Assembly: GCA_012103475.1 (NCBI GenBank)
Contig: WLWS01000002.1
Coordinates: forward strand, 618,081-682,080
Direction: 5' to 3'
From: Gammaproteobacteria bacterium
GTDB lineage: Bacteria > Pseudomonadota > Gammaproteobacteria > Eutrophobiales > Eutrophobiaceae
DNA: 64,000 nt
The position numbers and the translations under genes are program-made. Below are positions 1 to 64,000 of this stretch, one piece after another (within the stretch, counting starts at the first letter, position 1; each line of letters starts with the position of its first letter). Below the pieces are notes generated by a model. That model made no database searches, was not told the DNA's origin, and worked only from the letters and a program-made list of their open reading frames with translations.

Positions 1-488
1 CCGTAGAACCAGTTGGCTACGTAGATATGTTTGATTTTACGTTTCAGGATTGTGCCAAAAAAGACTATCGCATAACTGACCCAGACAACGGCAATAAGAA
101 TGTCTATCGGCCATTCCAACTCGGCATATTCTTTCGAAGTGGTAATCCCGAGCGGAAGCGTTATTGCGGCTGAAACGATAACGGCCTGCCAGCCCCAGAA
201 GGTGAACGCCGCTAGTTTGTCACTGCACAGGCGAACGTGACAGGTTCGCTGTACAACATAATAGGAAGTAGAAAACAATGCACATCCGCCGAATGCAAAA
301 ATAACTGCATTCGTATGCAGAGGCCGGAGTCGCCCGAAACTCAGCCAGGGCAGGTCAAAATTCAGCGCAGGCCAGGCCAGTTGAGCGGCGATGAACACAC
401 CAACTGCCATGCCAACAACACCCCAGACGATCGTCATGATCGCAAACTGCCGCACGACCTTGTAGTTATAGGTATTAGATTCGGTCAT
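1..488 (-). CDS. ccoN: cbb3-type cytochrome c oxidase subunit I (CcoN), N-terminal part; the gene runs off the left edge
   Basis: Not in the ORF track because there is no stop in the window. The reverse strand from the ATG at 488-486 reads [68 protein letters not shown]...[10 protein letters not shown] with no stop down to position 1. This is typical of the CcoN N-terminal TM region. ccoI/ccoS and an FNR box lie next to it. Confidence 0.85.
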
Positions 489-587
489 CAAATACACACC
501 TTTGTATCAAAAGAAGTTTATCCCCAGTTCCCGGTTAAACCTTGATTTAACCGGAAGCGATTATCACATTTGCCGTTCAGTAGAATC

Positions 588-601
588 TTGATCTCGATCA
601 A
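588..601. promoter_or_regulatory. Perfect FNR/CRP-family box TTGAT-N4-ATCAA in the ccoN/ccoI divergent region
   Basis: TTGATCTCGATCAA read directly. It lies about 100 bp upstream of the ccoN ATG (488) and about 120 bp upstream of the ccoI ATG (720). An fnr gene is present in the window. Confidence 0.6.
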
Positions 602-719
602 GTAATAAATGTTTACAGGCTTTATTGTTGATGTGAAGCGAGATTCTCATATTCAGCTAGGCACCGTAGAGTCAGGCGCTTACAATATTCAGCCAAAATT
701 TTTTCTTCTGGAGTTTTAA

Positions 720-3221
720 ATGCAATCCGCTGACGCAATCGAAATTCGTGATGGGGCGTCCAGTGATTCCACTTCCGCAATTCTTATTGAACCTTGTTTT
801 CATTGCGGAGAGCCAGTGCCGGAGTCGTTTGAGCTCTTTACTGAAATTGATGACGTAAAAAGGCCTATGTGCTGTTCTGGTTGTCAGGCTGTTGCTGAAG
901 CCATAGTTCAATATGGATTGGGTGACTATTACCTTTTTCGTGAGCAGAAGGCGCATAAACCAGAGCAGTTGATACCTGAAGAATTGCAGCGTCTTGAAGC
1001 TTACGATAATCCGTTATTGCAGAATGAGTATGTAAAATCGCAGAATATAGAACACAATTCAGCATCTTTTCTGCTCGCCGACATGACTTGCCCGGCATGT
1101 GTCTGGTTAATTGAGACACGTCTGCGACAGACGACTGGTATTACTAATGTCGATGTGAATTTCTCGTCGCATAAAGCGTCGATTAGCTGGATTCCAGAGC
1201 AAATACAGATGAGTCGCATTCTCAAAATCGTCAATGCTCTGGGATATAAGATTCAACCCTATGAAGCCAATGCAGCAAGCCAACAGCTTGATGAGGAGCA
1301 AAAGGAACAGTTACGTCGTTTGGGGGTTGCAGGGGTTTTAGGTATACAGGTCATGATGCTCTCGGTTGCACTTTATGTAGGCGAATGGTCGGGTATTCAT
1401 GAGAACTTCAGAAGTTTTTTCTCATGGTTATGTTGGCTTCTGACTACGCCGGTGATGCTTTACTCGGCAAGGTCTTTTTTTGTCAGAGCCTGGCGTGATA
1501 TCAGTCTATTGCAAACCGGCATGGATGTGCCGGTTGCGCTTGGCCTGTTGATCGCCTACCTCAGCAGCAGCTGGGCCACTACGACAAATAACGGCCAGAT
1601 TTACTACGATTCGATAGTCATGTTTGTCTTTTTTCTACTTTGCGGACGCTATCTGGAATTTCGTGCACGCAGACAATCCAGTCAGATAATGGAATCTATT
1701 GGTCAGTCGCTGCCTGTTATCGCTACGAGAAAAGTCGGGCAGGGGCGCGATTCAGAATTGGAAACAATACCTGTTGAGTCATTAAGGCGCGGGGATGTCG
1801 TTTTGGTTCGAAGCGGCGATGTTATCCCGACCGACGGTATAGTCAGCGAAGGTGATACCAGCGTTAATGAGTCACTTCTTACCGGTGAGAGCAGAGCCGT
1901 TTCAAAGGGGGTTGGAGATTTTCTTATTGGTGGAAGCAGCAATATAGACCAAACTGTTTACATGACTGTGACTAAAACCGGCAAAGACACCGTGAGCTCA
2001 CATATTTATCGTCTTATGCAGCAGGGGCAGAAGCAGAGACCAACTCTAGTCGCTATCTCTAACAAAGTTAGTGCTTTCTTTGTATTGTTTGTGCTGATTC
2101 TGGCGACTGGGACTGCCATTTATTGGATAAGCAATGATCCTGCAATCTGGGTGCCGGTCACCATAGCCACTCTGGTAGTTACTTGCCCCTGCGCATTATC
2201 ACTTGCCACACCTCTGGCTCTCGCTGCCGCCTCTACAGCCTTGATGAAAAAAGGACTCATTCTGGTTGACTCATCTGCACTCGAGATATTGAACAAGGTT
2301 GATACAGTCGTTTTTGATAAAACCGGAACATTGACTGCAGGGGAGCTCCAGATTACCGAGGTAAAGATGTTTTCATCTTTTCCTATGGAGTCTTGTTTAT
2401 CAATTGCCCGCGCAATGGAATTGAATTCTCTGCATCCTGTTGCAAAAGCATTTCAAACGACGGATCCAAGTAGTAGTGAAATGTATGCCGAAAACATTCG
2501 TAATTTTCCGGGCTCAGGAATCGCAGGGTTTGTTGGAGAGAATGAATGGTACCTGGGAAACAGAAAATTTATAAAGGACAAAACCGGGCTGCAGCTTGTT
2601 GACGATAAGTCGGATTTGTCAATGGATAAATCGACTAGCGAAATAGTGTTGGCGAACAGAGAGCAAATCCATTGCTGTTTTTATCTGACAGATGTGGTTA
2701 GAGAAGGTGCAGAAGAGACGATTCGATTTCTGAATATTAATAAATTGAAACATATGATTCTAAGCGGCGATGCCCTGGCTCCAACCCGGTTGTTATCTGC
2801 GAAAGTGGGGATAGCAGAATTTCACGCTGAACAATCACCGACTTGCAAAATGTCGAAAATTACAGATATGCAGAAAAATGGGGAGATCGTAGCGATGGTG
2901 GGAGATGGTGCGAATGATGTCCCTGTTCTGGCTACGACAAACGTATCAATTGCAATGGGAGAGGGTGCCGCTCTGGCTAACACCAATGCGGCAGTTATTT
3001 TATTGAAAGGTCGTCTTGATAAACTGATCACGCTCATTAAAACGGCCAAGCACAGTCGCTCGATAATAAAACAAAATATGATCTGGGCAATAGCTTACAA
3101 CATTACAGCTTTGCCATTGGCAATGACGGGGAATATTGAACCGTGGATTGCAGCTATTGGAATGTCTCTGAGTTCTTTACTTGTCGTTGTCAATTCTGGT
3201 CGCCTGAATCAGGGAGACTGA
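720..3221 (+). CDS. ccoI: Copper-translocating P1B-type ATPase of the cbb3 oxidase maturation set (CcoI/FixI)
   Basis: 833 aa. N-terminal Cys motifs CFHCGE...CCSGCQ, HMA-like MTCPAC, membrane CPC (VTCPCALSLATP), phosphorylation site DKTGTLT and hinge GDGANDVP. Its stop overlaps the ccoS start. Confidence 0.9.
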   Translation: MQSADAIEIRDGASSDSTSAILIEPCFHCGEPVPESFELFTEIDDVKRPMCCSGCQAVAEAIVQYGLGDYYLFREQKAHKPEQLIPEELQRLEAYDNPLLQNEYVKSQNIEHNSASFLLADMTCPACVWLIETRLRQTTGITNVDVNFSSHKASISWIPEQIQMSRILKIVNALGYKIQPYEANAASQQLDEEQKEQLRRLGVAGVLGIQVMMLSVALYVGEWSGIHENFRSFFSWLCWLLTTPVMLYSARSFFVRAWRDISLLQTGMDVPVALGLLIAYLSSSWATTTNNGQIYYDSIVMFVFFLLCGRYLEFRARRQSSQIMESIGQSLPVIATRKVGQGRDSELETIPVESLRRGDVVLVRSGDVIPTDGIVSEGDTSVNESLLTGESRAVSKGVGDFLIGGSSNIDQTVYMTVTKTGKDTVSSHIYRLMQQGQKQRPTLVAISNKVSAFFVLFVLILATGTAIYWISNDPAIWVPVTIATLVVTCPCALSLATPLALAAASTALMKKGLILVDSSALEILNKVDTVVFDKTGTLTAGELQITEVKMFSSFPMESCLSIARAMELNSLHPVAKAFQTTDPSSSEMYAENIRNFPGSGIAGFVGENEWYLGNRKFIKDKTGLQLVDDKSDLSMDKSTSEIVLANREQIHCCFYLTDVVREGAEETIRFLNINKLKHMILSGDALAPTRLLSAKVGIAEFHAEQSPTCKMSKITDMQKNGEIVAMVGDGANDVPVLATTNVSIAMGEGAALANTNAAVILLKGRLDKLITLIKTAKHSRSIIKQNMIWAIAYNITALPLAMTGNIEPWIAAIGMSLSSLLVVVNSGRLNQGD

Positions 3222-3406
3222 TGCAGATGGAAGTTATTTATCTGTTGATTCCAATTTCTCTGATACTTGTCGGGGTAATAATCTATTTTCTGTTTTGGGC
3301 TATTCGTTCCGGACAATTTGATGACATGGAAGGCTCAGGTTTTCAAATTTTGATGGATGATGATAAGGCAAAGGTGGTGGAGGAAGCTGACGAGAGCACA
3401 AAGTGA
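3221..3406 (+). CDS. ccoS: cbb3 oxidase maturation protein CcoS/FixS
   Basis: 61 aa starting at an ATGA overlap with the ccoI stop. MQMEVIYLLIPISLILVGVIIYFLFWAIRSGQFDDMEG is the typical single-TM CcoS pattern. It lies inside track ORF 3143..3406, in the same frame. Confidence 0.85.
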   Translation: MQMEVIYLLIPISLILVGVIIYFLFWAIRSGQFDDMEGSGFQILMDDDKAKVVEEADESTK

Positions 3407-3427
3407 ATTATAAATGGCAGCTTTACT

Positions 3428-5194
3428 TTACACTGTACCTGATTTCTTTCGTTTCGCGGATTTTTTGTTTTTATTGGCTTTAACTTGTTTTTTCTTGCGT
3501 TTTTTAACACCGTTTTCATCCCGCTTAGAATGCTTATGCTTGTGTTTAGTTGATACTGCGGATTTGTCTTGAGTAATATTGAGTTTATGTCCGTGCACTT
3601 TTTCGTGGCGTAAAGATTCGTACACCTCTTTCGGTATTCCTTCTGGTAGCTCGAGGGAGGTGGATTGTTCTGATATATCGATTTCACCAATATGTTTTGC
3701 ATTAAGACCTGCTTCACGGGCGAGGATGCCGATAATATCAGAAACAGTGATTTTGTGTTTCTTTCCAACTGCAATCTTGTAGCGAACCATTCTGGCTTTA
3801 CGCAGATTCGGCTTGTCTTGCTTAGACTTATCCTGCTTATTCTTCTGATTCGACTTGTCTTTGTTGGGTTTACTGAACTGAACTTTGAGAGGGCGTTTTT
3901 TCTGATGCAGGTAGGCAAGAGCGGCCGCAATATCCTCCGGAGCAATATCGTGTTCATGACTGTATTCAGCAAGCAATTCGTCAAAAAAACTCAAATCCTG
4001 ATTGTTTATGGTTTCCGAAAGAACCTGTTTAAATTGATCAATACGTTGCTTGCTGATGCTCTCACCAGTCGGCAGTTCCATTCTTGTCAAGGATTGACCA
4101 GAGGCTTTTTCCATCGTGTGTAAAAGCCGTTTTTCTCGAGGAGCAACGAATAAAATCGCTTTGCCCTGACGGCCAGCACGACCAGTGCGGCCGATTCTAT
4201 GGATATAGGCTTCGCTGTCATGAGGTATATCGTAATTCAGAACATGGCTGATGCGGGATACGTCTATCCCTCTGGCAGCAACATCGGTAGCAACCAGAAT
4301 GTCCAGTTTTTTATTTCGTAAACGATCAATGGTTCGTTCACGAATCTGTTGGCTCATGTCGCCATTGAGCGCCGAAGCTGGATAGCCTCGTGCTTCCAGT
4401 TTTTCTGCCAGTTCAACAGTGGCCGTTTTTGTACGCACAAAAATCAGCATAGCATCAATACTTTCTACTTCGAGGATTCTGGTCAGAGCATCAAGTTTAT
4501 TGGTGCCACCGACCATCCAGAAATGTTGGTCTATGTTTTCTCCAGTCGAAGCTTTCGATGCAATCTTAACTTCACAGGGGTCTTTCAGGTACTTGCGGGC
4601 CACCTTCCGGATTGCCGTTGGCATGGTTGCGGAAAATAAAGCAGTTTGATGATTCTCCGGAGTGTGTTCCAGAATCCATTCGACATCTTCAATAAAGCCC
4701 ATCCGCAGCATCTCATCCGCCTCATCAAGAACTAGGCACTTCAATGATTCCAATTTCAAAGTTTTTCGTCTCAGATGATCCATAACTCTGCCAGGTGTTC
4801 CAACAACGACATGAGGACCACGCTTGAGTTGACGCAATTGAGTTGCATATTCCTGTCCGCCATAGATAGGGAGGACATGAAACCCTGAAAGTTTTGCCGC
4901 GTATTTCTGAAAAGCTTCAGCGACCTGGATGGCAAGTTCTCTAGTTGGCGTAAGTACTAGAACCTGAGGGGATTTAACACTTAGTTTAATAGATGAAAGC
5001 AGAGGCAGGGCAAAGGCCGCAGTCTTGCCGGTACCGGTTTGAGCCATTCCAATCAGATCCTGACCGCCTAGCAGGGGTGGGATGCTCGCTTCCTGAATAG
5101 GGGTGGGCAGTTCATAGCCAATCGCTTCAATTGCCTGAAGGACGGGTTTGGCAATGGCCATTTGCTTGAAGCTAATAGTAATTGGGCTAGACAT
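3428..5194 (-). CDS. deaD: DEAD-box ATP-dependent RNA helicase (DeaD/CsdA-like) with a Lys-rich C-terminal tail
   Basis: 588 aa. Q-motif region, AQTGTGKTAAF (motif I), DEADEML, SAT, HRIGRTGRAG, and a basic KKRKKK-type tail. Confidence 0.9.
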   Translation of the reverse strand: MSSPITISFKQMAIAKPVLQAIEAIGYELPTPIQEASIPPLLGGQDLIGMAQTGTGKTAAFALPLLSSIKLSVKSPQVLVLTPTRELAIQVAEAFQKYAAKLSGFHVLPIYGGQEYATQLRQLKRGPHVVVGTPGRVMDHLRRKTLKLESLKCLVLDEADEMLRMGFIEDVEWILEHTPENHQTALFSATMPTAIRKVARKYLKDPCEVKIASKASTGENIDQHFWMVGGTNKLDALTRILEVESIDAMLIFVRTKTATVELAEKLEARGYPASALNGDMSQQIRERTIDRLRNKKLDILVATDVAARGIDVSRISHVLNYDIPHDSEAYIHRIGRTGRAGRQGKAILFVAPREKRLLHTMEKASGQSLTRMELPTGESISKQRIDQFKQVLSETINNQDLSFFDELLAEYSHEHDIAPEDIAAALAYLHQKKRPLKVQFSKPNKDKSNQKNKQDKSKQDKPNLRKARMVRYKIAVGKKHKITVSDIIGILAREAGLNAKHIGEIDISEQSTSLELPEGIPKEVYESLRHEKVHGHKLNITQDKSAVSTKHKHKHSKRDENGVKKRKKKQVKANKNKKSAKRKKSGTV

Positions 5195-5408
5195 ACGATA
5201 CTCGGTGATAAAGCTATGGAAACAAAAGATCTGGGTTGAATTGAAACGATACTGGCAAATGCTGCACTCGTGCTATCAAAGCGAGAGCGCGGATTATAGG
5301 GTATTTTTCTATTCAATGCTTGTCAATCAGACCTCCGCGGAAGAATTTTCGCAATAAGCCGGATTGCATGATAAATTTATACCTGTTTACTTATCTGAGA
5401 GCCAGAAT

Positions 5409-6008
5409 ATGTCGAAATCAAGCCATCGCGATCCACTATCGGATACACAATTGCGTGTTAAAGCGCTCGAGTCAGTATTACTGGAAAAGGGTGTAGTCAA
5501 ACAGGAAACGCTAGACGCAATTATCGACAACTACGAAAACAAAGTTGGCCCTCACATTGGTGCTTCAGTCGTCGCTAAGGCCTGGACCGATCCTGATTTT
5601 AAGTCAAGATTGCTTGAAAATGCCTCCGACACTCTGGCTGAAATGGGGCTCTCGGGCATTGAAGGCACTCACGTAGAAGTAAAAGAAAACACCGCTGAAT
5701 TACATAATATGGTTGTCTGCACACTGTGCTCTTGCTACCCATGGACTCTGCTTGGACTCCCACCTACCTGGTATAAAAGTACGCCCTATCGCGCTCGTGC
5801 AGTTCGCGATCCAAGGGGCATTCTGGCCGAATTTGGCGTTAAAATGAGCGAAAATGTTGAAGTGCGCGTTTGGGACAGTAATGCGGAAATTCGTTATCTG
5901 GTATTACCCATACGACCGGCTGGCAGCGAAGGACTTGGAGAGGATGAGCTTGCTGAGCTGGTCACGCGAGACTCCATGATTGGAACAGCCGTTGTCGAGA
6001 TGAACTGA
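5409..6008 (+). CDS. nthA: Nitrile hydratase alpha subunit, cobalt-type
   Basis: The metal centre motif VCTLCSCYPW has Thr in CTLCSC, the Co-type signature, rather than CSLCSC of Fe-type. I prefer the ATG at 5409 (MSKSSHRDP...) to the TTG at 5364 given in the track. Confidence 0.9.
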   Translation: MSKSSHRDPLSDTQLRVKALESVLLEKGVVKQETLDAIIDNYENKVGPHIGASVVAKAWTDPDFKSRLLENASDTLAEMGLSGIEGTHVEVKENTAELHNMVVCTLCSCYPWTLLGLPPTWYKSTPYRARAVRDPRGILAEFGVKMSENVEVRVWDSNAEIRYLVLPIRPAGSEGLGEDELAELVTRDSMIGTAVVEMN

Positions 6009-6029
6009 TAGAAAGGCGAGAATATTACT

Positions 6030-6698
6030 ATGAATGGCATACATGATCTTGGTGGGATGGACAATTTCGGAATCATAAATCGAGAGGAAAATGAACCGGT
6101 TTTCCATGATGACTGGGAGAGGCAGATTTTTGCGCTGACGATTGCAGCATTTCCAGCGGGTTATTGTAATGTTGATGAAATGCGCCGAACCACTGAATGC
6201 ATAGAACCAGCCGTCTATCTTCGCGCTAAATACTACCAAAAATGGTTGTTAACGCTTGAAAGCATCGTTCTCGAAAAAAACATTTTGACTCAGGAAGAGC
6301 TGGACTCGGGGCGTTCAATTCGAACCGAGGGCGGCAATCTACTTCCGGCCGTCCCGGATGAGATGATTCAGTATGCAATGAGCAACCCTGTTTCTGCCCG
6401 GGTTGAAAAAGAAATCGAAGCTAAATTTCAAACTGGCGATAAAATCCTGGCCAAAAACCTGAATCCACTTCATCACACACGAATCCCTAGGTTTATCAGA
6501 GGTAAGAGAGGTGAGATAATTCAGGATCATGGAGTCTTTTTGCTGGCTGACACGAATGCTCACGGTGGTCAGGATAAGCCCCAGCACGTCTATTCAGTGA
6601 AATTCACAGCGCGCGAGTTGTGGGGAGAGGAGGCAGCAGCGAAAGATACTGTATGTATAGACTTACACGATGATTATATGGAACATCTGCCAAATTAG
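6030..6698 (+). CDS. nthB: Nitrile hydratase beta subunit
   Basis: 222 aa beginning MNGIHDLGGMDNFG, the canonical beta-subunit N-terminus. It sits immediately downstream of the alpha subunit. Confidence 0.9.
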   Translation: MNGIHDLGGMDNFGIINREENEPVFHDDWERQIFALTIAAFPAGYCNVDEMRRTTECIEPAVYLRAKYYQKWLLTLESIVLEKNILTQEELDSGRSIRTEGGNLLPAVPDEMIQYAMSNPVSARVEKEIEAKFQTGDKILAKNLNPLHHTRIPRFIRGKRGEIIQDHGVFLLADTNAHGGQDKPQHVYSVKFTARELWGEEAAAKDTVCIDLHDDYMEHLPN

Positions 6699-6709
6699 CG
6701 GATAGAAAC

Positions 6710-7051
6710 ATGACGACACCTGATCTGAAAATCCTACCTGAATTGCCCGTTGACGAGGACGGTCCCGTGTTTAAAGCACCATGGCAAGCTCAGGCATTTG
6801 CACTTGTGCTCAGCTTGCAAAAAGAAGGGGTTTTTAGCTGGCAGGAATGGGCCGAGGAACTGGGCGCGAGCATCAATAAAGCTCGGCAGGCGGGTGACTC
6901 CGACCTTGGCGATACCTATTACGATCACTGGCTTGCTGCACTTGAAAAAATCAGCGTGGATAAAGGCCTGGCCAGTGTAAATAAACTGATTGAAAGAAAA
7001 CAGGAAGTTCACGAGACCCACCAGAAATTACATCACGGGCATTCGCACTAA
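6710..7051 (+). CDS. Nitrile hydratase accessory/activator protein (beta-subunit-like chaperone)
   Basis: 113 aa. PVFKAPWQAQAFALVLSLQKEGVFSWQEWAEEL resembles the beta-homologue activators of Co-type NHases. It has a His-rich C-terminus (HHGHSH) and is third in the operon. Confidence 0.7.
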   Translation: MTTPDLKILPELPVDEDGPVFKAPWQAQAFALVLSLQKEGVFSWQEWAEELGASINKARQAGDSDLGDTYYDHWLAALEKISVDKGLASVNKLIERKQEVHETHQKLHHGHSH

Positions 7052-7078
7052 TCAAATAAGTAAAACTGTTTTTAGTAA

Positions 7079-7810
7079 TTAGTGGTGGTCATGATGGCTG
7101 TTCAGCTCACTAAAAAAAGCCGCCTCGGTGTGAAAATAAAACAAAGACAAACCGATCATTACAATAATTGCACCTGCAATTTTTCTTAACTTAACAGACC
7201 TGGCAAGCGTTATTATTCTGCCACCTGCGAATCCGGTAAGTATCATTGAGGGCAGGGTGCCAAGACCGAACATAAACATATACATAGCGCTAAGCACAGG
7301 GGCATTCGCCGAGCTTGCCCACAAAAGCACGGAGTAGACCAGACCACAGGGTAACCATCCCCAAATGGCTCCAAGAGCAAAAGCTTTCGGGGCTGTTGTC
7401 GCTGGCACAAAACGTTTGCCAAAGGGTTGAATATGAGCCCACAGGCTAAGTCCAAGTGACTCAATTTTCTTCAGGCCAGGCAGGTAGCCTGATATATGAA
7501 TTCCAAGGCAGATTAAAAACAAGGCCGCCAGGCTTTGAAGTGCGAAGTAGAAAAATGAATTCCCACCAACTGAGGGAAGCAAGCTAACGACCAAACCAAA
7601 TAATCCGCCAATTGCAGAATAACTGGCTATCCGCCCTATATTGAATGCGCTCATTAACAAAAGCAGACTGGAGCTCCGCGATTTAGTGGTTTCGGGTAGG
7701 CTTAGACTCAGAGCGCCCATTATGCCCCCACACATTCCAAGGCAATGAAAGCTACTGCTCAGGCCGATGATAAATGCTGCAGCGAGAGTTAGTTGGCTGT
7801 TTGTGTCCAC
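7079..7810 (-). CDS. Polytopic membrane protein of the DsbD_2/TauE-like (COG2836-type) family with a His-rich C-terminus; possible metal or redox transporter
   Basis: 243 aa with multiple TM helices, an FHCLGMCGG motif and a C-terminal HHDHH. It has a GTG start and a perfect FNR box 34-47 bp upstream. From memory, members of this family commonly sit near ccoS/fnr. Confidence 0.6.
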   Translation of the reverse strand: MDTNSQLTLAAAFIIGLSSSFHCLGMCGGIMGALSLSLPETTKSRSSSLLLLMSAFNIGRIASYSAIGGLFGLVVSLLPSVGGNSFFYFALQSLAALFLICLGIHISGYLPGLKKIESLGLSLWAHIQPFGKRFVPATTAPKAFALGAIWGWLPCGLVYSVLLWASSANAPVLSAMYMFMFGLGTLPSMILTGFAGGRIITLARSVKLRKIAGAIIVMIGLSLFYFHTEAAFFSELNSHHDHH

Positions 7811-7843
7811 GACAAAACGAACAAATCTTAAATCTGTGTTTTA

Positions 7844-7857
7844 TTGATCTAAATCAA
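7844..7857. promoter_or_regulatory. Perfect FNR box TTGAT-N4-ATCAA upstream of the His-tailed membrane protein gene
   Basis: TTGATCTAAATCAA read directly. It lies just upstream of the GTG start at 7810 on the minus strand. Confidence 0.6.
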
Positions 7858-8034
7858 AATAAAATGGACGATAAGGCATAGTATGACTCACGGTTTTGAA
7901 AAAGGATTATTGAAAAATCTAAAAAACGTCATTGACCTGATTGCCAGTGTTCAATACAAGCAGACTGACACCGCCTCACACTACCTTGAGTGTCCTCACC
8001 ATTGTATCACCCCCAGTTGTGAGGTGGTGTTTTT

Positions 8035-8769
8035 TTAATTCCTCAAGCCCCCACAAGCATTTTGAATTGCCTTACGATCAATAATTTGAATATGCTTATT
8101 GTTTATACTGATGTGCTTGTTCTTCTGAAATCGACTGAATATTCTACTTACAGTTTCTATGGTTAAGCCCAGATAGTTACCGATTTCCTGTCTGGACATA
8201 CTTAATTTAAATTCATCTGCGGAAAAGCCAAGCTGACGAAATCGAATTGAGAGGGAAATAAGGAATGTGGCAATACGTTCTTCCGCATTTTTCTTGCCAA
8301 TTGTCAGTAACAATGTATTCTCATGAGAAATTTCTCTTCCCATAATCCGGAACATTTGATCCTGCAAGGCCGGGATTGTCTTGCAAACATCCATTAATTG
8401 AGTATGGGGAAAATTGCATAGACTGCTGGTTTCCAAAGCGACTGCAGAGCAACTGTGAGTCAAACTATCAAAGCCATCAAGACCAACGATTTCGCCGGGT
8501 AAGTAGAAGCCGATTATCTGCTCGTCACCATTGTCGCTATTTGTGAATAATTTAATGCTACCTGAGCGGACGGCATAAAGAGAGCTTAATGGGTCACCCG
8601 AGCGAAACAGATAGTCTCCTTTTTGGAGGGGACGATTCTGCCTCACAAGCTTTTCCAATTTGACCATTTCTTCTGAGTTTAGCCCATGCGGTAAGCACAG
8701 CTCAGCAAGATTGCAGTTTTCGCAAGACGCTTTGAATTTCTGAATATCAATAGCCTGCATTAGACTCAT
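8035..8769 (-). CDS. fnr: Oxygen-sensing Crp/Fnr-family transcriptional regulator (FNR/ANR type)
   Basis: 244 aa. An N-terminal Cys cluster (CENCNLAELC) plus a central Cys ligate the 4Fe-4S cluster. It has a cNMP-like beta-roll and a C-terminal HTH (RQEIGNYLGLTIETVSR). Confidence 0.9.
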   Translation of the reverse strand: MSLMQAIDIQKFKASCENCNLAELCLPHGLNSEEMVKLEKLVRQNRPLQKGDYLFRSGDPLSSLYAVRSGSIKLFTNSDNGDEQIIGFYLPGEIVGLDGFDSLTHSCSAVALETSSLCNFPHTQLMDVCKTIPALQDQMFRIMGREISHENTLLLTIGKKNAEERIATFLISLSIRFRQLGFSADEFKLSMSRQEIGNYLGLTIETVSRIFSRFQKNKHISINNKHIQIIDRKAIQNACGGLRN

Positions 8770-8917
8770 TGTCCTGTTGAAAAATAGCTTGGTACCGTTA
8801 GTCTACTTTTTTGTATATAGGAAGTAAAAGCAGTAATCTCGATATTCTATGATAGAGGGATTGTACTTTTCGCCCTGGCTTTTAAACTGATCGTACTATT
8901 TTACAGGAGATGCTGAT

Positions 8918-10549
8918 ATGCAGGGTTTAATTATGGATGTCCCCCTGACCATAACGTCGATTATGCAACATGCAGATTGTAACCATGGCGATCAGGAAAT
9001 AGTTTCGATAACGACTGACAATCCTCGGCATCGTTATACTTATGCGGAAGCTTTTCGCCGTACTCGTAAACTGGCAAATGCATTGAGTGAATACGGTATA
9101 AAGCCCTCAGATCGTATTGGCACTCTGGCCTGGAACGACTACAGGCATTTTGAACTGTATTTCGGAGTTGCCGGTATTGGGGCAATAACGCATACCATTA
9201 ACCCCAGACTTTTCCCCGAGCAGATAATTTACATAATCAATCACGCTGAAGATCGCCTAATTTTTGTTGATCCCTTTATTCTGCCTACTCTGGAAGCTAT
9301 TGCTGATCAGCTGATCCCTGTTGAAGCCTTTATCGTATTAACAGACGATGAAAATCTACCTTCATCGACACTCAAAAACATCATGAGTTACGAACATTTT
9401 ATCGGAACCTGTAAGGATGAATATTCCTGGCCAGATTTGGATGAGCGCAGTGCCAGTAGTCTGTGCTACACATCGGGGACGACCGGCAACCCGAAAGGTG
9501 TTCTTTATAGTCACAGGGCGAATGTCCTGCATTCTTATGCTTCCAATACCCCGGATGTCTTCAATTTTTCGACGGGTGATGCCGCAATGCCTGTTGTGCC
9601 AATGTTCCACGTCAATGCCTGGGGCATTCCCTATGCCAGTCCGATGGTCGGCGTAAAACTGGTTTTCCCGGGGCCTAAAATGGGCGACGGTGCCTCACTA
9701 CAGGCTCTAATTGAAGAAGAAAAGGTTACGTTTAGTGCTGGTGTCCCTACTGTGTGGCTGGCATTGCTAAATTATCTGAACGAATCGGGTAAATCTGTCG
9801 ATTCCTTAAAAAGAGTGATTATCGGTGGAGCAGCGTGTCCGGAGATGGTGATGCGTCAGTTTCTGGATAACTACGGAGTACATGTTCATCATGCCTGGGG
9901 AATGACCGAAACAAGCCCTCTTGGGACAGTCAACACCTTGAAAGCCCATATGGAAGATTTGCCGGATACGGAGCTGTATCGCATGAAGTTAAAACAGGGG
10001 AGAGCCTTGTATGGCATAGAAATGAAGATAGTCGATGATGATAATATTGAGCTAGCACGTGATGGAAAATCCTCTGGATTGTTGAAAGTAAGGGGGCCGT
10101 GGGTCTGCAGCGACTATTTCAAAATGGAAGGCAAGAATGATGTGCATGATCAGGATGGCTGGTTTGCGACCGGAGACGTCGCAACAATCGATTCCGATGG
10201 CTATATGCAGATTACCGATCGTTCAAAAGATGTGATCAAATCCGGGGGAGAGTGGATTAGCTCTATGGACCTCGAAAACGCAGCAGTTGGCCATCCGGAC
10301 GTGGTGGAGGCCGCCGTTATAGGGATATCTCATCCGAAATGGTCAGAGAGGCCTCTTCTGGTTATAGTCCGTAATCCAAACTCTGATTTGCAGGCAGAAG
10401 AGATAATTGACTGGCTCAAAGACAAAGTGGCTAAATGGTGGCTGCCAGACGCCGTTGAATTTGTTGATGAAATCCCTCATACCGCTACCGGAAAAATTCT
10501 GAAACTTGAATTGAGAAAACAATTTTCAGACTTTACATTCGATATATAA
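8918..10549 (+). CDS. AMP-dependent acyl-CoA synthetase (fatty-acid--CoA ligase family)
   Basis: 543 aa. AMP-binding motif [19 protein letters not shown], and a C-terminal GKILK. AGGAGA Shine-Dalgarno 7 nt before the ATG. Confidence 0.85.
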
Positions 10550-10600
10550 AATATAGAAAGTACTTTATCTAAATAACATAATATATTGTTATATATGAAA

Positions 10601-11026
10601 TTAAAGGTTTTTTAATTGTTCTCTGCATGACGTTTCAAAAGCATCCAGTTCAGTCATAGTCAACTTCAAATCGTCAAGTTGTTGTTCCAGGCTTTGCCGC
10701 CTTTGTCTGGCTTTGACAAGAGCTACCTCCAGTTGAGCCTTTTCTCCCGGCTCAGAATCGTACAAATTCAACATATCGGCTATATCAGCCAGAGTAAAAC
10801 CCAATCGTTTACCTCTGAGAATCAGTTTCAATCGGGTGTAGTCTCGACCGGAATAAATCCTCTGGCGGCCAATTCGTTCAGGGCTGATTAGATGCTCATC
10901 TTCATAGAATCTGATAGCTCTTGTCGTTATGCCAAACTCTTTGGCTAATTCGGAGATCGTATAAGTCAGATCTTGGGTTTCTCCGTCATTTGCAATTTCA
11001 GGTTTTACAGGATTCAGTTTGAGCAT
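10601..11026 (-). CDS. MerR-family transcriptional regulator (LiuR-like)
   Basis: HTH YTISELAKEFGITTRAIRFYEDEHLI plus a C-terminal coiled coil. I prefer the ATG at 11026 (MLKLNPV...). The 25 extra codons in the track ORF are encoded by the palindrome/promoter region. Confidence 0.8.
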   Translation of the reverse strand: MLKLNPVKPEIANDGETQDLTYTISELAKEFGITTRAIRFYEDEHLISPERIGRQRIYSGRDYTRLKLILRGKRLGFTLADIADMLNLYDSEPGEKAQLEVALVKARQRRQSLEQQLDDLKLTMTELDAFETSCREQLKNL

Positions 11027-11033
11027 AATATGA

Positions 11034-11055
11034 TTGACGTTTACGTAAACGTCAA
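11034..11055. promoter_or_regulatory. 22-bp perfect palindrome TTGACGTTTACGTAAACGTCAA; candidate operator overlapping the icmF promoter
   Basis: Read directly and self-complementary over all 22 nt. Its left arm TTGACG (11034-11039) is followed after 16 nt by TATAAT (11056-11061), giving a near-consensus sigma70 promoter facing icmF. Confidence 0.55.
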
Positions 11056-11103
11056 TATAATAACCTAGTCTGAAACATTTGCAAATACTTCCGGAGAGCA
11101 ATT

Positions 11104-14100
11104 ATGTCGGCAACCTTATCAGTGCAGCCAAGTTCACCATTTGCCAGTGAGCAAAAAACCGAAAATATCAGGTTCATAACAGCAGCCAGTCTCTTTGATG
11201 GACATGATGCTGCAATCAATATTATGCGCAGGATACTGCAAGCATCTGGTGCAGAGGTCATACACCTGGCTCACAACCGTTCAGTCTCTGAAGTTATCGA
11301 CGCCGCCTTGCAGGAAGACGTACAGGGAATCGCCATTAGTTCTTATCAGGGTGGTCATATGGAGTATTTCAAGTACATGATAGATATGCTGCGAGAAAGT
11401 GGGGCCGCGCATATTAAGGTTTTCGGTGGTGGGGGAGGAGTCATCGTTCCAACCGAAATCGAGGAACTGCACAATTATGGGGTGACGAAAATATTTTCTC
11501 CGAATGACGGCCAGAAATTAGGACTTCAGGGTATGATTGATTCAATGCTGGAGCAGTGTTCTTTTGATTCTGATCTGCTTGTGCCTAAAACACTCAAAGA
11601 ACTAGGTTCGGGAGACAGATGTACCCTTGCTCGTGAAATAAGTGCTCTGGAAAATGATCATGTTGTTCAAACTGTGCGTGACGAAATCAGTAAAAGTGTA
11701 ACAGAATCAAGCAAAAAAACGCCTGTTTTAGGGATTACCGGCACCGGCGGGGCAGGCAAATCATCGCTTACTGACGAAATCATTCGACGCTTTCGAATTG
11801 ACGCTGAAGATCAGCTCAGAATTGCAATACTCGCTATAGACCCAACACGACGCAAAACCGGTGGGGCATTACTCGGTGATCGTATTCGAATGAACGCGAT
11901 CTATCATGAGAACATTTTTATGCGTTCGCTGGCAACGCGTGATTCAGTTTCGGAAGTTCCACCTTATCTACCAGACGTAATCAATGCCTGCAAGCTCTCT
12001 GGCTTTGATTTGATAATAGTAGAGACACCGGGTATTGGTCAGGGCGATGCGGGTATTGTCCCGTTTGTCGATACTTCATTATACGTAATGACACCTGAAT
12101 TCGGAGCGGCAAGTCAATTAGAGAAAATTGATATGCTTGATTTTGCCGATGTAATTGCGATCAACAAGTTTGACCGGAAAGGAGGAGAAGATGCTTTACG
12201 AGATGTAAGTAAACAGTTGCAGAGAAATCGTATGGCTTTTGAGCAATCCGTCGAAGAAATGCCGGTTTTTGGCACTATTGCGTCTAAATTTAATGATGAT
12301 GGCGTAACGGCCTTATATCAGGAAACACTCAGAACGCTACAATCCAAAGGACTTAAAGATTTTGATAACATACTACCCGTCCAGAGCGTAAAAACTTCCA
12401 GCGAAACCACGATTATTGTTCCTGCCGCAAGACAGCGTTATTTGGCGGAAATTGCCAGCTGCGTACGCGATTATCACGTCACTGTTAAAGAACAAGTGGT
12501 ATTTGCTAGAGAACGGCAGCAATTACAGGAAAGCCGGAGAATGCTGGCAAGCGAATCGAGTACGATAATCGATGAACTAGATAAGCTTATTGAAAAACGC
12601 TCGAATCAACTGGATTCTCGTGCCAGTAAACTTCTTGAAAACTGGCCACAGCAAAAAAAGGATTATAGTGGAGAGTTTTTTTTCAGCCAGAGTCGCGACA
12701 AAAAAGTCCGAACAAATTTGATAACGACGACTCTTTCGGGGACCAAAATCCCCAGAGTGATTTTGCCTGAGTATGAGGATGATGGAGAAATCTTGAAGTG
12801 GCTATTACTGGAAAACGTGCCTGGACGATTTCCTTTTACAGCTGGCGTATTTCCCTTTAAGCGAGAAGGTGAAGATCCGACACGCATGTTTGCCGGCGAA
12901 GGCGATCCCTTCCGTACGAATAAACGCTTTAAAAAATTATCCGAACATTCCAGTGCTAAACGACTGTCAACGGCATTTGATTCTGTAACACTCTATGGTT
13001 TCGATCCAGATGAACGTCCTGATATCTACGGCAAGGTAGGCAATGCCGGGGTCTCGATAGCAACGCTGGACGATATGAAAGCACTTTATGATGGCTTCGA
13101 TCTCTGTTACCCGGCAACATCTGTTTCGATGACGATAAATGGTCCGGCTCCGACCATACTGGCAATGTATCTCAATACTGCCATCGATCAACAAGTCGAA
13201 AAATTCATAGAAAAAAATGAATCAGAACCATCGGAAACTGAGCTTAAAGAAATCAGAGATTTTGCCTTAAGGAATGTTCGAGGAACGGTACAGGCTGATA
13301 TTTTAAAAGAAGATCAGGGGCAGAATACATGCATCTTTTCAACTGAATTCAGTCTGAAAATGATGGGCGATATCCAGCAGTATTTTATTGATGAGCAAAT
13401 CAGAAACTTTTATTCAGTTTCAATCTCCGGATATCACATTGCAGAGGCGGGGGCCAACCCAATCTCGCAATTGGCGTTTACGCTGGCTAATGGCTTTACT
13501 TTTGTCGAAGCTTATCTGGCCCGAGGTATGGATATTAATGATTTCGCTCCTAATCTGTCGTTCTTTTTTTCCAATGGTATGGATCCTGAGTACACAGTTC
13601 TTGGGCGCGTGGCGCGGCGCATCTGGTCGACTAGCATGCGATTTAAGTATGGTGCCAATGAAAGAAGCCAGAAATTGAAATACCACATACAAACATCCGG
13701 ACGGTCGCTGCATGCACAGGAAATGGCGTTTAACGATATTCGCACAACACTGCAAGCTTTGATCGCGATATATGATAATTGCAATAGCCTTCATACTAAT
13801 GCCTATGATGAAGCCATTACTACTCCAACTGAAGAATCTGTTCGTCGGGCGATGGCTATACAATTAGTTATAAATAAGGAATGGGGGCTTACCAAGAATG
13901 AAAACTCCAATCAAGGGGCTTTTATTATTGAAGAATTGACCAAGCTTGTTGAAGAGGCAGTATTGCAGGAATTTGAGAGGATATCTGAACGAGGAGGCGT
14001 TTTAGGCGCAATGGAGACCGGCTATCAGCGTGGCAAAATCCAGGATGAGTCGATGCTTTACGAACACAAAAAACACGACGGCAGCCTACCTGTTATTGGT

Positions 14101-14376
14101 GTGAATACTTTTCTTAATCCAGCTGAGCCTGAAAAATTCGAAATTGAACTGGCGCGTTCAACAGATTCCGAAAAACAAAGCCAGATTAAACGACTAGAAC
14201 AATTTAAAGATAAACATTCTGAATCATCTGTATCTGCGTTAGGTAAACTGCGTCAGGCAGCCATAAGTAATGATAATATTTTTGACGAATTAATGAACGC
14301 AGTACGCTGTTGCAGTCTGGGACAGATCACAGATTTGTTTTTTGAAATAGGCGGACAATATCGCCGAAATATGTGA
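11104..14376 (+). CDS. icmF: Fused isobutyryl-CoA mutase IcmF (B12-binding domain, MeaB-like G-protein, mutase catalytic domain)
   Basis: 1090 aa. N-terminal B12 domain ([10 protein letters not shown]), central P-loop GTGGAGKSS with INKFDRKG, and a C-terminal methylmalonyl-CoA-mutase-like barrel. Length and domain order match IcmF. Confidence 0.9.
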
Positions 14377-14391
14377 ACCAGTCTTGGTCGT

Positions 14392-15576
14392 TTATTTTAC
14401 CAGCGAACCGAGATCGGCGAAGGCAGCAATAATCTTCTCTATTTGCTCGTCTGTGTGAGCAGCACTAACACTGCACCTGACCAGGCATTTTTTTCCAGGC
14501 GCTGCAGGAGGAAATACAAGGTTCACATAAACCCCGTGTTCCAGCAGGCCACGCCAGAAAGCAAGAGCTTGTTCTTTGGTATCCAGCATTACAGCAACAA
14601 CTGTGCTGATTTCAGGTCCTAGTTCATAATTCAGTTCGCTCAAACCCTCATACAGTTTTTGAGCATTGTTCCATAATTTCTTGCGTAGATGCTTTCCATC
14701 TCTAAGTATAGGCAGAGCCGCTCGCGTCGATGCAATTACCGAGGGTGAGGGGGATGCTGTAAAGACATAGGGTCTGCTGGCATAGCGTAGAAAATCAAGT
14801 TCAGGATGATTACTTGCACAATATCCACCTATGCTACCAAGACTTTTACTAAAGGTCCCAACCACGAAATCCACTTCATTCAGAACCCCACATTCTTCTA
14901 TGAGTCCCTGACCAGTCTCACCAAGCACACCCAACGAATGAGCCTCGTCAACCACAAGCAAACTGGAATATTTTTTCCTTACCTCTATTATCTCTTTTAA
15001 CGGAGCTCGATCACCGAGCATACTGTAAATTCCTTCAATAATGATGAGGGCATTGTTGGCGCGCTCGCCAAGGCGGGCAAGTCTTTTATCAAGATCTTCC
15101 GCGTTATTGTGGCGAAAACGGACAACATCCGCACCGCTTAGTTTACAACCGTCATAGATACTCGCGTGACAGTCAGAATCAATAACGATAACATCCCCAG
15201 CCTGCGTCAAACCTGAAATTACTGCGAGGTTAGCCTGATAACCTGTGGTAAATACAATGGCAGAACGCATCTGGTAAAACTCGGCCAGTTCTTTTTCAAG
15301 AGCCCGGTGTCCTGCGAAACTTCCGTTAGCCATTCGTGAGCCAGTGGTTCCCGTTCCCTGCTCATCAATAGCTTTGTGGGCAGCCTGCAGACATTCTGCA
15401 TTAAAAGTTAACCCTAGATAATTATTGGTACCGGCAAGTATGATTCGTCGCCCATCAATGCGAGCTTCTGTAGGAGAGTAAACTTCTTCTATGGGTGTGC
15501 CAAATGGATCAAAGCCGACTGATAACAACGCCTCTCTATCACTTGCCAGTGAGGAAAACTTATCGAAAAGGCTCAT
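14392..15576 (-). CDS. PLP-dependent alpha-oxoamine synthase, serine-palmitoyltransferase-like
   Basis: 394 aa. PLP-lysine region GTFSKSLGSIGGY and DEAHSLGVLGETGQG resemble bacterial SPT (GTFSKS.G..GG, DEAHS.G) more than BioF or Kbl. ATGA overlap with the upstream ACP gene. Confidence 0.85.
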   Translation of the reverse strand: MSLFDKFSSLASDREALLSVGFDPFGTPIEEVYSPTEARIDGRRIILAGTNNYLGLTFNAECLQAAHKAIDEQGTGTTGSRMANGSFAGHRALEKELAEFYQMRSAIVFTTGYQANLAVISGLTQAGDVIVIDSDCHASIYDGCKLSGADVVRFRHNNAEDLDKRLARLGERANNALIIIEGIYSMLGDRAPLKEIIEVRKKYSSLLVVDEAHSLGVLGETGQGLIEECGVLNEVDFVVGTFSKSLGSIGGYCASNHPELDFLRYASRPYVFTASPSPSVIASTRAALPILRDGKHLRKKLWNNAQKLYEGLSELNYELGPEISTVVAVMLDTKEQALAFWRGLLEHGVYVNLVFPPAAPGKKCLVRCSVSAAHTDEQIEKIIAAFADLGSLVK

Positions 15577-15827
15577 TCTGCTTTTGGTCCGAGTTCATGA
15601 ATTCGTTTGGCCATATCTGCGACTGTGCGGACATCAGCTAGCACATTCATAGGTATAGAAATATCAAATTCATCTTCAACTTCGAGCAGAAGATCCAATA
15701 CCTTAAAAGAGTCAAGGCCGAGACCATCAACCAGCTCGGTTGACTCATCAAATTCGGCATTGAGCTCGGCGACAGTTTCAAGTTGCTTGTTTAAGCGTCG
15801 AAGAACTTCATCATAACTTGCAGACAT
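15573..15827 (-). CDS. Dedicated acyl carrier protein
   Basis: 84 aa, acidic, with phosphopantetheine site LGLDSFKVLDLL. Translationally coupled to the SPT-like gene. Confidence 0.85.
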   Translation of the reverse strand: MSASYDEVLRRLNKQLETVAELNAEFDESTELVDGLGLDSFKVLDLLLEVEDEFDISIPMNVLADVRTVADMAKRIHELGPKAE

Positions 15828-15843
15828 ACAGTATTTTTCTTTT

Positions 15844-16761
15844 CTATAATTGCAATAAATCAGGTGTATTCATGGCATCCGCTAATGTTATTGTGGGCGA
15901 CCAGCCCAGTGTGTTTGTCAGTGGGTGATTGTCACACACCCAGTTTAAATGAGTAATTTCCCTGACTTTACCCGGAGTCAGCATCGGTGAGTAACCGAGC
16001 AGTCTGGACATCTTTAAGTTAATTTTCGCGAATACCTCTAACAGTGGAACAGGAATAGGAATTCTGACCACTGATTTCCCCCAGACCTGATTTGTTAATT
16101 GAATCAGGGTCTCCCAATTATAACCATTCAGACTTCCATCATCCAATTCATAAATTCCTCCTGGGAAAGATTTCTGTTCGAGCCACATTCTAATAGCCAC
16201 GACTAAATCATCTATATGCAGCAAACTGAATTGCGATTGCGTATCCGGGGCAGGCAAAAAACCAGCTTTTAGTGATTTCAGTAAAGGTTTTATTTCTTTA
16301 TCCCCGGGACCATATATGGCAGTCGGCCGAAAAATTGTGGTCAAAACATTATTCTTTCGGGTAATCAATTCCGCCTCTGCCAGTCTTTTGCTTTTTGCAT
16401 ACCAGGAAAGTTGTGGCTCTCTTGCCGCGAGTGAAGATATGTGCAGAAGACGAATACGGGTGTTCTTAGATTGACAGGCGTTTAACAAATTAATACTGCC
16501 TGTGTTGTTGATTGAAACGAATTCCTTCAGTGAACTACCACGTACCGCCCCGGCACAATGAATGACGGTATCGACATTTTCTACGAGAGCATTTAATTGG
16601 GGTAAAGAGTGGAGGTCTCCGACTATCCAGTGAAGATTTTCTGTATCTTGCTGTTGTTTTCTACTAAGGGCTTTTACCCGAAATCCATGCTGAAGTAGGT
16701 CAGCGAGAATGGTTTTGCCTATGAATCCCGTGGCTCCGGTAAGTGCCACATATCCGGGCAT
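15844..16761 (-). CDS. NAD(P)-dependent epimerase/dehydratase-family reductase (extended SDR; CerR-like candidate keto-reductase)
   Basis: 305 aa with an N-terminal Rossmann motif TGATGFIGK. It sits between the FAAL and ACP genes. Confidence 0.8.
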   Translation of the reverse strand: MPGYVALTGATGFIGKTILADLLQHGFRVKALSRKQQQDTENLHWIVGDLHSLPQLNALVENVDTVIHCAGAVRGSSLKEFVSINNTGSINLLNACQSKNTRIRLLHISSLAAREPQLSWYAKSKRLAEAELITRKNNVLTTIFRPTAIYGPGDKEIKPLLKSLKAGFLPAPDTQSQFSLLHIDDLVVAIRMWLEQKSFPGGIYELDDGSLNGYNWETLIQLTNQVWGKSVVRIPIPVPLLEVFAKINLKMSRLLGYSPMLTPGKVREITHLNWVCDNHPLTNTLGWSPTITLADAMNTPDLLQL

Positions 16762-16765
16762 GTGC

Positions 16766-18523
16766 TCAGGAACTAACCAAGCTCAGCTTGTGGTTTGCTT
16801 CCTGATTCCAGTCCGCTCTTTCCATAAAGCCCTTTCGTGCGGCTACCCGTGAGAGCTTACCTGAGGATGTTCTTGGCAGTGTATGTTGCTTAACGAGTTC
16901 GACAACACAGTGTATACCAAAGCTTTCATAAACAAGTCTCTGCAATATGGAAATCAACGATTGTCTTTCAGAGGTTTTTGAAATTCTGCACTCGACGACC
17001 AGAACGACAGTTTGTTCTTCTTCTGTATCTTCTATTCCAAAAGCAGAGGCATCGCCCATTCGAATCTCGGGTTGCTGTTCTGCAAGTTCTTCAAGATCCT
17101 GAGCTCTGATATTGCGTCCATTAACGATAATTACGTCTTTTCGGCGTCCGCTTAAATAGAGATTTTCTTTGAAGATGTAGCCCAGATCACCAGTATCCAG
17201 CCATCCGTCTGCGCAAAGTACGCTATCTGTGGCTTCCTGATTGTTGAGATATCCTTCCATCAGACTCGGCCCACGCATCAGCACTCGTCCAATACGTAGA
17301 TCAGGTTGCAGTTCACCTGCATCGTTAACAATTTTGATTTCATGTTCAGGAAGCGCTTTACCGCAATTAACAATAGAGTTAATTTTTCTATTGTCAGATT
17401 GCACTCGTACAGCAACGCCTCGTTCTGCCAGAGCAAGTGCATCAATTACCATGACATCAAGACCTTCGCCAAGCGGAGAGAACGAGGCTGCAAGTGATGC
17501 CTCCGCAAGACCATAGCAAGGCAAAAAGGCCTTATCACTAAAATCTGCTGGTTTCAGGACAGAAGCAAAGTTATCAAGAATGCTGGGGCGAATCATTTCA
17601 GCACCAACACCGGCGACACGCCAACAACTAAGATCCAATTCGGCAAAGTCAGACTCTCTAACACGACGAGCACACAGTTCGTAGCCAAATGGCGGGCTGA
17701 AAGCGATGGTACATCGATTACGACTGATTAACCTGAGCCACTGCAAGGGTCGGATCGCGAAATCTCGTGTACGGATATAATCGACGGTCAACTGCGATAC
17801 GATTGGCCCTAAAACGAAGCCAACCAGACCCATATCGTGATAGAAGGGCAACCATGAAGCACATCTATCCCCGTCTTGCACTTCCAGGCCGCTACGAACA
17901 ATACCCTGCAAGTTACTCATAATAGCCCGTTCGCTGATAACTACACCTTGCGGGAATCGGGTACTACCAGAGGTAAACTGTAAATAGGCAGGCTCGTCAG
18001 TGGAGTTCACAGTAAACTCGACGTCCGCTTTTTCGAGTTCTTCTAATTGTCTTGCAGTACCAACCCATTTGATGTGATCTACATCTGCAGCAGCTTCCTG
18101 AAGAAAACCCTCGAATTCTTCCGGTGCGATTGCAATTGATGCTTCACCGCCGCGAAGTAAGCCGGTTAATTGTTGTACATAAATTTTATGACTGCCTAAA
18201 TTGACCGGAACAGGCATCGCGTATGGTAATAAGCCTGCGTAGCGGCAGGCAAAAAACAATACAATAAAATCGGCTTCTGTATCTGCAATTAAGGCCACAC
18301 GTTCGCCTTTTGTAAGACCTAATTTTAAAAGTCTTTGTGCAGAATCTTGAGCCCTTTGCTGAAGTTTTTTATAGGTGAGTACGTCTCTAAGCTTTCCCCG
18401 TGCATCAAAAAAATTGCAACCGGTTACACCTGAGGCCGCGTAATCTAAAGCTTCAGTGAGCGTATCGAAATCTGCTAATCGCCTCGGCAGAGTATTTATA
18501 GTTTTTGTTACGTCTTCAATCAC
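16766..18523 (-). CDS. Fatty acyl-AMP ligase / acyl-ACP synthetase
   Basis: 585 aa with FTSGSTRFPQGVVISE (a FAAL-type variant of the AMP-binding motif), GWLDTGDLG and a GTG start. First gene of the four-gene operon. Confidence 0.85.
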   Translation of the reverse strand: MIEDVTKTINTLPRRLADFDTLTEALDYAASGVTGCNFFDARGKLRDVLTYKKLQQRAQDSAQRLLKLGLTKGERVALIADTEADFIVLFFACRYAGLLPYAMPVPVNLGSHKIYVQQLTGLLRGGEASIAIAPEEFEGFLQEAAADVDHIKWVGTARQLEELEKADVEFTVNSTDEPAYLQFTSGSTRFPQGVVISERAIMSNLQGIVRSGLEVQDGDRCASWLPFYHDMGLVGFVLGPIVSQLTVDYIRTRDFAIRPLQWLRLISRNRCTIAFSPPFGYELCARRVRESDFAELDLSCWRVAGVGAEMIRPSILDNFASVLKPADFSDKAFLPCYGLAEASLAASFSPLGEGLDVMVIDALALAERGVAVRVQSDNRKINSIVNCGKALPEHEIKIVNDAGELQPDLRIGRVLMRGPSLMEGYLNNQEATDSVLCADGWLDTGDLGYIFKENLYLSGRRKDVIIVNGRNIRAQDLEELAEQQPEIRMGDASAFGIEDTEEEQTVVLVVECRISKTSERQSLISILQRLVYESFGIHCVVELVKQHTLPRTSSGKLSRVAARKGFMERADWNQEANHKLSLVSS

Positions 18524-18752
18524 GGCCTTAATAACTCCGGACCAGATAAGAGTTCAAAATAGTGTGTATTCCTAATCCACATGAAACCCTTAGACCCAGT
18601 CTATTCTATAAATTTAAATTATCCTTCGCTTGAAAAATCCGCTGACCACAGGCAGTGGTCGAGCTCGCTTTCCCCCCCGGGAGGCGATCGCGACGCATCC
18701 TACACAATATCCAGCAAAAATGCATCAAAATCATGAAAATACCTGTTTTTCG

Positions 18753-19214
18753 TCATTTCCAGTTTGCAGGCAAAAAATCAGTAATCTTTTGATTCATTGC
18801 CTCACTTGTCTCATTTTTGCAGGCAAGGTCCGGAGGACCCGGCCAGGCTTTGTCTTCAAACTCAACCCCTTCAAAAACTTTTTTGTCTGCGTACCTCGGG
18901 ATAACATGAAAATGGACATCCGGATCGACCATCATTAGCATCAAGTAGTTCAATTTGTCGTAGTCGAATGTCTTTTTCAAACAAGTTTCAATATCAACCG
19001 TTACCTGTCCAAGTTCAGCAAAGCTGGCTGCACTTAAATCAGAGAAGGCTTTTACAGGCTCCAAAGCCGCTAAAACCAAGGCACCCAGAGTCGCTTGTTG
19101 AGGTCTTAACATGACAAGCCAGTGCTGATAGTGGTAAATACAGCTATCTGGCGCACCAAACTTCAACATTGTTGCGTTCAATGCTTGCGTGTCAAGATTA
19201 AGATTATCTGCCAT
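18753..19214 (-). CDS. HIT-family nucleotide hydrolase/transferase
   Basis: 153 aa. The histidine-triad region reads DVHFHVIPR: the first His is replaced by Asp, and the nucleophile-position His is retained. Confidence 0.75.
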   Translation of the reverse strand: MADNLNLDTQALNATMLKFGAPDSCIYHYQHWLVMLRPQQATLGALVLAALEPVKAFSDLSAASFAELGQVTVDIETCLKKTFDYDKLNYLMLMMVDPDVHFHVIPRYADKKVFEGVEFEDKAWPGPPDLACKNETSEAMNQKITDFLPANWK

Positions 19215-19454
19215 CTATATGAATAATATAATAAAAAAAATGGATTGCACTCAAATATTTTAAACACCTTTTAGCCTGCATTGCGGCGGAAACTTCATCC
19301 GTTCATTTGTCTTGAACCCGATTACCCTGGAACTGTGCTAACGTCGCTATTGTTCAGCGAGCCTGACATCGAGTCAGGGTTGGATAATATCTTTGTGGTA
19401 AAGTGTGATGCTTCGTCGGTAATATTGATAAATATAATAAGAACAAGGACTTAA

Positions 19455-20306
19455 GTGAATAGTAAAATGAACACTGGGGTTGACGAACAGAAATTTGTAG
19501 CCATCGTATTGGCGGGCGATCGTAGTAATGCTGACCCGGTTGCAGCTCATTCCGGGACAAGTTGTAAGGCGGTGGCCGATATATACGGAAAACCGATGGT
19601 GACTCGAGTGCTCGATGCTCTCCAGGCAAGTGGCAGAGTTAAATCGATAATTCTGTGCGGTCCAGCTCAGACTGGGCTGGACGAGTGCCCCGAGTTACTC
19701 AATCGTATAGAAACAGACGGTATTCAATGGCTTCGGAATTCGGAATCCCCGAGTCGCAGTGTCGAAACGGCGCTCGAGCTTGTCGATGAGTCAGAACCGG
19801 TTTTTCTCACGACTGCCGATCATGCTTTGTTGTCGGCTGATATTGTCAGGTATTTCTTAAGTGAAGCTCTTGATAATCAAGTGGATTTTAACGTCGGGCT
19901 GGTTGATTACTCTACAGTACAGAGCGCCTACCCGGAGGTAAAACGTACTGTCATCAAGCTTAAAGAAAAAGGAGTTTGCGGTTGTAACCTGTTTGCCATA
20001 ATGACTCTTGAGGGACGGAAACTAGTCTCGTTCTGGCGCAATGTGGAACAATCTCGTAAAAAGCCCGCAAAAATGCTTGCAGGCGTGCTGGGTGTAGGTG
20101 GTGTCTTGTCTTATCTGTTGCATAGACTGACTATTGAAGGTGCGCTTGAAAAAGTCTCGAGTAGACTGGGTGTCAAGGTAAAGCCCGTGATTCTGCCCTT
20201 TGCCCGGGCCGGAATTGATGTTGATACCGTCAAAGACAAACTTCTGATAGAAAAAATACTCGCTAATGACTCAGTGACAGTTTCAAGTGAAAAACCTGCT
20301 AACTAG
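19455..20306 (+). CDS. MobA-like (NTP_transf_3-type) nucleotidyltransferase with a C-terminal extension
   Basis: 283 aa. FVAIVLAGDRS...GKPMV pattern. AAGGA lies 5 nt upstream of the GTG at 19455; an alternative ATG is at 19467. Confidence 0.65.
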   Translation: MNSKMNTGVDEQKFVAIVLAGDRSNADPVAAHSGTSCKAVADIYGKPMVTRVLDALQASGRVKSIILCGPAQTGLDECPELLNRIETDGIQWLRNSESPSRSVETALELVDESEPVFLTTADHALLSADIVRYFLSEALDNQVDFNVGLVDYSTVQSAYPEVKRTVIKLKEKGVCGCNLFAIMTLEGRKLVSFWRNVEQSRKKPAKMLAGVLGVGGVLSYLLHRLTIEGALEKVSSRLGVKVKPVILPFARAGIDVDTVKDKLLIEKILANDSVTVSSEKPAN

Positions 20307-21040
20307 CTAATATTTGAAGGGGCGAGAATTTCCTGAGCGGATTCCAAATCATGGATGAAGTCAATTTCTGCCCAGCGATGCCCGGATATTGAGCAAGACG
20401 TGACTTTTCCATCTCGTGCCATAGCATCGACAACTGACAGAAACCAGGACTTTAAGCCTGAGGGTTTACGCATAGCATTTTCGACCGAATTTCTAAATTG
20501 GCGTGGGCCGTCACCACGGAAATAGAGCATGCCGATCGATTCCGCGTGAGTTTGCTCTGGACTGAGGATTTTGCTGACCCCTTTGACTTGCCTGTCTTCT
20601 AATGTGACTTTCATATCATCTTCATCGTACTTTTCCTTGAAATCTATCGTCAGGGTTACCGGGGCAGACTCTGATTTTAAAACATGTTCCAATAAAGATG
20701 TTTCATACACGGTGTCGCCATTAATTAGGAGAAAATCCTCATTCATCTCCTGGCGAGCAAGCCAGCAACTTGCCAGATTGTCTGAAACATTGAAGAAAGG
20801 GTTAAAAACAAATCCTATTTGAGGTTTATCCGCATAGTTTGAATCGAGTAAGTTCTCGACTTGTTCACTATGAAATCCGGTAATAATGCTGATTTCTGTA
20901 ACATTACAGGCAAGAAGCGCATCCAATTGCCACTGCAGCACTGATTTGCCTGCAATTTCCAACATGCATTTCGGACAGTTTTCGGTCAGAGGTAAAAGCC
21001 TGCGCCCTTGCCCTGCGCTAAGTATTATCGCTTTAGTCAT
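20303..21040 (-). CDS. Sugar/alcohol-phosphate nucleotidyltransferase (LicC/IPCT-like cytidylyltransferase fold)
   Basis: 245 aa. N-terminal AIILSAGQGRRLLPLT...PKCML signature. Its 3' end overlaps the convergent gene by 4 nt. Confidence 0.8.
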   Translation of the reverse strand: MTKAIILSAGQGRRLLPLTENCPKCMLEIAGKSVLQWQLDALLACNVTEISIITGFHSEQVENLLDSNYADKPQIGFVFNPFFNVSDNLASCWLARQEMNEDFLLINGDTVYETSLLEHVLKSESAPVTLTIDFKEKYDEDDMKVTLEDRQVKGVSKILSPEQTHAESIGMLYFRGDGPRQFRNSVENAMRKPSGLKSWFLSVVDAMARDGKVTSCSISGHRWAEIDFIHDLESAQEILAPSNIS

Positions 21041-21170
21041 AGTCAGGCTTTATCGGGTGATTCATACTCATAATTTTGAAAAGATAACTTGCTGAATTTC
21101 AGCTGCGTATAATACATGCTGATAATTATTATACCATTCACAGCGGAGCTGAATTTACAGACTAAGGTAA

Positions 21171-22244
21171 ATGACCAAGATAGAACGTTACATATTCCTT
21201 GAGGTACTTAAGCCTCTTGCCGCAGTCCTAGGAATTCTGGTTGGATTATTTGCCTGTTTTAGCAGCGCTCGCTATCTGGCTGAAGCAATAACGGAAACTC
21301 TTGGTTTGGCGCTTATGCTCAAGCTGGTGTTTTTGAAAACAGTCATTGCACTTGAAGTTCTGGTTCCGGTGGCGCTCTATGTCTCAATTATTATCGGTCT
21401 TGGACGTATGCATCGTGATCAGGAAATAATTGCCATGCGTGCAGCTGGCATTCGTGGCACCCGGATAATCCGGGCTATCCTCTGGGTCGCGATTCCTGTA
21501 GGACTAATTGTTGGCTTATTGTCCGTGATAGGCAGGCCCCTGGCTTATGCCGATAGTTATTTACTGGACGCCAGAGCCAATGCGGAATTAAATACGGATA
21601 GATTCCAGGCCGGTCGTTTCTACGGAAATGAGGACAGCGGCAGAGTAGTCTACATTAACAAAAAGAACGAATCTTCAGGGCAGATGAGTGAGATATTTCA
21701 TTACATTGACAAGCACGATGCGAAGGAGATTATCGTTTCAACTCGTGCTACCCAACAAGCTGCGCAAGACGGGCTTCGCAATGAACTTCATCTCTTTGAT
21801 GGCACCATCCACAGGTTGATGTACGGAGAAGAAAAGGATGAAGTGATTACTTTTGAAAAACTGGTTTTGTATATCGACAATGCCGAAGAGGATATTGGTT
21901 ATAAAAGAAAAGCCGCCGCAACCGTCGACTTGATCCATTCGGAAGAAGCCAATGATGTGGCGGAATTGCAATGGCGTCTGTCAAGGCCCTTAGCTACGCT
22001 CTTACTAGCTCTGATAGCTGTGCCACTAAGCAAATCTTCTCCTCGACAGGGCCGGAACGAGAAAATATTCACCGCAGCGATGATATTTGCTCTCTATTAC
22101 AATATAAGCGGGCTTGCTCGCACCTGGGTGGAGCAGGGAGTAGTAGGGAGTTTTCCGGGAATTTGGTGGCTGCAAGTAGTACTTGTTGTTCTTGTCGCGA
22201 TAATGTTACTGCCTGAATTCAGAACTGGGAGACGTGTCCCATGA
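21171..22244 (+). CDS. lptF: LPS export ABC permease LptF
   Basis: 357 aa. MTKIERYIFLEVLKP... N-terminus and YjgP/YjgQ-type topology (3 TM, periplasmic domain, 3 TM). ATGA coupling to lptG. Confidence 0.85.
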   Translation: MTKIERYIFLEVLKPLAAVLGILVGLFACFSSARYLAEAITETLGLALMLKLVFLKTVIALEVLVPVALYVSIIIGLGRMHRDQEIIAMRAAGIRGTRIIRAILWVAIPVGLIVGLLSVIGRPLAYADSYLLDARANAELNTDRFQAGRFYGNEDSGRVVYINKKNESSGQMSEIFHYIDKHDAKEIIVSTRATQQAAQDGLRNELHLFDGTIHRLMYGEEKDEVITFEKLVLYIDNAEEDIGYKRKAAATVDLIHSEEANDVAELQWRLSRPLATLLLALIAVPLSKSSPRQGRNEKIFTAAMIFALYYNISGLARTWVEQGVVGSFPGIWWLQVVLVVLVAIMLLPEFRTGRRVP

Positions 22245-23305
22245 CTCTCCTGGAAAATTATATTGTCCGCCAAATTGGAGCAGGGCTCGCCATATCTGCA
22301 GCGGTTTTAATACCTTTGTTCAGTTTTCTTGACCTTATTGAACAGCTCGATGATGTCGGAGAAGGCTTCTATCGAACTAGAGATGCCTTTATTTATGTGA
22401 TCTACCTTCTCCCAAGACGATTTATTGAATTGGCGCCTTTTATTGCATTATTGGGAACCGTGATCGGTCTTGGAAGGTTGGCTGTTAATCTGGAGTTAAT
22501 TACCATGCGTGCGGCTGGTCTGTCACCCATGCGAATTAGTCTGGTTGTGCTCAAAGTGGGTTTTTTCCTACTCATTTTATTGACTGTGCTGGAACAATAT
22601 GTCGCACCAAAATACCAGCAAAAAGCGATATCTCATCGTGCTGAAGCACTGGCGCAAAGTGCAGAGTTAGGAAGTGATCTCGGCACCTGGACTCGCGATA
22701 AGAGTCAGGTTTTACGAATTGGAGAGAGTGCGCCGGGAAGTCTGATGCGTGATATTGAGATAATGACCTTTGATCAAGATGGATCTTTGAGGGAACACCT
22801 AAATGCGGAATACGCTGAAATAGTTACCGCAAGTGAATGGGAGCTCTCAAACGTCACTCGCAGAAAATTTTCCAAAAGAAGTCTCGAGACCAGCCATTTT
22901 GAGAATATTCTCTGGAGACCTTTTCTTAATTCTGAGCAGATGGCGACTTTAAACAGACCAGCTGAAAGTTTGTCACCGGTGGAGCTATATCAATACGTTA
23001 GCTATTTGAAAAAAACCGGACAGAAGTCCGATGCTTATGAACTGGCTCTTTGGCGTAAATTCGGCGGCGGACTGGTCACCATTGCCATGCTCTTACTTTC
23101 TGTACCCTTCGTATTCGGTTCGGTGCGAGGTGGCATTGCTAACAGACTGGTCCTGGCAGGAATTACCGGGATTTGCGTTTATTTGCTTGACCAGATTGCA
23201 GCAAACGTTGGCTTACTACTGGATCTTAGCTTTCCTCTTGTTGCCCTTGCGCCAGGATTGATCCTGATCTGGATAGCGGTGGCGTGGCTACAACGTATCG
23301 CCTAG
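22241..23305 (+). CDS. lptG: LPS export ABC permease LptG
   Basis: 354 aa. LENYIVRQI..., LELITMRAAGLSPMRI, and the same topology as LptF. Confidence 0.85.
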   Translation: MTLLENYIVRQIGAGLAISAAVLIPLFSFLDLIEQLDDVGEGFYRTRDAFIYVIYLLPRRFIELAPFIALLGTVIGLGRLAVNLELITMRAAGLSPMRISLVVLKVGFFLLILLTVLEQYVAPKYQQKAISHRAEALAQSAELGSDLGTWTRDKSQVLRIGESAPGSLMRDIEIMTFDQDGSLREHLNAEYAEIVTASEWELSNVTRRKFSKRSLETSHFENILWRPFLNSEQMATLNRPAESLSPVELYQYVSYLKKTGQKSDAYELALWRKFGGGLVTIAMLLLSVPFVFGSVRGGIANRLVLAGITGICVYLLDQIAANVGLLLDLSFPLVALAPGLILIWIAVAWLQRIA

Positions 23306-23327
23306 TCCGGGCCGGTGTTCCTGCTTG

Positions 23328-24320
23328 TCAGGCGGCCGGAAGATTAAGTTCAAATTCTTTAAGCACAGAATATGATTCTGCCTCGATTTCCAATCGGCGC
23401 GACTGAACTCGCAGGCTCCACCCTTCAGGAATTCTTTCAATTTCATATAGATTATAACCGGATCGTTTACTCGTTGAAGTTGAGAGAACTGAGGCAGAAG
23501 CAGCCCCAATCACAGGTATTTTCAATTTATCACTCTGCAGAAAATCCCAAACCGGATAGTGGCCATGTCCATGAACAATCAACTCCGCGCCATGGGAGAC
23601 AATTGATTGTCGAAATTCATGAGCATCTCTGAGTCTTTTTCTAAACTTATTACTAGTCTGCAAAGGACCGTGATGAAGCATCACAATTCTGAACAGGCCC
23701 ATTTTTTTTGTTTTCACCAGTAATTGCTCAAGGTCCTGAATTTGTTTTTGGCCCAACTCACCGGTAGCAAAAAAAGGCGAAGTTGGCAGTGCTGTGGACA
23801 GACCAATTATTGCCAGCGGTCCACGTTGTCTAAAGCTGGGGAAAAGCGGGGGCTTATGATTGTCAGAATTGACACTGTCACTTGCTATATAGTCTGACCA
23901 CAGGCCAAAAGTCCGGCTTATATCATCTTTTGTGTAGTAATCGTGATTTCCGGGAATAAGCGAGATATTTTCCGCTGTGCCAAGATCCGACAACCAGCTT
24001 CTGACCTGTCGACATTCTGCAGCAGTTCCGATGTGAGTAAGATCTCCACTGATGAGCAAATGCCCAAGCTCATTGGAACTGAGATCGTTAAGTAACTTGT
24101 CTAGAATATCCAGACGTTGAATATGTCGGCGCGAAAACCTCCAGGACAAATAACCCAGTATTCGTTTGCTCAGTAACTGCTGCCAGCTTACACCGCTCAG
24201 ATCACTTAAATGCGGATCAGAAATATGGGCTATACGGACGGGGCCGACGCCATTATTAGCAGATGGGGGTAAAAATTTCATCATGCCTGTATCATATCGT
24301 CCGAATTTACCAATAGCCAC
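23328..24320 (-). CDS. Calcineurin-like metallophosphoesterase
   Basis: 330 aa. Motifs ISDPH, GDLTH, GNHDY, MLHH and GHGH. The track start at 24320 is GTG; an ATG at 24284 (MMKFLPP) is a plausible alternative. Confidence 0.8.
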   Translation of the reverse strand: MAIGKFGRYDTGMMKFLPPSANNGVGPVRIAHISDPHLSDLSGVSWQQLLSKRILGYLSWRFSRRHIQRLDILDKLLNDLSSNELGHLLISGDLTHIGTAAECRQVRSWLSDLGTAENISLIPGNHDYYTKDDISRTFGLWSDYIASDSVNSDNHKPPLFPSFRQRGPLAIIGLSTALPTSPFFATGELGQKQIQDLEQLLVKTKKMGLFRIVMLHHGPLQTSNKFRKRLRDAHEFRQSIVSHGAELIVHGHGHYPVWDFLQSDKLKIPVIGAASASVLSTSTSKRSGYNLYEIERIPEGWSLRVQSRRLEIEAESYSVLKEFELNLPAA

Positions 24321-24352
24321 AATGTGAGCCGAGAAGAAAGTTAGAAGCTGCT

Positions 24353-25561
24353 ATGAATACATTATATGTTTACCTGCTGAAAGATACGGAGACGGTTTTG
24401 TGGGGTTTGAGTGGGAAATCCCGACTCGTTCGCATGCTCGAATCAAAAGCAGGGATGGTTCTTGTAGAGTCCCTGGATGAGATTCCGGATGAATCCTGTG
24501 TTCTATTGTTGCTCAGTGATTACCTGTATGACCCGCGTATTTTGAGCAATTTGATGTCTGGTTCTGAGCAACTTGCCCTTAAGGCAAGTACTGAAGAAAA
24601 CATTGTGGCGGCAAAGGTTGTTGTAATTAATGCCCGCCAGGCCAGTCTGGAGTTGTCAGGAAAATCGGAATTCAGTTTGCTTTCTGAATTACCGTCTGTA
24701 CTGCCTGAAGAACTTGTTAAAGCATATGATGCGAAGTTACTTAAATACGATCCCCCAGAAATATTAGCAATCAATGAACAAAACAAAACTCAGCTCGAAA
24801 ATGAATTATTCAATGGTTCTTACAAGGGTATCACCGATATCGTTACCAAATGGCTTTGGCCCTTACCGGCAAAGGCAGCTGTCAAATTCTGTGTCAAACA
24901 GGGTCTTTCTGCAAATCAGGTAACATTATTCAGTTTTGTTTTGGCGCTTCTGGCAGGTTTCGCTTTTGCTTATGGATTTTTCATTTCCGGCCTGATGATG
25001 GGTTGGTTAATGACTTTCCTGGATACTGTGGATGGTAAATTGGCTCGAGTGACTGTCAGTTCAAGCAAAATCGGCGATATACTTGATCATGGACTCGACC
25101 TCGTTCATCCACCACTATGGTATCTGGCCTGGGCCCTTGGAATAGCAGGTGTCTGGATGTCACCGACTCTGGTGATGCCTATGTTCTGGATTATTCTACT
25201 GGCCTACATTGGTGGTCGTTTTTGCGAAGGCGCTTTTGATCTCTGGATAGCACCTTTTCGTTTATTCCTCTGGCAACCATTTGATTCATACAATCGTCTG
25301 ATCACAGCCCGACGCAACCCTAACATGATTTTATTAACAGCCTCATTATTTTTTGACCGCCCGGATCTTGGACTTTACTCAGTTGCAGCCTGGCACGTTT
25401 TCTCCACAATAATTCTTTTCATCAGAGTTATTATGGCTATGAAAGAGAAAAAACGGGTGGGTGAACTGGAAACATGGCTCAACACTATTGACCCGGTAAA
25501 TGATCTCGGCCGTCTTGAAGTTCGCCTGTTTACGCGGCTTTCCAAATCCAGTCTGGTGTAA
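24353..25561 (+). CDS. CDP-alcohol phosphatidyltransferase with an N-terminal extension of about 150 aa
   Basis: 402 aa. The family motif D-G-x2-A-R-x8-G-x3-D-x3-D is seen as DTVDGKLARVTVSSSKIGDILDHGLDLVHP, with multiple TM helices after residue 170. Confidence 0.8.
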   Translation: MNTLYVYLLKDTETVLWGLSGKSRLVRMLESKAGMVLVESLDEIPDESCVLLLLSDYLYDPRILSNLMSGSEQLALKASTEENIVAAKVVVINARQASLELSGKSEFSLLSELPSVLPEELVKAYDAKLLKYDPPEILAINEQNKTQLENELFNGSYKGITDIVTKWLWPLPAKAAVKFCVKQGLSANQVTLFSFVLALLAGFAFAYGFFISGLMMGWLMTFLDTVDGKLARVTVSSSKIGDILDHGLDLVHPPLWYLAWALGIAGVWMSPTLVMPMFWIILLAYIGGRFCEGAFDLWIAPFRLFLWQPFDSYNRLITARRNPNMILLTASLFFDRPDLGLYSVAAWHVFSTIILFIRVIMAMKEKKRVGELETWLNTIDPVNDLGRLEVRLFTRLSKSSLV

Positions 25562-25566
25562 ATAGT

Positions 25567-26556
25567 ATGACTGAGTATACGCAACAGCGATTCCGTAAAA
25601 TCGGAATTCTGTGCAATCCGAAAGCGGGCAGGGTCAAAAACAAAACCGGAGAGATAAGAGCCCAATCAGAATCGCTTCCCGGTGTCGCTTATCGCGAAGC
25701 GCGAGTCCCTGAAGAATTTGCAATAGTGATTAAGGAATTCGTTGCGTTAGAAATTGATTTGTTTGTAATTATTGCCGGTGACGGTACTATTCACGCGGTA
25801 CTGACACAAATTTTCAACGCGCACCTTTTTCAAACCACCCCTGTCTTGTCATTTGTTCCTGCGGGAACAACGAATATGACAGCACTCGATAGTAAGATGA
25901 ATGGCAAGCCCGAATTAGTTTTGGCCAGATTAATTCAACAGTTAAAAGAAGGTAGTCAGCCTCAGATAAAAACGCAGAAACTAGTCAAAGTGCAATGTGG
26001 TAAAACAGAAAGCCAGTACGGCTTTTTCCTCGGGATCGGTGTAATCGCAGAGGCGGTAGCTTATTTTCAGAACAATATTAAAAAAACCGGGTTGACAGGC
26101 GAGGGGGCTTCGGCAATTGTTTTTATTCGTTTTCTGTTAATATTGGTTTTCAATCGACGTCAAATAAACCAATCAATAATCGAGCTTCACTCGGATGATT
26201 TCCAATTCAATCAAGGTCCCTGTCTTGTCTTGCTCATTAGTTCTTTACACAGACTTTTGTTCGGAATGAGACCTTATTGGGGGTCTGAAACTGGGGCACT
26301 TCATATGACCCTTGTCAGTGAACCACCACGAAGATTATGGCGTTCGTTGTTTGCCTTATTGAATGGCAAAGGACATCAACTATCTGAAGAAGATGGCTAT
26401 TCGAGTCACAATGTGAACAAAGTGTCTATTAAGATGAAAGGTAAATACGTTATTGATGGAGAGATATATTCGGTATCACCCGACGCAATGGGGATTGAAG
26501 TAAGTGCCGATACCTCTGTGTCAATTTTACAGCCTGAGGAGCTCCTCCGTGCCTGA
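25567..26556 (+). CDS. Lipid kinase of the DAGK catalytic / LCB5 family (diacylglycerol, sphingosine or ceramide kinase-like)
   Basis: 329 aa. Motifs ILCNPKAGR, VIIAGDGTIHAVL and PAGTTNMTA. Confidence 0.8.
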   Translation: MTEYTQQRFRKIGILCNPKAGRVKNKTGEIRAQSESLPGVAYREARVPEEFAIVIKEFVALEIDLFVIIAGDGTIHAVLTQIFNAHLFQTTPVLSFVPAGTTNMTALDSKMNGKPELVLARLIQQLKEGSQPQIKTQKLVKVQCGKTESQYGFFLGIGVIAEAVAYFQNNIKKTGLTGEGASAIVFIRFLLILVFNRRQINQSIIELHSDDFQFNQGPCLVLLISSLHRLLFGMRPYWGSETGALHMTLVSEPPRRLWRSLFALLNGKGHQLSEEDGYSSHNVNKVSIKMKGKYVIDGEIYSVSPDAMGIEVSADTSVSILQPEELLRA

Positions 26557-27511
26557 TGCTGTCAATAACCTGGCCCCACCTGCGGCTCTGGTTGCAGAAA
26601 AAGCATCTGAATGTGCGCGAGTCGTACCTGGTGGCTTTCATGTTTTTGTCGGAGCTCTGGAGAAACATTTCGGAGAATCGCTGCAAGCGGTGCTTTTGTA
26701 TGGTTCCTGTCTCCATAGCTATGATCTTAAAGACAGTGTGGTCGACCTCTATGTGTTGGTTGACGATTATGACAAAGCCTACACTAGCTCATTATTCTCA
26801 TACTTGAACAAGATTGTTCCACCAAACGTGTTTTATCTTGAATTGGAACATGAAGGAATGACCCTGCGTTGTAAGTATGGAGTAATAACACTGAGTGATT
26901 TCGAAAAGGGTGCATCTTCATGGTTTCACTCTTATATCTGGGGCAGATTTTCACAACCGGTCCGATTACTTTATTTTCGAAATGAAGACGCAAGATTAAA
27001 AGTGTTAGAGACACTGGCTCAGGCTACTATTACGTTTTTGCGCGCCACTGTGCCAGCTCTTGGAAGAAGTGTCGTAGATACTGAAACAATCTGGAGTCGC
27101 GGTCTCGCGCTTTCATATAATGCAGAGCTTCGTCCTGAGCAAAAAAACAGGGCGCGGCAACTAACACATCTGAACATGGGTGATTATATTCGTCTTACTG
27201 CTTATTCACAGGAAATGATTGAACTGCTTGAAGCTTTACCACATGACAGATACAACTGTACAGCAAATGAAAAAGAGTGCCTTCGGGCATTACGTAAATG
27301 GCGTTTTCGAAGATGGCAGGGCAGAGTGTTGTCTGTTATGCGCTTAACTAAAGCAGTATTTACTTTCAGAGACTGTGTCGACTATGCCGCGTGGAAAATA
27401 GAAAGACATACAGGAATAAAAATTGAGCTTACTACCCGACTACGTAATCATCCGATCTTATTCGGTGGGAAAGTGCTGTGGCAGTTGATAAGGCAAGGAG
27501 TAATGCACTGA
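26504..27511 (+). CDS. Tam41/Mmp37-like nucleotidyltransferase (phosphatidate cytidylyltransferase-like)
   Basis: By eye, its blocks align with yeast Tam41 blocks. LLYGSC matches GYGSG, VDLYVLVDD matches IDIILGV, NVFYLE matches GVYFNPF, RCKYGVITLSDF matches VKYGVVSMETL, SYIWGRFSQPVRLL matches FYLAGRLQKPVKIL, and LSYNAELRPE matches LSYAGDIRY. The start is uncertain: GTG at 26504 gives a 53-nt overlap, while GTG at 26549 gives an 8-nt overlap with the kinase stop. Confidence 0.65.
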   Translation: MPIPLCQFYSLRSSSVPDAVNNLAPPAALVAEKASECARVVPGGFHVFVGALEKHFGESLQAVLLYGSCLHSYDLKDSVVDLYVLVDDYDKAYTSSLFSYLNKIVPPNVFYLELEHEGMTLRCKYGVITLSDFEKGASSWFHSYIWGRFSQPVRLLYFRNEDARLKVLETLAQATITFLRATVPALGRSVVDTETIWSRGLALSYNAELRPEQKNRARQLTHLNMGDYIRLTAYSQEMIELLEALPHDRYNCTANEKECLRALRKWRFRRWQGRVLSVMRLTKAVFTFRDCVDYAAWKIERHTGIKIELTTRLRNHPILFGGKVLWQLIRQGVMH

Positions 27512-27532
27512 TGAACTTTCAATTATTTCATT

Positions 27533-28285
27533 ATGCAGACTGAAGCACCAAATAAGAAAAAACGCAAGCACCGCACGAGTGTGGCTGCTGGTTTGTGGCT
27601 GATTAAGCGAATAGAAAAATTTCTAATGCGCTATTCCGAGTTTCAGGATCAACCCTTTCTCGACGTGCAGAAGTTTAAATGGCATGAGTCATTAGAAACG
27701 GACTGGAAAAAAATAAGACTGGAACTGGACAACATCCTCCAGCACCCGGAAACAATTCCAAACTTTCAGGATATTTCTAAAGATCAGACAAATCTGACTA
27801 AGGACAATCACTGGAAATCATTCTTTCTATTCGGTTATGGCTATAAGTTTGAGCCAAATTGCGAATTGTGTCCGGAAACGACAAAACTGGTTGAATCAAT
27901 ACCCGGAATGTTCACGGCTTTTTTTTCAATACTATCCCCAGGCAAACATATACCCAGACATCGGGGGCCGTACAAAGGTTTATTGCGTGGTCACCTGGGA
28001 CTCATTGTCCCCGAACCAAAAGAAGAATGCTGGATACAGGTGGGAGAGGAAAAGGCGAACTGGCAGGAAGGTAAGTGTTTGGTTTTTGATGACACCTATA
28101 AACATCAGGTCCAGAACAATACAAATGGAACGCGAGTTGTCTTGTTTCTTGATGTTCTCAGACCGCTTCGTTTCCCGGGATCTGTGGTCAACAAACTGAT
28201 CCTTCAATTAATCAGAATGTCACCTTTTATTCAGGATGCCAGACGAAATCAAATTGCCTGGGAGAAGCGACTAGGTGATGATTGA
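27533..28285 (+). CDS. Fe(II)/2-oxoglutarate aspartyl/asparaginyl beta-hydroxylase family protein (LpxO/OlsC-like lipid acyl hydroxylase)
   Basis: 250 aa. Motifs ILSPGKHIPRHRGPYKGLLRGHLGLIVP, W.EGKCLVFDDTYKH and TRVVLFLD. Last gene of the plus-strand lipid operon. Confidence 0.8.
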   Translation: MQTEAPNKKKRKHRTSVAAGLWLIKRIEKFLMRYSEFQDQPFLDVQKFKWHESLETDWKKIRLELDNILQHPETIPNFQDISKDQTNLTKDNHWKSFFLFGYGYKFEPNCELCPETTKLVESIPGMFTAFFSILSPGKHIPRHRGPYKGLLRGHLGLIVPEPKEECWIQVGEEKANWQEGKCLVFDDTYKHQVQNNTNGTRVVLFLDVLRPLRFPGSVVNKLILQLIRMSPFIQDARRNQIAWEKRLGDD

Positions 28286-28293
28286 TCTCGTAT

Positions 28294-28506
28294 TTATGGA
28301 ATGACCAGTTTCACGATTGTGAATATAGTGAGATGAAAAACAATCACTAGAAAAATCCCCATAAATATATACGGTTTTATTCCTTTTTTTTCGATGTATG
28401 CGTTATCACGCTCGAAGTTTCTTTTGTTTTGAACGCCTACGAAAGAGGCCAGCATGCTCCATAATATCTGTAAAGCATTCGGGTCTTTGCTATTTTCATT
28501 TTCCAT
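28294..28506 (-). CDS. Small membrane protein (DUF2970-like)
   Basis: 70 aa. FVGVQNKRNFERD followed by one TM helix. The family assignment is from memory only. Confidence 0.45.
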   Translation of the reverse strand: MENENSKDPNALQILWSMLASFVGVQNKRNFERDNAYIEKKGIKPYIFMGIFLVIVFHLTIFTIVKLVIP

Positions 28507-28597
28507 CTTTAAATATATATCGTCGGTAAAAGTACACTATCGATTATTCCTGATGTCTTGTAAAGCCTAACCAATATGTTTGTAAGTCTCCCATAAG

Positions 28598-28611
28598 TTG
28601 ATCGAAATCAT
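28598..28611. promoter_or_regulatory. FNR/Dnr-like box with one mismatch (TTGAT-CGAA-ATCAT) upstream of the cytochrome c' gene
   Basis: Read directly. The box centre is about 64 bp upstream of the ATG at 28669. Confidence 0.4.
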
Positions 28612-28668
28612 GTTTTTTTTAATTTATATACGTACTCTGATAATTCAATAACAAACCGGAAGCACAAG

Positions 28669-29118
28669 ATGTTTTCTCATTATGGGTTTTTGCGATTATT
28701 CTTTTACATATTATTGTTGGTTTTTTGCCTGAATACAGGCGCCGAAACCCAGCCTTCTGCAAAAAAAACTGTGATGCAATGGATGATGCAGGAAATCGTG
28801 CCACAAAGTACATTGCTGTGGGGTGCTGATAATCCTGAATCGGACGAAGAGTGGAGCCAGCTTTTGTCGGCGGCTGAAAAAATAATCAGGGCTGCGAAAG
28901 CCATGCAAAAAAATGCCTTGAGTGATCAAGGAACGGACTGGTCGAAGCAGTCCGACTGGCAAACTTATAACTCTGAAATGAAAGCAGCCGCAGATCACGC
29001 CAAAGAGGCAATTTTAGAGAAAAATCTGGACAAACTATTTAAAGCGGGAGATGACTTGTATCCTCCTTGTGAAGGCTGTCATTTGCAATTTAATCCTGCG
29101 GTTTCCGAGGATAGCTAG
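28669..29118 (+). CDS. Class II c-type cytochrome (cytochrome c'-like), periplasmic
   Basis: 149 aa. Signal peptide, a predicted four-helix-type sequence, and a single CEGCH haem site near the C-terminus, as in cytochromes c'/c556. Confidence 0.7.
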   Translation: MFSHYGFLRLFFYILLLVFCLNTGAETQPSAKKTVMQWMMQEIVPQSTLLWGADNPESDEEWSQLLSAAEKIIRAAKAMQKNALSDQGTDWSKQSDWQTYNSEMKAAADHAKEAILEKNLDKLFKAGDDLYPPCEGCHLQFNPAVSEDS

Positions 29119-29124
29119 ACAGGT

Positions 29125-30282
29125 TTAAGAGTTCAGTGTTTGCCTGGCAATTATTAATTTCTGTACTTCGGATGCACCTTCATAAATTCGCAGAGCGCGA
29201 ATTTCTCGATACAACTCCTCAACTTTCTCTCCTGATTTAACCCCGCGACCACCGAATAGCTGGACTGCCTGATCGATCACTTTTTGCGCAGCCTCTGTCG
29301 CATGTAGCTTGGCCATAGCAGCTTCTCTGGTTACGCGATCGGCTACGCAGTCTTTGGTCCAGGCGGCACGATAGATAAGCAGTGCGCTGGCATCTATAGC
29401 CAGAGCCATCTCGCCGAGTGAGGCTTGCGTCAATTGCAGGTCGGCCATCGGAGCACCGAATAAGTGACGTTGCTTGACTTGTTTCAATGTCTCGTCAAGC
29501 GCCCGTCTCGCAAAACCTAAGGCAGCGGCCCCAACTGTAGAGCGGAAAATATCCAGTGTAGACATCGCTATCTTGAAACCGTCTCCCCGATTACCCAATA
29601 AACTCAGGTCGCTGACTTTGCAATCACTAAACTCAATTGTCGCCAAAGGGTGGGGCGCTATGACATCTATACGTTCCTTGATACTAAGACCCGGATTATC
29701 GGCGTCTACTACAAAGGCACTGAGTCCTTTGGCACCAGATGCCTCACCCGTACGCGCGAAAACAATATAAAAATCTGCGATGCCTCCGTTGGATATCCAG
29801 GTTTTTTCACCGTTGAGAACGTAAGTGTCCTTGTCCTTAGTGGCATTTGTAGTCAGCGCTGCTACATCTGACCCAGCATCCGGTTCAGATAAGGCGAAGG
29901 CGGCAATCTTTCGACCTTGTCGAACATCGTCAAGATAGTTGTCTTTTAGCAAAGCTGATCCAAATAGTGTAATTGGCCCACTGCCAAGGCCTTGCATGGC
30001 AAAAGAAAAATCTGCCAGTCCTGAATAATAGGCGAGCGTTTCACGAATGATACAGAGTGCGCGCACATCAAATGCCTGACCATTTTCGGAATGTCGCTCA
30101 GGTGAACAGTATTGGAGAAAACTTGTCTTTGCCAAAGCTGACACGAGTTGTCTACAGCTTTCATCAACATTGTTATGTTGAAACTCAGCACAATGAGTTT
30201 CCGCCCAAAGTGAAACCTCTTCAGAGAGAGACCTATGTTGCTCTGAAAAGAAAGGCCAGCTTAAAAAAGTTTTATCGTTCAT
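29125..30282 (-). CDS. Acyl-CoA dehydrogenase
   Basis: 385 aa. Typical ACAD pattern ([21 protein letters not shown]). Confidence 0.9.
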
Positions 30283-31091
30283 TAGTCACCTTTGAACTTC
30301 GGTTTCTCTTTGCTAACGAAAGCCTGATAGGCTAGTTTAAAGTCTTCGGTCTGCATGCATATGGCCTGAGCCTGAGCTTCCGATTCGATAGCCTGTTCAA
30401 TCGACATGTCCCATTCCTGTCGCAGCATGGTTTTTGTCATTGAATGGGCGAAAGTGGGGCCGGTGGCAAGCCTGTTGGCACATTCCATCGCTTCTTTCAG
30501 CAAGTCATCGACTGCGCAAAGCTTATTATAGAAACCCCACTTCAGGCCTTCATCTGCGCTCATACTCCTGCCTGTGAAGAGTAAGTCTGCAGCACGCCCC
30601 TGACCGATAATGCGAGGTAAGATTGCGCAGGCACCCATGTCGCATCCAGCAAGACCAACGCGGGTAAACAGAAAAGCCGTTTTGGCATTTTCTGTCGCAT
30701 AACGCATATCGCTGGCCATCGCGATAATGGCTCCGGCACCGACACATACACCATCAATTGCTGAGATGACAACTTGTGGTGCATTGATCATTGCTTTCAC
30801 AAGATCGCCTGTCATTCGGGTAAACTCAAGGAGTCCTTTCATGTCTTTTTTGGTTAGCGCTCCGATAATTTCATGAACATCACCGCCGGAGCAGAAGTTA
30901 CCTCCTTCACCACTGAAAATGACAGCATTGACATCTTCTGCATAAACCAGATTTCTGAATAGATCCCTGAGTTCAGCATAAGAATCAAAAGTCAGCGGAT
31001 TTTTTCTTTCAGGTCGGTTAAGAGTGATGAGTGCAACCTTATTTTCACATTGCCAGTTAAAATGCTGAGCAGAATAGTCTTGAAATTTCAT
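30282..31091 (-). CDS. Enoyl-CoA hydratase/isomerase (crotonase) family protein
   Basis: 269 aa. Motifs FCSGGDV and GVCVGAGA. Start-stop overlaps with both neighbouring genes. Confidence 0.9.
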
Positions 31092-31567
31092 TGTTTGAGA
31101 TTCTCGATAGTCATTTTCATTTGTTCGCCTGCCTCACTTAATAACTCTGTGAGTTCCTGCATATTTGTAGTGCCAATTCCTTCAAAAATTTCGCGCACCC
31201 AGTTTTCATGAGCTTCAGCCATCAACCTGAACTCTTTTCCACCTTTTTTGCTCAGGGATATTAACTGTACTCGTCGATCATCTGGCGCTGCCAGACGTTC
31301 AACCAATCCATCACGAACTAAACGATCAACCACACCGGTAATGTTGCCATTGGAGACCATTAAGTGATTTGACAGCTCAGACATAGTCAGAGGTGATTTC
31401 ATATAGTCTAGTTTGGCCAGCACATCAAACTGGGGCAGGGTAATGGAATAGTGCACACGCAATCTGGCCCGTAAAAGCTGCTCAACCATCGATTCGCAAT
31501 TGAGCAATCTGAGCCACATTCGTAGAGCATCTTTTCCCTTTGTATCTGACTGTTTTTTCGAGGACAT
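31088..31567 (-). CDS. MarR-family transcriptional regulator
   Basis: Winged HTH ([30 protein letters not shown]...DDRR). I prefer the ATG at 31567 (MSSKKQ) to the GTG at 31594, which would overlap the upstream SDR gene. Confidence 0.8.
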
Positions 31568-31574
31568 AACTGGC

Positions 31575-32351
31575 TCAGGCCTGTGAGCCGCCACCGGTTA
31601 TTGGTACAGACTGCCCGTTGACTCCCTCACTGCCGGGCAGGCACAACCAGGCCACACTGGCCGCAACTTCTTCAGGCTCAATAAAACGATTTTGTGGATT
31701 ACTACTTTTCAATTGTGTTTCAGCTTCTGCCTGGGAAAGACCGGTTTTTGCCATGATGTTATTAAGCGCTCCATCCAGAAGCTCGGTATTTGTGTAGCCA
31801 GGGCAAAGTGCATTTACCGTTATACCCTTGGTTGCCAATTCCATTGCCAGAGCTCGCGTTAGGCCAATGACACCATGCTTCGCGGCACAATAGGCAGAGA
31901 TATATGCTGCTCCTGATAGACCTGCGATACTGGCAATGTTGACGATGCGGCCCCAGTTATTGTCACGCATGGCCGGTGTTACTTCCCGGCAACAGTAAAA
32001 AGTACCGCTTAAATTTACATCCAGCATGTATTGCCAGTCTTTTGTATCGGTTCTATGAAGCGGGACACTCAGTGCCGCACCGGCGTTATTGATAAGAATG
32101 TCAACGGGACCCAGCTGTTTAGTAGCCATACTGAAAGCCTGAATAACAGAATCTTCCGAGGTAACATCAACTTGTTGTGCCTGGGCCCTATTCAGGGTTT
32201 TTACCTTTAAATCCAAGGTTTCCTGAGTACGACCCATTAAAGTAATGCTGGCACCTTCGGCATCGAGTCTATCTGCAATCGCCGCTCCAATCCCCTTCGC
32301 AGCGCCTGTGATCACCGCGTGACATCCTTCAAGATTATGATTTTTATACAT
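31575..32351 (-). CDS. Short-chain dehydrogenase/reductase (3-hydroxyacyl-CoA dehydrogenase-like)
   Basis: 258 aa. TGAAKGIG, NNAG and YCAAK (YxxxK). Confidence 0.85.
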   Translation of the reverse strand: MYKNHNLEGCHAVITGAAKGIGAAIADRLDAEGASITLMGRTQETLDLKVKTLNRAQAQQVDVTSEDSVIQAFSMATKQLGPVDILINNAGAALSVPLHRTDTKDWQYMLDVNLSGTFYCCREVTPAMRDNNWGRIVNIASIAGLSGAAYISAYCAAKHGVIGLTRALAMELATKGITVNALCPGYTNTELLDGALNNIMAKTGLSQAEAETQLKSSNPQNRFIEPEEVAASVAWLCLPGSEGVNGQSVPITGGGSQA

Positions 32352-32505
32352 TATTCTTATTAGGTATTTTTCGTAGAGTGCTTCAAAAGATATTTCCTCA
32401 ATTTATTTTATCAGTAAATATTTTAATGTTAAAATAGTTTTCAGCGACATTGAGCACTGTCGATTTCTTTATTGTAAATTCAAGCTGAATAATAACGGAA
32501 ACCTA

Positions 32506-34887
32506 ATGAGTAATTTAAAGATTGTTTGTCTGGGCGGAGGACCTGCATCGCTTTATTTCGCTATTTTAATGAAAAAACAAAACCCGGAACATCAGATTAC
32601 GGTTTATGAACGCGGACCACGGGATGCCACCTGGGGTTTTGGAGTCGTGTTTTCCGACGATACTTTACATGGTTTTATGGAAGCCGACGCCGTTAGCTAT
32701 AAGAGAATCGTTGAGCAGTTCGCTTACTGGGACACGATAGATACTTTTATACACGATAAAAAAGTAAGTAATTCAGGTCATGGATTCTGTGGAATGTCGA
32801 GATTGAAACTCTTGAATACTCTCCATGATCGATGTGACGAACTTGGTGTGGATTTACGCTTTGAGTCAGACATTAGTGATTTGGGGCAACTGGAGATTGA
32901 CTCTCAGGATCTGGTCATTGCAGGCGACGGCGTGATGTCGATGCTCAGAGAAGAATTTAAAGAGGATTTTGGTACCACGATTGATGTTCGCCCAAATCAT
33001 TTTTGCTGGCTGGCCACCACACTGCCTCTTGATTCTTTCGTGTTTATTTTCAAGGAAAACGAACACGGCTGGTGGTGGGTACACGGCTATGCCTATGAGG
33101 AGGGAATGGCCACCTGGATTGTTGAATGCAGCCATCAGACCTGGCTGAATGCGGGCATGGACAAAGCCAGTGAAGCCGACACCGAATCGCTGGTCGCTGA
33201 ATTATTTAAAGACGAACTGAAAGGACATAAACTGATTACCAATCGCTCCGTTTGGCGAGAATTTCCGGTAGTTCGAAACGAAAGTCTGATACACAAAAAC
33301 ATCGTACTCCTGGGCGACGCTGGTCGATCAGCTCATTTTTCCATCGGTTCCGGAACTAAGCTGGCTATGGAAGACGCGATTAAGCTGAGCGAGTGTTTTT
33401 CAAATGAGCAGCAAGTATCAGAAGCGCTGCAAGATTATCAGAACCTGCGTAAGCCCGAAGCAGACAGACTGCAAAGAACAGCAGTGACCAGCCTGAGCTG
33501 GTTTGAAAACGTCGACAGATATGCCCGACAGGATCCGGAGCAATTCACTTTTAATATGATGGCACGAGCCAAACGCATCACTTATGAGAATTTACGCCTA
33601 CGCGATCCGGAATATGTCCGTACGCTTGATCAATGGTTCGCAAGCAACGCTCGAAAAACGACCGCTTATGATGATATTAAGATCGATGACGCTGTCGTGC
33701 CGATGTTTCAGCCGTTTAAAATCGGCAATATGCGTGTAGAGAACAGGGTGTCCCTTTCAGCTATGTGCCAATACAGTGCCGAAGACGGTATGACAAACGA
33801 CTGGCATCTTGTTCATTATGGTGCGAGGGGAATCGGAGGCGCTGGATTGATCAATACTGAAATGCTTTGTACTTCGCCTGAGGCACGTATTACACCGGGA
33901 TGTGCGGGTTTGTGGAATCAGCAGCAAACTGAAAAATGGAAACAGATAGTCGACTTCATTCACACGAATAGCCAAGCTAAAGTCTGCGCACAAATCGGCC
34001 ACGCCGGTCGCAAGGGCGCCACCTGTATTCCCTGGATCGGAGGCATTGATCAACCTTTGCACGAAAATGACTGGAAGATTTATTCCGCTTCTTCTATCCC
34101 TTATCTGGAAAACAGTCAGGTTCCTCAGGAAATGACCGAAGCTGATATGGACAGAGTCTGTTTCGAGTTTGAAAACACCGCTAAAAATGCCAATGCTGCG
34201 GGTTTTGACATGCTTGAACTACACATGGCGCACGGCTATTTGCTTTCCTCTTTCATAAGCCCCTGTACGAATAGACGCAGCGACGAATATGGTGGAAACA
34301 TCGGTAAACGAATGAAATTTCCCTTGGCCGTATTGTCACAGATAAAAAAAGTCTGGCCGGCTGATAAACCAATCTCAGTCAGAATTTCTGCAACGGACTG
34401 GATAAAGGGAGGTCTTGCTGAATGTGACATGCTGGCTATGTGCGAATTGTTGAAACAAAACGGGGTGGACGTTATTAATGTTTCAACCGGACAGGTAGTG
34501 AAAGAAGAAGATCCTATGTACGGAAGGATGTTTCAGGCGCCTTTTGCCGATCAGATACGCAATGAGGTCGGAATTCCAACAATAGTCGCCGGAAATATTT
34601 CGACTGCCGATCAAGTCAATACTCTGGTAGCGGCGGGTCGCACGGACATTGTCGCTCTGGCCCGGCCGATCATGAACGATCCCCATTTCGTACTGAACGC
34701 TGCAGCTCATTACCAGCACACCAATGAGAAATGGCCAGCACAATATATACCCGGGAAATTTGCAGCTGAAGCAAAAGCTGTAAAAGAAAATGAAGAAGAA
34801 CTGGAGCTTAGACTGAATGCAAAACCACCGAATCCGGTTGACTCACTGGCCATCGCAATGGCAAAAGGAGATTTACTTTCCGACTGA
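32506..34887 (+). CDS. Fusion of an FAD aromatic monooxygenase and an Old-Yellow-Enzyme-type reductase (2-aminobenzoyl-CoA monooxygenase/reductase or salicylyl-CoA 5-hydroxylase type)
   Basis: 793 aa. N-terminal GGGPAS dinucleotide fold with GDAGRSAHFSIGSG, and a C-terminal OYE barrel (HMAHGYLLSSFISP, ARPIMNDPHF). Confidence 0.85.
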   Translation: MSNLKIVCLGGGPASLYFAILMKKQNPEHQITVYERGPRDATWGFGVVFSDDTLHGFMEADAVSYKRIVEQFAYWDTIDTFIHDKKVSNSGHGFCGMSRLKLLNTLHDRCDELGVDLRFESDISDLGQLEIDSQDLVIAGDGVMSMLREEFKEDFGTTIDVRPNHFCWLATTLPLDSFVFIFKENEHGWWWVHGYAYEEGMATWIVECSHQTWLNAGMDKASEADTESLVAELFKDELKGHKLITNRSVWREFPVVRNESLIHKNIVLLGDAGRSAHFSIGSGTKLAMEDAIKLSECFSNEQQVSEALQDYQNLRKPEADRLQRTAVTSLSWFENVDRYARQDPEQFTFNMMARAKRITYENLRLRDPEYVRTLDQWFASNARKTTAYDDIKIDDAVVPMFQPFKIGNMRVENRVSLSAMCQYSAEDGMTNDWHLVHYGARGIGGAGLINTEMLCTSPEARITPGCAGLWNQQQTEKWKQIVDFIHTNSQAKVCAQIGHAGRKGATCIPWIGGIDQPLHENDWKIYSASSIPYLENSQVPQEMTEADMDRVCFEFENTAKNANAAGFDMLELHMAHGYLLSSFISPCTNRRSDEYGGNIGKRMKFPLAVLSQIKKVWPADKPISVRISATDWIKGGLAECDMLAMCELLKQNGVDVINVSTGQVVKEEDPMYGRMFQAPFADQIRNEVGIPTIVAGNISTADQVNTLVAAGRTDIVALARPIMNDPHFVLNAAAHYQHTNEKWPAQYIPGKFAAEAKAVKENEEELELRLNAKPPNPVDSLAIAMAKGDLLSD

Positions 34888-34901
34888 ATAGTTGAGTTGC
34901 T

Positions 34902-35861
34902 ATGACAACATCATTGCTATGCGCTTCACATTCGCCTTTGCTCTTCTGCTATGCAAAGCCTCCTGCGGAACTTGATCAGCTGAATCAGGTTTTCGCAGAA
35001 CGAGCTGAAGCGATAAAATCTTTTGACCCTGAATTAGTTCTTGCTTTTGGTTCTGATCATTACAATGGTTTTTTTCTCAAGACCATGCCTGCTTTTTGCG
35101 TCGGTTTAAAAGCGCAAACTGAAAATGATATTGGTGGCTTCAGCGGGGATTTAAACGTTCCTGCAGATATTGCTTTGCAATGCATCGAACATCTCCGAAA
35201 TCACGATGTCGATCCGGCAGTATCCTATGAAATGCTCGTCGATCATGCTTTTTCCCAGACCATTCAACTGGCACTGGGTGGTCTGGATAAATTTCCAGTA
35301 ATTCCGGTATTTATCAGCTGTCTTTCTGCTCCATTCGTTCCCTTTAGACGTTCCCGCAAACTCGGTGAAGCAATTGGAGAGTTTATTTCCAGCTTTGATA
35401 AAAGAGTTTTACTGTTGGCCTCTGGCGGTATGTCGCATCACCCTGCACGTTACTATCCTGGACACGGTGAAGGGGAGGAGGACGTTGAACGCTGGAAATT
35501 GTCTGGAGACACAGATTCTCAATCTATGTCACGTACTGATTGGCTGACACGTTTACACGACATGCATCACGAGGGGGCAGAAATGATTGCCAGAGGCCTA
35601 CGAACTGCAAAGGACATGCGCCTGAACGCAGAATCCGATCGACGGTTTCTGGATATTCTGTGTAATAATAATCTTGAAGAATTTGATGACTGGAACCTTG
35701 ATGTTCTGGTTGAAGAAGCCGGCATTGGTTCATTGGAGTTACACACCTGGATTGCCGCCGTCGCCGCTCATCGGGCAGCGGGTGGAGATATGCCAACAGA
35801 AGGTATCTATACACTTGCACCGGAAATTGGCATCGCTGCCGGCATTGTTCACGCCGACTAA
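34902..35861 (+). CDS. Class III extradiol ring-cleavage dioxygenase (LigB/MhpB family)
   Basis: 319 aa. Motifs ASHSPL, GSDHYNGFF, VDHAF and GGMSHH, which are typical of LigB-type enzymes. Confidence 0.75.
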   Translation: MTTSLLCASHSPLLFCYAKPPAELDQLNQVFAERAEAIKSFDPELVLAFGSDHYNGFFLKTMPAFCVGLKAQTENDIGGFSGDLNVPADIALQCIEHLRNHDVDPAVSYEMLVDHAFSQTIQLALGGLDKFPVIPVFISCLSAPFVPFRRSRKLGEAIGEFISSFDKRVLLLASGGMSHHPARYYPGHGEGEEDVERWKLSGDTDSQSMSRTDWLTRLHDMHHEGAEMIARGLRTAKDMRLNAESDRRFLDILCNNNLEEFDDWNLDVLVEEAGIGSLELHTWIAAVAAHRAAGGDMPTEGIYTLAPEIGIAAGIVHAD

Positions 35862-35897
35862 TTCAGTCGCGGCATTAAAATAAAAGGAAGCAGATCT

Positions 35898-37190
35898 ATG
35901 AAACCAGGATTATCTAGCATTGAACAATTTCAGAGCGTACTTTTTGTCGTCAGCCTTTTCATCCTTAGCGCTTGTTCGACAAGTATGAAGGACGAAAATG
36001 CAGGACAAAAGACGAATGCTCTTCCAGAAATCACTTTCTGCCAATCGCCTAATCCACAAGCCCCCTCAGACGCATTCAATTTCCGTCGCTCAGAAAATCA
36101 GGGGGCAAGCGGGTATTGGGTCAATTATTCCTGTAAAAAGACCTGTAGTGACTGGCGGAGTTGTTTCGTACCAGCCTATTCAGCTGACAACGGCAAACTA
36201 CTGGTGAATGGACGTGCGCCTTCAGTCGCCAAGCAATCTCTGGCTTTCGTGGTGGATGGCATGGCCGGACACATTGCCCTGAGCCGTGATGGCGAAAAAA
36301 ATGTCTTTATTCACACCGGCGCCGGTGGCACACGTTATTACGCCAAGCCTGCAGAGACACTTGAGAAAAACTCCTCGGCGAAAACGGTGATGATGCGCTG
36401 GGAGAAGGGTTATGTTTCAGAGATTGTGCAATCCCCCTTTAGTAATAAGATTGGCTGGGGCTGGTATTCACGTACCTCTGCCGATGAAACCAACATCAAA
36501 GATTTAAACAAACGGGTGGCAAGCGTGATTGCCTGGAGCCACGATAATCTGTCTTCCGGCACAATGTTCGGTACGTTAGGCTGCAGTATGGGCACCAATG
36601 CCACCTTTGGCCCTGTACTCTGGCACGGCCTGGATTCGATTGTAGACTACCAACTCTTCGTAGGCGGCCCAAATATGTGGGATCTGAACGCCCAATGTAA
36701 ACGACGCTCTTATGGAGAGGGTTATTGTGATTATGATGGTAGTACGGCCTGCCAGACTGATACAGACTGTAAAAATCTTGATTCCAAAGCCAGATGCTCT
36801 ATTCCATCGAATTACACCACAATTGACCGGCTCTTTAATCAGCTTCCCAATCATATCCATACGACAGATGCCTGTGATATCGCAGCTGCGAATGAGTCAA
36901 CTCGGCCGTATCCAGGCTTCGACAGAAGCAGTATGGCTTTCGCAGAGGGTGCAGACTGGGAAATTGACCATAAGATGGATTTTCTGGTGAATCTGGGTGT
37001 AGAGCAGGGTGCCACACGCCAATTAGGTTTAGGAGGTGATGAATACTGGGCTCTGGGCCACTTCCCGCCTATTTACAACAAGATTAAGCCAGACAGTAAT
37101 AAAAGCTGGCGGGCCATCCCGGAAAGTCATCATTGTGATGCAATGTTTGACGAAGCACTTGACCTTATCAAGCAACAAATGGCGCTGTAA
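35898..37190 (+). CDS. Cys-rich lipoprotein, possible alpha/beta-hydrolase (function unknown)
   Basis: 430 aa. Lipobox LSAC, candidate nucleophile elbow GCSMG, and a Cys-rich insert CKRRSYGEGYCDYDGSTACQTDTDCKNLDSKARC. I recognise no named family. Confidence 0.5.
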   Translation: MKPGLSSIEQFQSVLFVVSLFILSACSTSMKDENAGQKTNALPEITFCQSPNPQAPSDAFNFRRSENQGASGYWVNYSCKKTCSDWRSCFVPAYSADNGKLLVNGRAPSVAKQSLAFVVDGMAGHIALSRDGEKNVFIHTGAGGTRYYAKPAETLEKNSSAKTVMMRWEKGYVSEIVQSPFSNKIGWGWYSRTSADETNIKDLNKRVASVIAWSHDNLSSGTMFGTLGCSMGTNATFGPVLWHGLDSIVDYQLFVGGPNMWDLNAQCKRRSYGEGYCDYDGSTACQTDTDCKNLDSKARCSIPSNYTTIDRLFNQLPNHIHTTDACDIAAANESTRPYPGFDRSSMAFAEGADWEIDHKMDFLVNLGVEQGATRQLGLGGDEYWALGHFPPIYNKIKPDSNKSWRAIPESHHCDAMFDEALDLIKQQMAL

Positions 37191-37199
37191 GCGTGTAAA

Positions 37200-37970
37200 T
37201 CAGTGTGGAGTGGATATTACCAACCAGTCCCAGGGATAGGGCGCTGACATTGTCGCGGGTGGATTTGCAAATTCCGTCTTCCATGAATACTCAACCTTCT
37301 TAATATCGCAAACGCGATGTCCATGTGAGCTGATAAGCAGTTCAAGCTCTTCTTTTATATAGTGTTTTGTTGGAGTACCACCCTTATTTACCATGCCATC
37401 CCGTATATAGCGGGCGCTGAAACCTAGCTCGTTATTTGCCGCTGCTGCGGCTTGTTTATAGTTGGCGTGTTCTTCCAGGTTCCACAAAATAAGACGGTGT
37501 AGAGTAAGAAGCACAGATTCCAAAGATGGCACCAGCAGTAAAAGGCGCCCTTTAGGCTTGATTAAGCTTGTGATGTTCTGCAATAAACGCTGTCTGGTTT
37601 CAAATGACTGCATCATCACAACATTGAGACACAGTCCCAGATCGGCTTTTTCTACATCAGTAACACACTGAGATAAATCTAACTGTCGGCATTCTACGCT
37701 TTGCCGAGATTTAAACTGCTCACTGGCTAGCTGCAGACAGTCTGGCGAAATATCAATTCCTAGTACCGTTTTAAATTGTAGGGAAAGTGACCCTAGGTTG
37801 CGTCCGTTGCCACACCCTATATCAATTGCGGTGTGTTGTGGATGACTGAATTTTTCAATGGATGAGCGGATAACCTTATTCAAATCGTTTTTGACCGGAT
37901 CAAAGACTTCATCGTCAAAAGTTTCAGACAAACCATCCCAATACGCTTGTTTCATAACTAACCATAACAA
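37200..37970 (-). CDS. Class I SAM-dependent methyltransferase
   Basis: 256 aa. Motif I AIDIGCGNGRN, plus an LLLLVPS post-I region. Confidence 0.75.
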   Translation of the reverse strand: MLWLVMKQAYWDGLSETFDDEVFDPVKNDLNKVIRSSIEKFSHPQHTAIDIGCGNGRNLGSLSLQFKTVLGIDISPDCLQLASEQFKSRQSVECRQLDLSQCVTDVEKADLGLCLNVVMMQSFETRQRLLQNITSLIKPKGRLLLLVPSLESVLLTLHRLILWNLEEHANYKQAAAAANNELGFSARYIRDGMVNKGGTPTKHYIKEELELLISSHGHRVCDIKKVEYSWKTEFANPPATMSAPYPWDWLVISTPH

Positions 37971-38045
37971 GACGGGGAGTAATGCCCAAATCTGTCCTGA
38001 AAACGGCTATGTGTTGACCTGGGCATCTAATCCAATATTTAACAT

Positions 38046-38073
38046 AATATACATTATGCGCATAATGTATATT
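38046..38073. repeat. 28-bp perfect palindrome AATATACATTATGCGCATAATGTATATT
   Basis: Read directly. It abuts the stop codon of the MBL hydrolase gene (38074) and lies 76-103 bp upstream of the methyltransferase start (37970). Confidence 0.8.
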
Positions 38074-39063
38074 TCAGTCCCATGTATCTAAGCCACTCCC
38101 GCCTTTGGTAATATCACCCTGTTTGCCTTCAAGTACTTGTTTTGAAGTCGTAAATTCAATCTCATCGACTCGCAGAAATGAACGAGTCGTTGTAAGCTCG
38201 CCGATAAAATCGCCAGAACGCAGTTTGCGGAATGCGGCTTTGACTTTAGCTAGTCGACCAGTATCCACTCTGGCGGAAACATGAGCGCCAAGTAGATACT
38301 TGACCTTATTTTCGATATCGACCAGTCGGGAAATCGCACGATCATAATCGTCGAGGTTCGTCTCTGGAACGAATAACCAGATTTCCGCATCGTAAAATGT
38401 ATCTCCGGTGAAAAGCAGACCCTTATCAGCATCTAGCAAAGCTGTGGCATCTGGTGTGTGCCCCGGGACATGCAAAACCTCAAGTCGGCGACCGCCCAGA
38501 TCCAGTATCTCTCCGTCCTTCACATAACGTGAAGCCTTCCAGGGCTTTGTGTGGAAGCTGCTCAAGTCAACACCAGTAGGTGGATCAATGCAGAATGCCT
38601 CTTCTCCAAAATCTTCTGAGATTGTGGCGTGGTCAAAACCAGCCATATTTGCCCGCGTGTAGTCCGAGTCAATCGCCAGAATGGATGAAAATTCTGCATT
38701 TCCCCCAACATGGTCATAATGCGTGTGCGAATTCAAGACCGTTACAGGTAAATCGGTAATTCGTTCTACCACCGGTCGTATGGGCAATAAGCCAATACCT
38801 GTATCAAACAAGAGAGCACGATCTCTCCCTACGATAAGGTGAGAAATTGTCCCCTGGATATGAAAAGGCTCTACGATGGAAAAGACACCTTCTGAGGCTT
38901 CATAAACCTGAAACCAGTCATCAGAGGCCTCTGATAACGGCAACTTGGCATTTTCCTGGTTAGGCAATGCTTTGCAGACCGCGGCGAAGTCATAAGGTGA
39001 TACCTGTTGGGTCTGACACCCTGTAAGAAATAGTATTGTAAGGATTCCAATTATCGTCTTCAT
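38074..39063 (-). CDS. Metallo-beta-lactamase-fold hydrolase, lipoprotein
   Basis: 329 aa. Lipobox LTGC and HTHYDHVGG (HxHxDH). Confidence 0.8.
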   Translation of the reverse strand: MKTIIGILTILFLTGCQTQQVSPYDFAAVCKALPNQENAKLPLSEASDDWFQVYEASEGVFSIVEPFHIQGTISHLIVGRDRALLFDTGIGLLPIRPVVERITDLPVTVLNSHTHYDHVGGNAEFSSILAIDSDYTRANMAGFDHATISEDFGEEAFCIDPPTGVDLSSFHTKPWKASRYVKDGEILDLGGRRLEVLHVPGHTPDATALLDADKGLLFTGDTFYDAEIWLFVPETNLDDYDRAISRLVDIENKVKYLLGAHVSARVDTGRLAKVKAAFRKLRSGDFIGELTTTRSFLRVDEIEFTTSKQVLEGKQGDITKGGSGLDTWD

Positions 39064-39106
39064 AGTCCAAGCTCCTTCGATTTGATGCTTGGGGCCCCCA
39101 CAAAAC

Positions 39107-39862
39107 CTATTGTTCAGCTATTAAAAACTCATTGGGCCAGAGTGCTTCCTGATCATTTATAGAGTCTGTGATGGGAAACCAGATATTAAAAATGTAACTG
39201 CTACGATCGAATGTTTTTTCAGCTCCTGAGAGTAGTTCCGAATTATCGCTTATATGGGGAATTGAATTAAGTTGTGAAAATACAGTCTTGCTATCCGGGT
39301 TCGATTGACACATTTCTGGTCGAAAAGTCGTAATGAGGGAAAGTTTGCGCATTTCATCATCGTGCAATAACCAGATGGCTGAATAACCTGCACCACTTGC
39401 TTGTTCAAGGAGCCTGTCCCACTCAGTAACAAGTTGCTCACGCGTACAGGCGGCGGGTGCCTGCCAATCTTCCACACGCATGATGGTTTGTTGTGTATAT
39501 AAATCTTTAAGATTATGCGCACCAACGACATGCCAGGCCGAACTGGACATTTCCAGTAATATCTCACGCTCTGTATAAGCTACTCCGTCTGTGACAAGCT
39601 CCTGCATTAACCATTTATCGAAAGCCAAAGCATTTTCATAGGTGTCGAATAAATAGGCGCCACCAGTCTTGACTGCGGACGTATCGGAGTCCATATACAG
39701 AGGCAGAAGCTTGAGAAACAAACCAGGGTGTCTAGCCATGATTTTCCGGTCGCTATCGATTAAATCGATCACTTGGTCGGGCGGAGACGGTTCTAATAGC
39801 ATTACCGACGTCCTGCAGGCTGCTACATCTATGGGACCAATATCGTATTTTGCGTTGACCAA
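39107..39862 (-). CDS. Hypothetical cytoplasmic protein
   Basis: 251-aa ORF filling the gap, with no recognisable motif. Confidence 0.45.
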   Translation of the reverse strand: MVNAKYDIGPIDVAACRTSVMLLEPSPPDQVIDLIDSDRKIMARHPGLFLKLLPLYMDSDTSAVKTGGAYLFDTYENALAFDKWLMQELVTDGVAYTEREILLEMSSSAWHVVGAHNLKDLYTQQTIMRVEDWQAPAACTREQLVTEWDRLLEQASGAGYSAIWLLHDDEMRKLSLITTFRPEMCQSNPDSKTVFSQLNSIPHISDNSELLSGAEKTFDRSSYIFNIWFPITDSINDQEALWPNEFLIAEQ

Positions 39863-39973
39863 GTTAATTATTCCCGGATTCTCTCAAGACCCAATCAATA
39901 TTGTCGCCTGTTCCCTGTTTCATGTACATTATTCATAGTTTAACGGGGATTTTGCTCGCTTTCTCTAACTCCT

Positions 39974-41308
39974 ATGAATGATCAAAGGTTGCTTATGAAC
40001 ATTAGAATATTAAATGCTGTGGCTTTATTGTTGCTTTCTCATCAAGTGTCGGCCGATACTGAATTGAAGATGGCGGTTGAGCGGGATTATCAATATCTTG
40101 AGTCTCTTTATCACTATTTGCATCGAAATCCTGAATTATCCTTTCATGAGAAAAAAACGGCGGCTCGAATCAGCAAAGAATTGAAGCAGGTCGGGTTTGA
40201 TGTGACAGAAAAAGTGGGTGGGCATGGAGTGGTGGGCGTAATAAAGAATGGAGCGGGTCCAACAGTGATGCTTCGAACTGACCTCGACGCCCTCCCCGTT
40301 GAGGAAAAAACCGGTCTGGACTACGCCAGTAAGACTCAGGTCACTGATGATCTTGGCAATACCGTAAATACGATGCATGCTTGTGGACACGATATTCATA
40401 TGGCGGTGTTTGCGGGTACAGCTCGGCGACTGGCCAGTATGAAAGATAAATGGAAAGGCACTCTGGTGATGATTGGTGAGCCTGCTGAGGAACGTGGTGC
40501 CGGTGCCCGGGCGATGCTTGCTGATGGCCTTTATACCCGTTTTCCGAGGCCAGATTACGCAATGGGACTGCACGCCAACGCGGTTTTACCAGCCGGACAG
40601 ATTGGTTATGTTGAGGGCTACGCTCTAGCGAACGTCGATATGGTCGATATTCATCTGCCGGGAATAGGCGGTCATGGTGCTTACCCGCATACAACTAAAG
40701 ATCCAATTGTACTTGCAGCCCAGATTATCAACGCCCTGCAAACTCTGGTGTCACGCGAGCTCTCCCCGCTTGATCCGGCGGTTGTGACTGTGGGCTCAAT
40801 TCACGGTGGCACAAAACATAATATCATTCCAGATCAAGTGCATATGCAACTTACGGTTCGTTCTTATACGGATGAGAACCGGGAAGCCTTGCTGACAGGA
40901 ATCAAGCGAATTGCCAAGGCTCAGGCCCAGGTTATGGGCTTTCCGGCAGAGAAAATGCCTGTCATCAAGGTGCGTGATGAGTTTACACCGGCGCTTTATA
41001 ACAATCCGGAGTTGACCGCACGTGTAGCGGGTGTCTTCAAAGAGAGATTTGGTGCCGAGCGCATAGTCAAAGTCCAGCCTGTGATGGGCGGTGAGGATTT
41101 TTCAGAATATGGCCGGGTCGAGCCAAAAGTACCCAGTTTTTTCTTCTGGCTGGGTGCTGTCAATCCGCAAGCTATTGAAATAGCAGAGAAAAAAGGTGAA
41201 AGCCTGCCATCATTACATTCCGCCTATTTTGCTCCCCTGGCCAAGCCTACTATTCAGATGGGTGTTGAAGCTATGACTGCGGCTGCTCTGGATTTATTTA
41301 ACAAGTAA
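39974..41308 (+). CDS. M20-family amidohydrolase (aminoacylase/hippurate hydrolase-like), secreted
   Basis: 444 aa. Signal peptide, MHACGHD, GEPAEE and GGEDF motifs. Confidence 0.85.
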   Translation: MNDQRLLMNIRILNAVALLLLSHQVSADTELKMAVERDYQYLESLYHYLHRNPELSFHEKKTAARISKELKQVGFDVTEKVGGHGVVGVIKNGAGPTVMLRTDLDALPVEEKTGLDYASKTQVTDDLGNTVNTMHACGHDIHMAVFAGTARRLASMKDKWKGTLVMIGEPAEERGAGARAMLADGLYTRFPRPDYAMGLHANAVLPAGQIGYVEGYALANVDMVDIHLPGIGGHGAYPHTTKDPIVLAAQIINALQTLVSRELSPLDPAVVTVGSIHGGTKHNIIPDQVHMQLTVRSYTDENREALLTGIKRIAKAQAQVMGFPAEKMPVIKVRDEFTPALYNNPELTARVAGVFKERFGAERIVKVQPVMGGEDFSEYGRVEPKVPSFFFWLGAVNPQAIEIAEKKGESLPSLHSAYFAPLAKPTIQMGVEAMTAAALDLFNK

Positions 41309-42253
41309 TTAACTGGAAAAACGTTTTTTAAGATAGGTCGCTGAGTCATCGAGTGCGGTCAGAGCGGTATTAATGAAGCCAGGCATGGCGATAAAACCGT
41401 GTATCATCCCTTCATAGCACAAATATTCTACTTCACCGCCCTCCTCTTCGAGTTTGTCGGCGTAAGCCTTACCCTCATCTATCAGAGGGTCAAACCCTGC
41501 TGTCAATATCAGTGCCGGAGGCAAATTTGCGTGGCTCTCTGCCATCAAGGGTGAAGCACGCATATCGTTCATGTCCTCACCATTCCGCAGATAGCCACAC
41601 ACGAACCAGTTAATGAGCGTACGCGTGAGTCGATAATCGTCACCGTTGCTGACGTGCGACGGAAATCTCATTAGCATATCTGTTGCCGGATAAATCAAGA
41701 GCTGACTATGAATTTTCACCTTGCCTTCATCGCGCGCCAAAAGGCAGACCACGGCAGATAGATTACCACCGGCACTGTCTCCACCGACCGCAATGCGCGC
41801 GGGATCCAGTCCCAATTCAATCGCGTGCTCAAAAATCCAGCAGGTGGCCTGATAAGCATCGTCTACAGCAGCAGGAAATTTGTGCTCTGGTGCAAGACGG
41901 TAATCGACCGAAATGACGATGGCTTCTGATTTCTTTGCTAACCAGCGACAGACATGATCATGACTGTCAATATTGCCAATGCACCAGCCACCCCCGTGAA
42001 AGTAAATTAAGGCTGGTTGTGGATCTTTTCGCAACTCAGGGCTCCTGTAGATTCTTGCCGGTAAAGGAAAAGAAGTCTCTAGAATGATGTTTTCAATATC
42101 TACGTCCTGAGGAGGTTCTCCCGCTCCCGTCTCGCTGCTAGAATTGTAAAAATTACGCGCCTGTACATAGCCCATGTCGTGCATAGGGGGAATTCCGCTC
42201 TCCTCAATTTTCTGGAGCAATTCCGCTACCTGAAGATCCAGTTTTATCGCCAT
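41309..42253 (-). CDS. Alpha/beta hydrolase, hormone-sensitive-lipase-type esterase
   Basis: 314 aa. HGGGW oxyanion motif and GDSAGGNL nucleophile elbow. Confidence 0.85.
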   Translation of the reverse strand: MAIKLDLQVAELLQKIEESGIPPMHDMGYVQARNFYNSSSETGAGEPPQDVDIENIILETSFPLPARIYRSPELRKDPQPALIYFHGGGWCIGNIDSHDHVCRWLAKKSEAIVISVDYRLAPEHKFPAAVDDAYQATCWIFEHAIELGLDPARIAVGGDSAGGNLSAVVCLLARDEGKVKIHSQLLIYPATDMLMRFPSHVSNGDDYRLTRTLINWFVCGYLRNGEDMNDMRASPLMAESHANLPPALILTAGFDPLIDEGKAYADKLEEEGGEVEYLCYEGMIHGFIAMPGFINTALTALDDSATYLKKRFSS

Positions 42254-42410
42254 ATCACTTAATTCTTATCTTTACACATCAGAGTTTGCCCATTTTTTTA
42301 CGGGCTTTGTATAATCATGGATGAAATTTTAAGTGTCAATCAGGGTCAGATTAGCATGCCTTAAGCTTTCCCTGCTCTAAGGAGAACACCAGTTAAGTCG
42401 GATTCAACAA

Positions 42411-42788
42411 ATGTTTAAAAAAACTGTCATATTTGTAGTGGTCATTTTCTGCGCTCAATTCAGTCAGGCAGAACGCTGCGCGACACCTCAGGAAGTTAAA
42501 GAAAGGCTGATATCACCTGATTATGACTGGTCGGTGAGTGAAGGCGTGACTCTTGAAGAAATTTTGTCAGTCGAAAAGCTTTATGCTGCATCTATAGAAA
42601 ACTATGGCGAATTTATCGCCTGCAGTTATGAGGCAAAGCAGAAATACATCAGAATGGACGGCGTTCCTAAAGAGAGCTCCTGTGCGATACAGACAGCGTC
42701 GGATAACTGGTTCTCGAGCGAGGCGGGAAAATCTGTGTGCGAGGAAGATGATGTCACTCTATGTCGCTTCAATCACGGCTGCTTGTGA
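42411..42788 (+). CDS. Small secreted Cys-containing protein, function unknown
   Basis: 125 aa with a signal peptide ending FSQAERC and several Cys residues. Confidence 0.5.
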   Translation: MFKKTVIFVVVIFCAQFSQAERCATPQEVKERLISPDYDWSVSEGVTLEEILSVEKLYAASIENYGEFIACSYEAKQKYIRMDGVPKESSCAIQTASDNWFSSEAGKSVCEEDDVTLCRFNHGCL

Positions 42789-42796
42789 AAAAGTTT

Positions 42797-43348
42797 TTAC
42801 TCAGCCGCTATGTTTGCTACATGCAGATAACCATGCTGAGCCAGACGGCGGCCTGAAGCCTGATGAAATTGCGCTGTGTTTTCCACACCATAGCCTTGAA
42901 GTAGGCGGTTAAAGAGATTAAACATGCCGCAGATCATCACCGCGAAATGAAACGACTTTTCTTCCCAACCAGCCTCAAACACTTCATCAGCATCCCGTTT
43001 TGTCATCTGCTCTGGTGTTTCCGTCAATTTTTTTACATAGCGTAAAACAGGCTTTAGTTTGCCCTCGACAGGTGCACTATCGATATCTTTAAGCAGACTC
43101 TCAAATACAGAAGCGTCGATGCCCAGCGTTTCGGCCGTGGCCTGATGGGTGCGTGCAGCGTAAGTGCAGGCATTCAGATCGGACACAAAGGTCGCGATCA
43201 ATTCCCGTTCGGCCAGCGAAAACTCGACATCCTCACTTCGCATTATAAACTCAGTCATCATGCTAACGGCGCCGGCTACGTCAGGATAGGGTTTGAGAAT
43301 GGCAGACATTGACTCCTGTTCTTTGGATATGCTTGCTACAAAGCTCAT
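42797..43348 (-). CDS. Carboxymuconolactone decarboxylase/AhpD-like family protein
   Basis: 183 aa. LAERELIATFVSDLNACTYAARTH resembles the AhpD-family core. Confidence 0.65.
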   Translation of the reverse strand: MSFVASISKEQESMSAILKPYPDVAGAVSMMTEFIMRSEDVEFSLAERELIATFVSDLNACTYAARTHQATAETLGIDASVFESLLKDIDSAPVEGKLKPVLRYVKKLTETPEQMTKRDADEVFEAGWEEKSFHFAVMICGMFNLFNRLLQGYGVENTAQFHQASGRRLAQHGYLHVANIAAE

Positions 43349-43448
43349 TTCGTCTGTTCTCCGTTTATTGCGTGGTAAGCTAGGAAGATTATATTGTTGT
43401 TTGAATCACTACACCAGTTAAATAGCAGACCGTGACTCCCATATCATT

Positions 43449-44168
43449 ATGCTAAAAATCGTACTTCTATTAATAGTGGTGTTGTCAGCTTGTGAAAAGG
43501 CCGATTTTGAAACCGCACACAAGGAATTCAAGGCTGGTAACTACGACGACGCACTGTCCCAGCTGAAAATACTAGCTGAAAAAGGTGATGCCAAAGCGCA
43601 AAACAATCTTGGTTATATGTATCTCAAGGGTATTGGAGTTGAGATTAATCACAGGAAAGCCTTCAACTGGTATCGCAAGGCTGCTATGCAGGATGTCGCT
43701 GAGGCTCAACATAGTCTCGGTTATATTTACGCCGAGGGGCTTGGTACGGCAGCTGTTCCGGCACTCGCGCTAAAATGGTATCGATTTGCTGCAGAACAAG
43801 GTCTGGCGGAGGCACAATTTAACCTCGCCTATATGTACGAAAACAATATTGGTATCCGCAGGAATAATCGTGAAGTCCTGTTTTGGTATGAACAAGCTGC
43901 TCATCAGGGCAGTCTGGCAGCCCAGCACAAACTTGGGAGCATGTATCTGGAAGGAAACGGTGTGGAACAGAACCTTTTAAAGGCTTATGCCTGGTTCGGA
44001 GTTGCGGTTGCGGGAGGACATGAGCAGGCACTTAGTGCCAGAGAAGCGATTGCCGTCCAGTTCGACTTTGACCAACTCGAACAGGCCAGAACCATGGCGC
44101 GCGAGATCTGGATTAAATCCGGGCTCAAGGATATTAGAGAAAACGAGCTTGAAAGAGAGACTCTATGA
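43449..44168 (+). CDS. Sel1-repeat (SLR/TPR-like) lipoprotein
   Basis: 239 aa. Lipobox LSAC and at least four repeats of the A.AQ..LG.MY..G.GV......A..WY..AA pattern. Confidence 0.85.
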   Translation: MLKIVLLLIVVLSACEKADFETAHKEFKAGNYDDALSQLKILAEKGDAKAQNNLGYMYLKGIGVEINHRKAFNWYRKAAMQDVAEAQHSLGYIYAEGLGTAAVPALALKWYRFAAEQGLAEAQFNLAYMYENNIGIRRNNREVLFWYEQAAHQGSLAAQHKLGSMYLEGNGVEQNLLKAYAWFGVAVAGGHEQALSAREAIAVQFDFDQLEQARTMAREIWIKSGLKDIRENELERETL

Positions 44169-44863
44169 CGAAAATCAAATTGTATGAGCTGGTTGGATTA
44201 GATGAACGCTACATGAGTCCTTTTTGCTGGAGAGCAAAAATGGCGCTTGCGCACAAAAAGCTCGATTTCGAAATTGTACCAATCAAATTCACTGAGAAAC
44301 ATAAGCTGAAGTTCTCCGATCAGGAGCAGGTTCCTGTCATTGTCGATGGCGAACAAGTAGTGGCAGATTCCTGGTCCATCGCCTGCTATCTCGAAGATAC
44401 ATACTCGGATGCCGCGTCCCTGTTCACTTCTGAGGATCAGCGTCGTTTACTTCGTGTATTTAATCACTGGTTTGACGAAATAATTACGCTGAAACTGTTT
44501 CCGCTGGTATTGCCAGACAATTTTGATGTCGTGTATCCGGAAGATATGGATTACTACATTGAATCTCGAAGACAATGGACCGGAAAAACCCGTGAAGAGT
44601 TGACGCAGGATCGCAGTGAAGATGATTTTATTGCCTGGAGAGCCAGTCTGGCACCACTTCGGGAACAGCTAAACGGCTTTGATTACTTTGGCGGCATTTC
44701 GCCGAACTTTCAGGATTATATCGTTTTTTCGACTTTCATGTGGGCCAGAGCGGTTAGTCCCTGGCCGATTATAAAGCCCGGTGACATTATTCATGACTGG
44801 CGTGAAAGAATGCTTGGTTTATACGATGGCCTGGCGGGCAAGACGACCGGCTATCACTATTAA
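44165..44863 (+). CDS. Glutathione S-transferase-like protein (thioredoxin-fold N-domain with SPFC motif)
   Basis: 232 aa. N-terminal SPFCWRAKMAL...VPVIVDG...DSW pattern. ATGA coupling to the Sel1 gene. Confidence 0.7.
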   Translation: MTKIKLYELVGLDERYMSPFCWRAKMALAHKKLDFEIVPIKFTEKHKLKFSDQEQVPVIVDGEQVVADSWSIACYLEDTYSDAASLFTSEDQRRLLRVFNHWFDEIITLKLFPLVLPDNFDVVYPEDMDYYIESRRQWTGKTREELTQDRSEDDFIAWRASLAPLREQLNGFDYFGGISPNFQDYIVFSTFMWARAVSPWPIIKPGDIIHDWRERMLGLYDGLAGKTTGYHY

Positions 44864-44873
44864 AATTGTAGAT

Positions 44874-45467
44874 TCAGGGTTGCTTCTGTTTTTCGTAGTA
44901 GCGATTAATATGGACAGAGCCGGAAAATAGAAGCGGCGTCAGTTTCAGTTCAACATGTAAGAGCAGTTGCCCTTCGCTCGATTTTTTCAGGGTATAGACT
45001 TCGTTGGTTCTGCCGCCATCTCTGGGGCGTGCTTCCACGAAGAGCTTATTGGGGCCTGACCAGCTGGCGAAAGCGAAATCTTCTCTTTCTCCCCTCGGTT
45101 TTCCTCGCGCACTGACCGAACGCCGCCTTCCATCGGAGTGAAATACCCGCTGAAAACCTTCTTCATAAATTAATTTGAATTCGGGTGTATCATACTGAAA
45201 AGTAAGAGTTTCATCATAGGAGATGTGATCATACATGGCTTGTTCCGGCGGCCCGCCTTTGTATCGACCTTTACCCTTTTTCTTGGTTCGGCCAACCTTG
45301 CCACCGGAATCTTTAATCGCTTTCTCCACCTGTTTATCTGTGTCGTCACTAAGCTCTTCGTTGATTACCCAAACACCATTGAAGGCGGGGTTGCCCTGCT
45401 CTGCATATAAATTCGTGCTTATAAATGTCGTTAACAGGGCAATAAGTGCAGTCAGTTTGATAGTCAT
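44874..45467 (-). CDS. Secreted hypothetical protein
   Basis: 197 aa with a signal peptide and a Lys/Gly-rich patch GRTKKKGKGRYKGG. Confidence 0.5.
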   Translation of the reverse strand: MTIKLTALIALLTTFISTNLYAEQGNPAFNGVWVINEELSDDTDKQVEKAIKDSGGKVGRTKKKGKGRYKGGPPEQAMYDHISYDETLTFQYDTPEFKLIYEEGFQRVFHSDGRRRSVSARGKPRGEREDFAFASWSGPNKLFVEARPRDGGRTNEVYTLKKSSEGQLLLHVELKLTPLLFSGSVHINRYYEKQKQP

Positions 45468-45679
45468 TTTTATAAGTAAATCATTGTTTTATTTTGCCTA
45501 CGTTCATAGACAGCAATTATCCCGAGCAATTCAGAAAGTAGCTCATACAGTCAATTCAAGGCATATATATTTATTACATAATCGTCTAAAAAACATACGA
45601 TTAATTCTTTTATTGCAGGAAGAAAACACTACAATGCATTATACAACTTATAACAGAACGGCTGATTTTCGACAAAACC

Positions 45680-46318
45680 ATGACTTCTGCTGCACCAAAA
45701 TTACCAGACAACTTCGATCAGGAACTGCAATCCCCGCAGGAGATTGTTGAGTGGGTGGTTGCGCAGGATAAAAATGCGATAGTCACCACCAGTTTTGGCC
45801 CTTTCTCGGCAGTCATGTTACATCTGGCAAGCCAAATCAAAAGCGATATTCCAGTTGTCTGGGTGGATACGGGTTATAACACGCTGGAGACCTACACCTA
45901 CGCCGAACAATTAATCCAGGATTTAAATCTCAATATTCAGGTGTTCACCCCTGAAATGACGGCAGCCAGGCGTAATGCTCTGATGAACGGCATACCTGCT
46001 GTTGATAGCGAATTACACACCGAGTTTACCCGTCAGGTAAAGCTAGAGCCTTTTCAACGTATGCTTGGATCCGTCAAACCGGACTATTGGCTGACAGCAA
46101 TTCGTAAAGATGAAACTGAATTCAGAAAAAGTCTTGATGTTTTTAGTGATGGTCCGGGTGATATTGTCAAAGTAGCACCTTTTCTGAACTGGACAGAGGT
46201 GGATATGGAAGGATATTTGTATGAGCACGATTTGCCGCAGGTAGGTAAATACAAAGATCCAACCAAAGCAGAAGAAAACCGTGAATGTGGTCTGCACACG
46301 ATGGACTATTCAATATAA
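45680..46318 (+). CDS. cysH: Phosphoadenylyl-sulfate (PAPS) reductase
   Basis: 212 aa. PP-loop-like SFGPFSAV, DTGY, and the diagnostic C-terminal ECGLH. It lacks the Fe-S Cys pairs of APS reductases. Confidence 0.85.
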   Translation: MTSAAPKLPDNFDQELQSPQEIVEWVVAQDKNAIVTTSFGPFSAVMLHLASQIKSDIPVVWVDTGYNTLETYTYAEQLIQDLNLNIQVFTPEMTAARRNALMNGIPAVDSELHTEFTRQVKLEPFQRMLGSVKPDYWLTAIRKDETEFRKSLDVFSDGPGDIVKVAPFLNWTEVDMEGYLYEHDLPQVGKYKDPTKAEENRECGLHTMDYSI

Positions 46319-46343
46319 AACAGCTGCAGTCCTTACCTTTGTT

Positions 46344-46601
46344 CTAACCCGTTGTTCCATTATAGCCCCGCGTCGTGTCGTCGGAGACCGTCATCAGGTT
46401 TCTTATCAGCATTTTGGCTTCGTTTATTTCACTACTGCTATCTGAGCTATCTACTTCGACTTCGGCGCAGTTTAGTAAAATAGCGATTTCATCTTTCGTT
46501 AAAATCTGCTTTTTTTCCATAATATCCAGCAAGACCTTAACCATTGCCAATGCGGCAACGCCGTTGCTGTCATTAGTAGAATTATTTTTCGAAAAAATCA
46601 T
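46344..46601 (-). CDS. Hypothetical small acidic protein
   Basis: 85-aa ORF divergent from the SprT-like gene, with no motif. Confidence 0.35.
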   Translation of the reverse strand: MIFSKNNSTNDSNGVAALAMVKVLLDIMEKKQILTKDEIAILLNCAEVEVDSSDSSSEINEAKMLIRNLMTVSDDTTRGYNGTTG

Positions 46602-46722
46602 TAGTAGTTACTCCGCGTGTGCTGTTGATCTTACAGCATCTGATTAATTTATTGTCCTGAATAGTCGGAAGATTTGAACAAAAAGCATCTGATATTTTTA
46701 TATCGTACGATATAATTTATAT

Positions 46723-47496
46723 ATGAATGATAGAACTGGCAGAAATAGTGAACCAACGACGGAGTTTTATCGTTTACTTAGCCAGGCTTTTGAACATTTT
46801 AACGCAGGCTTATTCGGTGGCACCCTTCCCGCTTGCCTCCTTACCGTGCAAAGAGAAACAAATACCATGGGGTATTTTTCACCAGAACGCTGGGGTAATC
46901 GTCGCGGAGAGAGGGTTCATGAAATCGCAATAAACCCGGCCTATTTTGCCTCTCATTCACTTGTGGAAGTATTACAGACACTGGTACACGAGCAATGCCA
47001 TTTATGGCAACAGGTATTCGGTCAAAGGAAAAGCCAATATGGCTACCACAACCGTGAGTGGTCTGGAAAAATGGAATCAATCGGCCTGATTCCAAGCAGA
47101 ACAGGTGCGCCCGGCGGCAAAAAGACCGGCCAGCAAATGTCGGACTATCCACTTTCGGGCGGTCCCTTTCTGAAAGCCTGTGAAGACCTGGTAGCAAAAG
47201 AATTTGAATTGAGCTGGATTGACCGGATTCCCGCCAGTAGAGAATCCAGTCAGATCAGAGAATCAATGGAATTGTCTGAGGTGAATTTCAGCCTTCCCTC
47301 AAACGAAGAAATTTTAGGCGCAAAAATTGAAGCCCTTGTACCGGACATTACTCCTCTGGCTATTGTTGTTGAAGAGAGAGCGCGAAAGAATAAAACCAAA
47401 TACAACTGTCCTTCATGCCTGAACAATATATGGGGTAAACCTGAGCTCAGAATAAAGTGTCTGGACTGTAACCGCGTTTTCGAAGAACACGCTTAG
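46723..47496 (+). CDS. SprT-like zinc metalloprotease domain protein with a C-terminal zinc ribbon
   Basis: 257 aa. HEQCH (HExxH), the YHNREW...GLIPSRTGAPGGKKTGQQMS block, and C-terminal CPSC...CLDC. Confidence 0.75.
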   Translation: MNDRTGRNSEPTTEFYRLLSQAFEHFNAGLFGGTLPACLLTVQRETNTMGYFSPERWGNRRGERVHEIAINPAYFASHSLVEVLQTLVHEQCHLWQQVFGQRKSQYGYHNREWSGKMESIGLIPSRTGAPGGKKTGQQMSDYPLSGGPFLKACEDLVAKEFELSWIDRIPASRESSQIRESMELSEVNFSLPSNEEILGAKIEALVPDITPLAIVVEERARKNKTKYNCPSCLNNIWGKPELRIKCLDCNRVFEEHA

Positions 47497-47499
47497 TAA

Positions 47500-48207
47500 T
47501 CACTTGTTGCGCTGATAAGCAAATTCCCTGTGCATTGCGTGATGAGTACTGTAACCATATTCCTGGAAGTGAGAACTATCCTCTTTGGCAGCCGCAAGCA
47601 CGTCTTCGGTTGCTAAAGCGGCTTTCAACGACGCCAGATCATCGAATACGACCTCATTTCCAATAATGAGTCTTTTGTCTGTCACTTCCCCGGATTCTCG
47701 CCAACCTAGCGGCAGATAACAAAGAACATTGCGAATGTTCGGGAATTTACTGAGTATTGGCGGATGATTTTTGTAGTAGAAATCAGCGAATTGCTGGCCA
47801 TTTGCGACGGGGCCATAGTAGCGAACAACGAATGACAAAGGAGCCGTTCGTGCAGGCGCTTCGGTCATACCGGGTAATCCGAAATTCATGACTTCTGTGA
47901 TTTCCAGCTTAAGTTCATCTATACCAGGACCGATTTCCTTTTTGTTTAAAAACTGTTGCTTAAAACTGGCAGATTCCGTCAAGGCTTTAGCCTCCTCGAC
48001 GTCATTGAGATCAATCTGAACAATGATTGAAGGCGAAGGCACATCATCCCATACCGGAACATCTCCAGGTTCAGGAGTATAAATTTCAACCGAACTTACT
48101 GAATCGTTAGTCCTAAGACTGTCCAGTGGCACGCCTCTGAAGTAGCTATCTAAATCAGTGACGGACATACCAGTCGACCATATGGTCACAAAGATGGCTA
48201 TTTTCAT
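47500..48207 (-). CDS. Hypothetical protein (possibly a tandem EthD-like alpha/beta barrel)
   Basis: 235-aa ORF. The family suggestion is weak and from pattern only. Confidence 0.45.
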   Translation of the reverse strand: MKIAIFVTIWSTGMSVTDLDSYFRGVPLDSLRTNDSVSSVEIYTPEPGDVPVWDDVPSPSIIVQIDLNDVEEAKALTESASFKQQFLNKKEIGPGIDELKLEITEVMNFGLPGMTEAPARTAPLSFVVRYYGPVANGQQFADFYYKNHPPILSKFPNIRNVLCYLPLGWRESGEVTDKRLIIGNEVVFDDLASLKAALATEDVLAAAKEDSSHFQEYGYSTHHAMHREFAYQRNK

Positions 48208-48431
48208 TTACTCTCCTCCGCAGGGTTTTTATTGAGTCTTAAGATTCCCGACTATAACGAAGATGGTTACTGCAACCAAGTAATTACCAAATTTACTGTC
48301 TGTATTTAGAGTCTTGACACTAATAAAAAGAATTCCTCAGCAAGTAGGCCATTGGAAGCTAAATGATAACTTGTATACTGGCGCCCAAATTTTAACAAGC
48401 AACAATACACAATAGATTTTTCGAGTTATCG

Positions 48432-48689
48432 ATGAAATTACCTGCATTACATCTGAACAGAAAGACCATGGTTGAACTGCTGCGACTGTCATTGCCGATG
48501 GTCGTATCTCAGGGTGCCTTCGCTGTGATGATTTTTACTGATCGCTACTTTATGTCACAGATCGAACCGGTGCAGATGGCCGCCGCACTCGGAGGCGGTG
48601 TCGCCTCGTTTTTTTCTATTTCACTCTTTTTGGCTATGTCATGCTCTGCTCTTCGATTCATTATACTCGACTCCTTTATAGCTCAATAA
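48432..48689 (+). pseudogene. Remnant of a MATE-family efflux transporter gene (N-terminal ~70 codons only)
   Basis: LRLSLPMVVSQGAFAVMIFTDRYFMSQIEPVQMAAALGGGVASFF matches the first two TM helices of NorM-type MATE proteins. The reading frame then degenerates and stops after 85 codons, against the roughly 450 aa expected. Confidence 0.6.
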
Positions 48690-49140
48690 CAGTATAAACT
48701 GTCTACCTAAGTCGAGATTTTCATACAGCCTGGATAACAGATGGGCTACGAATTCAGGCTCATCTTTATACAGCTTAACCGGTTCAAATGATGACCCCGC
48801 CTTTCTGAGTGAAGATTTTCTGAATTCCGGTATATTTCGCGACGGTCAGGAAGTTGCCGTGGATACGGGTAGTTCATCGACGACTTTACTCAATAGCAAC
48901 TTAACCTCATTTGGCACAACTGCAACCAGCATTACTTTTGGTCTCGATGTGACAGGCACTTCTCTTCAGGGAGCCAGCTCCATTGGTCTGCACTGGGGTA
49001 TGACTTGTGGTAATGACACAATTGAAGGCGCCTATGACGTGCCGGAACCAGCCAGCATTATTATGATTCTATTAGGCCTGGTATGTCTGTTCAGCTTCAC
49101 CCAACGACGCAGACTAACAGCGACGAGTAATGTTTCATAA
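48682..49140 (+). pseudogene. Remnant of a PEP-CTERM protein gene (C-terminal part, no signal peptide or ATG)
   Basis: The C-terminus VPEPASIIMILLGLVCLFSFTQRRR is a PEP-CTERM sorting signal. The frame is open from 48682 but has no ATG and no N-terminal signal sequence. The track start is a GTG at 48859. Confidence 0.55.
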
Positions 49141-49160
49141 AGCTTAGCTAAACTAGTACT

Positions 49161-49190
49161 AAAAAAGGCCGTCATTGACGGCTTTTTTTT
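49161..49190. terminator. Bidirectional rho-independent terminator
   Basis: AAAAAA-G-GCCGTC-ATT-GACGGC-TTTTTTTT. It lies between the PEP-CTERM remnant (+) and the EAL-HDOD gene (-), which are convergent. Confidence 0.7.
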
Positions 49191-49220
49191 CACCCGAAAA
49201 ACTCCACCCCTTATCAGTTA

Positions 49221-50459
49221 TTAATTCCCCAGGCTTCCCTGTGATTCCCGAGACCAGATTATCGCTTCCATATGAATCCTGTTGATTGAATTTGCGTCGA
49301 TATCCGGATTCCAGCCGGCAGGCGTGTTTTTGTCAAAGGCAATACAGTATTCAAGGATTTTCCCCAACTCACCTTGCCTGTTTATCAGCCCATCCAGCAT
49401 TTCCTCACTGACGGGTAGTCTATCCAGGATTTCCGGCATAGGTCTGTCCAGTAAGGCATCAAGAATTGAAAACATGCCAAGCATAAAGAAACGTTCACTG
49501 TCTGGATAGGCTAGCTCAATGGCAAGTAACTCACACATTTTCGCTCTGATTAATCCGGTTGTGAGTAATTCAGAGGGCTTGTCACCAAGGTCCGTCATTG
49601 CCAACAAAGTAACCCAGTTTTTCAGTCGTTGTAATCCAAAATAAACTACCACCTGACGAATTGAGTTGACCTTTTTCGGTAAAGATAAAGAAGCAGAATT
49701 AATGTATCGAAGCAGCTTATAACTCAGCGTCACATTCTGTGCGACCAGAGACTCAATTTCGCTAACATCGATTTCAGGATCCTGTAAGCGTGCAATCAGA
49801 TTCAATAGGGCAACTTGATTATCTGGCATCTTGTTACCTGAAACTACTTTAGGTTTTTCAAAAAAATAGCCCTGGTAGTAATCAAATCCCAGCGCTTTCA
49901 AGTGTTCAAATTCCTCGTGCGTTTCAACTTTCTCCGCGAGCAGCTTGAGATCGTATTGTTTCACGTGCTCAAGCTCCCTATCCAGCGCGGAAAGACCAAG
50001 GCTCATCACATCAAACTTGATAATATCTGCCAAGGGTATGATGGGATCCCAATGCGGACTGTATTCAAAATCATCCAGCGCAATGATATAGCCTAACCCG
50101 GATAGCTTTTCAATTTCCTGTATCAGTTTTTCGTCGACAAGCATGTCTTCGAGAACTTCAACAACGATTCTCTCTGTTGGCAGCATATGCACTGTATCGT
50201 TAAGGAGCGAGTCTCGTGTAAAGTTAACAAAGGCGAGTTTCTCCCCTACGAGTGAATCAAGCCCTATATCAACCAGAGAATTTATGAGCACTTGAGCTGT
50301 CGCTCGATTGCCATCAAGAATTTCGGCGGCATTTTCCTGCCCAGAGCGAAACAGCAATTCATAGGCATAAGTATTTCCATGCGTATCAAGAATGGCCTGC
50401 CTGCCAACAAATATTTGAGCGTCTGACTCTTGTTCGAGCTTCAATACCGATTCCCCCAC
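49221..50459 (-). CDS. EAL plus HDOD domain signalling protein
   Basis: 412 aa. N-terminal EAL-type domain (YELLFR variant) and a C-terminal HDOD-like region. Confidence 0.8.
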   Translation of the reverse strand: MGESVLKLEQESDAQIFVGRQAILDTHGNTYAYELLFRSGQENAAEILDGNRATAQVLINSLVDIGLDSLVGEKLAFVNFTRDSLLNDTVHMLPTERIVVEVLEDMLVDEKLIQEIEKLSGLGYIIALDDFEYSPHWDPIIPLADIIKFDVMSLGLSALDRELEHVKQYDLKLLAEKVETHEEFEHLKALGFDYYQGYFFEKPKVVSGNKMPDNQVALLNLIARLQDPEIDVSEIESLVAQNVTLSYKLLRYINSASLSLPKKVNSIRQVVVYFGLQRLKNWVTLLAMTDLGDKPSELLTTGLIRAKMCELLAIELAYPDSERFFMLGMFSILDALLDRPMPEILDRLPVSEEMLDGLINRQGELGKILEYCIAFDKNTPAGWNPDIDANSINRIHMEAIIWSRESQGSLGN

Positions 50460-50644
50460 ATCTTCTCTCCTGATTATCTCCTATGTGTTTCGGCCTCTTC
50501 CCTCCAAAACTTTATTATTAACAATCTCTTATACTCTAACTAATAATTTAAAGATTACGACCCCGGATGCCGATACATCATTAGTGATGACTATAAGGTG
50601 AGGACCTTTGAGTCTTTCAATAAGCTGGCTTTTTAAGGATATAA

Positions 50645-52165
50645 ATGCAGATTATGAATGACCAAGCCACAAAAGAAATCCAGATAGAGTTCAAAACTCT
50701 CGCTGAAGATGCGCCGGTAATGTTGTGGCTAACGGATATCAATGGAGAAATAATTTATTCGAATAGCAGATGGAAAGAGTTTATCGGCGCGGAAAAAGTT
50801 AAGGCAGATGGCGGCAATGCCTGGTACCAAGCTCTCCATCCTGAAGATCAAGAGCGTTGTCTTGAAGTATTTAAACGCTCATTCTCGTCTCATCGGCCTT
50901 TCGAAATGGAGTATCGTCTAAAGCGTCTCGATGGACAATTTCGCAATATGCTGGATACAGGTGAACCTTATATCTCTGAAGATGGTAAGTTTTCAGGATA
51001 CATCGGTTCCTCTGCCGATATAACTGAACAGAGGTGCTCTGAGCAACGACTGCAGCAGTCGCATCAGGAAATGGAGCTTCATAATATCGAAATGGCTTTA
51101 GTGAATAAACTAAACTCATTCTTGCAGATATGCCGCACACTCGAAGAGACCTACCCGGTAATGCTCCACTATGCTCAGGAACTATTCCCGGACTGTGCCG
51201 GTTCCATCTATCTTCTAAATGAGTCGAAGACCACTGTTGAGTCCGTCGTGTCCTGGAGTCCGAACAACGAAGTGCAAATTCCAGTAATTATTCCAGATGA
51301 ATGCTGGGCACTTCGACAGGGTAAACCTCATGTAGTATTAGAATTCGAACACGCATTGAATTGCCAGCACCTGCAGAAAGTTCCCGAATTTGGTTATATG
51401 TGTGTGCCGATCATTGCCCAGGGTGACATGCTGGGAATGATCCATCTGCAGTTCCCGGAGATTACAGACAAAAGTCTTAATGTCACCGAACGCAGCAAAC
51501 TACTTGAGTCCAGACGAAGACTCGTCTACATGACCGCTGACAATCTGGCTTTGTCTCTTGTCAGTCTGAAGTTGCGTGAGGCACTGAAAACTCAGTCCAT
51601 TCGAGATCCTCTGACAGGATTGTACAATCGTCGATACATGGAAGAGTCACTGGAACGGGAATACTCTCTCTACATTCGGAATGAGAAAAGCCTCGGTGTT
51701 ATCATGCTCGATATCGATCACTTCAAAAAGTATAACGATAAATTCGGGCACGACGTGGGTGACAAAATTCTTTCAGAATTAGGAAACCTTCTTAAAAATC
51801 GTTTAAGAAAGAGTGATATTTCCTGTCGTTATGGTGGAGAAGAATTCATTTTGATTTTACCTACTGCACCAGTAACAATACTCGAACAAAGAGCCGAAGA
51901 AATTCGTAATGACATCAGCAACTTATCTATATCTTTTCAGTGTGAGATATTCAATGAAATCACTGTATCACTGGGAGTTGCGGTTACTCCAATGCATGCT
52001 GATTCTGCGACGCAACTTGTAAAAGCCGCCGACGAAGCCCTTTATCAAGCCAAAAATACTGGCCGAAATAAAGTTGTTATTGCAAAGGACCTTTGTCAGC
52101 GAAGCCCGAAAAATGTGACTATAAAGAAAAAAACAAACAACAAACCTGGTGTTGTCTCTGCCTGA
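50645..52165 (+). CDS. PAS-GAF-GGDEF diguanylate cyclase
   Basis: 506 aa. PAS (WLTDINGEIIYSN...), a central GAF-like region, an active-site GGEEF, and an RKSD I-site five residues upstream. Confidence 0.85.
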   Translation: MQIMNDQATKEIQIEFKTLAEDAPVMLWLTDINGEIIYSNSRWKEFIGAEKVKADGGNAWYQALHPEDQERCLEVFKRSFSSHRPFEMEYRLKRLDGQFRNMLDTGEPYISEDGKFSGYIGSSADITEQRCSEQRLQQSHQEMELHNIEMALVNKLNSFLQICRTLEETYPVMLHYAQELFPDCAGSIYLLNESKTTVESVVSWSPNNEVQIPVIIPDECWALRQGKPHVVLEFEHALNCQHLQKVPEFGYMCVPIIAQGDMLGMIHLQFPEITDKSLNVTERSKLLESRRRLVYMTADNLALSLVSLKLREALKTQSIRDPLTGLYNRRYMEESLEREYSLYIRNEKSLGVIMLDIDHFKKYNDKFGHDVGDKILSELGNLLKNRLRKSDISCRYGGEEFILILPTAPVTILEQRAEEIRNDISNLSISFQCEIFNEITVSLGVAVTPMHADSATQLVKAADEALYQAKNTGRNKVVIAKDLCQRSPKNVTIKKKTNNKPGVVSA

Positions 52166-52173
52166 TCAGCCCT

Positions 52174-53064
52174 TCAGGTGTTTTGTTGCAGGAATCTAAT
52201 AGCCGTTGAGCCAAACCATGAAAATGATTCTCCATCAACAATTGCGCTGGGATAGTTCAAACTTTTAAGTTCTTCTGTTTTTTTATCAAAAGGAAAAGGT
52301 TCGCTGGAAAAAAGCAGCAAAGTACTCTTTTCATCGTAATCTTCAAGTACTATTTTCGGGTATTTCGTTTCGAATTTCGGAATTAGGCCGGGAAATCCAA
52401 GATAATCAAACATGGATCCTATAAAAGTATCTACAGATACGCACATCCAGGGATCTCTCCAGATCATATACAATATCTTATTGACCTCTTGTTCCGGTTG
52501 CTTTAACCACTCGATTACCCCTGGTAATTTTTCCAGACCAAAAGAGCGTTGAGGACGAGCAAGCATCGTATCCAGTTCAAAAATTAAAGTGTTGAGCTTT
52601 TTACTTTTTAAAAGAATGTTCAGACGTATGAGTTCGCTGAGCAAACTTTCCAGACTGATAACATCACTACTGAATATGGGTAGTTCTAACTGTTCAAGGA
52701 ATTCGAATGGATTTTCCTGCTTATCCAGAATGGCCAAATCAGCATTGAGACCAGCGAGTTTTTCAGCTTTAAGAGTTTTCGTTCCACCCACTACAGGAAT
52801 ATCTGCAATTTTTTCTGCGGGATTTATACAGAATCGGGTTCGTCCGACTACTTTAACATCGCATTCGAGCAGAGTATCCGTCCAGGAAGGTACCAGGCTG
52901 ATTACCTTCTTATCATTGCTAAAATCGTAGGGGCAATTCCGACAGTCATTGTCACAGCAGTAACCGCGCTCCTGCAAATAATATTTCGTCCATACATAGA
53001 GCCCGTTTTCAATGGTGTAGTGTTCTCCCTCAACCAGATCGATGTTGTTTGTGCTCGACTTCAT
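52174..53064 (-). CDS. Fusion of a Cys-rich DUF5522-like N-terminal motif with a TroA/BtuF-like helical-backbone metal/cobalamin receptor domain; no signal peptide
   Basis: 296 aa. YCCDNDCRNCPY is followed by VISLVPSWTDTLLE...VVGRTRFC...VGGTK...LNADLAILD, a BtuF/TroA-type pattern. Confidence 0.55.
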   Translation of the reverse strand: MKSSTNNIDLVEGEHYTIENGLYVWTKYYLQERGYCCDNDCRNCPYDFSNDKKVISLVPSWTDTLLECDVKVVGRTRFCINPAEKIADIPVVGGTKTLKAEKLAGLNADLAILDKQENPFEFLEQLELPIFSSDVISLESLLSELIRLNILLKSKKLNTLIFELDTMLARPQRSFGLEKLPGVIEWLKQPEQEVNKILYMIWRDPWMCVSVDTFIGSMFDYLGFPGLIPKFETKYPKIVLEDYDEKSTLLLFSSEPFPFDKKTEELKSLNYPSAIVDGESFSWFGSTAIRFLQQNT

Positions 53065-53068
53065 TCGA

Positions 53069-55063
53069 TCAGGGTGTATACCAGATTGGTGATGACCAGG
53101 CTCGCTCCTGAATGCTGGCTTCGACGTTATCGAAAAGAGCTTTATTCTCCCTTATTGCTTCATAAGTACTCCAGCGACAACTGGGGTTTTCCAACACTCG
53201 CAAATAATAAAGAGCCTGCTCTTTCAATTCGAACTCTGGATCGCGCCATCTTCCGATCAATTCACTCGCTCCTTTGTCACTGCTGACACTACAATCATCG
53301 AGATTCACCTTTGCACCATTGTCTGGACATCTCAATGTTTCCGCATCTGGTACCAGTCCATCTGCGCAGGCGACGTCATAGGTCAACTCTTGTTTGGTTC
53401 CGTTTTCATTTACCCAGGCTTTGACAATCTGTACACGTTGCAAGCGGTTTCCATCGCCGGCCTGCATCGCCCAGAACAAAAATTCTGGTGCCTCGATTCC
53501 GGATGGTGCAGGCAGGTCAGCGCCCATTGGCACACCTTTCTGATAACCGACATTCACAATATTCTCAGCAGTATCAGTGTCGCCAGAGAAATCCCAGCCT
53601 CCGAAAAACCTCAGAATCATCCTGGTACCGCTGGTTGCGAAGGTTTCCTTCCGTTTAAGCGCTGAGAAAATACTATCACGGGTATTTTCCTCCGCCCAGA
53701 CTCCGGCCAGACCACCCGAACCTTTCATTCGATGTGCGCTGAATTCCTTTACTGCCGGGAGTTCTTCCCTCACTTCCGGGCTACCATCTTCGGCGCCATG
53801 ATGACCTACATAGTTTCTCTCATCCGTAGCTCCCGGGGTGCCATTATGAGTGTCCGTACTGCCTATCAAGCCGAATTTGTAAGGATTAGTGCCATGCTTT
53901 TGTTGATACTGCAATCCTGTTTTTAGCGCATTGCGAATATAGCTGTTTTCCCAGATACATCCTTGCGGTTTGCCACTCGCATCACAAACTTCATAGCAGT
54001 TCGATTCTGCTTCTATCTCGTCTTCTGTACAGATCTTACGGCGATTAAGTTTCTCATAAGCACAAAACTCGTCATTAGTTGCAACGCCGGTATGACATTC
54101 TGATTCGCCTTTCGCCTGAATTATTTCTGCGAGCGGTTCAAGTCGGCCGCGCAGTTTTGCCAGTTCAAGAGTTTCAGGCTGACCGTCAAGTTCTGGAAAT
54201 TGCTGCCCATTACTTTGATTTGAATTGTGCGGTATTGCCAGAAGCTCACAGGGCGGATTACATTGTGAGTCGAGTGCTTGCCAGAGTAGTTCAGGTGTAT
54301 TGGCATCATAATGACTCACTGGTAGCTCAAGCACATTTTTATTACGAAAAATTATATTTCGGTGCAGATTGTTCCCCAGAGGGTTACCGGTCCATTCATA
54401 AGCAACAAAAGTTGTAAACTCACCGTCAATATTATGTGTATTTGATATCTCCTGTAATTCCTGCCAGACGCTACGTGCTCGTTGCAGGCATTGCTTACCG
54501 CCTTCCGGACAGATACTCGTATTACGCTGCGGATCAACTGCGAGCACACTGGGAATAATCAGTTTCTTGAATACTTCTGATACCAGTGAGCGTTCCTGTT
54601 TTTCGTTTCGAATATCGCGACATAAGGGGATGTTATATTGCGCAGTACTCTCATCCAGACACAAAGAAAGCTCACCAAGGTACTCACCATGTTCCGTCAC
54701 GGCAGCAAAATCAAGAGGAGTAGTCAGTTTGAGTTTACGACCACCGGAAATAGTTACTTCTTCGCCTTTCGCAAAGCGATAAGCCTTGTCCGGATCGACC
54801 GGATTGAAATTGATATAACTGTCGAGCGAATAGGCAGCGTGTACGTGAAGATCGCCAAAGTAGGGATTACGCGAAGGTGGGTTTGAAAGTTTTTCATTCG
54901 CGTTTTTATCGACAATTGCGGGAGAAGGATCTGCTGCTCCATTTGTAGTAGGCGCCTGCTCATCGCTACATGACAGGAGTACACTTATAAACATTAAGCT
55001 TATCAGTCTGAAAAAGTATTTTTCAGTCAGGGAGTCCGCTGAAAGCCAGTAACTTTTATTCAT
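53069..55063 (-). CDS. DUF3604-family lipoprotein (PHP-like metal-dependent hydrolase fold, function unknown)
   Basis: 664 aa. Lipobox LLSC and N-terminal YFGDLHVHAAYSLDSY. The family assignment is from memory. Confidence 0.65.
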   Translation of the reverse strand: MNKSYWLSADSLTEKYFFRLISLMFISVLLSCSDEQAPTTNGAADPSPAIVDKNANEKLSNPPSRNPYFGDLHVHAAYSLDSYINFNPVDPDKAYRFAKGEEVTISGGRKLKLTTPLDFAAVTEHGEYLGELSLCLDESTAQYNIPLCRDIRNEKQERSLVSEVFKKLIIPSVLAVDPQRNTSICPEGGKQCLQRARSVWQELQEISNTHNIDGEFTTFVAYEWTGNPLGNNLHRNIIFRNKNVLELPVSHYDANTPELLWQALDSQCNPPCELLAIPHNSNQSNGQQFPELDGQPETLELAKLRGRLEPLAEIIQAKGESECHTGVATNDEFCAYEKLNRRKICTEDEIEAESNCYEVCDASGKPQGCIWENSYIRNALKTGLQYQQKHGTNPYKFGLIGSTDTHNGTPGATDERNYVGHHGAEDGSPEVREELPAVKEFSAHRMKGSGGLAGVWAEENTRDSIFSALKRKETFATSGTRMILRFFGGWDFSGDTDTAENIVNVGYQKGVPMGADLPAPSGIEAPEFLFWAMQAGDGNRLQRVQIVKAWVNENGTKQELTYDVACADGLVPDAETLRCPDNGAKVNLDDCSVSSDKGASELIGRWRDPEFELKEQALYYLRVLENPSCRWSTYEAIRENKALFDNVEASIQERAWSSPIWYTP

Positions 55064-55066
55064 TTG

Positions 55067-56089
55067 TTAGTACCCACCTATTCGTTCAATTAACCAAAAA
55101 GATGCCAGACTACCGATGGCATAAGCGCTTATTCGTTGCAGCCCTTCCTGTGCGTTCGTCAGCACTCGTCGGACAAAACTCATTACCAATAAAGCCAGTG
55201 CCACAAAAGCCAGTTGCCCGGCTTCGACGCCCAGATTAAACATTAGAAGTGCCAAAGGAATTTCACTTTCCGGCAAGCCAATCTCTGACAAACCTCCGGC
55301 AAAACCCAGTCCGTGAACCAGACCGAATATCGCCGCCACCAGCCAGGGAATGCGCCTGCTCAATCCTGCTTGCGTATCAGCCACAATCTCGCGAGCCAGA
55401 AAGACAATGCTAAGCGCAATAACGGCCTCGACAGGCGCAGAAGGTACATGTACATAACCCAGTATTGCTGCCGCGAGCGTGACACTGTGTGCAAGGGTAA
55501 AGGCGGTGATGGTTTTCAGCAGATTCATCAGACCCTGAATCAACAGCAGTAAACCGAGTACAAAAACCAGATGATCAATACCGCCTGCAATATGTTCAAG
55601 GCCGAGTCTGAAATAGTAAGGCGCGATACTCTTAATTTCGGCACTTGTTCTGGTAAAGTCAAAATCCGGATTCTTCCGATTCAGAACCTGCGTTCGTAAC
55701 TCGCCATGTTCATTTTCAAATCGCATGAGCACATCACTAATCACATTATTCAGACCTTCTATACTGACCTTTCCTGTGCTTAACAAAGATGAGTCACAAG
55801 TGAGCTGCCAACGCTCATGCATGACAGCATTCATTTCAAGCTTTGTTCTGTTGCCCAGAATTTCACATGATTCTGGAAAAACAGGATGGATGGCCAGCAC
55901 CCTTCCATCTCGTATGGGGCGGGTCCAGTTGATGTTCAATCTGCCTGTAGGGTTTTCCTTGACTTCAAGATAGGCCGGTCTTGCTTCATGAGCCCCGCTG
56001 TATTGTGGTAAAAACAGGTTCAGGAAAAGCACAAGAGAAAGCCATAACTTCGGCGATAACAAAAATCTCTGGGGCAAAAATGTAGTCAT
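55067..56089 (-). CDS. HupE/UreJ-family membrane protein with an N-terminal periplasmic domain
   Basis: 340 aa. Signal peptide ending in AHEARPAYLEV, then GLEHIAGGIDHLVFVLGLLLL and further TM helices. Confidence 0.7.
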   Translation of the reverse strand: MTTFLPQRFLLSPKLWLSLVLFLNLFLPQYSGAHEARPAYLEVKENPTGRLNINWTRPIRDGRVLAIHPVFPESCEILGNRTKLEMNAVMHERWQLTCDSSLLSTGKVSIEGLNNVISDVLMRFENEHGELRTQVLNRKNPDFDFTRTSAEIKSIAPYYFRLGLEHIAGGIDHLVFVLGLLLLIQGLMNLLKTITAFTLAHSVTLAAAILGYVHVPSAPVEAVIALSIVFLAREIVADTQAGLSRRIPWLVAAIFGLVHGLGFAGGLSEIGLPESEIPLALLMFNLGVEAGQLAFVALALLVMSFVRRVLTNAQEGLQRISAYAIGSLASFWLIERIGGY

Positions 56090-56940
56090 CAGTTCTCAGG
56101 CAGGGAAGTATTTATTCTGACTTGATAAGTCTCTCGCAAGGCCTGATAGCTCTCGTCCTTCAGTTTTTGAAGACTTTCCCGGGTTAAATCGTTATAAACT
56201 TTATCCTTCACTGCAGCGAAAGCAGGAACATGAGCAGGCTGGATACTGTGAATTCTGATTAAATGCGCACCGTATTCAGACAGAAGAGGTCCTTGCCACT
56301 TGGCAGCAGGAAGTTCAAACAAATCTTTTGCAAAACTCTCTCCGAATATTCTTGCTACCTGGTCGACTGAACGCAGGTTATAGTCATACTGCAATATGAA
56401 ATTATCGCCCTGCTCTGCAAGTCTGGAACTAGATTCAGACTGCTTTATCTCCTCTAACAAACGACTTGCATCATCAAGCATCCTCTCACCACGTCTGTCC
56501 CGGCTAAAGTAAATATGAGTAAAGCTGCGTTTTTCCTCAATGGCATACTGTTTTGAGTTTTCGTCATAATAAGCAAGTAACGAGCTTTCATCGGGAATTC
56601 TTAACTGCGCGAGATTAGAGGAAAGAAATTCCATTTTCTGGACCAGACGGCGGCGAATAATAGTGTCGTTGATATCCAGACCAAGTCGCGATGCTTCCCT
56701 GAACATCACTTCCTGATACACCAGTGATTCAATCAATTCAGAAAGTGTGTCCTGATTCGCTTCCTCACCATGTTGCCTTAGCCATTGTTCCTGTAAGCCC
56801 TCGATATCTTGTGTGCTGATGCTTATCACATCATCATTCGTCCTATCGCTATCAGATCTTGTCAACTCATACAGGACAAAAAGCAAGGTCCCGATAACAA
56901 GAAAGTGAAAAAAAGGCTCCCGAAGTATTTTAGAGATCAT
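56089..56940 (-). CDS. Membrane-anchored parvulin/rotamase-like peptidyl-prolyl isomerase family protein
   Basis: 283 aa. N-terminal TM anchor and a SurA-N/PpiC-like pattern. One-nt overlap with the HupE gene. Confidence 0.55.
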   Translation of the reverse strand: MISKILREPFFHFLVIGTLLFVLYELTRSDSDRTNDDVISISTQDIEGLQEQWLRQHGEEANQDTLSELIESLVYQEVMFREASRLGLDINDTIIRRRLVQKMEFLSSNLAQLRIPDESSLLAYYDENSKQYAIEEKRSFTHIYFSRDRRGERMLDDASRLLEEIKQSESSSRLAEQGDNFILQYDYNLRSVDQVARIFGESFAKDLFELPAAKWQGPLLSEYGAHLIRIHSIQPAHVPAFAAVKDKVYNDLTRESLQKLKDESYQALRETYQVRINTSLPEN

Positions 56941-56964
56941 AACTGGATAGCTTCTGCTTTATGG

Positions 56965-58311
56965 CTACTCATAAACCAGTAGACTGCTGATACTGATTGC
57001 TTTACCACTTGAGCCCGGATAGCTTTCACCACGGACTTTCAAAGTCAATTCATGCTTACCCTCGGCCAGATCGAAACGATGCCACAAGCCTTCCTGCGGC
57101 TTGGCATTGTCTTCGTCTGAATACACATCCACAGTTTGTATGAGTTTGTTATCCAGCAGCACATCAAGCTTACCCCCGTCTGGCAGGAGAATACCTTTAA
57201 TAACAACACCACTACCCTCAAAAGCGATTGTCGCCTTCGCACCTTCCGTCTCACTGATCATGCTTTCATGTGTATAACGCCAGATTTTCATTGGACTGGC
57301 TCGCCATTGTCCCTGCCACTGCCAACGTTGATCCGTAAAAGGGATCTCCTCCTTCACTGAAGCGAGAGCCATAGAGTATTGTAAGTCAGCTGCTTTTGCT
57401 TTCTGAACAGGCACATATACATTCTTCTCGTCAGCATGGCCTCCTTCCTGTCTGACTAAATTCAGCGCCCGACGAAAACTGCTGTCAACAATGTCATTAT
57501 ATGAATAAGACGTATAAGAGAATTTCTTATCGGCAATTGATTCCAGAGCGCTGGTAAACTTGGGCGGAATGCCATCAAAACCCAGAACCACGCCGAGAAT
57601 ACCGAGTGCATTAGAAGGATTACAATCAGAATCCTGACCGGCACGAGTACTGATTAGCATTGTCTGCTCGAAGTCCCCTTTGCCGTAGAGCAGACCCAAA
57701 GCAACATAAGCTCCGTTTATGCTGGCGTCGATATTAAAAGGCTGTAACACGCCTTCCGGGCACATCTCTCCCCGGTTCCATTTATCGTGAATACGTTGCC
57801 AGTTAAGTTGCCAGTCTTCAGGGTATTCCTGCCACCAGGCAACTACATCTGCTATCAAACTGGCGTAGTCACTTTCAGGTGGTAAGACTGCAAGCCCGGC
57901 TTTAACAATATCAACAGGTTCATTCGAAAAAAAGGCCGACGCGTACATGGCACTGATAAACATTCCACCGTAAATACCGTCGCCGTGATTCACTACGCGT
58001 CCGGCTCTCAGCGCAAGTTCATTACTGGCCGCAGGCAGACCCGGACTCATCAAGCCAATAAAGTCTGACTCGATCTGAAAATCGATATCGTGAGCGTGTA
58101 TATTGTATTGAGGTAAACCACTCAGCGTGGCCGGCACACCCCGGCGTAAGGCACGGCGAGCGGCAAGATTCGCATGCCAGAGTGGGTATTCAGCCTCTTT
58201 TAAAAGCGCCGCAAAGTCCTCTGAACTTGCCTGTAAACCATGTTCATCAAGAACCTGGGCAAAGGTAATATCAACATAGAGATCATCCTGACTGAGCGCG
58301 GTTTCAATCAT
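56965..58311 (-). CDS. ADP-ribosylglycohydrolase-family protein with a C-terminal beta-sandwich-like extension
   Basis: GQDSDCNPSNALGILG matches the C-terminal metal motif (GGDTDT type) of the ARH family. I prefer the ATG at 58311 (ATGATTGA overlap with the deaminase stop). I did not see the N-terminal GDAxG-type motif. Confidence 0.65.
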   Translation of the reverse strand: MIETALSQDDLYVDITFAQVLDEHGLQASSEDFAALLKEAEYPLWHANLAARRALRRGVPATLSGLPQYNIHAHDIDFQIESDFIGLMSPGLPAASNELALRAGRVVNHGDGIYGGMFISAMYASAFFSNEPVDIVKAGLAVLPPESDYASLIADVVAWWQEYPEDWQLNWQRIHDKWNRGEMCPEGVLQPFNIDASINGAYVALGLLYGKGDFEQTMLISTRAGQDSDCNPSNALGILGVVLGFDGIPPKFTSALESIADKKFSYTSYSYNDIVDSSFRRALNLVRQEGGHADEKNVYVPVQKAKAADLQYSMALASVKEEIPFTDQRWQWQGQWRASPMKIWRYTHESMISETEGAKATIAFEGSGVVIKGILLPDGGKLDVLLDNKLIQTVDVYSDEDNAKPQEGLWHRFDLAEGKHELTLKVRGESYPGSSGKAISISSLLVYE

Positions 58312-59644
58312 CTCGGCCTGCCAGAAAACTGTAGCTAAGCGCATTACGGGAATACATTTTCAATTCCTCGTAACCGAGATCGTAGGTTTCTACTGCGCGC
58401 TGATATTCGTGACTCAGATCTATACGCGACACACCTTCGTCATCAGTCGAAAAAGCCATTGGTACGCCATATTTCCGGTAGGCCGGAAAGGGATGATTCT
58501 GGTTTTTAACACCGAGAATAACATCGTTACTGGTCAGATTGATTTCCACCATGACTTTTTCCTTTGCCATTGCCTGCATAAGCTGCAGCGACTCGCTGTC
58601 ATAAGTGACATCTATGCCATGACCAATACGGCGTGCACCGGCAATTTCTATTGCTTCACGAATATGCCAGCCCAAATCCTCCGGTGGCACCAGACCCATT
58701 GTCAATTCACCGGCATGAAGAGTAATGCCCTTTTTAGCCACCGGAATCAAATCAGCCAACTCTCCAATCATTTGCATCTGCCAATGGTAGTCTCGAAGGG
58801 CCACTGGATTATCTTCCGGAGCAACGAAATTCAGGCCAACTATGCGCGGATCCTGTTCAATTAACTTAAAGGCAAGTAAGGTCTGCGCAAGCACTTGATC
58901 ACGTGGAAAAACCCTGATCACCTGAGCAAGGTAGCGTACCGGTACATCACAACCAGACTTAGCCTGAGCGGTCTCACAGGAGAGTTTCTCACGCCATTGC
59001 TGCTCAATCTTGTCCAAATTGCTGATAGTCGCTGTCACAAGTTGTTTCACAGCGGAATTGGCAAGAAGATCGTCAAAAGATGTCTCAATCTCAAAGGCCT
59101 TGTCATTCTTTGCCAGCTCCCGCGCCTCCGTCATACCCCATGACTGCATAAGTTCGAGATAGACAATATTTTGTTTTGCAGCCCGCGTAGTGACTTCCGC
59201 CAGCATATGACCTTCATGACCAATCCCGGCAGGAAAGAAACGCCTGAAGGTGGAAAAAAACTGATTGTGTCCGGATACAGGGCGTCGCTCATAATTTCGA
59301 ACCGACAGAGCGTCGATAATTCGATTAACGATATCCGCGTTATTTTGTATGTCTTTCAAGGCCGGTCTAGCCAGTTCGGCATCACAGGGTGGCATTAATA
59401 TATGGTAAGTCTGCAGATCAATACACTTACCGTCCATTGCACCCCAGGCAATAAAATTTTCTGCGTAGATTGCACCGTCAAGATGATTATGTAAGTCGCC
59501 TCCTTTGGGAAACTTAAACATAAAGTTCCTCAACAAAGCAGGTTCACTCCTTATCTTTTCGAAGTACCTTTTTGCCTGCCGTTCACCCGCGACAGACAGG
59601 TTTGGTAAAAGCAGTAAACATAACAGAAGAATATTTAGTCTCAT
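58304..59644 (-). CDS. Secreted adenosine deaminase-family protein
   Basis: Motifs GDLHNHLDG, HAGE and STDDEG. The ATG at 59644 gives the signal peptide MRLNILLLCLLLLPNLSVAG and avoids overlap with the upstream gene. The track start at 59746 is unlikely. Confidence 0.8.
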   Translation of the reverse strand: MRLNILLLCLLLLPNLSVAGERQAKRYFEKIRSEPALLRNFMFKFPKGGDLHNHLDGAIYAENFIAWGAMDGKCIDLQTYHILMPPCDAELARPALKDIQNNADIVNRIIDALSVRNYERRPVSGHNQFFSTFRRFFPAGIGHEGHMLAEVTTRAAKQNIVYLELMQSWGMTEARELAKNDKAFEIETSFDDLLANSAVKQLVTATISNLDKIEQQWREKLSCETAQAKSGCDVPVRYLAQVIRVFPRDQVLAQTLLAFKLIEQDPRIVGLNFVAPEDNPVALRDYHWQMQMIGELADLIPVAKKGITLHAGELTMGLVPPEDLGWHIREAIEIAGARRIGHGIDVTYDSESLQLMQAMAKEKVMVEINLTSNDVILGVKNQNHPFPAYRKYGVPMAFSTDDEGVSRIDLSHEYQRAVETYDLGYEELKMYSRNALSYSFLAGRDD

Positions 59645-59648
59645 CGTA

Positions 59649-60656
59649 TTATCCCGATCCGGTAAGCAGACTGACCAGATGCTTTTCAAAAGCAGGTTTA
59701 TCTTTCCACGCACTTGCACAACGCACCATGCGTCCGTTTTCCTCATCTATTACTGTAAAACCCTCATCGTTAACACGCAGAGGCAGATTCTCCATATGCA
59801 GATAATCTTCAGTTTGTAGAAGATGTACTGCAAGCGTGTCAAACAGAGTGGAACTCATTTTTTCAAAATCCGGCAAAGGATCGAGCCAGGTAACTTTCGG
59901 TAGCCATAGACGATAGTTGTCCATCAGTATTTTCATCCAGTCATCCTTGCTGGAGTAGATTTTCTGATAATCGTCACCCTTCAGCTTTATCAAGCCACAG
60001 GTATCAAGCGGGGTGATAGTGCATTCCCACGGCGCGGCGAAAACTTCCTGCAAAGACTGCGGGTCTACTTTCACATTCCATTCTGCCGCCGGTTTTTCTT
60101 CACCGTCATAGCCAATACGAATCGAACCATACATTCCGACGAAACGTGCATTTCCGGCAATCGCGGGTTGCCGCCGCAGCGCTTCGGCAACATTCATAAG
60201 TGGTCCGATACAAAGTAGAGTGACCGGTTCCGGGGAAGACATAATGGAATCAATCAAAGCCTGAACTCCATCTTCGTGAACTTTTCCCGGATAACTTTCC
60301 AGCTGGTAGTCACCCAGCCAGACACTCTGGTTGCCGGGTTTATCCTCTGGATCCAGTCCGATTCCAAGTGGAATATCGTCCTTTCCCAGACTCTGCAGGA
60401 GTTTTGCCAGCAAGCGGGTACGATAACGGGTATTCCCAAAATCTGTGGTAATGAGCCGGAGATCAATGTTCTGCATTCGTAATAGCATCATCAAAGCCCA
60501 GGTATCGTCGATATCATCACCGATGTCCGTGTCCAGAATAAGCGGCAGGGCATGCGAAGACGTGTTTTCTTCAGCCAGACTGCCCCGCGAAAAAGCCGGG
60601 GCGGAAGATAGGATTGCTAAAGCGATTTTATGAAAATGTCTTCTGCTCAGTTTCAT
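59649..60656 (-). CDS. Nucleoside hydrolase (IU-NH family) with a twin-arginine signal peptide
   Basis: 335 aa. SRRHFHKIALAILSSAPAF is a Tat-type signal, and DTDIGDDIDDTWAL is the N-terminal Asp cluster of nucleoside hydrolases. Confidence 0.85.
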   Translation of the reverse strand: MKLSRRHFHKIALAILSSAPAFSRGSLAEENTSSHALPLILDTDIGDDIDDTWALMMLLRMQNIDLRLITTDFGNTRYRTRLLAKLLQSLGKDDIPLGIGLDPEDKPGNQSVWLGDYQLESYPGKVHEDGVQALIDSIMSSPEPVTLLCIGPLMNVAEALRRQPAIAGNARFVGMYGSIRIGYDGEEKPAAEWNVKVDPQSLQEVFAAPWECTITPLDTCGLIKLKGDDYQKIYSSKDDWMKILMDNYRLWLPKVTWLDPLPDFEKMSSTLFDTLAVHLLQTEDYLHMENLPLRVNDEGFTVIDEENGRMVRCASAWKDKPAFEKHLVSLLTGSG

Positions 60657-60791
60657 TGGAGTTCAATTCAAAATCTATATCAATATGGACAGGAGTAATA
60701 TAAACCAAGCATAATTGGATGAATAGTTATAATAAAAATTCAGGCAATCTTTGATGTCACAGCGCCATTCCCTCAATACACACAACTATTC

Positions 60792-61724
60792 ATGAAACCA
60801 CGTATCTGTGTCATCGGCAGTAGTAACTGGGACATGAGCATGCAACTTCCCAGTCTACCTTCGGCTAAAGAAACGGTCAGCGGCGGTACATGTAGCTTCT
60901 GCCTGGGAGGAAAAGGGGCCAATCAAGCCGTGGCCGCGGCTCGTGCCGGCGCTGAGGTGATTTTCATTTCCTGTGTCGGTTCTGATCAAACCGGCAGAGA
61001 AGTTTTGCGGGAGCTTGAACGAAATAACATCAGTCCTGAAGGAATAATCACCAGTGAGCTCAGCGAAACCGGTAAAGCTATGATTTTTGTTGACCGCCTG
61101 GGAGAAAATTGTATTGGTGTGGCTGACGGCGCCAATGCTGATTTAAGCCCTGATAAATTACGTAAATATGATGAACAGATAAGTCAGGCGGATGTCGTCC
61201 TGCTGCAAATGGAAATTCCCATAGAGACGGTCAGAGCTGCCGCAAGCAGATCTTTCAAAAACGGACAGAAGGTGATACTCAACCCTGCCCCCGCTACCAA
61301 CTTCGATAAAAACCTGCTCGCTCACGTTTCCATTTTCACACCGAATCAGGTCGAAATGGAGCAGATTTCCGAGAGCAGGCTCGACGACGAACTTTCCTTG
61401 AAAAAAGCGGCTCTGGCCTTACTCGATCAGGGACCAGAGGCTGTTATTGTTACTCTCGGCGAGGCTGGCGTGTATCTGGTTTCTGCCCACCAGCAAATAC
61501 GGCTGCCGGCTTTCAGCGTAGTCGTCAAAGACACTACCGCGGCGGGCGATGTTTTCAACGGGGCATTGGCTTTTGCCATCGCTGAAGATATGCAAATTGA
61601 TGATGCGGTAGAATTTGCTATGGCAGCGGCGGCCATCTCCGTTCAGAGTGCCGGTGCCATACCTTCTGTGCCCGCTCATAAGGAAATTGAAAAATTACTT
61701 GCCGCACAAATTAAACGTCATTAG
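60792..61724 (+). CDS. rbsK: Ribokinase
   Basis: 310 aa. GGKGANQAVAAARAG and DTTAAGDVFNGAL. Confidence 0.9.
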   Translation: MKPRICVIGSSNWDMSMQLPSLPSAKETVSGGTCSFCLGGKGANQAVAAARAGAEVIFISCVGSDQTGREVLRELERNNISPEGIITSELSETGKAMIFVDRLGENCIGVADGANADLSPDKLRKYDEQISQADVVLLQMEIPIETVRAAASRSFKNGQKVILNPAPATNFDKNLLAHVSIFTPNQVEMEQISESRLDDELSLKKAALALLDQGPEAVIVTLGEAGVYLVSAHQQIRLPAFSVVVKDTTAAGDVFNGALAFAIAEDMQIDDAVEFAMAAAAISVQSAGAIPSVPAHKEIEKLLAAQIKRH

Positions 61725-61727
61725 ATA

Positions 61728-62722
61728 ATGAAAATCATGTTGAAGCGTCCTGTACTGAAAATAATATTATCGGCCTTGTTATTACTTGCTATTACTGCCT
61801 GCGAGCAGGAAAAATCGCAGGAAAATGCCTCCCCGGCCAAACCACGAATTGCATTAGTCATGAAATCTCTGGCGAACGAATTTTTTATCAATATGGCTGA
61901 GGGCGCAAAAAGTCACCAGAGCAAAAATCAAGACGATTATGAACTGTTGATTAATGGCATTAAGGATGAAAGCGATCTCACGCAGCAGGTTGCTCTGGTA
62001 GAACAAATGATCGCCAGTCAGGTCGATGCCATAGTTATCGCTCCCGCAGATTCGCAAGCCCTGGTGCCGGTATTAAAACGTGCCCGCAAAGCGGGTATTG
62101 TCGTTATCAATATTGACAACAAACTGGATAAAGAGGTACTGAAAGATGTCGGGATTAAAGTTCCTTTTGTCGGTCCTGACAATCGCGAAGGTGCAAGAGA
62201 AGTAGGCGATTATCTGGCCGCCTCGCTGTCAAATAAGGATAAAGTCGCCATTATAGGTGGCATCAGTACCGCGTTTAATGCGCAACAAAGACAACTAGGT
62301 TTTGAGGATGCCATGCAGGCGGCTGGAATGACTGTTGTCAGCATTCAGTCGGGCGAATGGCAACAGGCCAGGGCCAGTGTGGTGGCAGCGGCGCTGATAA
62401 ACGAACATCCCGATTTGAAAGCACTTTTATGTAGCAACGACAATATGTATGTAGCAACGACAATATGGCAATCGGTGCGGCAGCAGCGGTCAGGCAGGCC
62501 GGCAAAAGTGATGATATCCTGGTGGTCGGCTTTGATAACATCAGCGCCAGTCACGACTTACTGCGTAAAGGTAGCATGCTTGCAACCGCGGACCAGTATG
62601 GTGCTAAACTCGCTGTGTTTGGTATTGAACACGCCTTGAAAGTGTTAAGTGGAGAAGGTCTGCCAGACGATCTAAAAACACCGGTTGATCTGGTGACAGT
62701 CAATAATCTGATTAGCCCCTGA
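61728..62722 (+). pseudogene. rbsB: Ribose-type ABC transporter periplasmic binding lipoprotein, frameshifted by a 20-bp tandem duplication
   Basis: Track ORFs 61728..62639 and 62465..62722 are the two halves. Deleting one 20-bp copy restores ...ALLCSNDNMAIGAAAAVRQAGKSDDILVVGFDN..., the canonical NDxMAxGA region of RbsB-type proteins. Lipobox ITAC. Confidence 0.8.
62428..62467. repeat. Perfect 2 x 20-bp tandem duplication (TATGTAGCAACGACAATATG) inside rbsB
   Basis: Read directly: 62428-62447 is identical to 62448-62467. Confidence 0.95.
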
Positions 62723-64000
62723 ATGTTGCCTGTCTCTCTATCCTTTGAAAACATCTCAAAGGCCTACGCCTCCCCCGTACTCAGAAGTATTAATATAGAG
62801 TTCAAAGCCGGCAAAGTGCATGCGCTGATGGGTGCTAACGGTGCCGGTAAATCGACTCTCTGCAAAATTATTTCCGGTCTGGCTGCTGTCGACAAGGGCA
62901 GCATGCTGTATCAGGGACAGCTCTATGCGCCGACATCGATTCGGGACGCTGAATCGGCGGGTATACAAATCATGATGCAGGAATTGAACCTGCTTGATGA
63001 TCTGAGTGTCGCTGAAAATATTTATCTGGGCCAACTTCCCTGTCGTTATGGCTTTGTGGATTACAGGCAAATTGAGCGGGAATCGACAAAGCTGCTAAAC
63101 AAATTGGGTATCAGCGATATTGATCCACGACGTAAAACTGCAAGTCTGGGTATCGGTCACAAACAGCTGATCGAACTGGCCAGGACTCTTGTCAGGCCAT
63201 GTAAGGTTCTGATACTCGACGAACCCACCGCCGCTCTCAGTGCTGCACAGTCAAACATCCTGTTCGAAGAAATTGAGCGACTGAAACAGACAGGTGTCGC
63301 CATTATTTATGTTAGTCATCGGATGGATGAAATAGAGCGAATCGCCGATTGCATCAGTGTTCTCAGAGACGGTAATGTGACGGCAAGTGAAGAATCAGGA
63401 GTTCTGACTCAGGAGGAAATAATTCGCTCTATGACTGGTAAAACGATCAGTACTGACAGGCGTTTCAATAAACGGCAAAGAAGTAAAATCGCCGTGCGTC
63501 TGGAAAATTTGTCTGCCGGAGATTTCCTGCAGGATATAAACCTGGATATTTATCATGGCGAAATCCTCGGTATAAGCGGTTTAATGGGCTCCGGCAGGAC
63601 GGAACTCCTGAGATGTATTTACGGTGCCGATCCGCATAGCAAGGGCCACGTCGAATTGACAAAGACATCTAAAGATTCACCAGGCCATTCGCCGCAAAGC
63701 TCGGTAAAAAATGGTCTTGGTTTTATTTCCGAAGACCGTAAAAAACTGGGTTTGCTGCTCGAGCATTCCGTGCAAACCAATATGAGTCTGGCCAATCTCC
63801 TGAGTTATAGTGCCCATTCAGGCTGGCTGAACAAAAGCCGTGAAGCTGCTGACGTCGACAGATTGATTGAGCAATTAGCCATTGATTGTTCCGGTTGCGA
63901 TCAAACGATAAAAGAGCTGAGTGGAGGAAATCAACAGAAAATCCTGATTGCCCGCTGCCTCTTGACTGAATGCGATGTGTTACTCTTCGATGAACCCACA
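62723..64000 (+). CDS. rbsA: Ribose/sugar ABC transporter ATP-binding protein, two-cassette type; runs off the right edge
   Basis: Not in the track because there is no stop. The ATG at 62723 directly follows the rbsB stop. Walker A GANGAGKST, signature LGIGHKQLIEL, Walker B ILILDEPT, then the second cassette (GLMGSGRTE, LSGGNQQK, LLFDEPT). Confidence 0.85.
   Translation, partial: MLPVSLSFENISKAYASPVLRSINIEFKAGKVHALMGANGAGKSTLCKIISGLAAVDKGSMLYQGQLYAPTSIRDAESAGIQIMMQELNLLDDLSVAENIYLGQLPCRYGFVDYRQIERESTKLLNKLGISDIDPRRKTASLGIGHKQLIELARTLVRPCKVLILDEPTAALSAAQSNILFEEIERLKQTGVAIIYVSHRMDEIERIADCISVLRDGNVTASEESGVLTQEEIIRSMTGKTISTDRRFNKRQRSKIAVRLENLSAGDFLQDINLDIYHGEILGISGLMGSGRTELLRCIYGADPHSKGHVELTKTSKDSPGHSPQSSVKNGLGFISEDRKKLGLLLEHSVQTNMSLANLLSYSAHSGWLNKSREAADVDRLIEQLAIDCSGCDQTIKELSGGNQQKILIARCLLTECDVLLFDEPT

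Follow-up and report, generated by a model that had tools for sequence, protein, structure and literature searches.

The open reading frame at 26549..27511 (+) of the 64,000-nucleotide stretch of gammaproteobacterial DNA analyzed here (the window) is the gammaproteobacterial counterpart (orthologue) of Caulobacter cpgC. Judged by sequence, its product is a real but distant relative of Tam41, the CDP-diacylglycerol synthase of mitochondria; it belongs to a divergent sister family and not to canonical Tam41. The gene is the last of a cpgA-cpgB-cpgC trio in a proteobacterial locus for the synthesis and export of sphingolipids, which takes up 14 kb of the window. We propose, at a probability of roughly 0.6, that CpgC is a Tam41-like CTP:ceramide-1-phosphate cytidylyltransferase, encoded in a complete sphingolipid locus, that makes CDP-ceramide. 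The genetic need for CpgC in the conversion of ceramide-1-phosphate to ceramide phosphoglycerate (CPG) and its Tam41 domain were already known; new here are the conservation of the residues that align with Tam41 motifs, and seven natural kinase-CpgC fusion ORFs together with near-universal tight coupling of the two genes.

Read from the GTG at 26504, the ORF (26504..27511, +) encodes 335 residues, and the six peptide strings quoted from it in an earlier note on this DNA are all present exactly as quoted and in collinear order (LYGS at residue 65, VDLYVLVDD at 80, NVFYLE at 108, CKYGVITLSDF at 123, SYIWGRFSQPVRLL at 143 and LSYNAELRPE at 203 of the 335-aa ORF). The two overlaps with the kinase gene given there were re-read from the sequence and are correct: 8 nt, GTGCCTGA, from the GTG at 26549, and 53 nt from the GTG at 26504. 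The true start is most likely the GTG at 26549, which gives 320 residues. This start is preferred because the publicly available gene call (P0001) begins there, a Shine-Dalgarno-like GAGGAG (26536..26541, +) lies 7 nt 5’ of it within the 3’ end of cpgB, the 320-aa version agrees with the N-terminal length of the homologues, and the closest relative (L007) has no space for a 15-residue extension. The GTG at 26504 was dropped as a start; it is not conserved, is unused by the gene call, has no room in L007, and no Shine-Dalgarno sequence was found 5’ of it. The possible 15-codon N-terminal extension that it would add (26504..26548, +) has no counterpart among the homologues and is probably untranslated.

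The earlier note had described the product as Tam41/Mmp37-like, and the profile HMM, a profile-to-PDB search and the predicted fold all agree on this. The match to the Tam41_Mmp37 profile (Pfam PF09139, InterPro IPR015222) is above the curated threshold (gathering score 24), with 27.2 bits and E = 3e-6, and is both marginal and partial, covering residues 94-211 and profile positions 68-178 of 322, about one third of the model. Many close homologues carry a precomputed PF09139 hit and many others are missing it, and the family therefore sits at the edge of the Pfam model. The ORF was formerly a ‘hypothetical protein’, and no model in an NCBIfam search matches it. A family profile of 32 sequences found the PDB chain 6ig2 (S. 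pombe Tam41) at E = 6e-4, and a profile of 130 sequences found it, collinear, at E = 4e-6. The HMM alignments pair YGS with YGS, D-l-Y with ID-F, KYGV with KYGV, GRFsQPV with GRFQKPV, and LSY..ELR..E with LSY..DIR..E. Residues paired to S. pombe Tam41 in this way are D66 (Asp), K109 (Lys), R133 (Arg), P137 (Pro), Y190 (Tyr), R195 (Arg) and E197 (Glu), the N-terminal piece of the alignment not being significant by itself. Two aligned positions are unlike Tam41, namely Q136, which faces the Lys of GRFxKP, and E193, which faces an Asp. The block pairing with Tam41 in the earlier note thus stood for all blocks except NVFYLE, where only the adjacent VFY pairs (with VYY).

The 130 representatives share 29-50% identity with the window protein, 35% being the mean column identity; across them, eleven residues were counted as invariant, among them G52, D66, K109, R133, Q136, E193, R195, E197, Y279 and K283. 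G52, D66, K109, R133, R195 and E197 are both invariant and aligned to Tam41 motifs, and P137 and Y190 are invariant or nearly so. The nucleotidyltransferase (NTase) motif of the family has one invariant Asp only; of the three acidic residues that are canonical for NTases, Tam41 retains one. A further conserved block, apparently extra relative to Tam41, lies toward the C-terminus (W251, R265, K268, Y279, K283, R286 and H287). The AlphaFold (AF2) model of the cpgC product (pLDDT 88.7, pTM 0.86) predicts an architecture of the Tam41 type, in which a helical/winged-helix domain comes after the NTase domain. The best five Foldseek matches of this model are all Tam41 structures, including 6ig4, 7ecd and 6ig2 (E = 1.3e-8 to 1.5e-7, TM 0.48-0.61), with alignments of 277-282 of 320 columns at about 15-17% identity; the next family, ANT(4’), follows at E = 4e-5 and TM 0.27. 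Sequence statistics alone give helix 301-318 the top hydrophobic moment (0.47) and the final 80 residues a net charge of +12, values compatible with a basic amphipathic C-terminal helix that could anchor the protein on the inner membrane.

The assignment to CpgC rests on direct comparison. BLASTP against Caulobacter-type CpgC proteins gave 33-35% identity over 294-303 columns of 320 (E = 3e-43 to 5e-44), and the A1 profile matched them at E = 1.5e-41 (Z = 1.8e9). These comparison proteins are the ORFs directly 3’ of the kinase gene on metagenome contigs in which the published cc_1160 reverse primer matches exactly over 22 nt, and the proteins begin MSRLR, as in the cc_1161 forward primer; they are close relatives of CC_1161 and not CC_1161 itself, and the cc_1161 primers have no exact match in those contigs. 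No alphaproteobacterial locus was among the best 80 loci of the genome scan, which was bridged to alphaproteobacteria through a plasmid collection and the primer-based metagenome scan. The Caulobacter-type locus found in this way (L090) corresponds to the window gene for gene, and published orthologue tables give the same gene order in Nitrosomonas, Azotobacter and P. luteola.

Caulobacter CpgC (CC_1161, CCNA_01219) has a published knockout phenotype: by knockout and complementation, deletion of cpgC keeps ceramide-1-phosphate and leaves CPG and CPG2 absent. Among the genes of the Caulobacter locus, CPG requires only CpgB and CpgC, with cpgA, cpgD and CC_1153 each dispensable. The Tam41 InterPro domain of CC_1161 was already recorded in a 2024 supplement, and a Firmicutes Tam41 has both a crystal structure (7ECD) and CDP-DAG synthase activity. 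That bacterial homologues exist was correctly stated in the earlier note; that they are poorly characterized was an overstatement in view of these publications.

The region 14392-28285 holds spt, acpR, cerR, aasR, lptF2/G2, cpgA and cpgD. The serine palmitoyltransferase gene spt (14392..15576, -) is identified unambiguously, with a phmmer E-value of 8e-134 to the S. wittichii SPT 2x8u against about 1e-67 for the KBL/AONS paralogues, and is 54% identical to spt of L090. It is accompanied on the same strand by genes for an acpR-like specialized acyl carrier protein of 84 aa (15573..15827, -; motif GLDSFKVLDL, with matches in L090 and L088), a cerR-like NAD-dependent reductase (15844..16761, -; Pfam Epimerase E = 1.2e-22, with homologues in L088 and L089), an aasR-like AMP-binding acyl-ACP synthetase (16766..18523, -; Pfam AMP-binding E = 2e-54), which has 48% identity to a gene of plasmid pPNP1 annotated as a fatty acyl-AMP ligase, and a HIT-family protein that is the counterpart of CC_1157 (18753..19214, -; Pfam HIT E = 1.7e-4; 46% identity, E = 6e-41 to L090). 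A CC_1153-like nucleotidyltransferase of the MobA/CofC type follows (19455..20306, +; Pfam NTP_transf_3 E = 7e-14; 30% identity, E = 1.4e-20 to L090). The orthologue of cpgD, a COG1213-type NTP transferase (20303..21040, -; Pfam NTP_transferase E = 3e-14; 44% identity, E = 1.5e-61 to L090), has LicC (1jyk) as its best match among PDB chains that include no CpgD, and Caulobacter CpgD is a CTP:phosphoglycerate cytidylyltransferase.

The LptF paralogue of the sphingolipid locus, lptF2 (21171..22244, +), is found near cpgC in 44 of 47 loci, and lptG2 (22241..23305, +), a paralogue of the LPS-export permease LptG, is no more than 10 kb away from it in 45 of 47; homologues of both carry the LptF_LptG Pfam domain, in the case of lptG2 in related loci, and LptF2/G2 have a role in Caulobacter. 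A calcineurin-like metallophosphoesterase gene, the counterpart of CC_1158 (23328..24320, -; Pfam Metallophos E = 6e-12), is divergent from cpgA and has 35% identity (E = 6e-49) to the L090 gene in the same position and 38% to that of Roseomonas (L089). The cpgA orthologue (24353..25561, +) encodes a CDP-alcohol phosphatidyltransferase (PF01066 E = 1.7e-7; 34.5% identity, E = 2e-58 to L090) that carries a cytoplasmic domain of about 170 aa at its N-terminus, and CC_1159 has been described likewise. At 21 nt 3’ of cpgC, the fourth operon gene encodes an OlsC/LpxO-family Fe/2-oxoglutarate acyl hydroxylase (27533..28285, +; Pfam Asp_Arg_Hydrox E = 1.4e-54), which reaches E = 5e-78 with the NCBIfam OlsC model, yet falls under the model cut-off. 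The hydroxylase gene has the same position in L004, L005, L035, L053 and L081, and its product probably hydroxylates a ceramide acyl chain.

Two other readings of the region, as a cluster for the modification of LPS/lipid A or for an inositol-phosphate lipid, were dropped in view of the neighboring spt, acpR, cerR and aasR and the gene-for-gene match with the Caulobacter literature. These readings had arisen from the likeness, in Pfam and NCBIfam, of the CDP-alcohol transferase to archaetidylinositol-phosphate/DIPP synthases and of the NTP transferase to IPCT. Promoter and terminator scans returned only background levels and were uninformative on the operon boundaries. The GC content stays level at 43-46% and gives no hint of recent transfer. 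The operon context does inform the substrate, as had been suggested in the earlier note. Given the sphingolipid character of the locus and the correspondence of its kinase to the Caulobacter ceramide kinase CpgB, ceramide-1-phosphate, and not phosphatidate, is the likeliest substrate. The bacterial ceramide synthase gene bCerS was searched for across the entire 64-kb window and is absent, and the supply of ceramide, hence the substrate, is therefore not secured by the locus itself.

The gene directly 5’ of cpgC, cpgB (25567..26556, +), encodes a lipid kinase of the DAGK_cat/LCB5 type (Pfam DAGK_cat E = 1.3e-12) that is predicted to be a ceramide kinase and is 27.5% identical to the kinase of L090 (E = 9e-19). 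CpgB is known as a ceramide kinase and is reported to phosphorylate DAG too. Its stop codon overlaps the start of cpgC by 8 nt in the window, and the kinase gene adjoins cpgC in 46 of 47 loci with full flanks. Among 83 kinase-cpgC junctions, 61 had gaps of 0-30 nt, 10 overlapped and 7 were fused ORFs, so that 78 of the 83 are no wider than 30 nt, overlapping or fused. An independent 662-aa kinase-CpgC fusion protein (P0122) was also found. The coupling to the kinase gene that the earlier note had drawn from the window overlap is therefore a feature of nearly all related loci.

Taken together, the fusions, the close linkage of the two genes and the conservation of residues aligned to Tam41 motifs point to a cytidylyltransferase that makes CDP-ceramide. 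CpgC would act on ceramide-1-phosphate as Tam41 acts on phosphatidate: the lipid phosphate of ceramide-1-phosphate would attack the alpha-phosphate of CTP, yielding CDP-ceramide and pyrophosphate. An alcohol (glycerate or phosphoglycerate) would then resolve CDP-ceramide to ceramide phosphoglycerate, either within CpgC itself or via a separate transferase. A second phosphoglycerate would be added by CpgD and CpgA, and LptF2/G2 would export the lipid. That CpgC uses CTP, forms CDP-ceramide and associates with the membrane is our inference. Caulobacter makes CPG with no need for CpgA, the sole CDP-alcohol phosphotransferase of the locus, and the displacement of CMP by glycerate thus lacks an assigned enzyme. 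The distance of the Tam41 match (about 15-17% identity, TM about 0.5, one third of the Pfam model) counts against reading CpgC as a cytidylyltransferase, and so do the departures from Tam41 at Q136 and E193 and the absence of bCerS from the window. ‘CDP-ceramide’ has no mention in any paper of the searched literature.

That only CpgB and CpgC are needed for CPG in Caulobacter leaves no separate transferase accounted for, which favors a one-enzyme head-group transferase that puts glycerate on ceramide-1-phosphate and releases no free CDP-ceramide. Such an enzyme might combine nucleotide activation and resolution by glycerate in one active site or draw on a different activated donor of glycerate; the conserved C-terminal block (W251...H287) could make its second substrate site, and cpgC mutants show cofitness with the gluconeogenic enzymes that supply phosphoglycerate or PEP. 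We consider this unlikely, though it is the strongest of the competing explanations. Neither Tam41 nor any other lipid enzyme of the NTase fold is known for such chemistry, CPG forms without the obvious donor, CDP-glycerate, as its accumulation in cpgD mutants of Caulobacter shows, and the residues shared with Tam41 favor the same first half-reaction.

CpgC could also be an ordinary bacterial Tam41, that is, a soluble or peripheral CDP-diacylglycerol synthase that takes phosphatidate from a diacylglycerol kinase and feeds the neighboring CDP-alcohol phosphatidyltransferase. CDP-DAG synthesis is the sole demonstrated activity of the family, the Firmicutes enzyme included, and DAG is, as noted, a reported substrate of CpgB. 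However, cpgC accompanies spt, bCerS and lptF2/G2 and not glycerolipid genes, the Caulobacter mutant has a defect specific to sphingolipid with ceramide-1-phosphate retained, and the protein forms its own large clade at about 15-17% identity to characterized Tam41s, which together make this explanation improbable. Least probable is that CpgC is a non-catalytic kinase partner (a lipid-binding or scaffolding subunit with a degenerate NTase fold), since, although its NTase motif keeps a single acidic residue and its gene is tightly coupled and at times fused to that of the kinase, active Tam41 shows the same single-Asp arrangement, the eleven residues invariant in the 130 representatives include those aligned to conserved Tam41 motifs, and the cpgC knockout still forms ceramide-1-phosphate, so that the kinase functions without CpgC.

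The cytidylyltransferase reading may extend beyond the window. We suggest tentatively, and at slightly less than even odds, that the kinase and CpgC form a ‘ceramide activation module’ of general use, producing CDP-ceramide in a pathway mirroring that of CDP-diacylglycerol, with Tam41 and CpgC as sister branches. If so, Proteobacteria and some Nitrospirota and Deltaproteobacteria would make their phosphosphingolipid head groups via CDP-ceramide, a liponucleotide never described before, and the lipids would differ by the downstream alcohol, which would be glycerate in Caulobacter, perhaps glycerol phosphate in Zymomonas, and a different one in other bacteria. One lipid-phosphate cytidylyltransferase superfamily would then unite Tam41, the cardiolipin enzyme of mitochondria, with a sphingolipid enzyme of bacteria. 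The locus is widespread, with 578 species-level genome hits and 1,388 family representatives, and occurs in ammonia oxidizers, uncultured Gammaproteobacteria, Roseomonas and an IncP Pseudomonas plasmid. The anionic outer-membrane sphingolipids CPG and CPG2 enable Caulobacter to live without lipid A and are what colistin targets in it. Within the addition of the first head group, CpgC is the only step with a chemistry that papers of 2025-2026, the latest from May 2026, still term ‘unidentified’, and the Tam41 fold, the aligned conserved residues and the fusions frame this gap as a question of whether ceramide-1-phosphate and CTP give CDP-ceramide. In the window, the gain is mainly one of annotation, from ‘hypothetical protein’ to CpgC orthologue.

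Compared with Caulobacter CpgC, the window protein is of the same family and has the same neighbors and the same position after cpgA and cpgB. An overlapping cpgC start is common to both, as ATGA in the Caulobacter-type contigs and GTGCCTGA in the window, whereas the window protein, from an uncultured gammaproteobacterium, is 27 residues longer, and its operon adds the OlsC/LpxO-type hydroxylase in a locus without bCerS. With ANT(4’)/AadA and other Pol-beta-type NTases it has in common the NTase core with its GS...D motif; these are second-tier Foldseek matches (E = 4e-5 and above, TM about 0.27) and differ in having the full acidic triad, a different second domain and small-molecule substrates. 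The likeness to CdsA/CDS is one of functional analogy only, in that CTP activates a lipid phosphate to a CDP-lipid whose head group is then exchanged. The folds are unrelated: CdsA is an integral membrane protein of nine helices with an Asp-Asp dyad, and the NTase fold of the window protein is soluble or peripheral. In Foldseek comparison of the predicted model, the same two-domain fold is found in Tam41/TAMM41 (S. pombe 6IG2/6IG4) and the Firmicutes enzyme 7ECD. The window protein and Tam41 have YGS, the single Asp, KYGV, GRFxxP and SY..[DE].R..E in common, a basic amphipathic C-terminus has been described for Tam41, with which the sequence statistics of the window protein are compatible, and a likeness in chemistry (a lipid phosphomonoester plus CTP) is predicted as probable. 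The two differ in the extra conserved C-terminal block of the window family and in context, which is that of sphingolipid in the window and of cardiolipin/PG for Tam41, with ceramide-1-phosphate as the likely substrate in place of the phosphatidate used by Tam41.

The open reading frame at 26504-27511 (+) begins with GTG and encodes 335 amino acids, as the earlier note had stated, and the six peptide strings quoted from it all occur in the order given. The gene upstream of it, at 25567-26556 (+), matches Pfam DAGK_cat (E = 1.3e-12) and encodes a lipid kinase of that family. The claimed overlap with this gene was also found and amounts to 8 nt (GTGCCTGA) from a GTG at 26549 or to 53 nt from the GTG at 26504. 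The GTG at 26549 is the likelier true start because the gene call, the Shine-Dalgarno (SD) sequence, homologue N-termini and the spacing in the closest relative agree. The public gene call (P0001) begins there, giving 320 aa, and GAGGAG lies 7 nt 5' of it; no SD-like sequence precedes the GTG at 26504. The resulting N-terminus equals in length that of 31 homologues, and in the closest relative, L007, the kinase stop is followed by a 5-nt gap into which an extension from the upstream GTG would not fit. Residue numbers below follow the 320-aa version.

To place the ORF relative to Caulobacter crescentus CpgC (CC_1161), published cloning primers were used, since the best 80 loci of our genome scan contained no alphaproteobacteria. 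Three metagenome contigs contain an exact match to the 22 genomic nucleotides of the cc_1160 reverse primer, and in both of those that reach past the kinase stop a 293-aa ORF begins within an ATGA shared with the stop. These ORFs start with MSRLR, the peptide encoded by the cc_1161 forward primer. The window protein is 33-35% identical to them over 294-303 columns (E = 3e-43 to 5e-44), and the CpgC-family profile finds them with E = 1.5e-41, scaled to 1.8 billion sequences. One such contig (L090) has, in Caulobacter order, homologues of the window's cpgD, CC_1153-like gene, lptG2, HIT gene, phosphoesterase, cpgA, cpgB, spt and acpR, together with bCerS, and a Roseomonas mucosa chromid has a phosphoesterase(-)/cpgA/cpgB/cpgC block adjoining spt. 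In published BLAST tables, CC_1161 shows 30-32% identity to Neut_1106, Avin_44370 and a P. luteola gene, whose gene order is that seen in Nitrosomonadaceae and the window's relatives. By these comparisons, the ORF is a CpgC orthologue.

The earlier note had expected the operon context to reveal the substrate, and it does point to one: the neighbours of the window's cpgC are not glycerolipid genes, and the locus is the sphingolipid locus known from C. crescentus (CC_1152-CC_1168). The class-II aminotransferase at 14392-15576 (-) is a serine palmitoyltransferase, matching that of S. wittichii (2x8u) with E = 8e-134 versus about 1e-67 for KBL/AONS paralogues. Genes follow for an 84-aa acyl carrier protein with GLDSFKVLDL (15573-15827, -), an NAD-dependent reductase (15844-16761, -), an acyl-AMP ligase (16766-18523, -), a HIT protein (18753-19214, -), a MobA-like NTP transferase (19455-20306, +), a second NTP transferase (20303-21040, -), LptF/LptG paralogues (21171-23305, +), a divergent metallophosphoesterase (23328-24320, -) and a CDP-alcohol phosphatidyltransferase with an N-terminal extension (24353-25561, +). 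In Caulobacter, CpgA carries a PgsA/CDP-alcohol phosphatidyltransferase domain, ceramide kinase activity has been proven biochemically for CpgB, cpgC lies directly 3' of cpgB, and cpgD encodes a CTP:phosphoglycerate cytidylyltransferase; LptF2/G2 and LptB serve lipid export. Just upstream of spt lies a gene unrelated to cpgC for a 1,090-aa fused B12-binding/MeaB/methylmalonyl-CoA-mutase (IcmF-like; 11104-14376), and the likewise unrelated nitrile hydratase alpha and beta subunit genes occupy 5364-6698. Neither the promoter and terminator scans nor base composition was informative for the locus.

Several genes distinguish this locus. No remnant of bCerS, the bacterial ceramide synthase gene, was detected in the 240-bp gap (19215-19454) between the HIT and CC_1153-like genes or elsewhere in the 64 kb; in L007, whose CpgC is 73% identical to the window's, bCerS lies at 1739-2900 between the same two genes. 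Either bCerS has relocated elsewhere in the genome or the organism is unable to N-acylate the long-chain base. Between lptG2 and cpgA, the window encodes a calcineurin-like phosphoesterase that is 35% identical (E = 6e-49) to the product of the L090 gene at the corresponding position and is clearly the counterpart of CC_1158. L004, L005, L007, L035 and Roseomonas (L089) have such a gene too; a published comparison reported the CC_1158 orthologue absent from its three beta- and gammaproteobacterial genomes. An OlsC/LpxO-type hydroxylase (27533-28285, +), 21 nt 3' of the ORF, extends the cpgA-B-C operon to four genes, as it does in L004, L005, L035, L053 and L081, and a 65% identical copy is carried on pPNP1, a Pseudomonas IncP plasmid. 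It is a lineage-specific addition, and because ceramide acyl hydroxylation in Caulobacter is ascribed to a DesA-family enzyme that is unrelated to it and encoded at another site, it looks like a non-orthologous replacement. Directly 3' of the operon is a 70-aa DUF2970 gene (28294-28506, -), likewise conserved 3' of cpgC in the two closest relatives, L007 and L008, at 58-59% identity.

The CpgC family is large: clustering at 90% identity leaves more than 3,500 clusters, and at 50% identity there are 1,388 representatives with E ≤ 1e-3 (493 of them E ≤ 1e-30). Species-representative genomes gave 578 confirmed loci; Geminicoccaceae, Deltaproteobacteria and Nitrospirota are among the named members. 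Gene content was counted in the 47 loci whose 10-kb flanks are complete: 46 have the kinase, 45 lptG2, 45 bCerS, 44 lptF2, 38 the CC_1153-like gene and 34 cpgA within 10 kb of cpgC. Qipengyuania citrea has the kinase-cpgC pair alone, with the other locus genes not nearby; a DUF2141 gene sits beside it (L087 10684-11181, -) and another inside the R. mucosa locus (L089 6384-6905, +), and the window has none. Three MAGs labelled 'Klebsiella pneumoniae' or 'uncultured Enterobacteriaceae' (L053, L078, L008) also carry the cluster, and their CpgC proteins share 48-72% identity with that of the window; they are probably mis-assigned environmental gammaproteobacterial bins. Plasmid pPNP1 of Pseudomonas sp. 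JS425 (NZ_CP073662.1 62829-83722) carries nearly the whole cluster (spt, acp, cerR, acyl-AMP ligase, bCerS, lptF/G, kinase, cpgC, hydroxylase, cpgA and cpgD) adjoining an IS5 transposase and a class 1 integron integrase, and a second Pseudomonas plasmid (NZ_CP097491.1) matches it near-identically. This suggests that the locus is capable of horizontal movement.

Kinase and cpgC are closely joined. Of 83 junctions, 61 are gaps of 0-30 nt and 5 are longer gaps; another 10 are overlaps of 1-11 nt, and 7 are stop-less. The last are single kinase-CpgC fusion ORFs of 666-736 codons between stops in Nitrosomonas and Nitrosospira (L026 68-2278; L056 8846-10939; L057 8936-10939; L062 8855-10939; L070 8393-10393; L077 8846-10939; L084 8891-10939). 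An independent metagenomic protein of 662 aa (P0122) likewise combines DAGK_cat (19-127) with a CpgC-like domain (343-662). Natural fusions of this kind are classic evidence that the two proteins act consecutively.

The Tam41/Mmp37 likeness proposed in the earlier note was borne out by Pfam, by the family profile against the PDB and by the predicted fold, as a distant relationship. The Tam41_Mmp37 model (PF09139) matched residues 94-211 only, at 27.2 bits (gathering score 24; E = 3e-6); no NCBIfam model matched. The window protein alone found only Tam41 chains in the PDB, and weakly (7ecd, 0.069; 6ig2, 0.24). The family profile reached 6ig2 with E = 6e-4 from 32 sequences and E = 4e-6 from 130, in a collinear alignment (YGS/YGS, llDlY/mIDFI, raKyAv/iIKYGV, WaRfaQPv/AGRFQKPV, lsYraELR..aE/LSYLGDIR..AE). 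The blocks that the earlier note paired with yeast Tam41 are thus real except NVFYLE, where just the adjacent VFY pairs with VYY. An AlphaFold2 model from the family alignment (pLDDT 88.7, pTM 0.86) matched Tam41 chains at ranks 1-5 in Foldseek against the PDB (E = 1.3e-8 to 1.5e-7, TM 0.48-0.61, 277-282 aligned columns), ahead of aminoglycoside nucleotidyltransferases (E = 4e-5 or worse, TM about 0.27). Across 130 representatives, each 29-50% identical to the window protein, G52, D66, P92, K109, R133, Q136, E193, R195, E197, Y279 and K283 are invariant, and the majority of the family's invariant residues coincide with conserved Tam41 motifs.

The ORF adds a member to a family that is already known and has been characterised genetically. 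Olea-Ozuna et al. (2024) reported the cluster in beta- and gammaproteobacteria and stated the Tam41 domain of CC_1161 homologues (S1 Text); Zik et al. (2022) had reported 'no conserved domains'. Papers of 2025 and May 2026 still term the mechanism of the CpgC step unidentified, and 'CDP-ceramide' does not occur in the literature searched. What is new is the confirmation of the Tam41 relationship by structure and profile, the list of invariant residues, the fusions and junction statistics, and an explicit, testable reaction. Although the family and its Tam41 domain were already published, the present evidence opens a four-year-old mechanistic gap to direct testing.

Deletion of Caulobacter cpgC leaves ceramide and ceramide-1-phosphate and abolishes the ceramide phosphoglycerates CPG and CPG2; deletion of cpgA, cpgD or CC_1153 still permits CPG synthesis. 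The simplest reading, by analogy with Tam41, is that CpgC would transfer CMP from CTP to ceramide-1-phosphate, giving CDP-ceramide, from which CMP would be displaced by glycerate, or by phosphoglycerate followed by dephosphorylation. The displacement is the weak point of this scheme, because CpgA, the sole CDP-alcohol phosphotransferase of the locus, is dispensable for CPG. CpgC might perform both half-reactions, an option to which its conserved C-terminal block (W251...H287), without a demonstrated Tam41 counterpart, would lend itself; a housekeeping enzyme, or some further protein, could instead carry out the second. A plain CDP-DAG synthase role agrees with the known activity of the Tam41 family but is at odds with both gene context and knockout phenotype.

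Tam41 reportedly retains just one of the three canonical nucleotidyltransferase acidic residues, and the CpgC family, similarly, has a single acidic residue left in that motif. Tam41 is described as binding membranes through a basic amphipathic C-terminal helix; in the window protein, sequence statistics place the most amphipathic segment at the extreme C-terminus (helix 301-318), with a net charge of +12 over the last 80 residues. The lipid substrate of CpgC is most likely ceramide-1-phosphate and not phosphatidate: Tam41 converts phosphatidate to CDP-DAG, whereas CpgC would convert ceramide-1-phosphate to CDP-ceramide.
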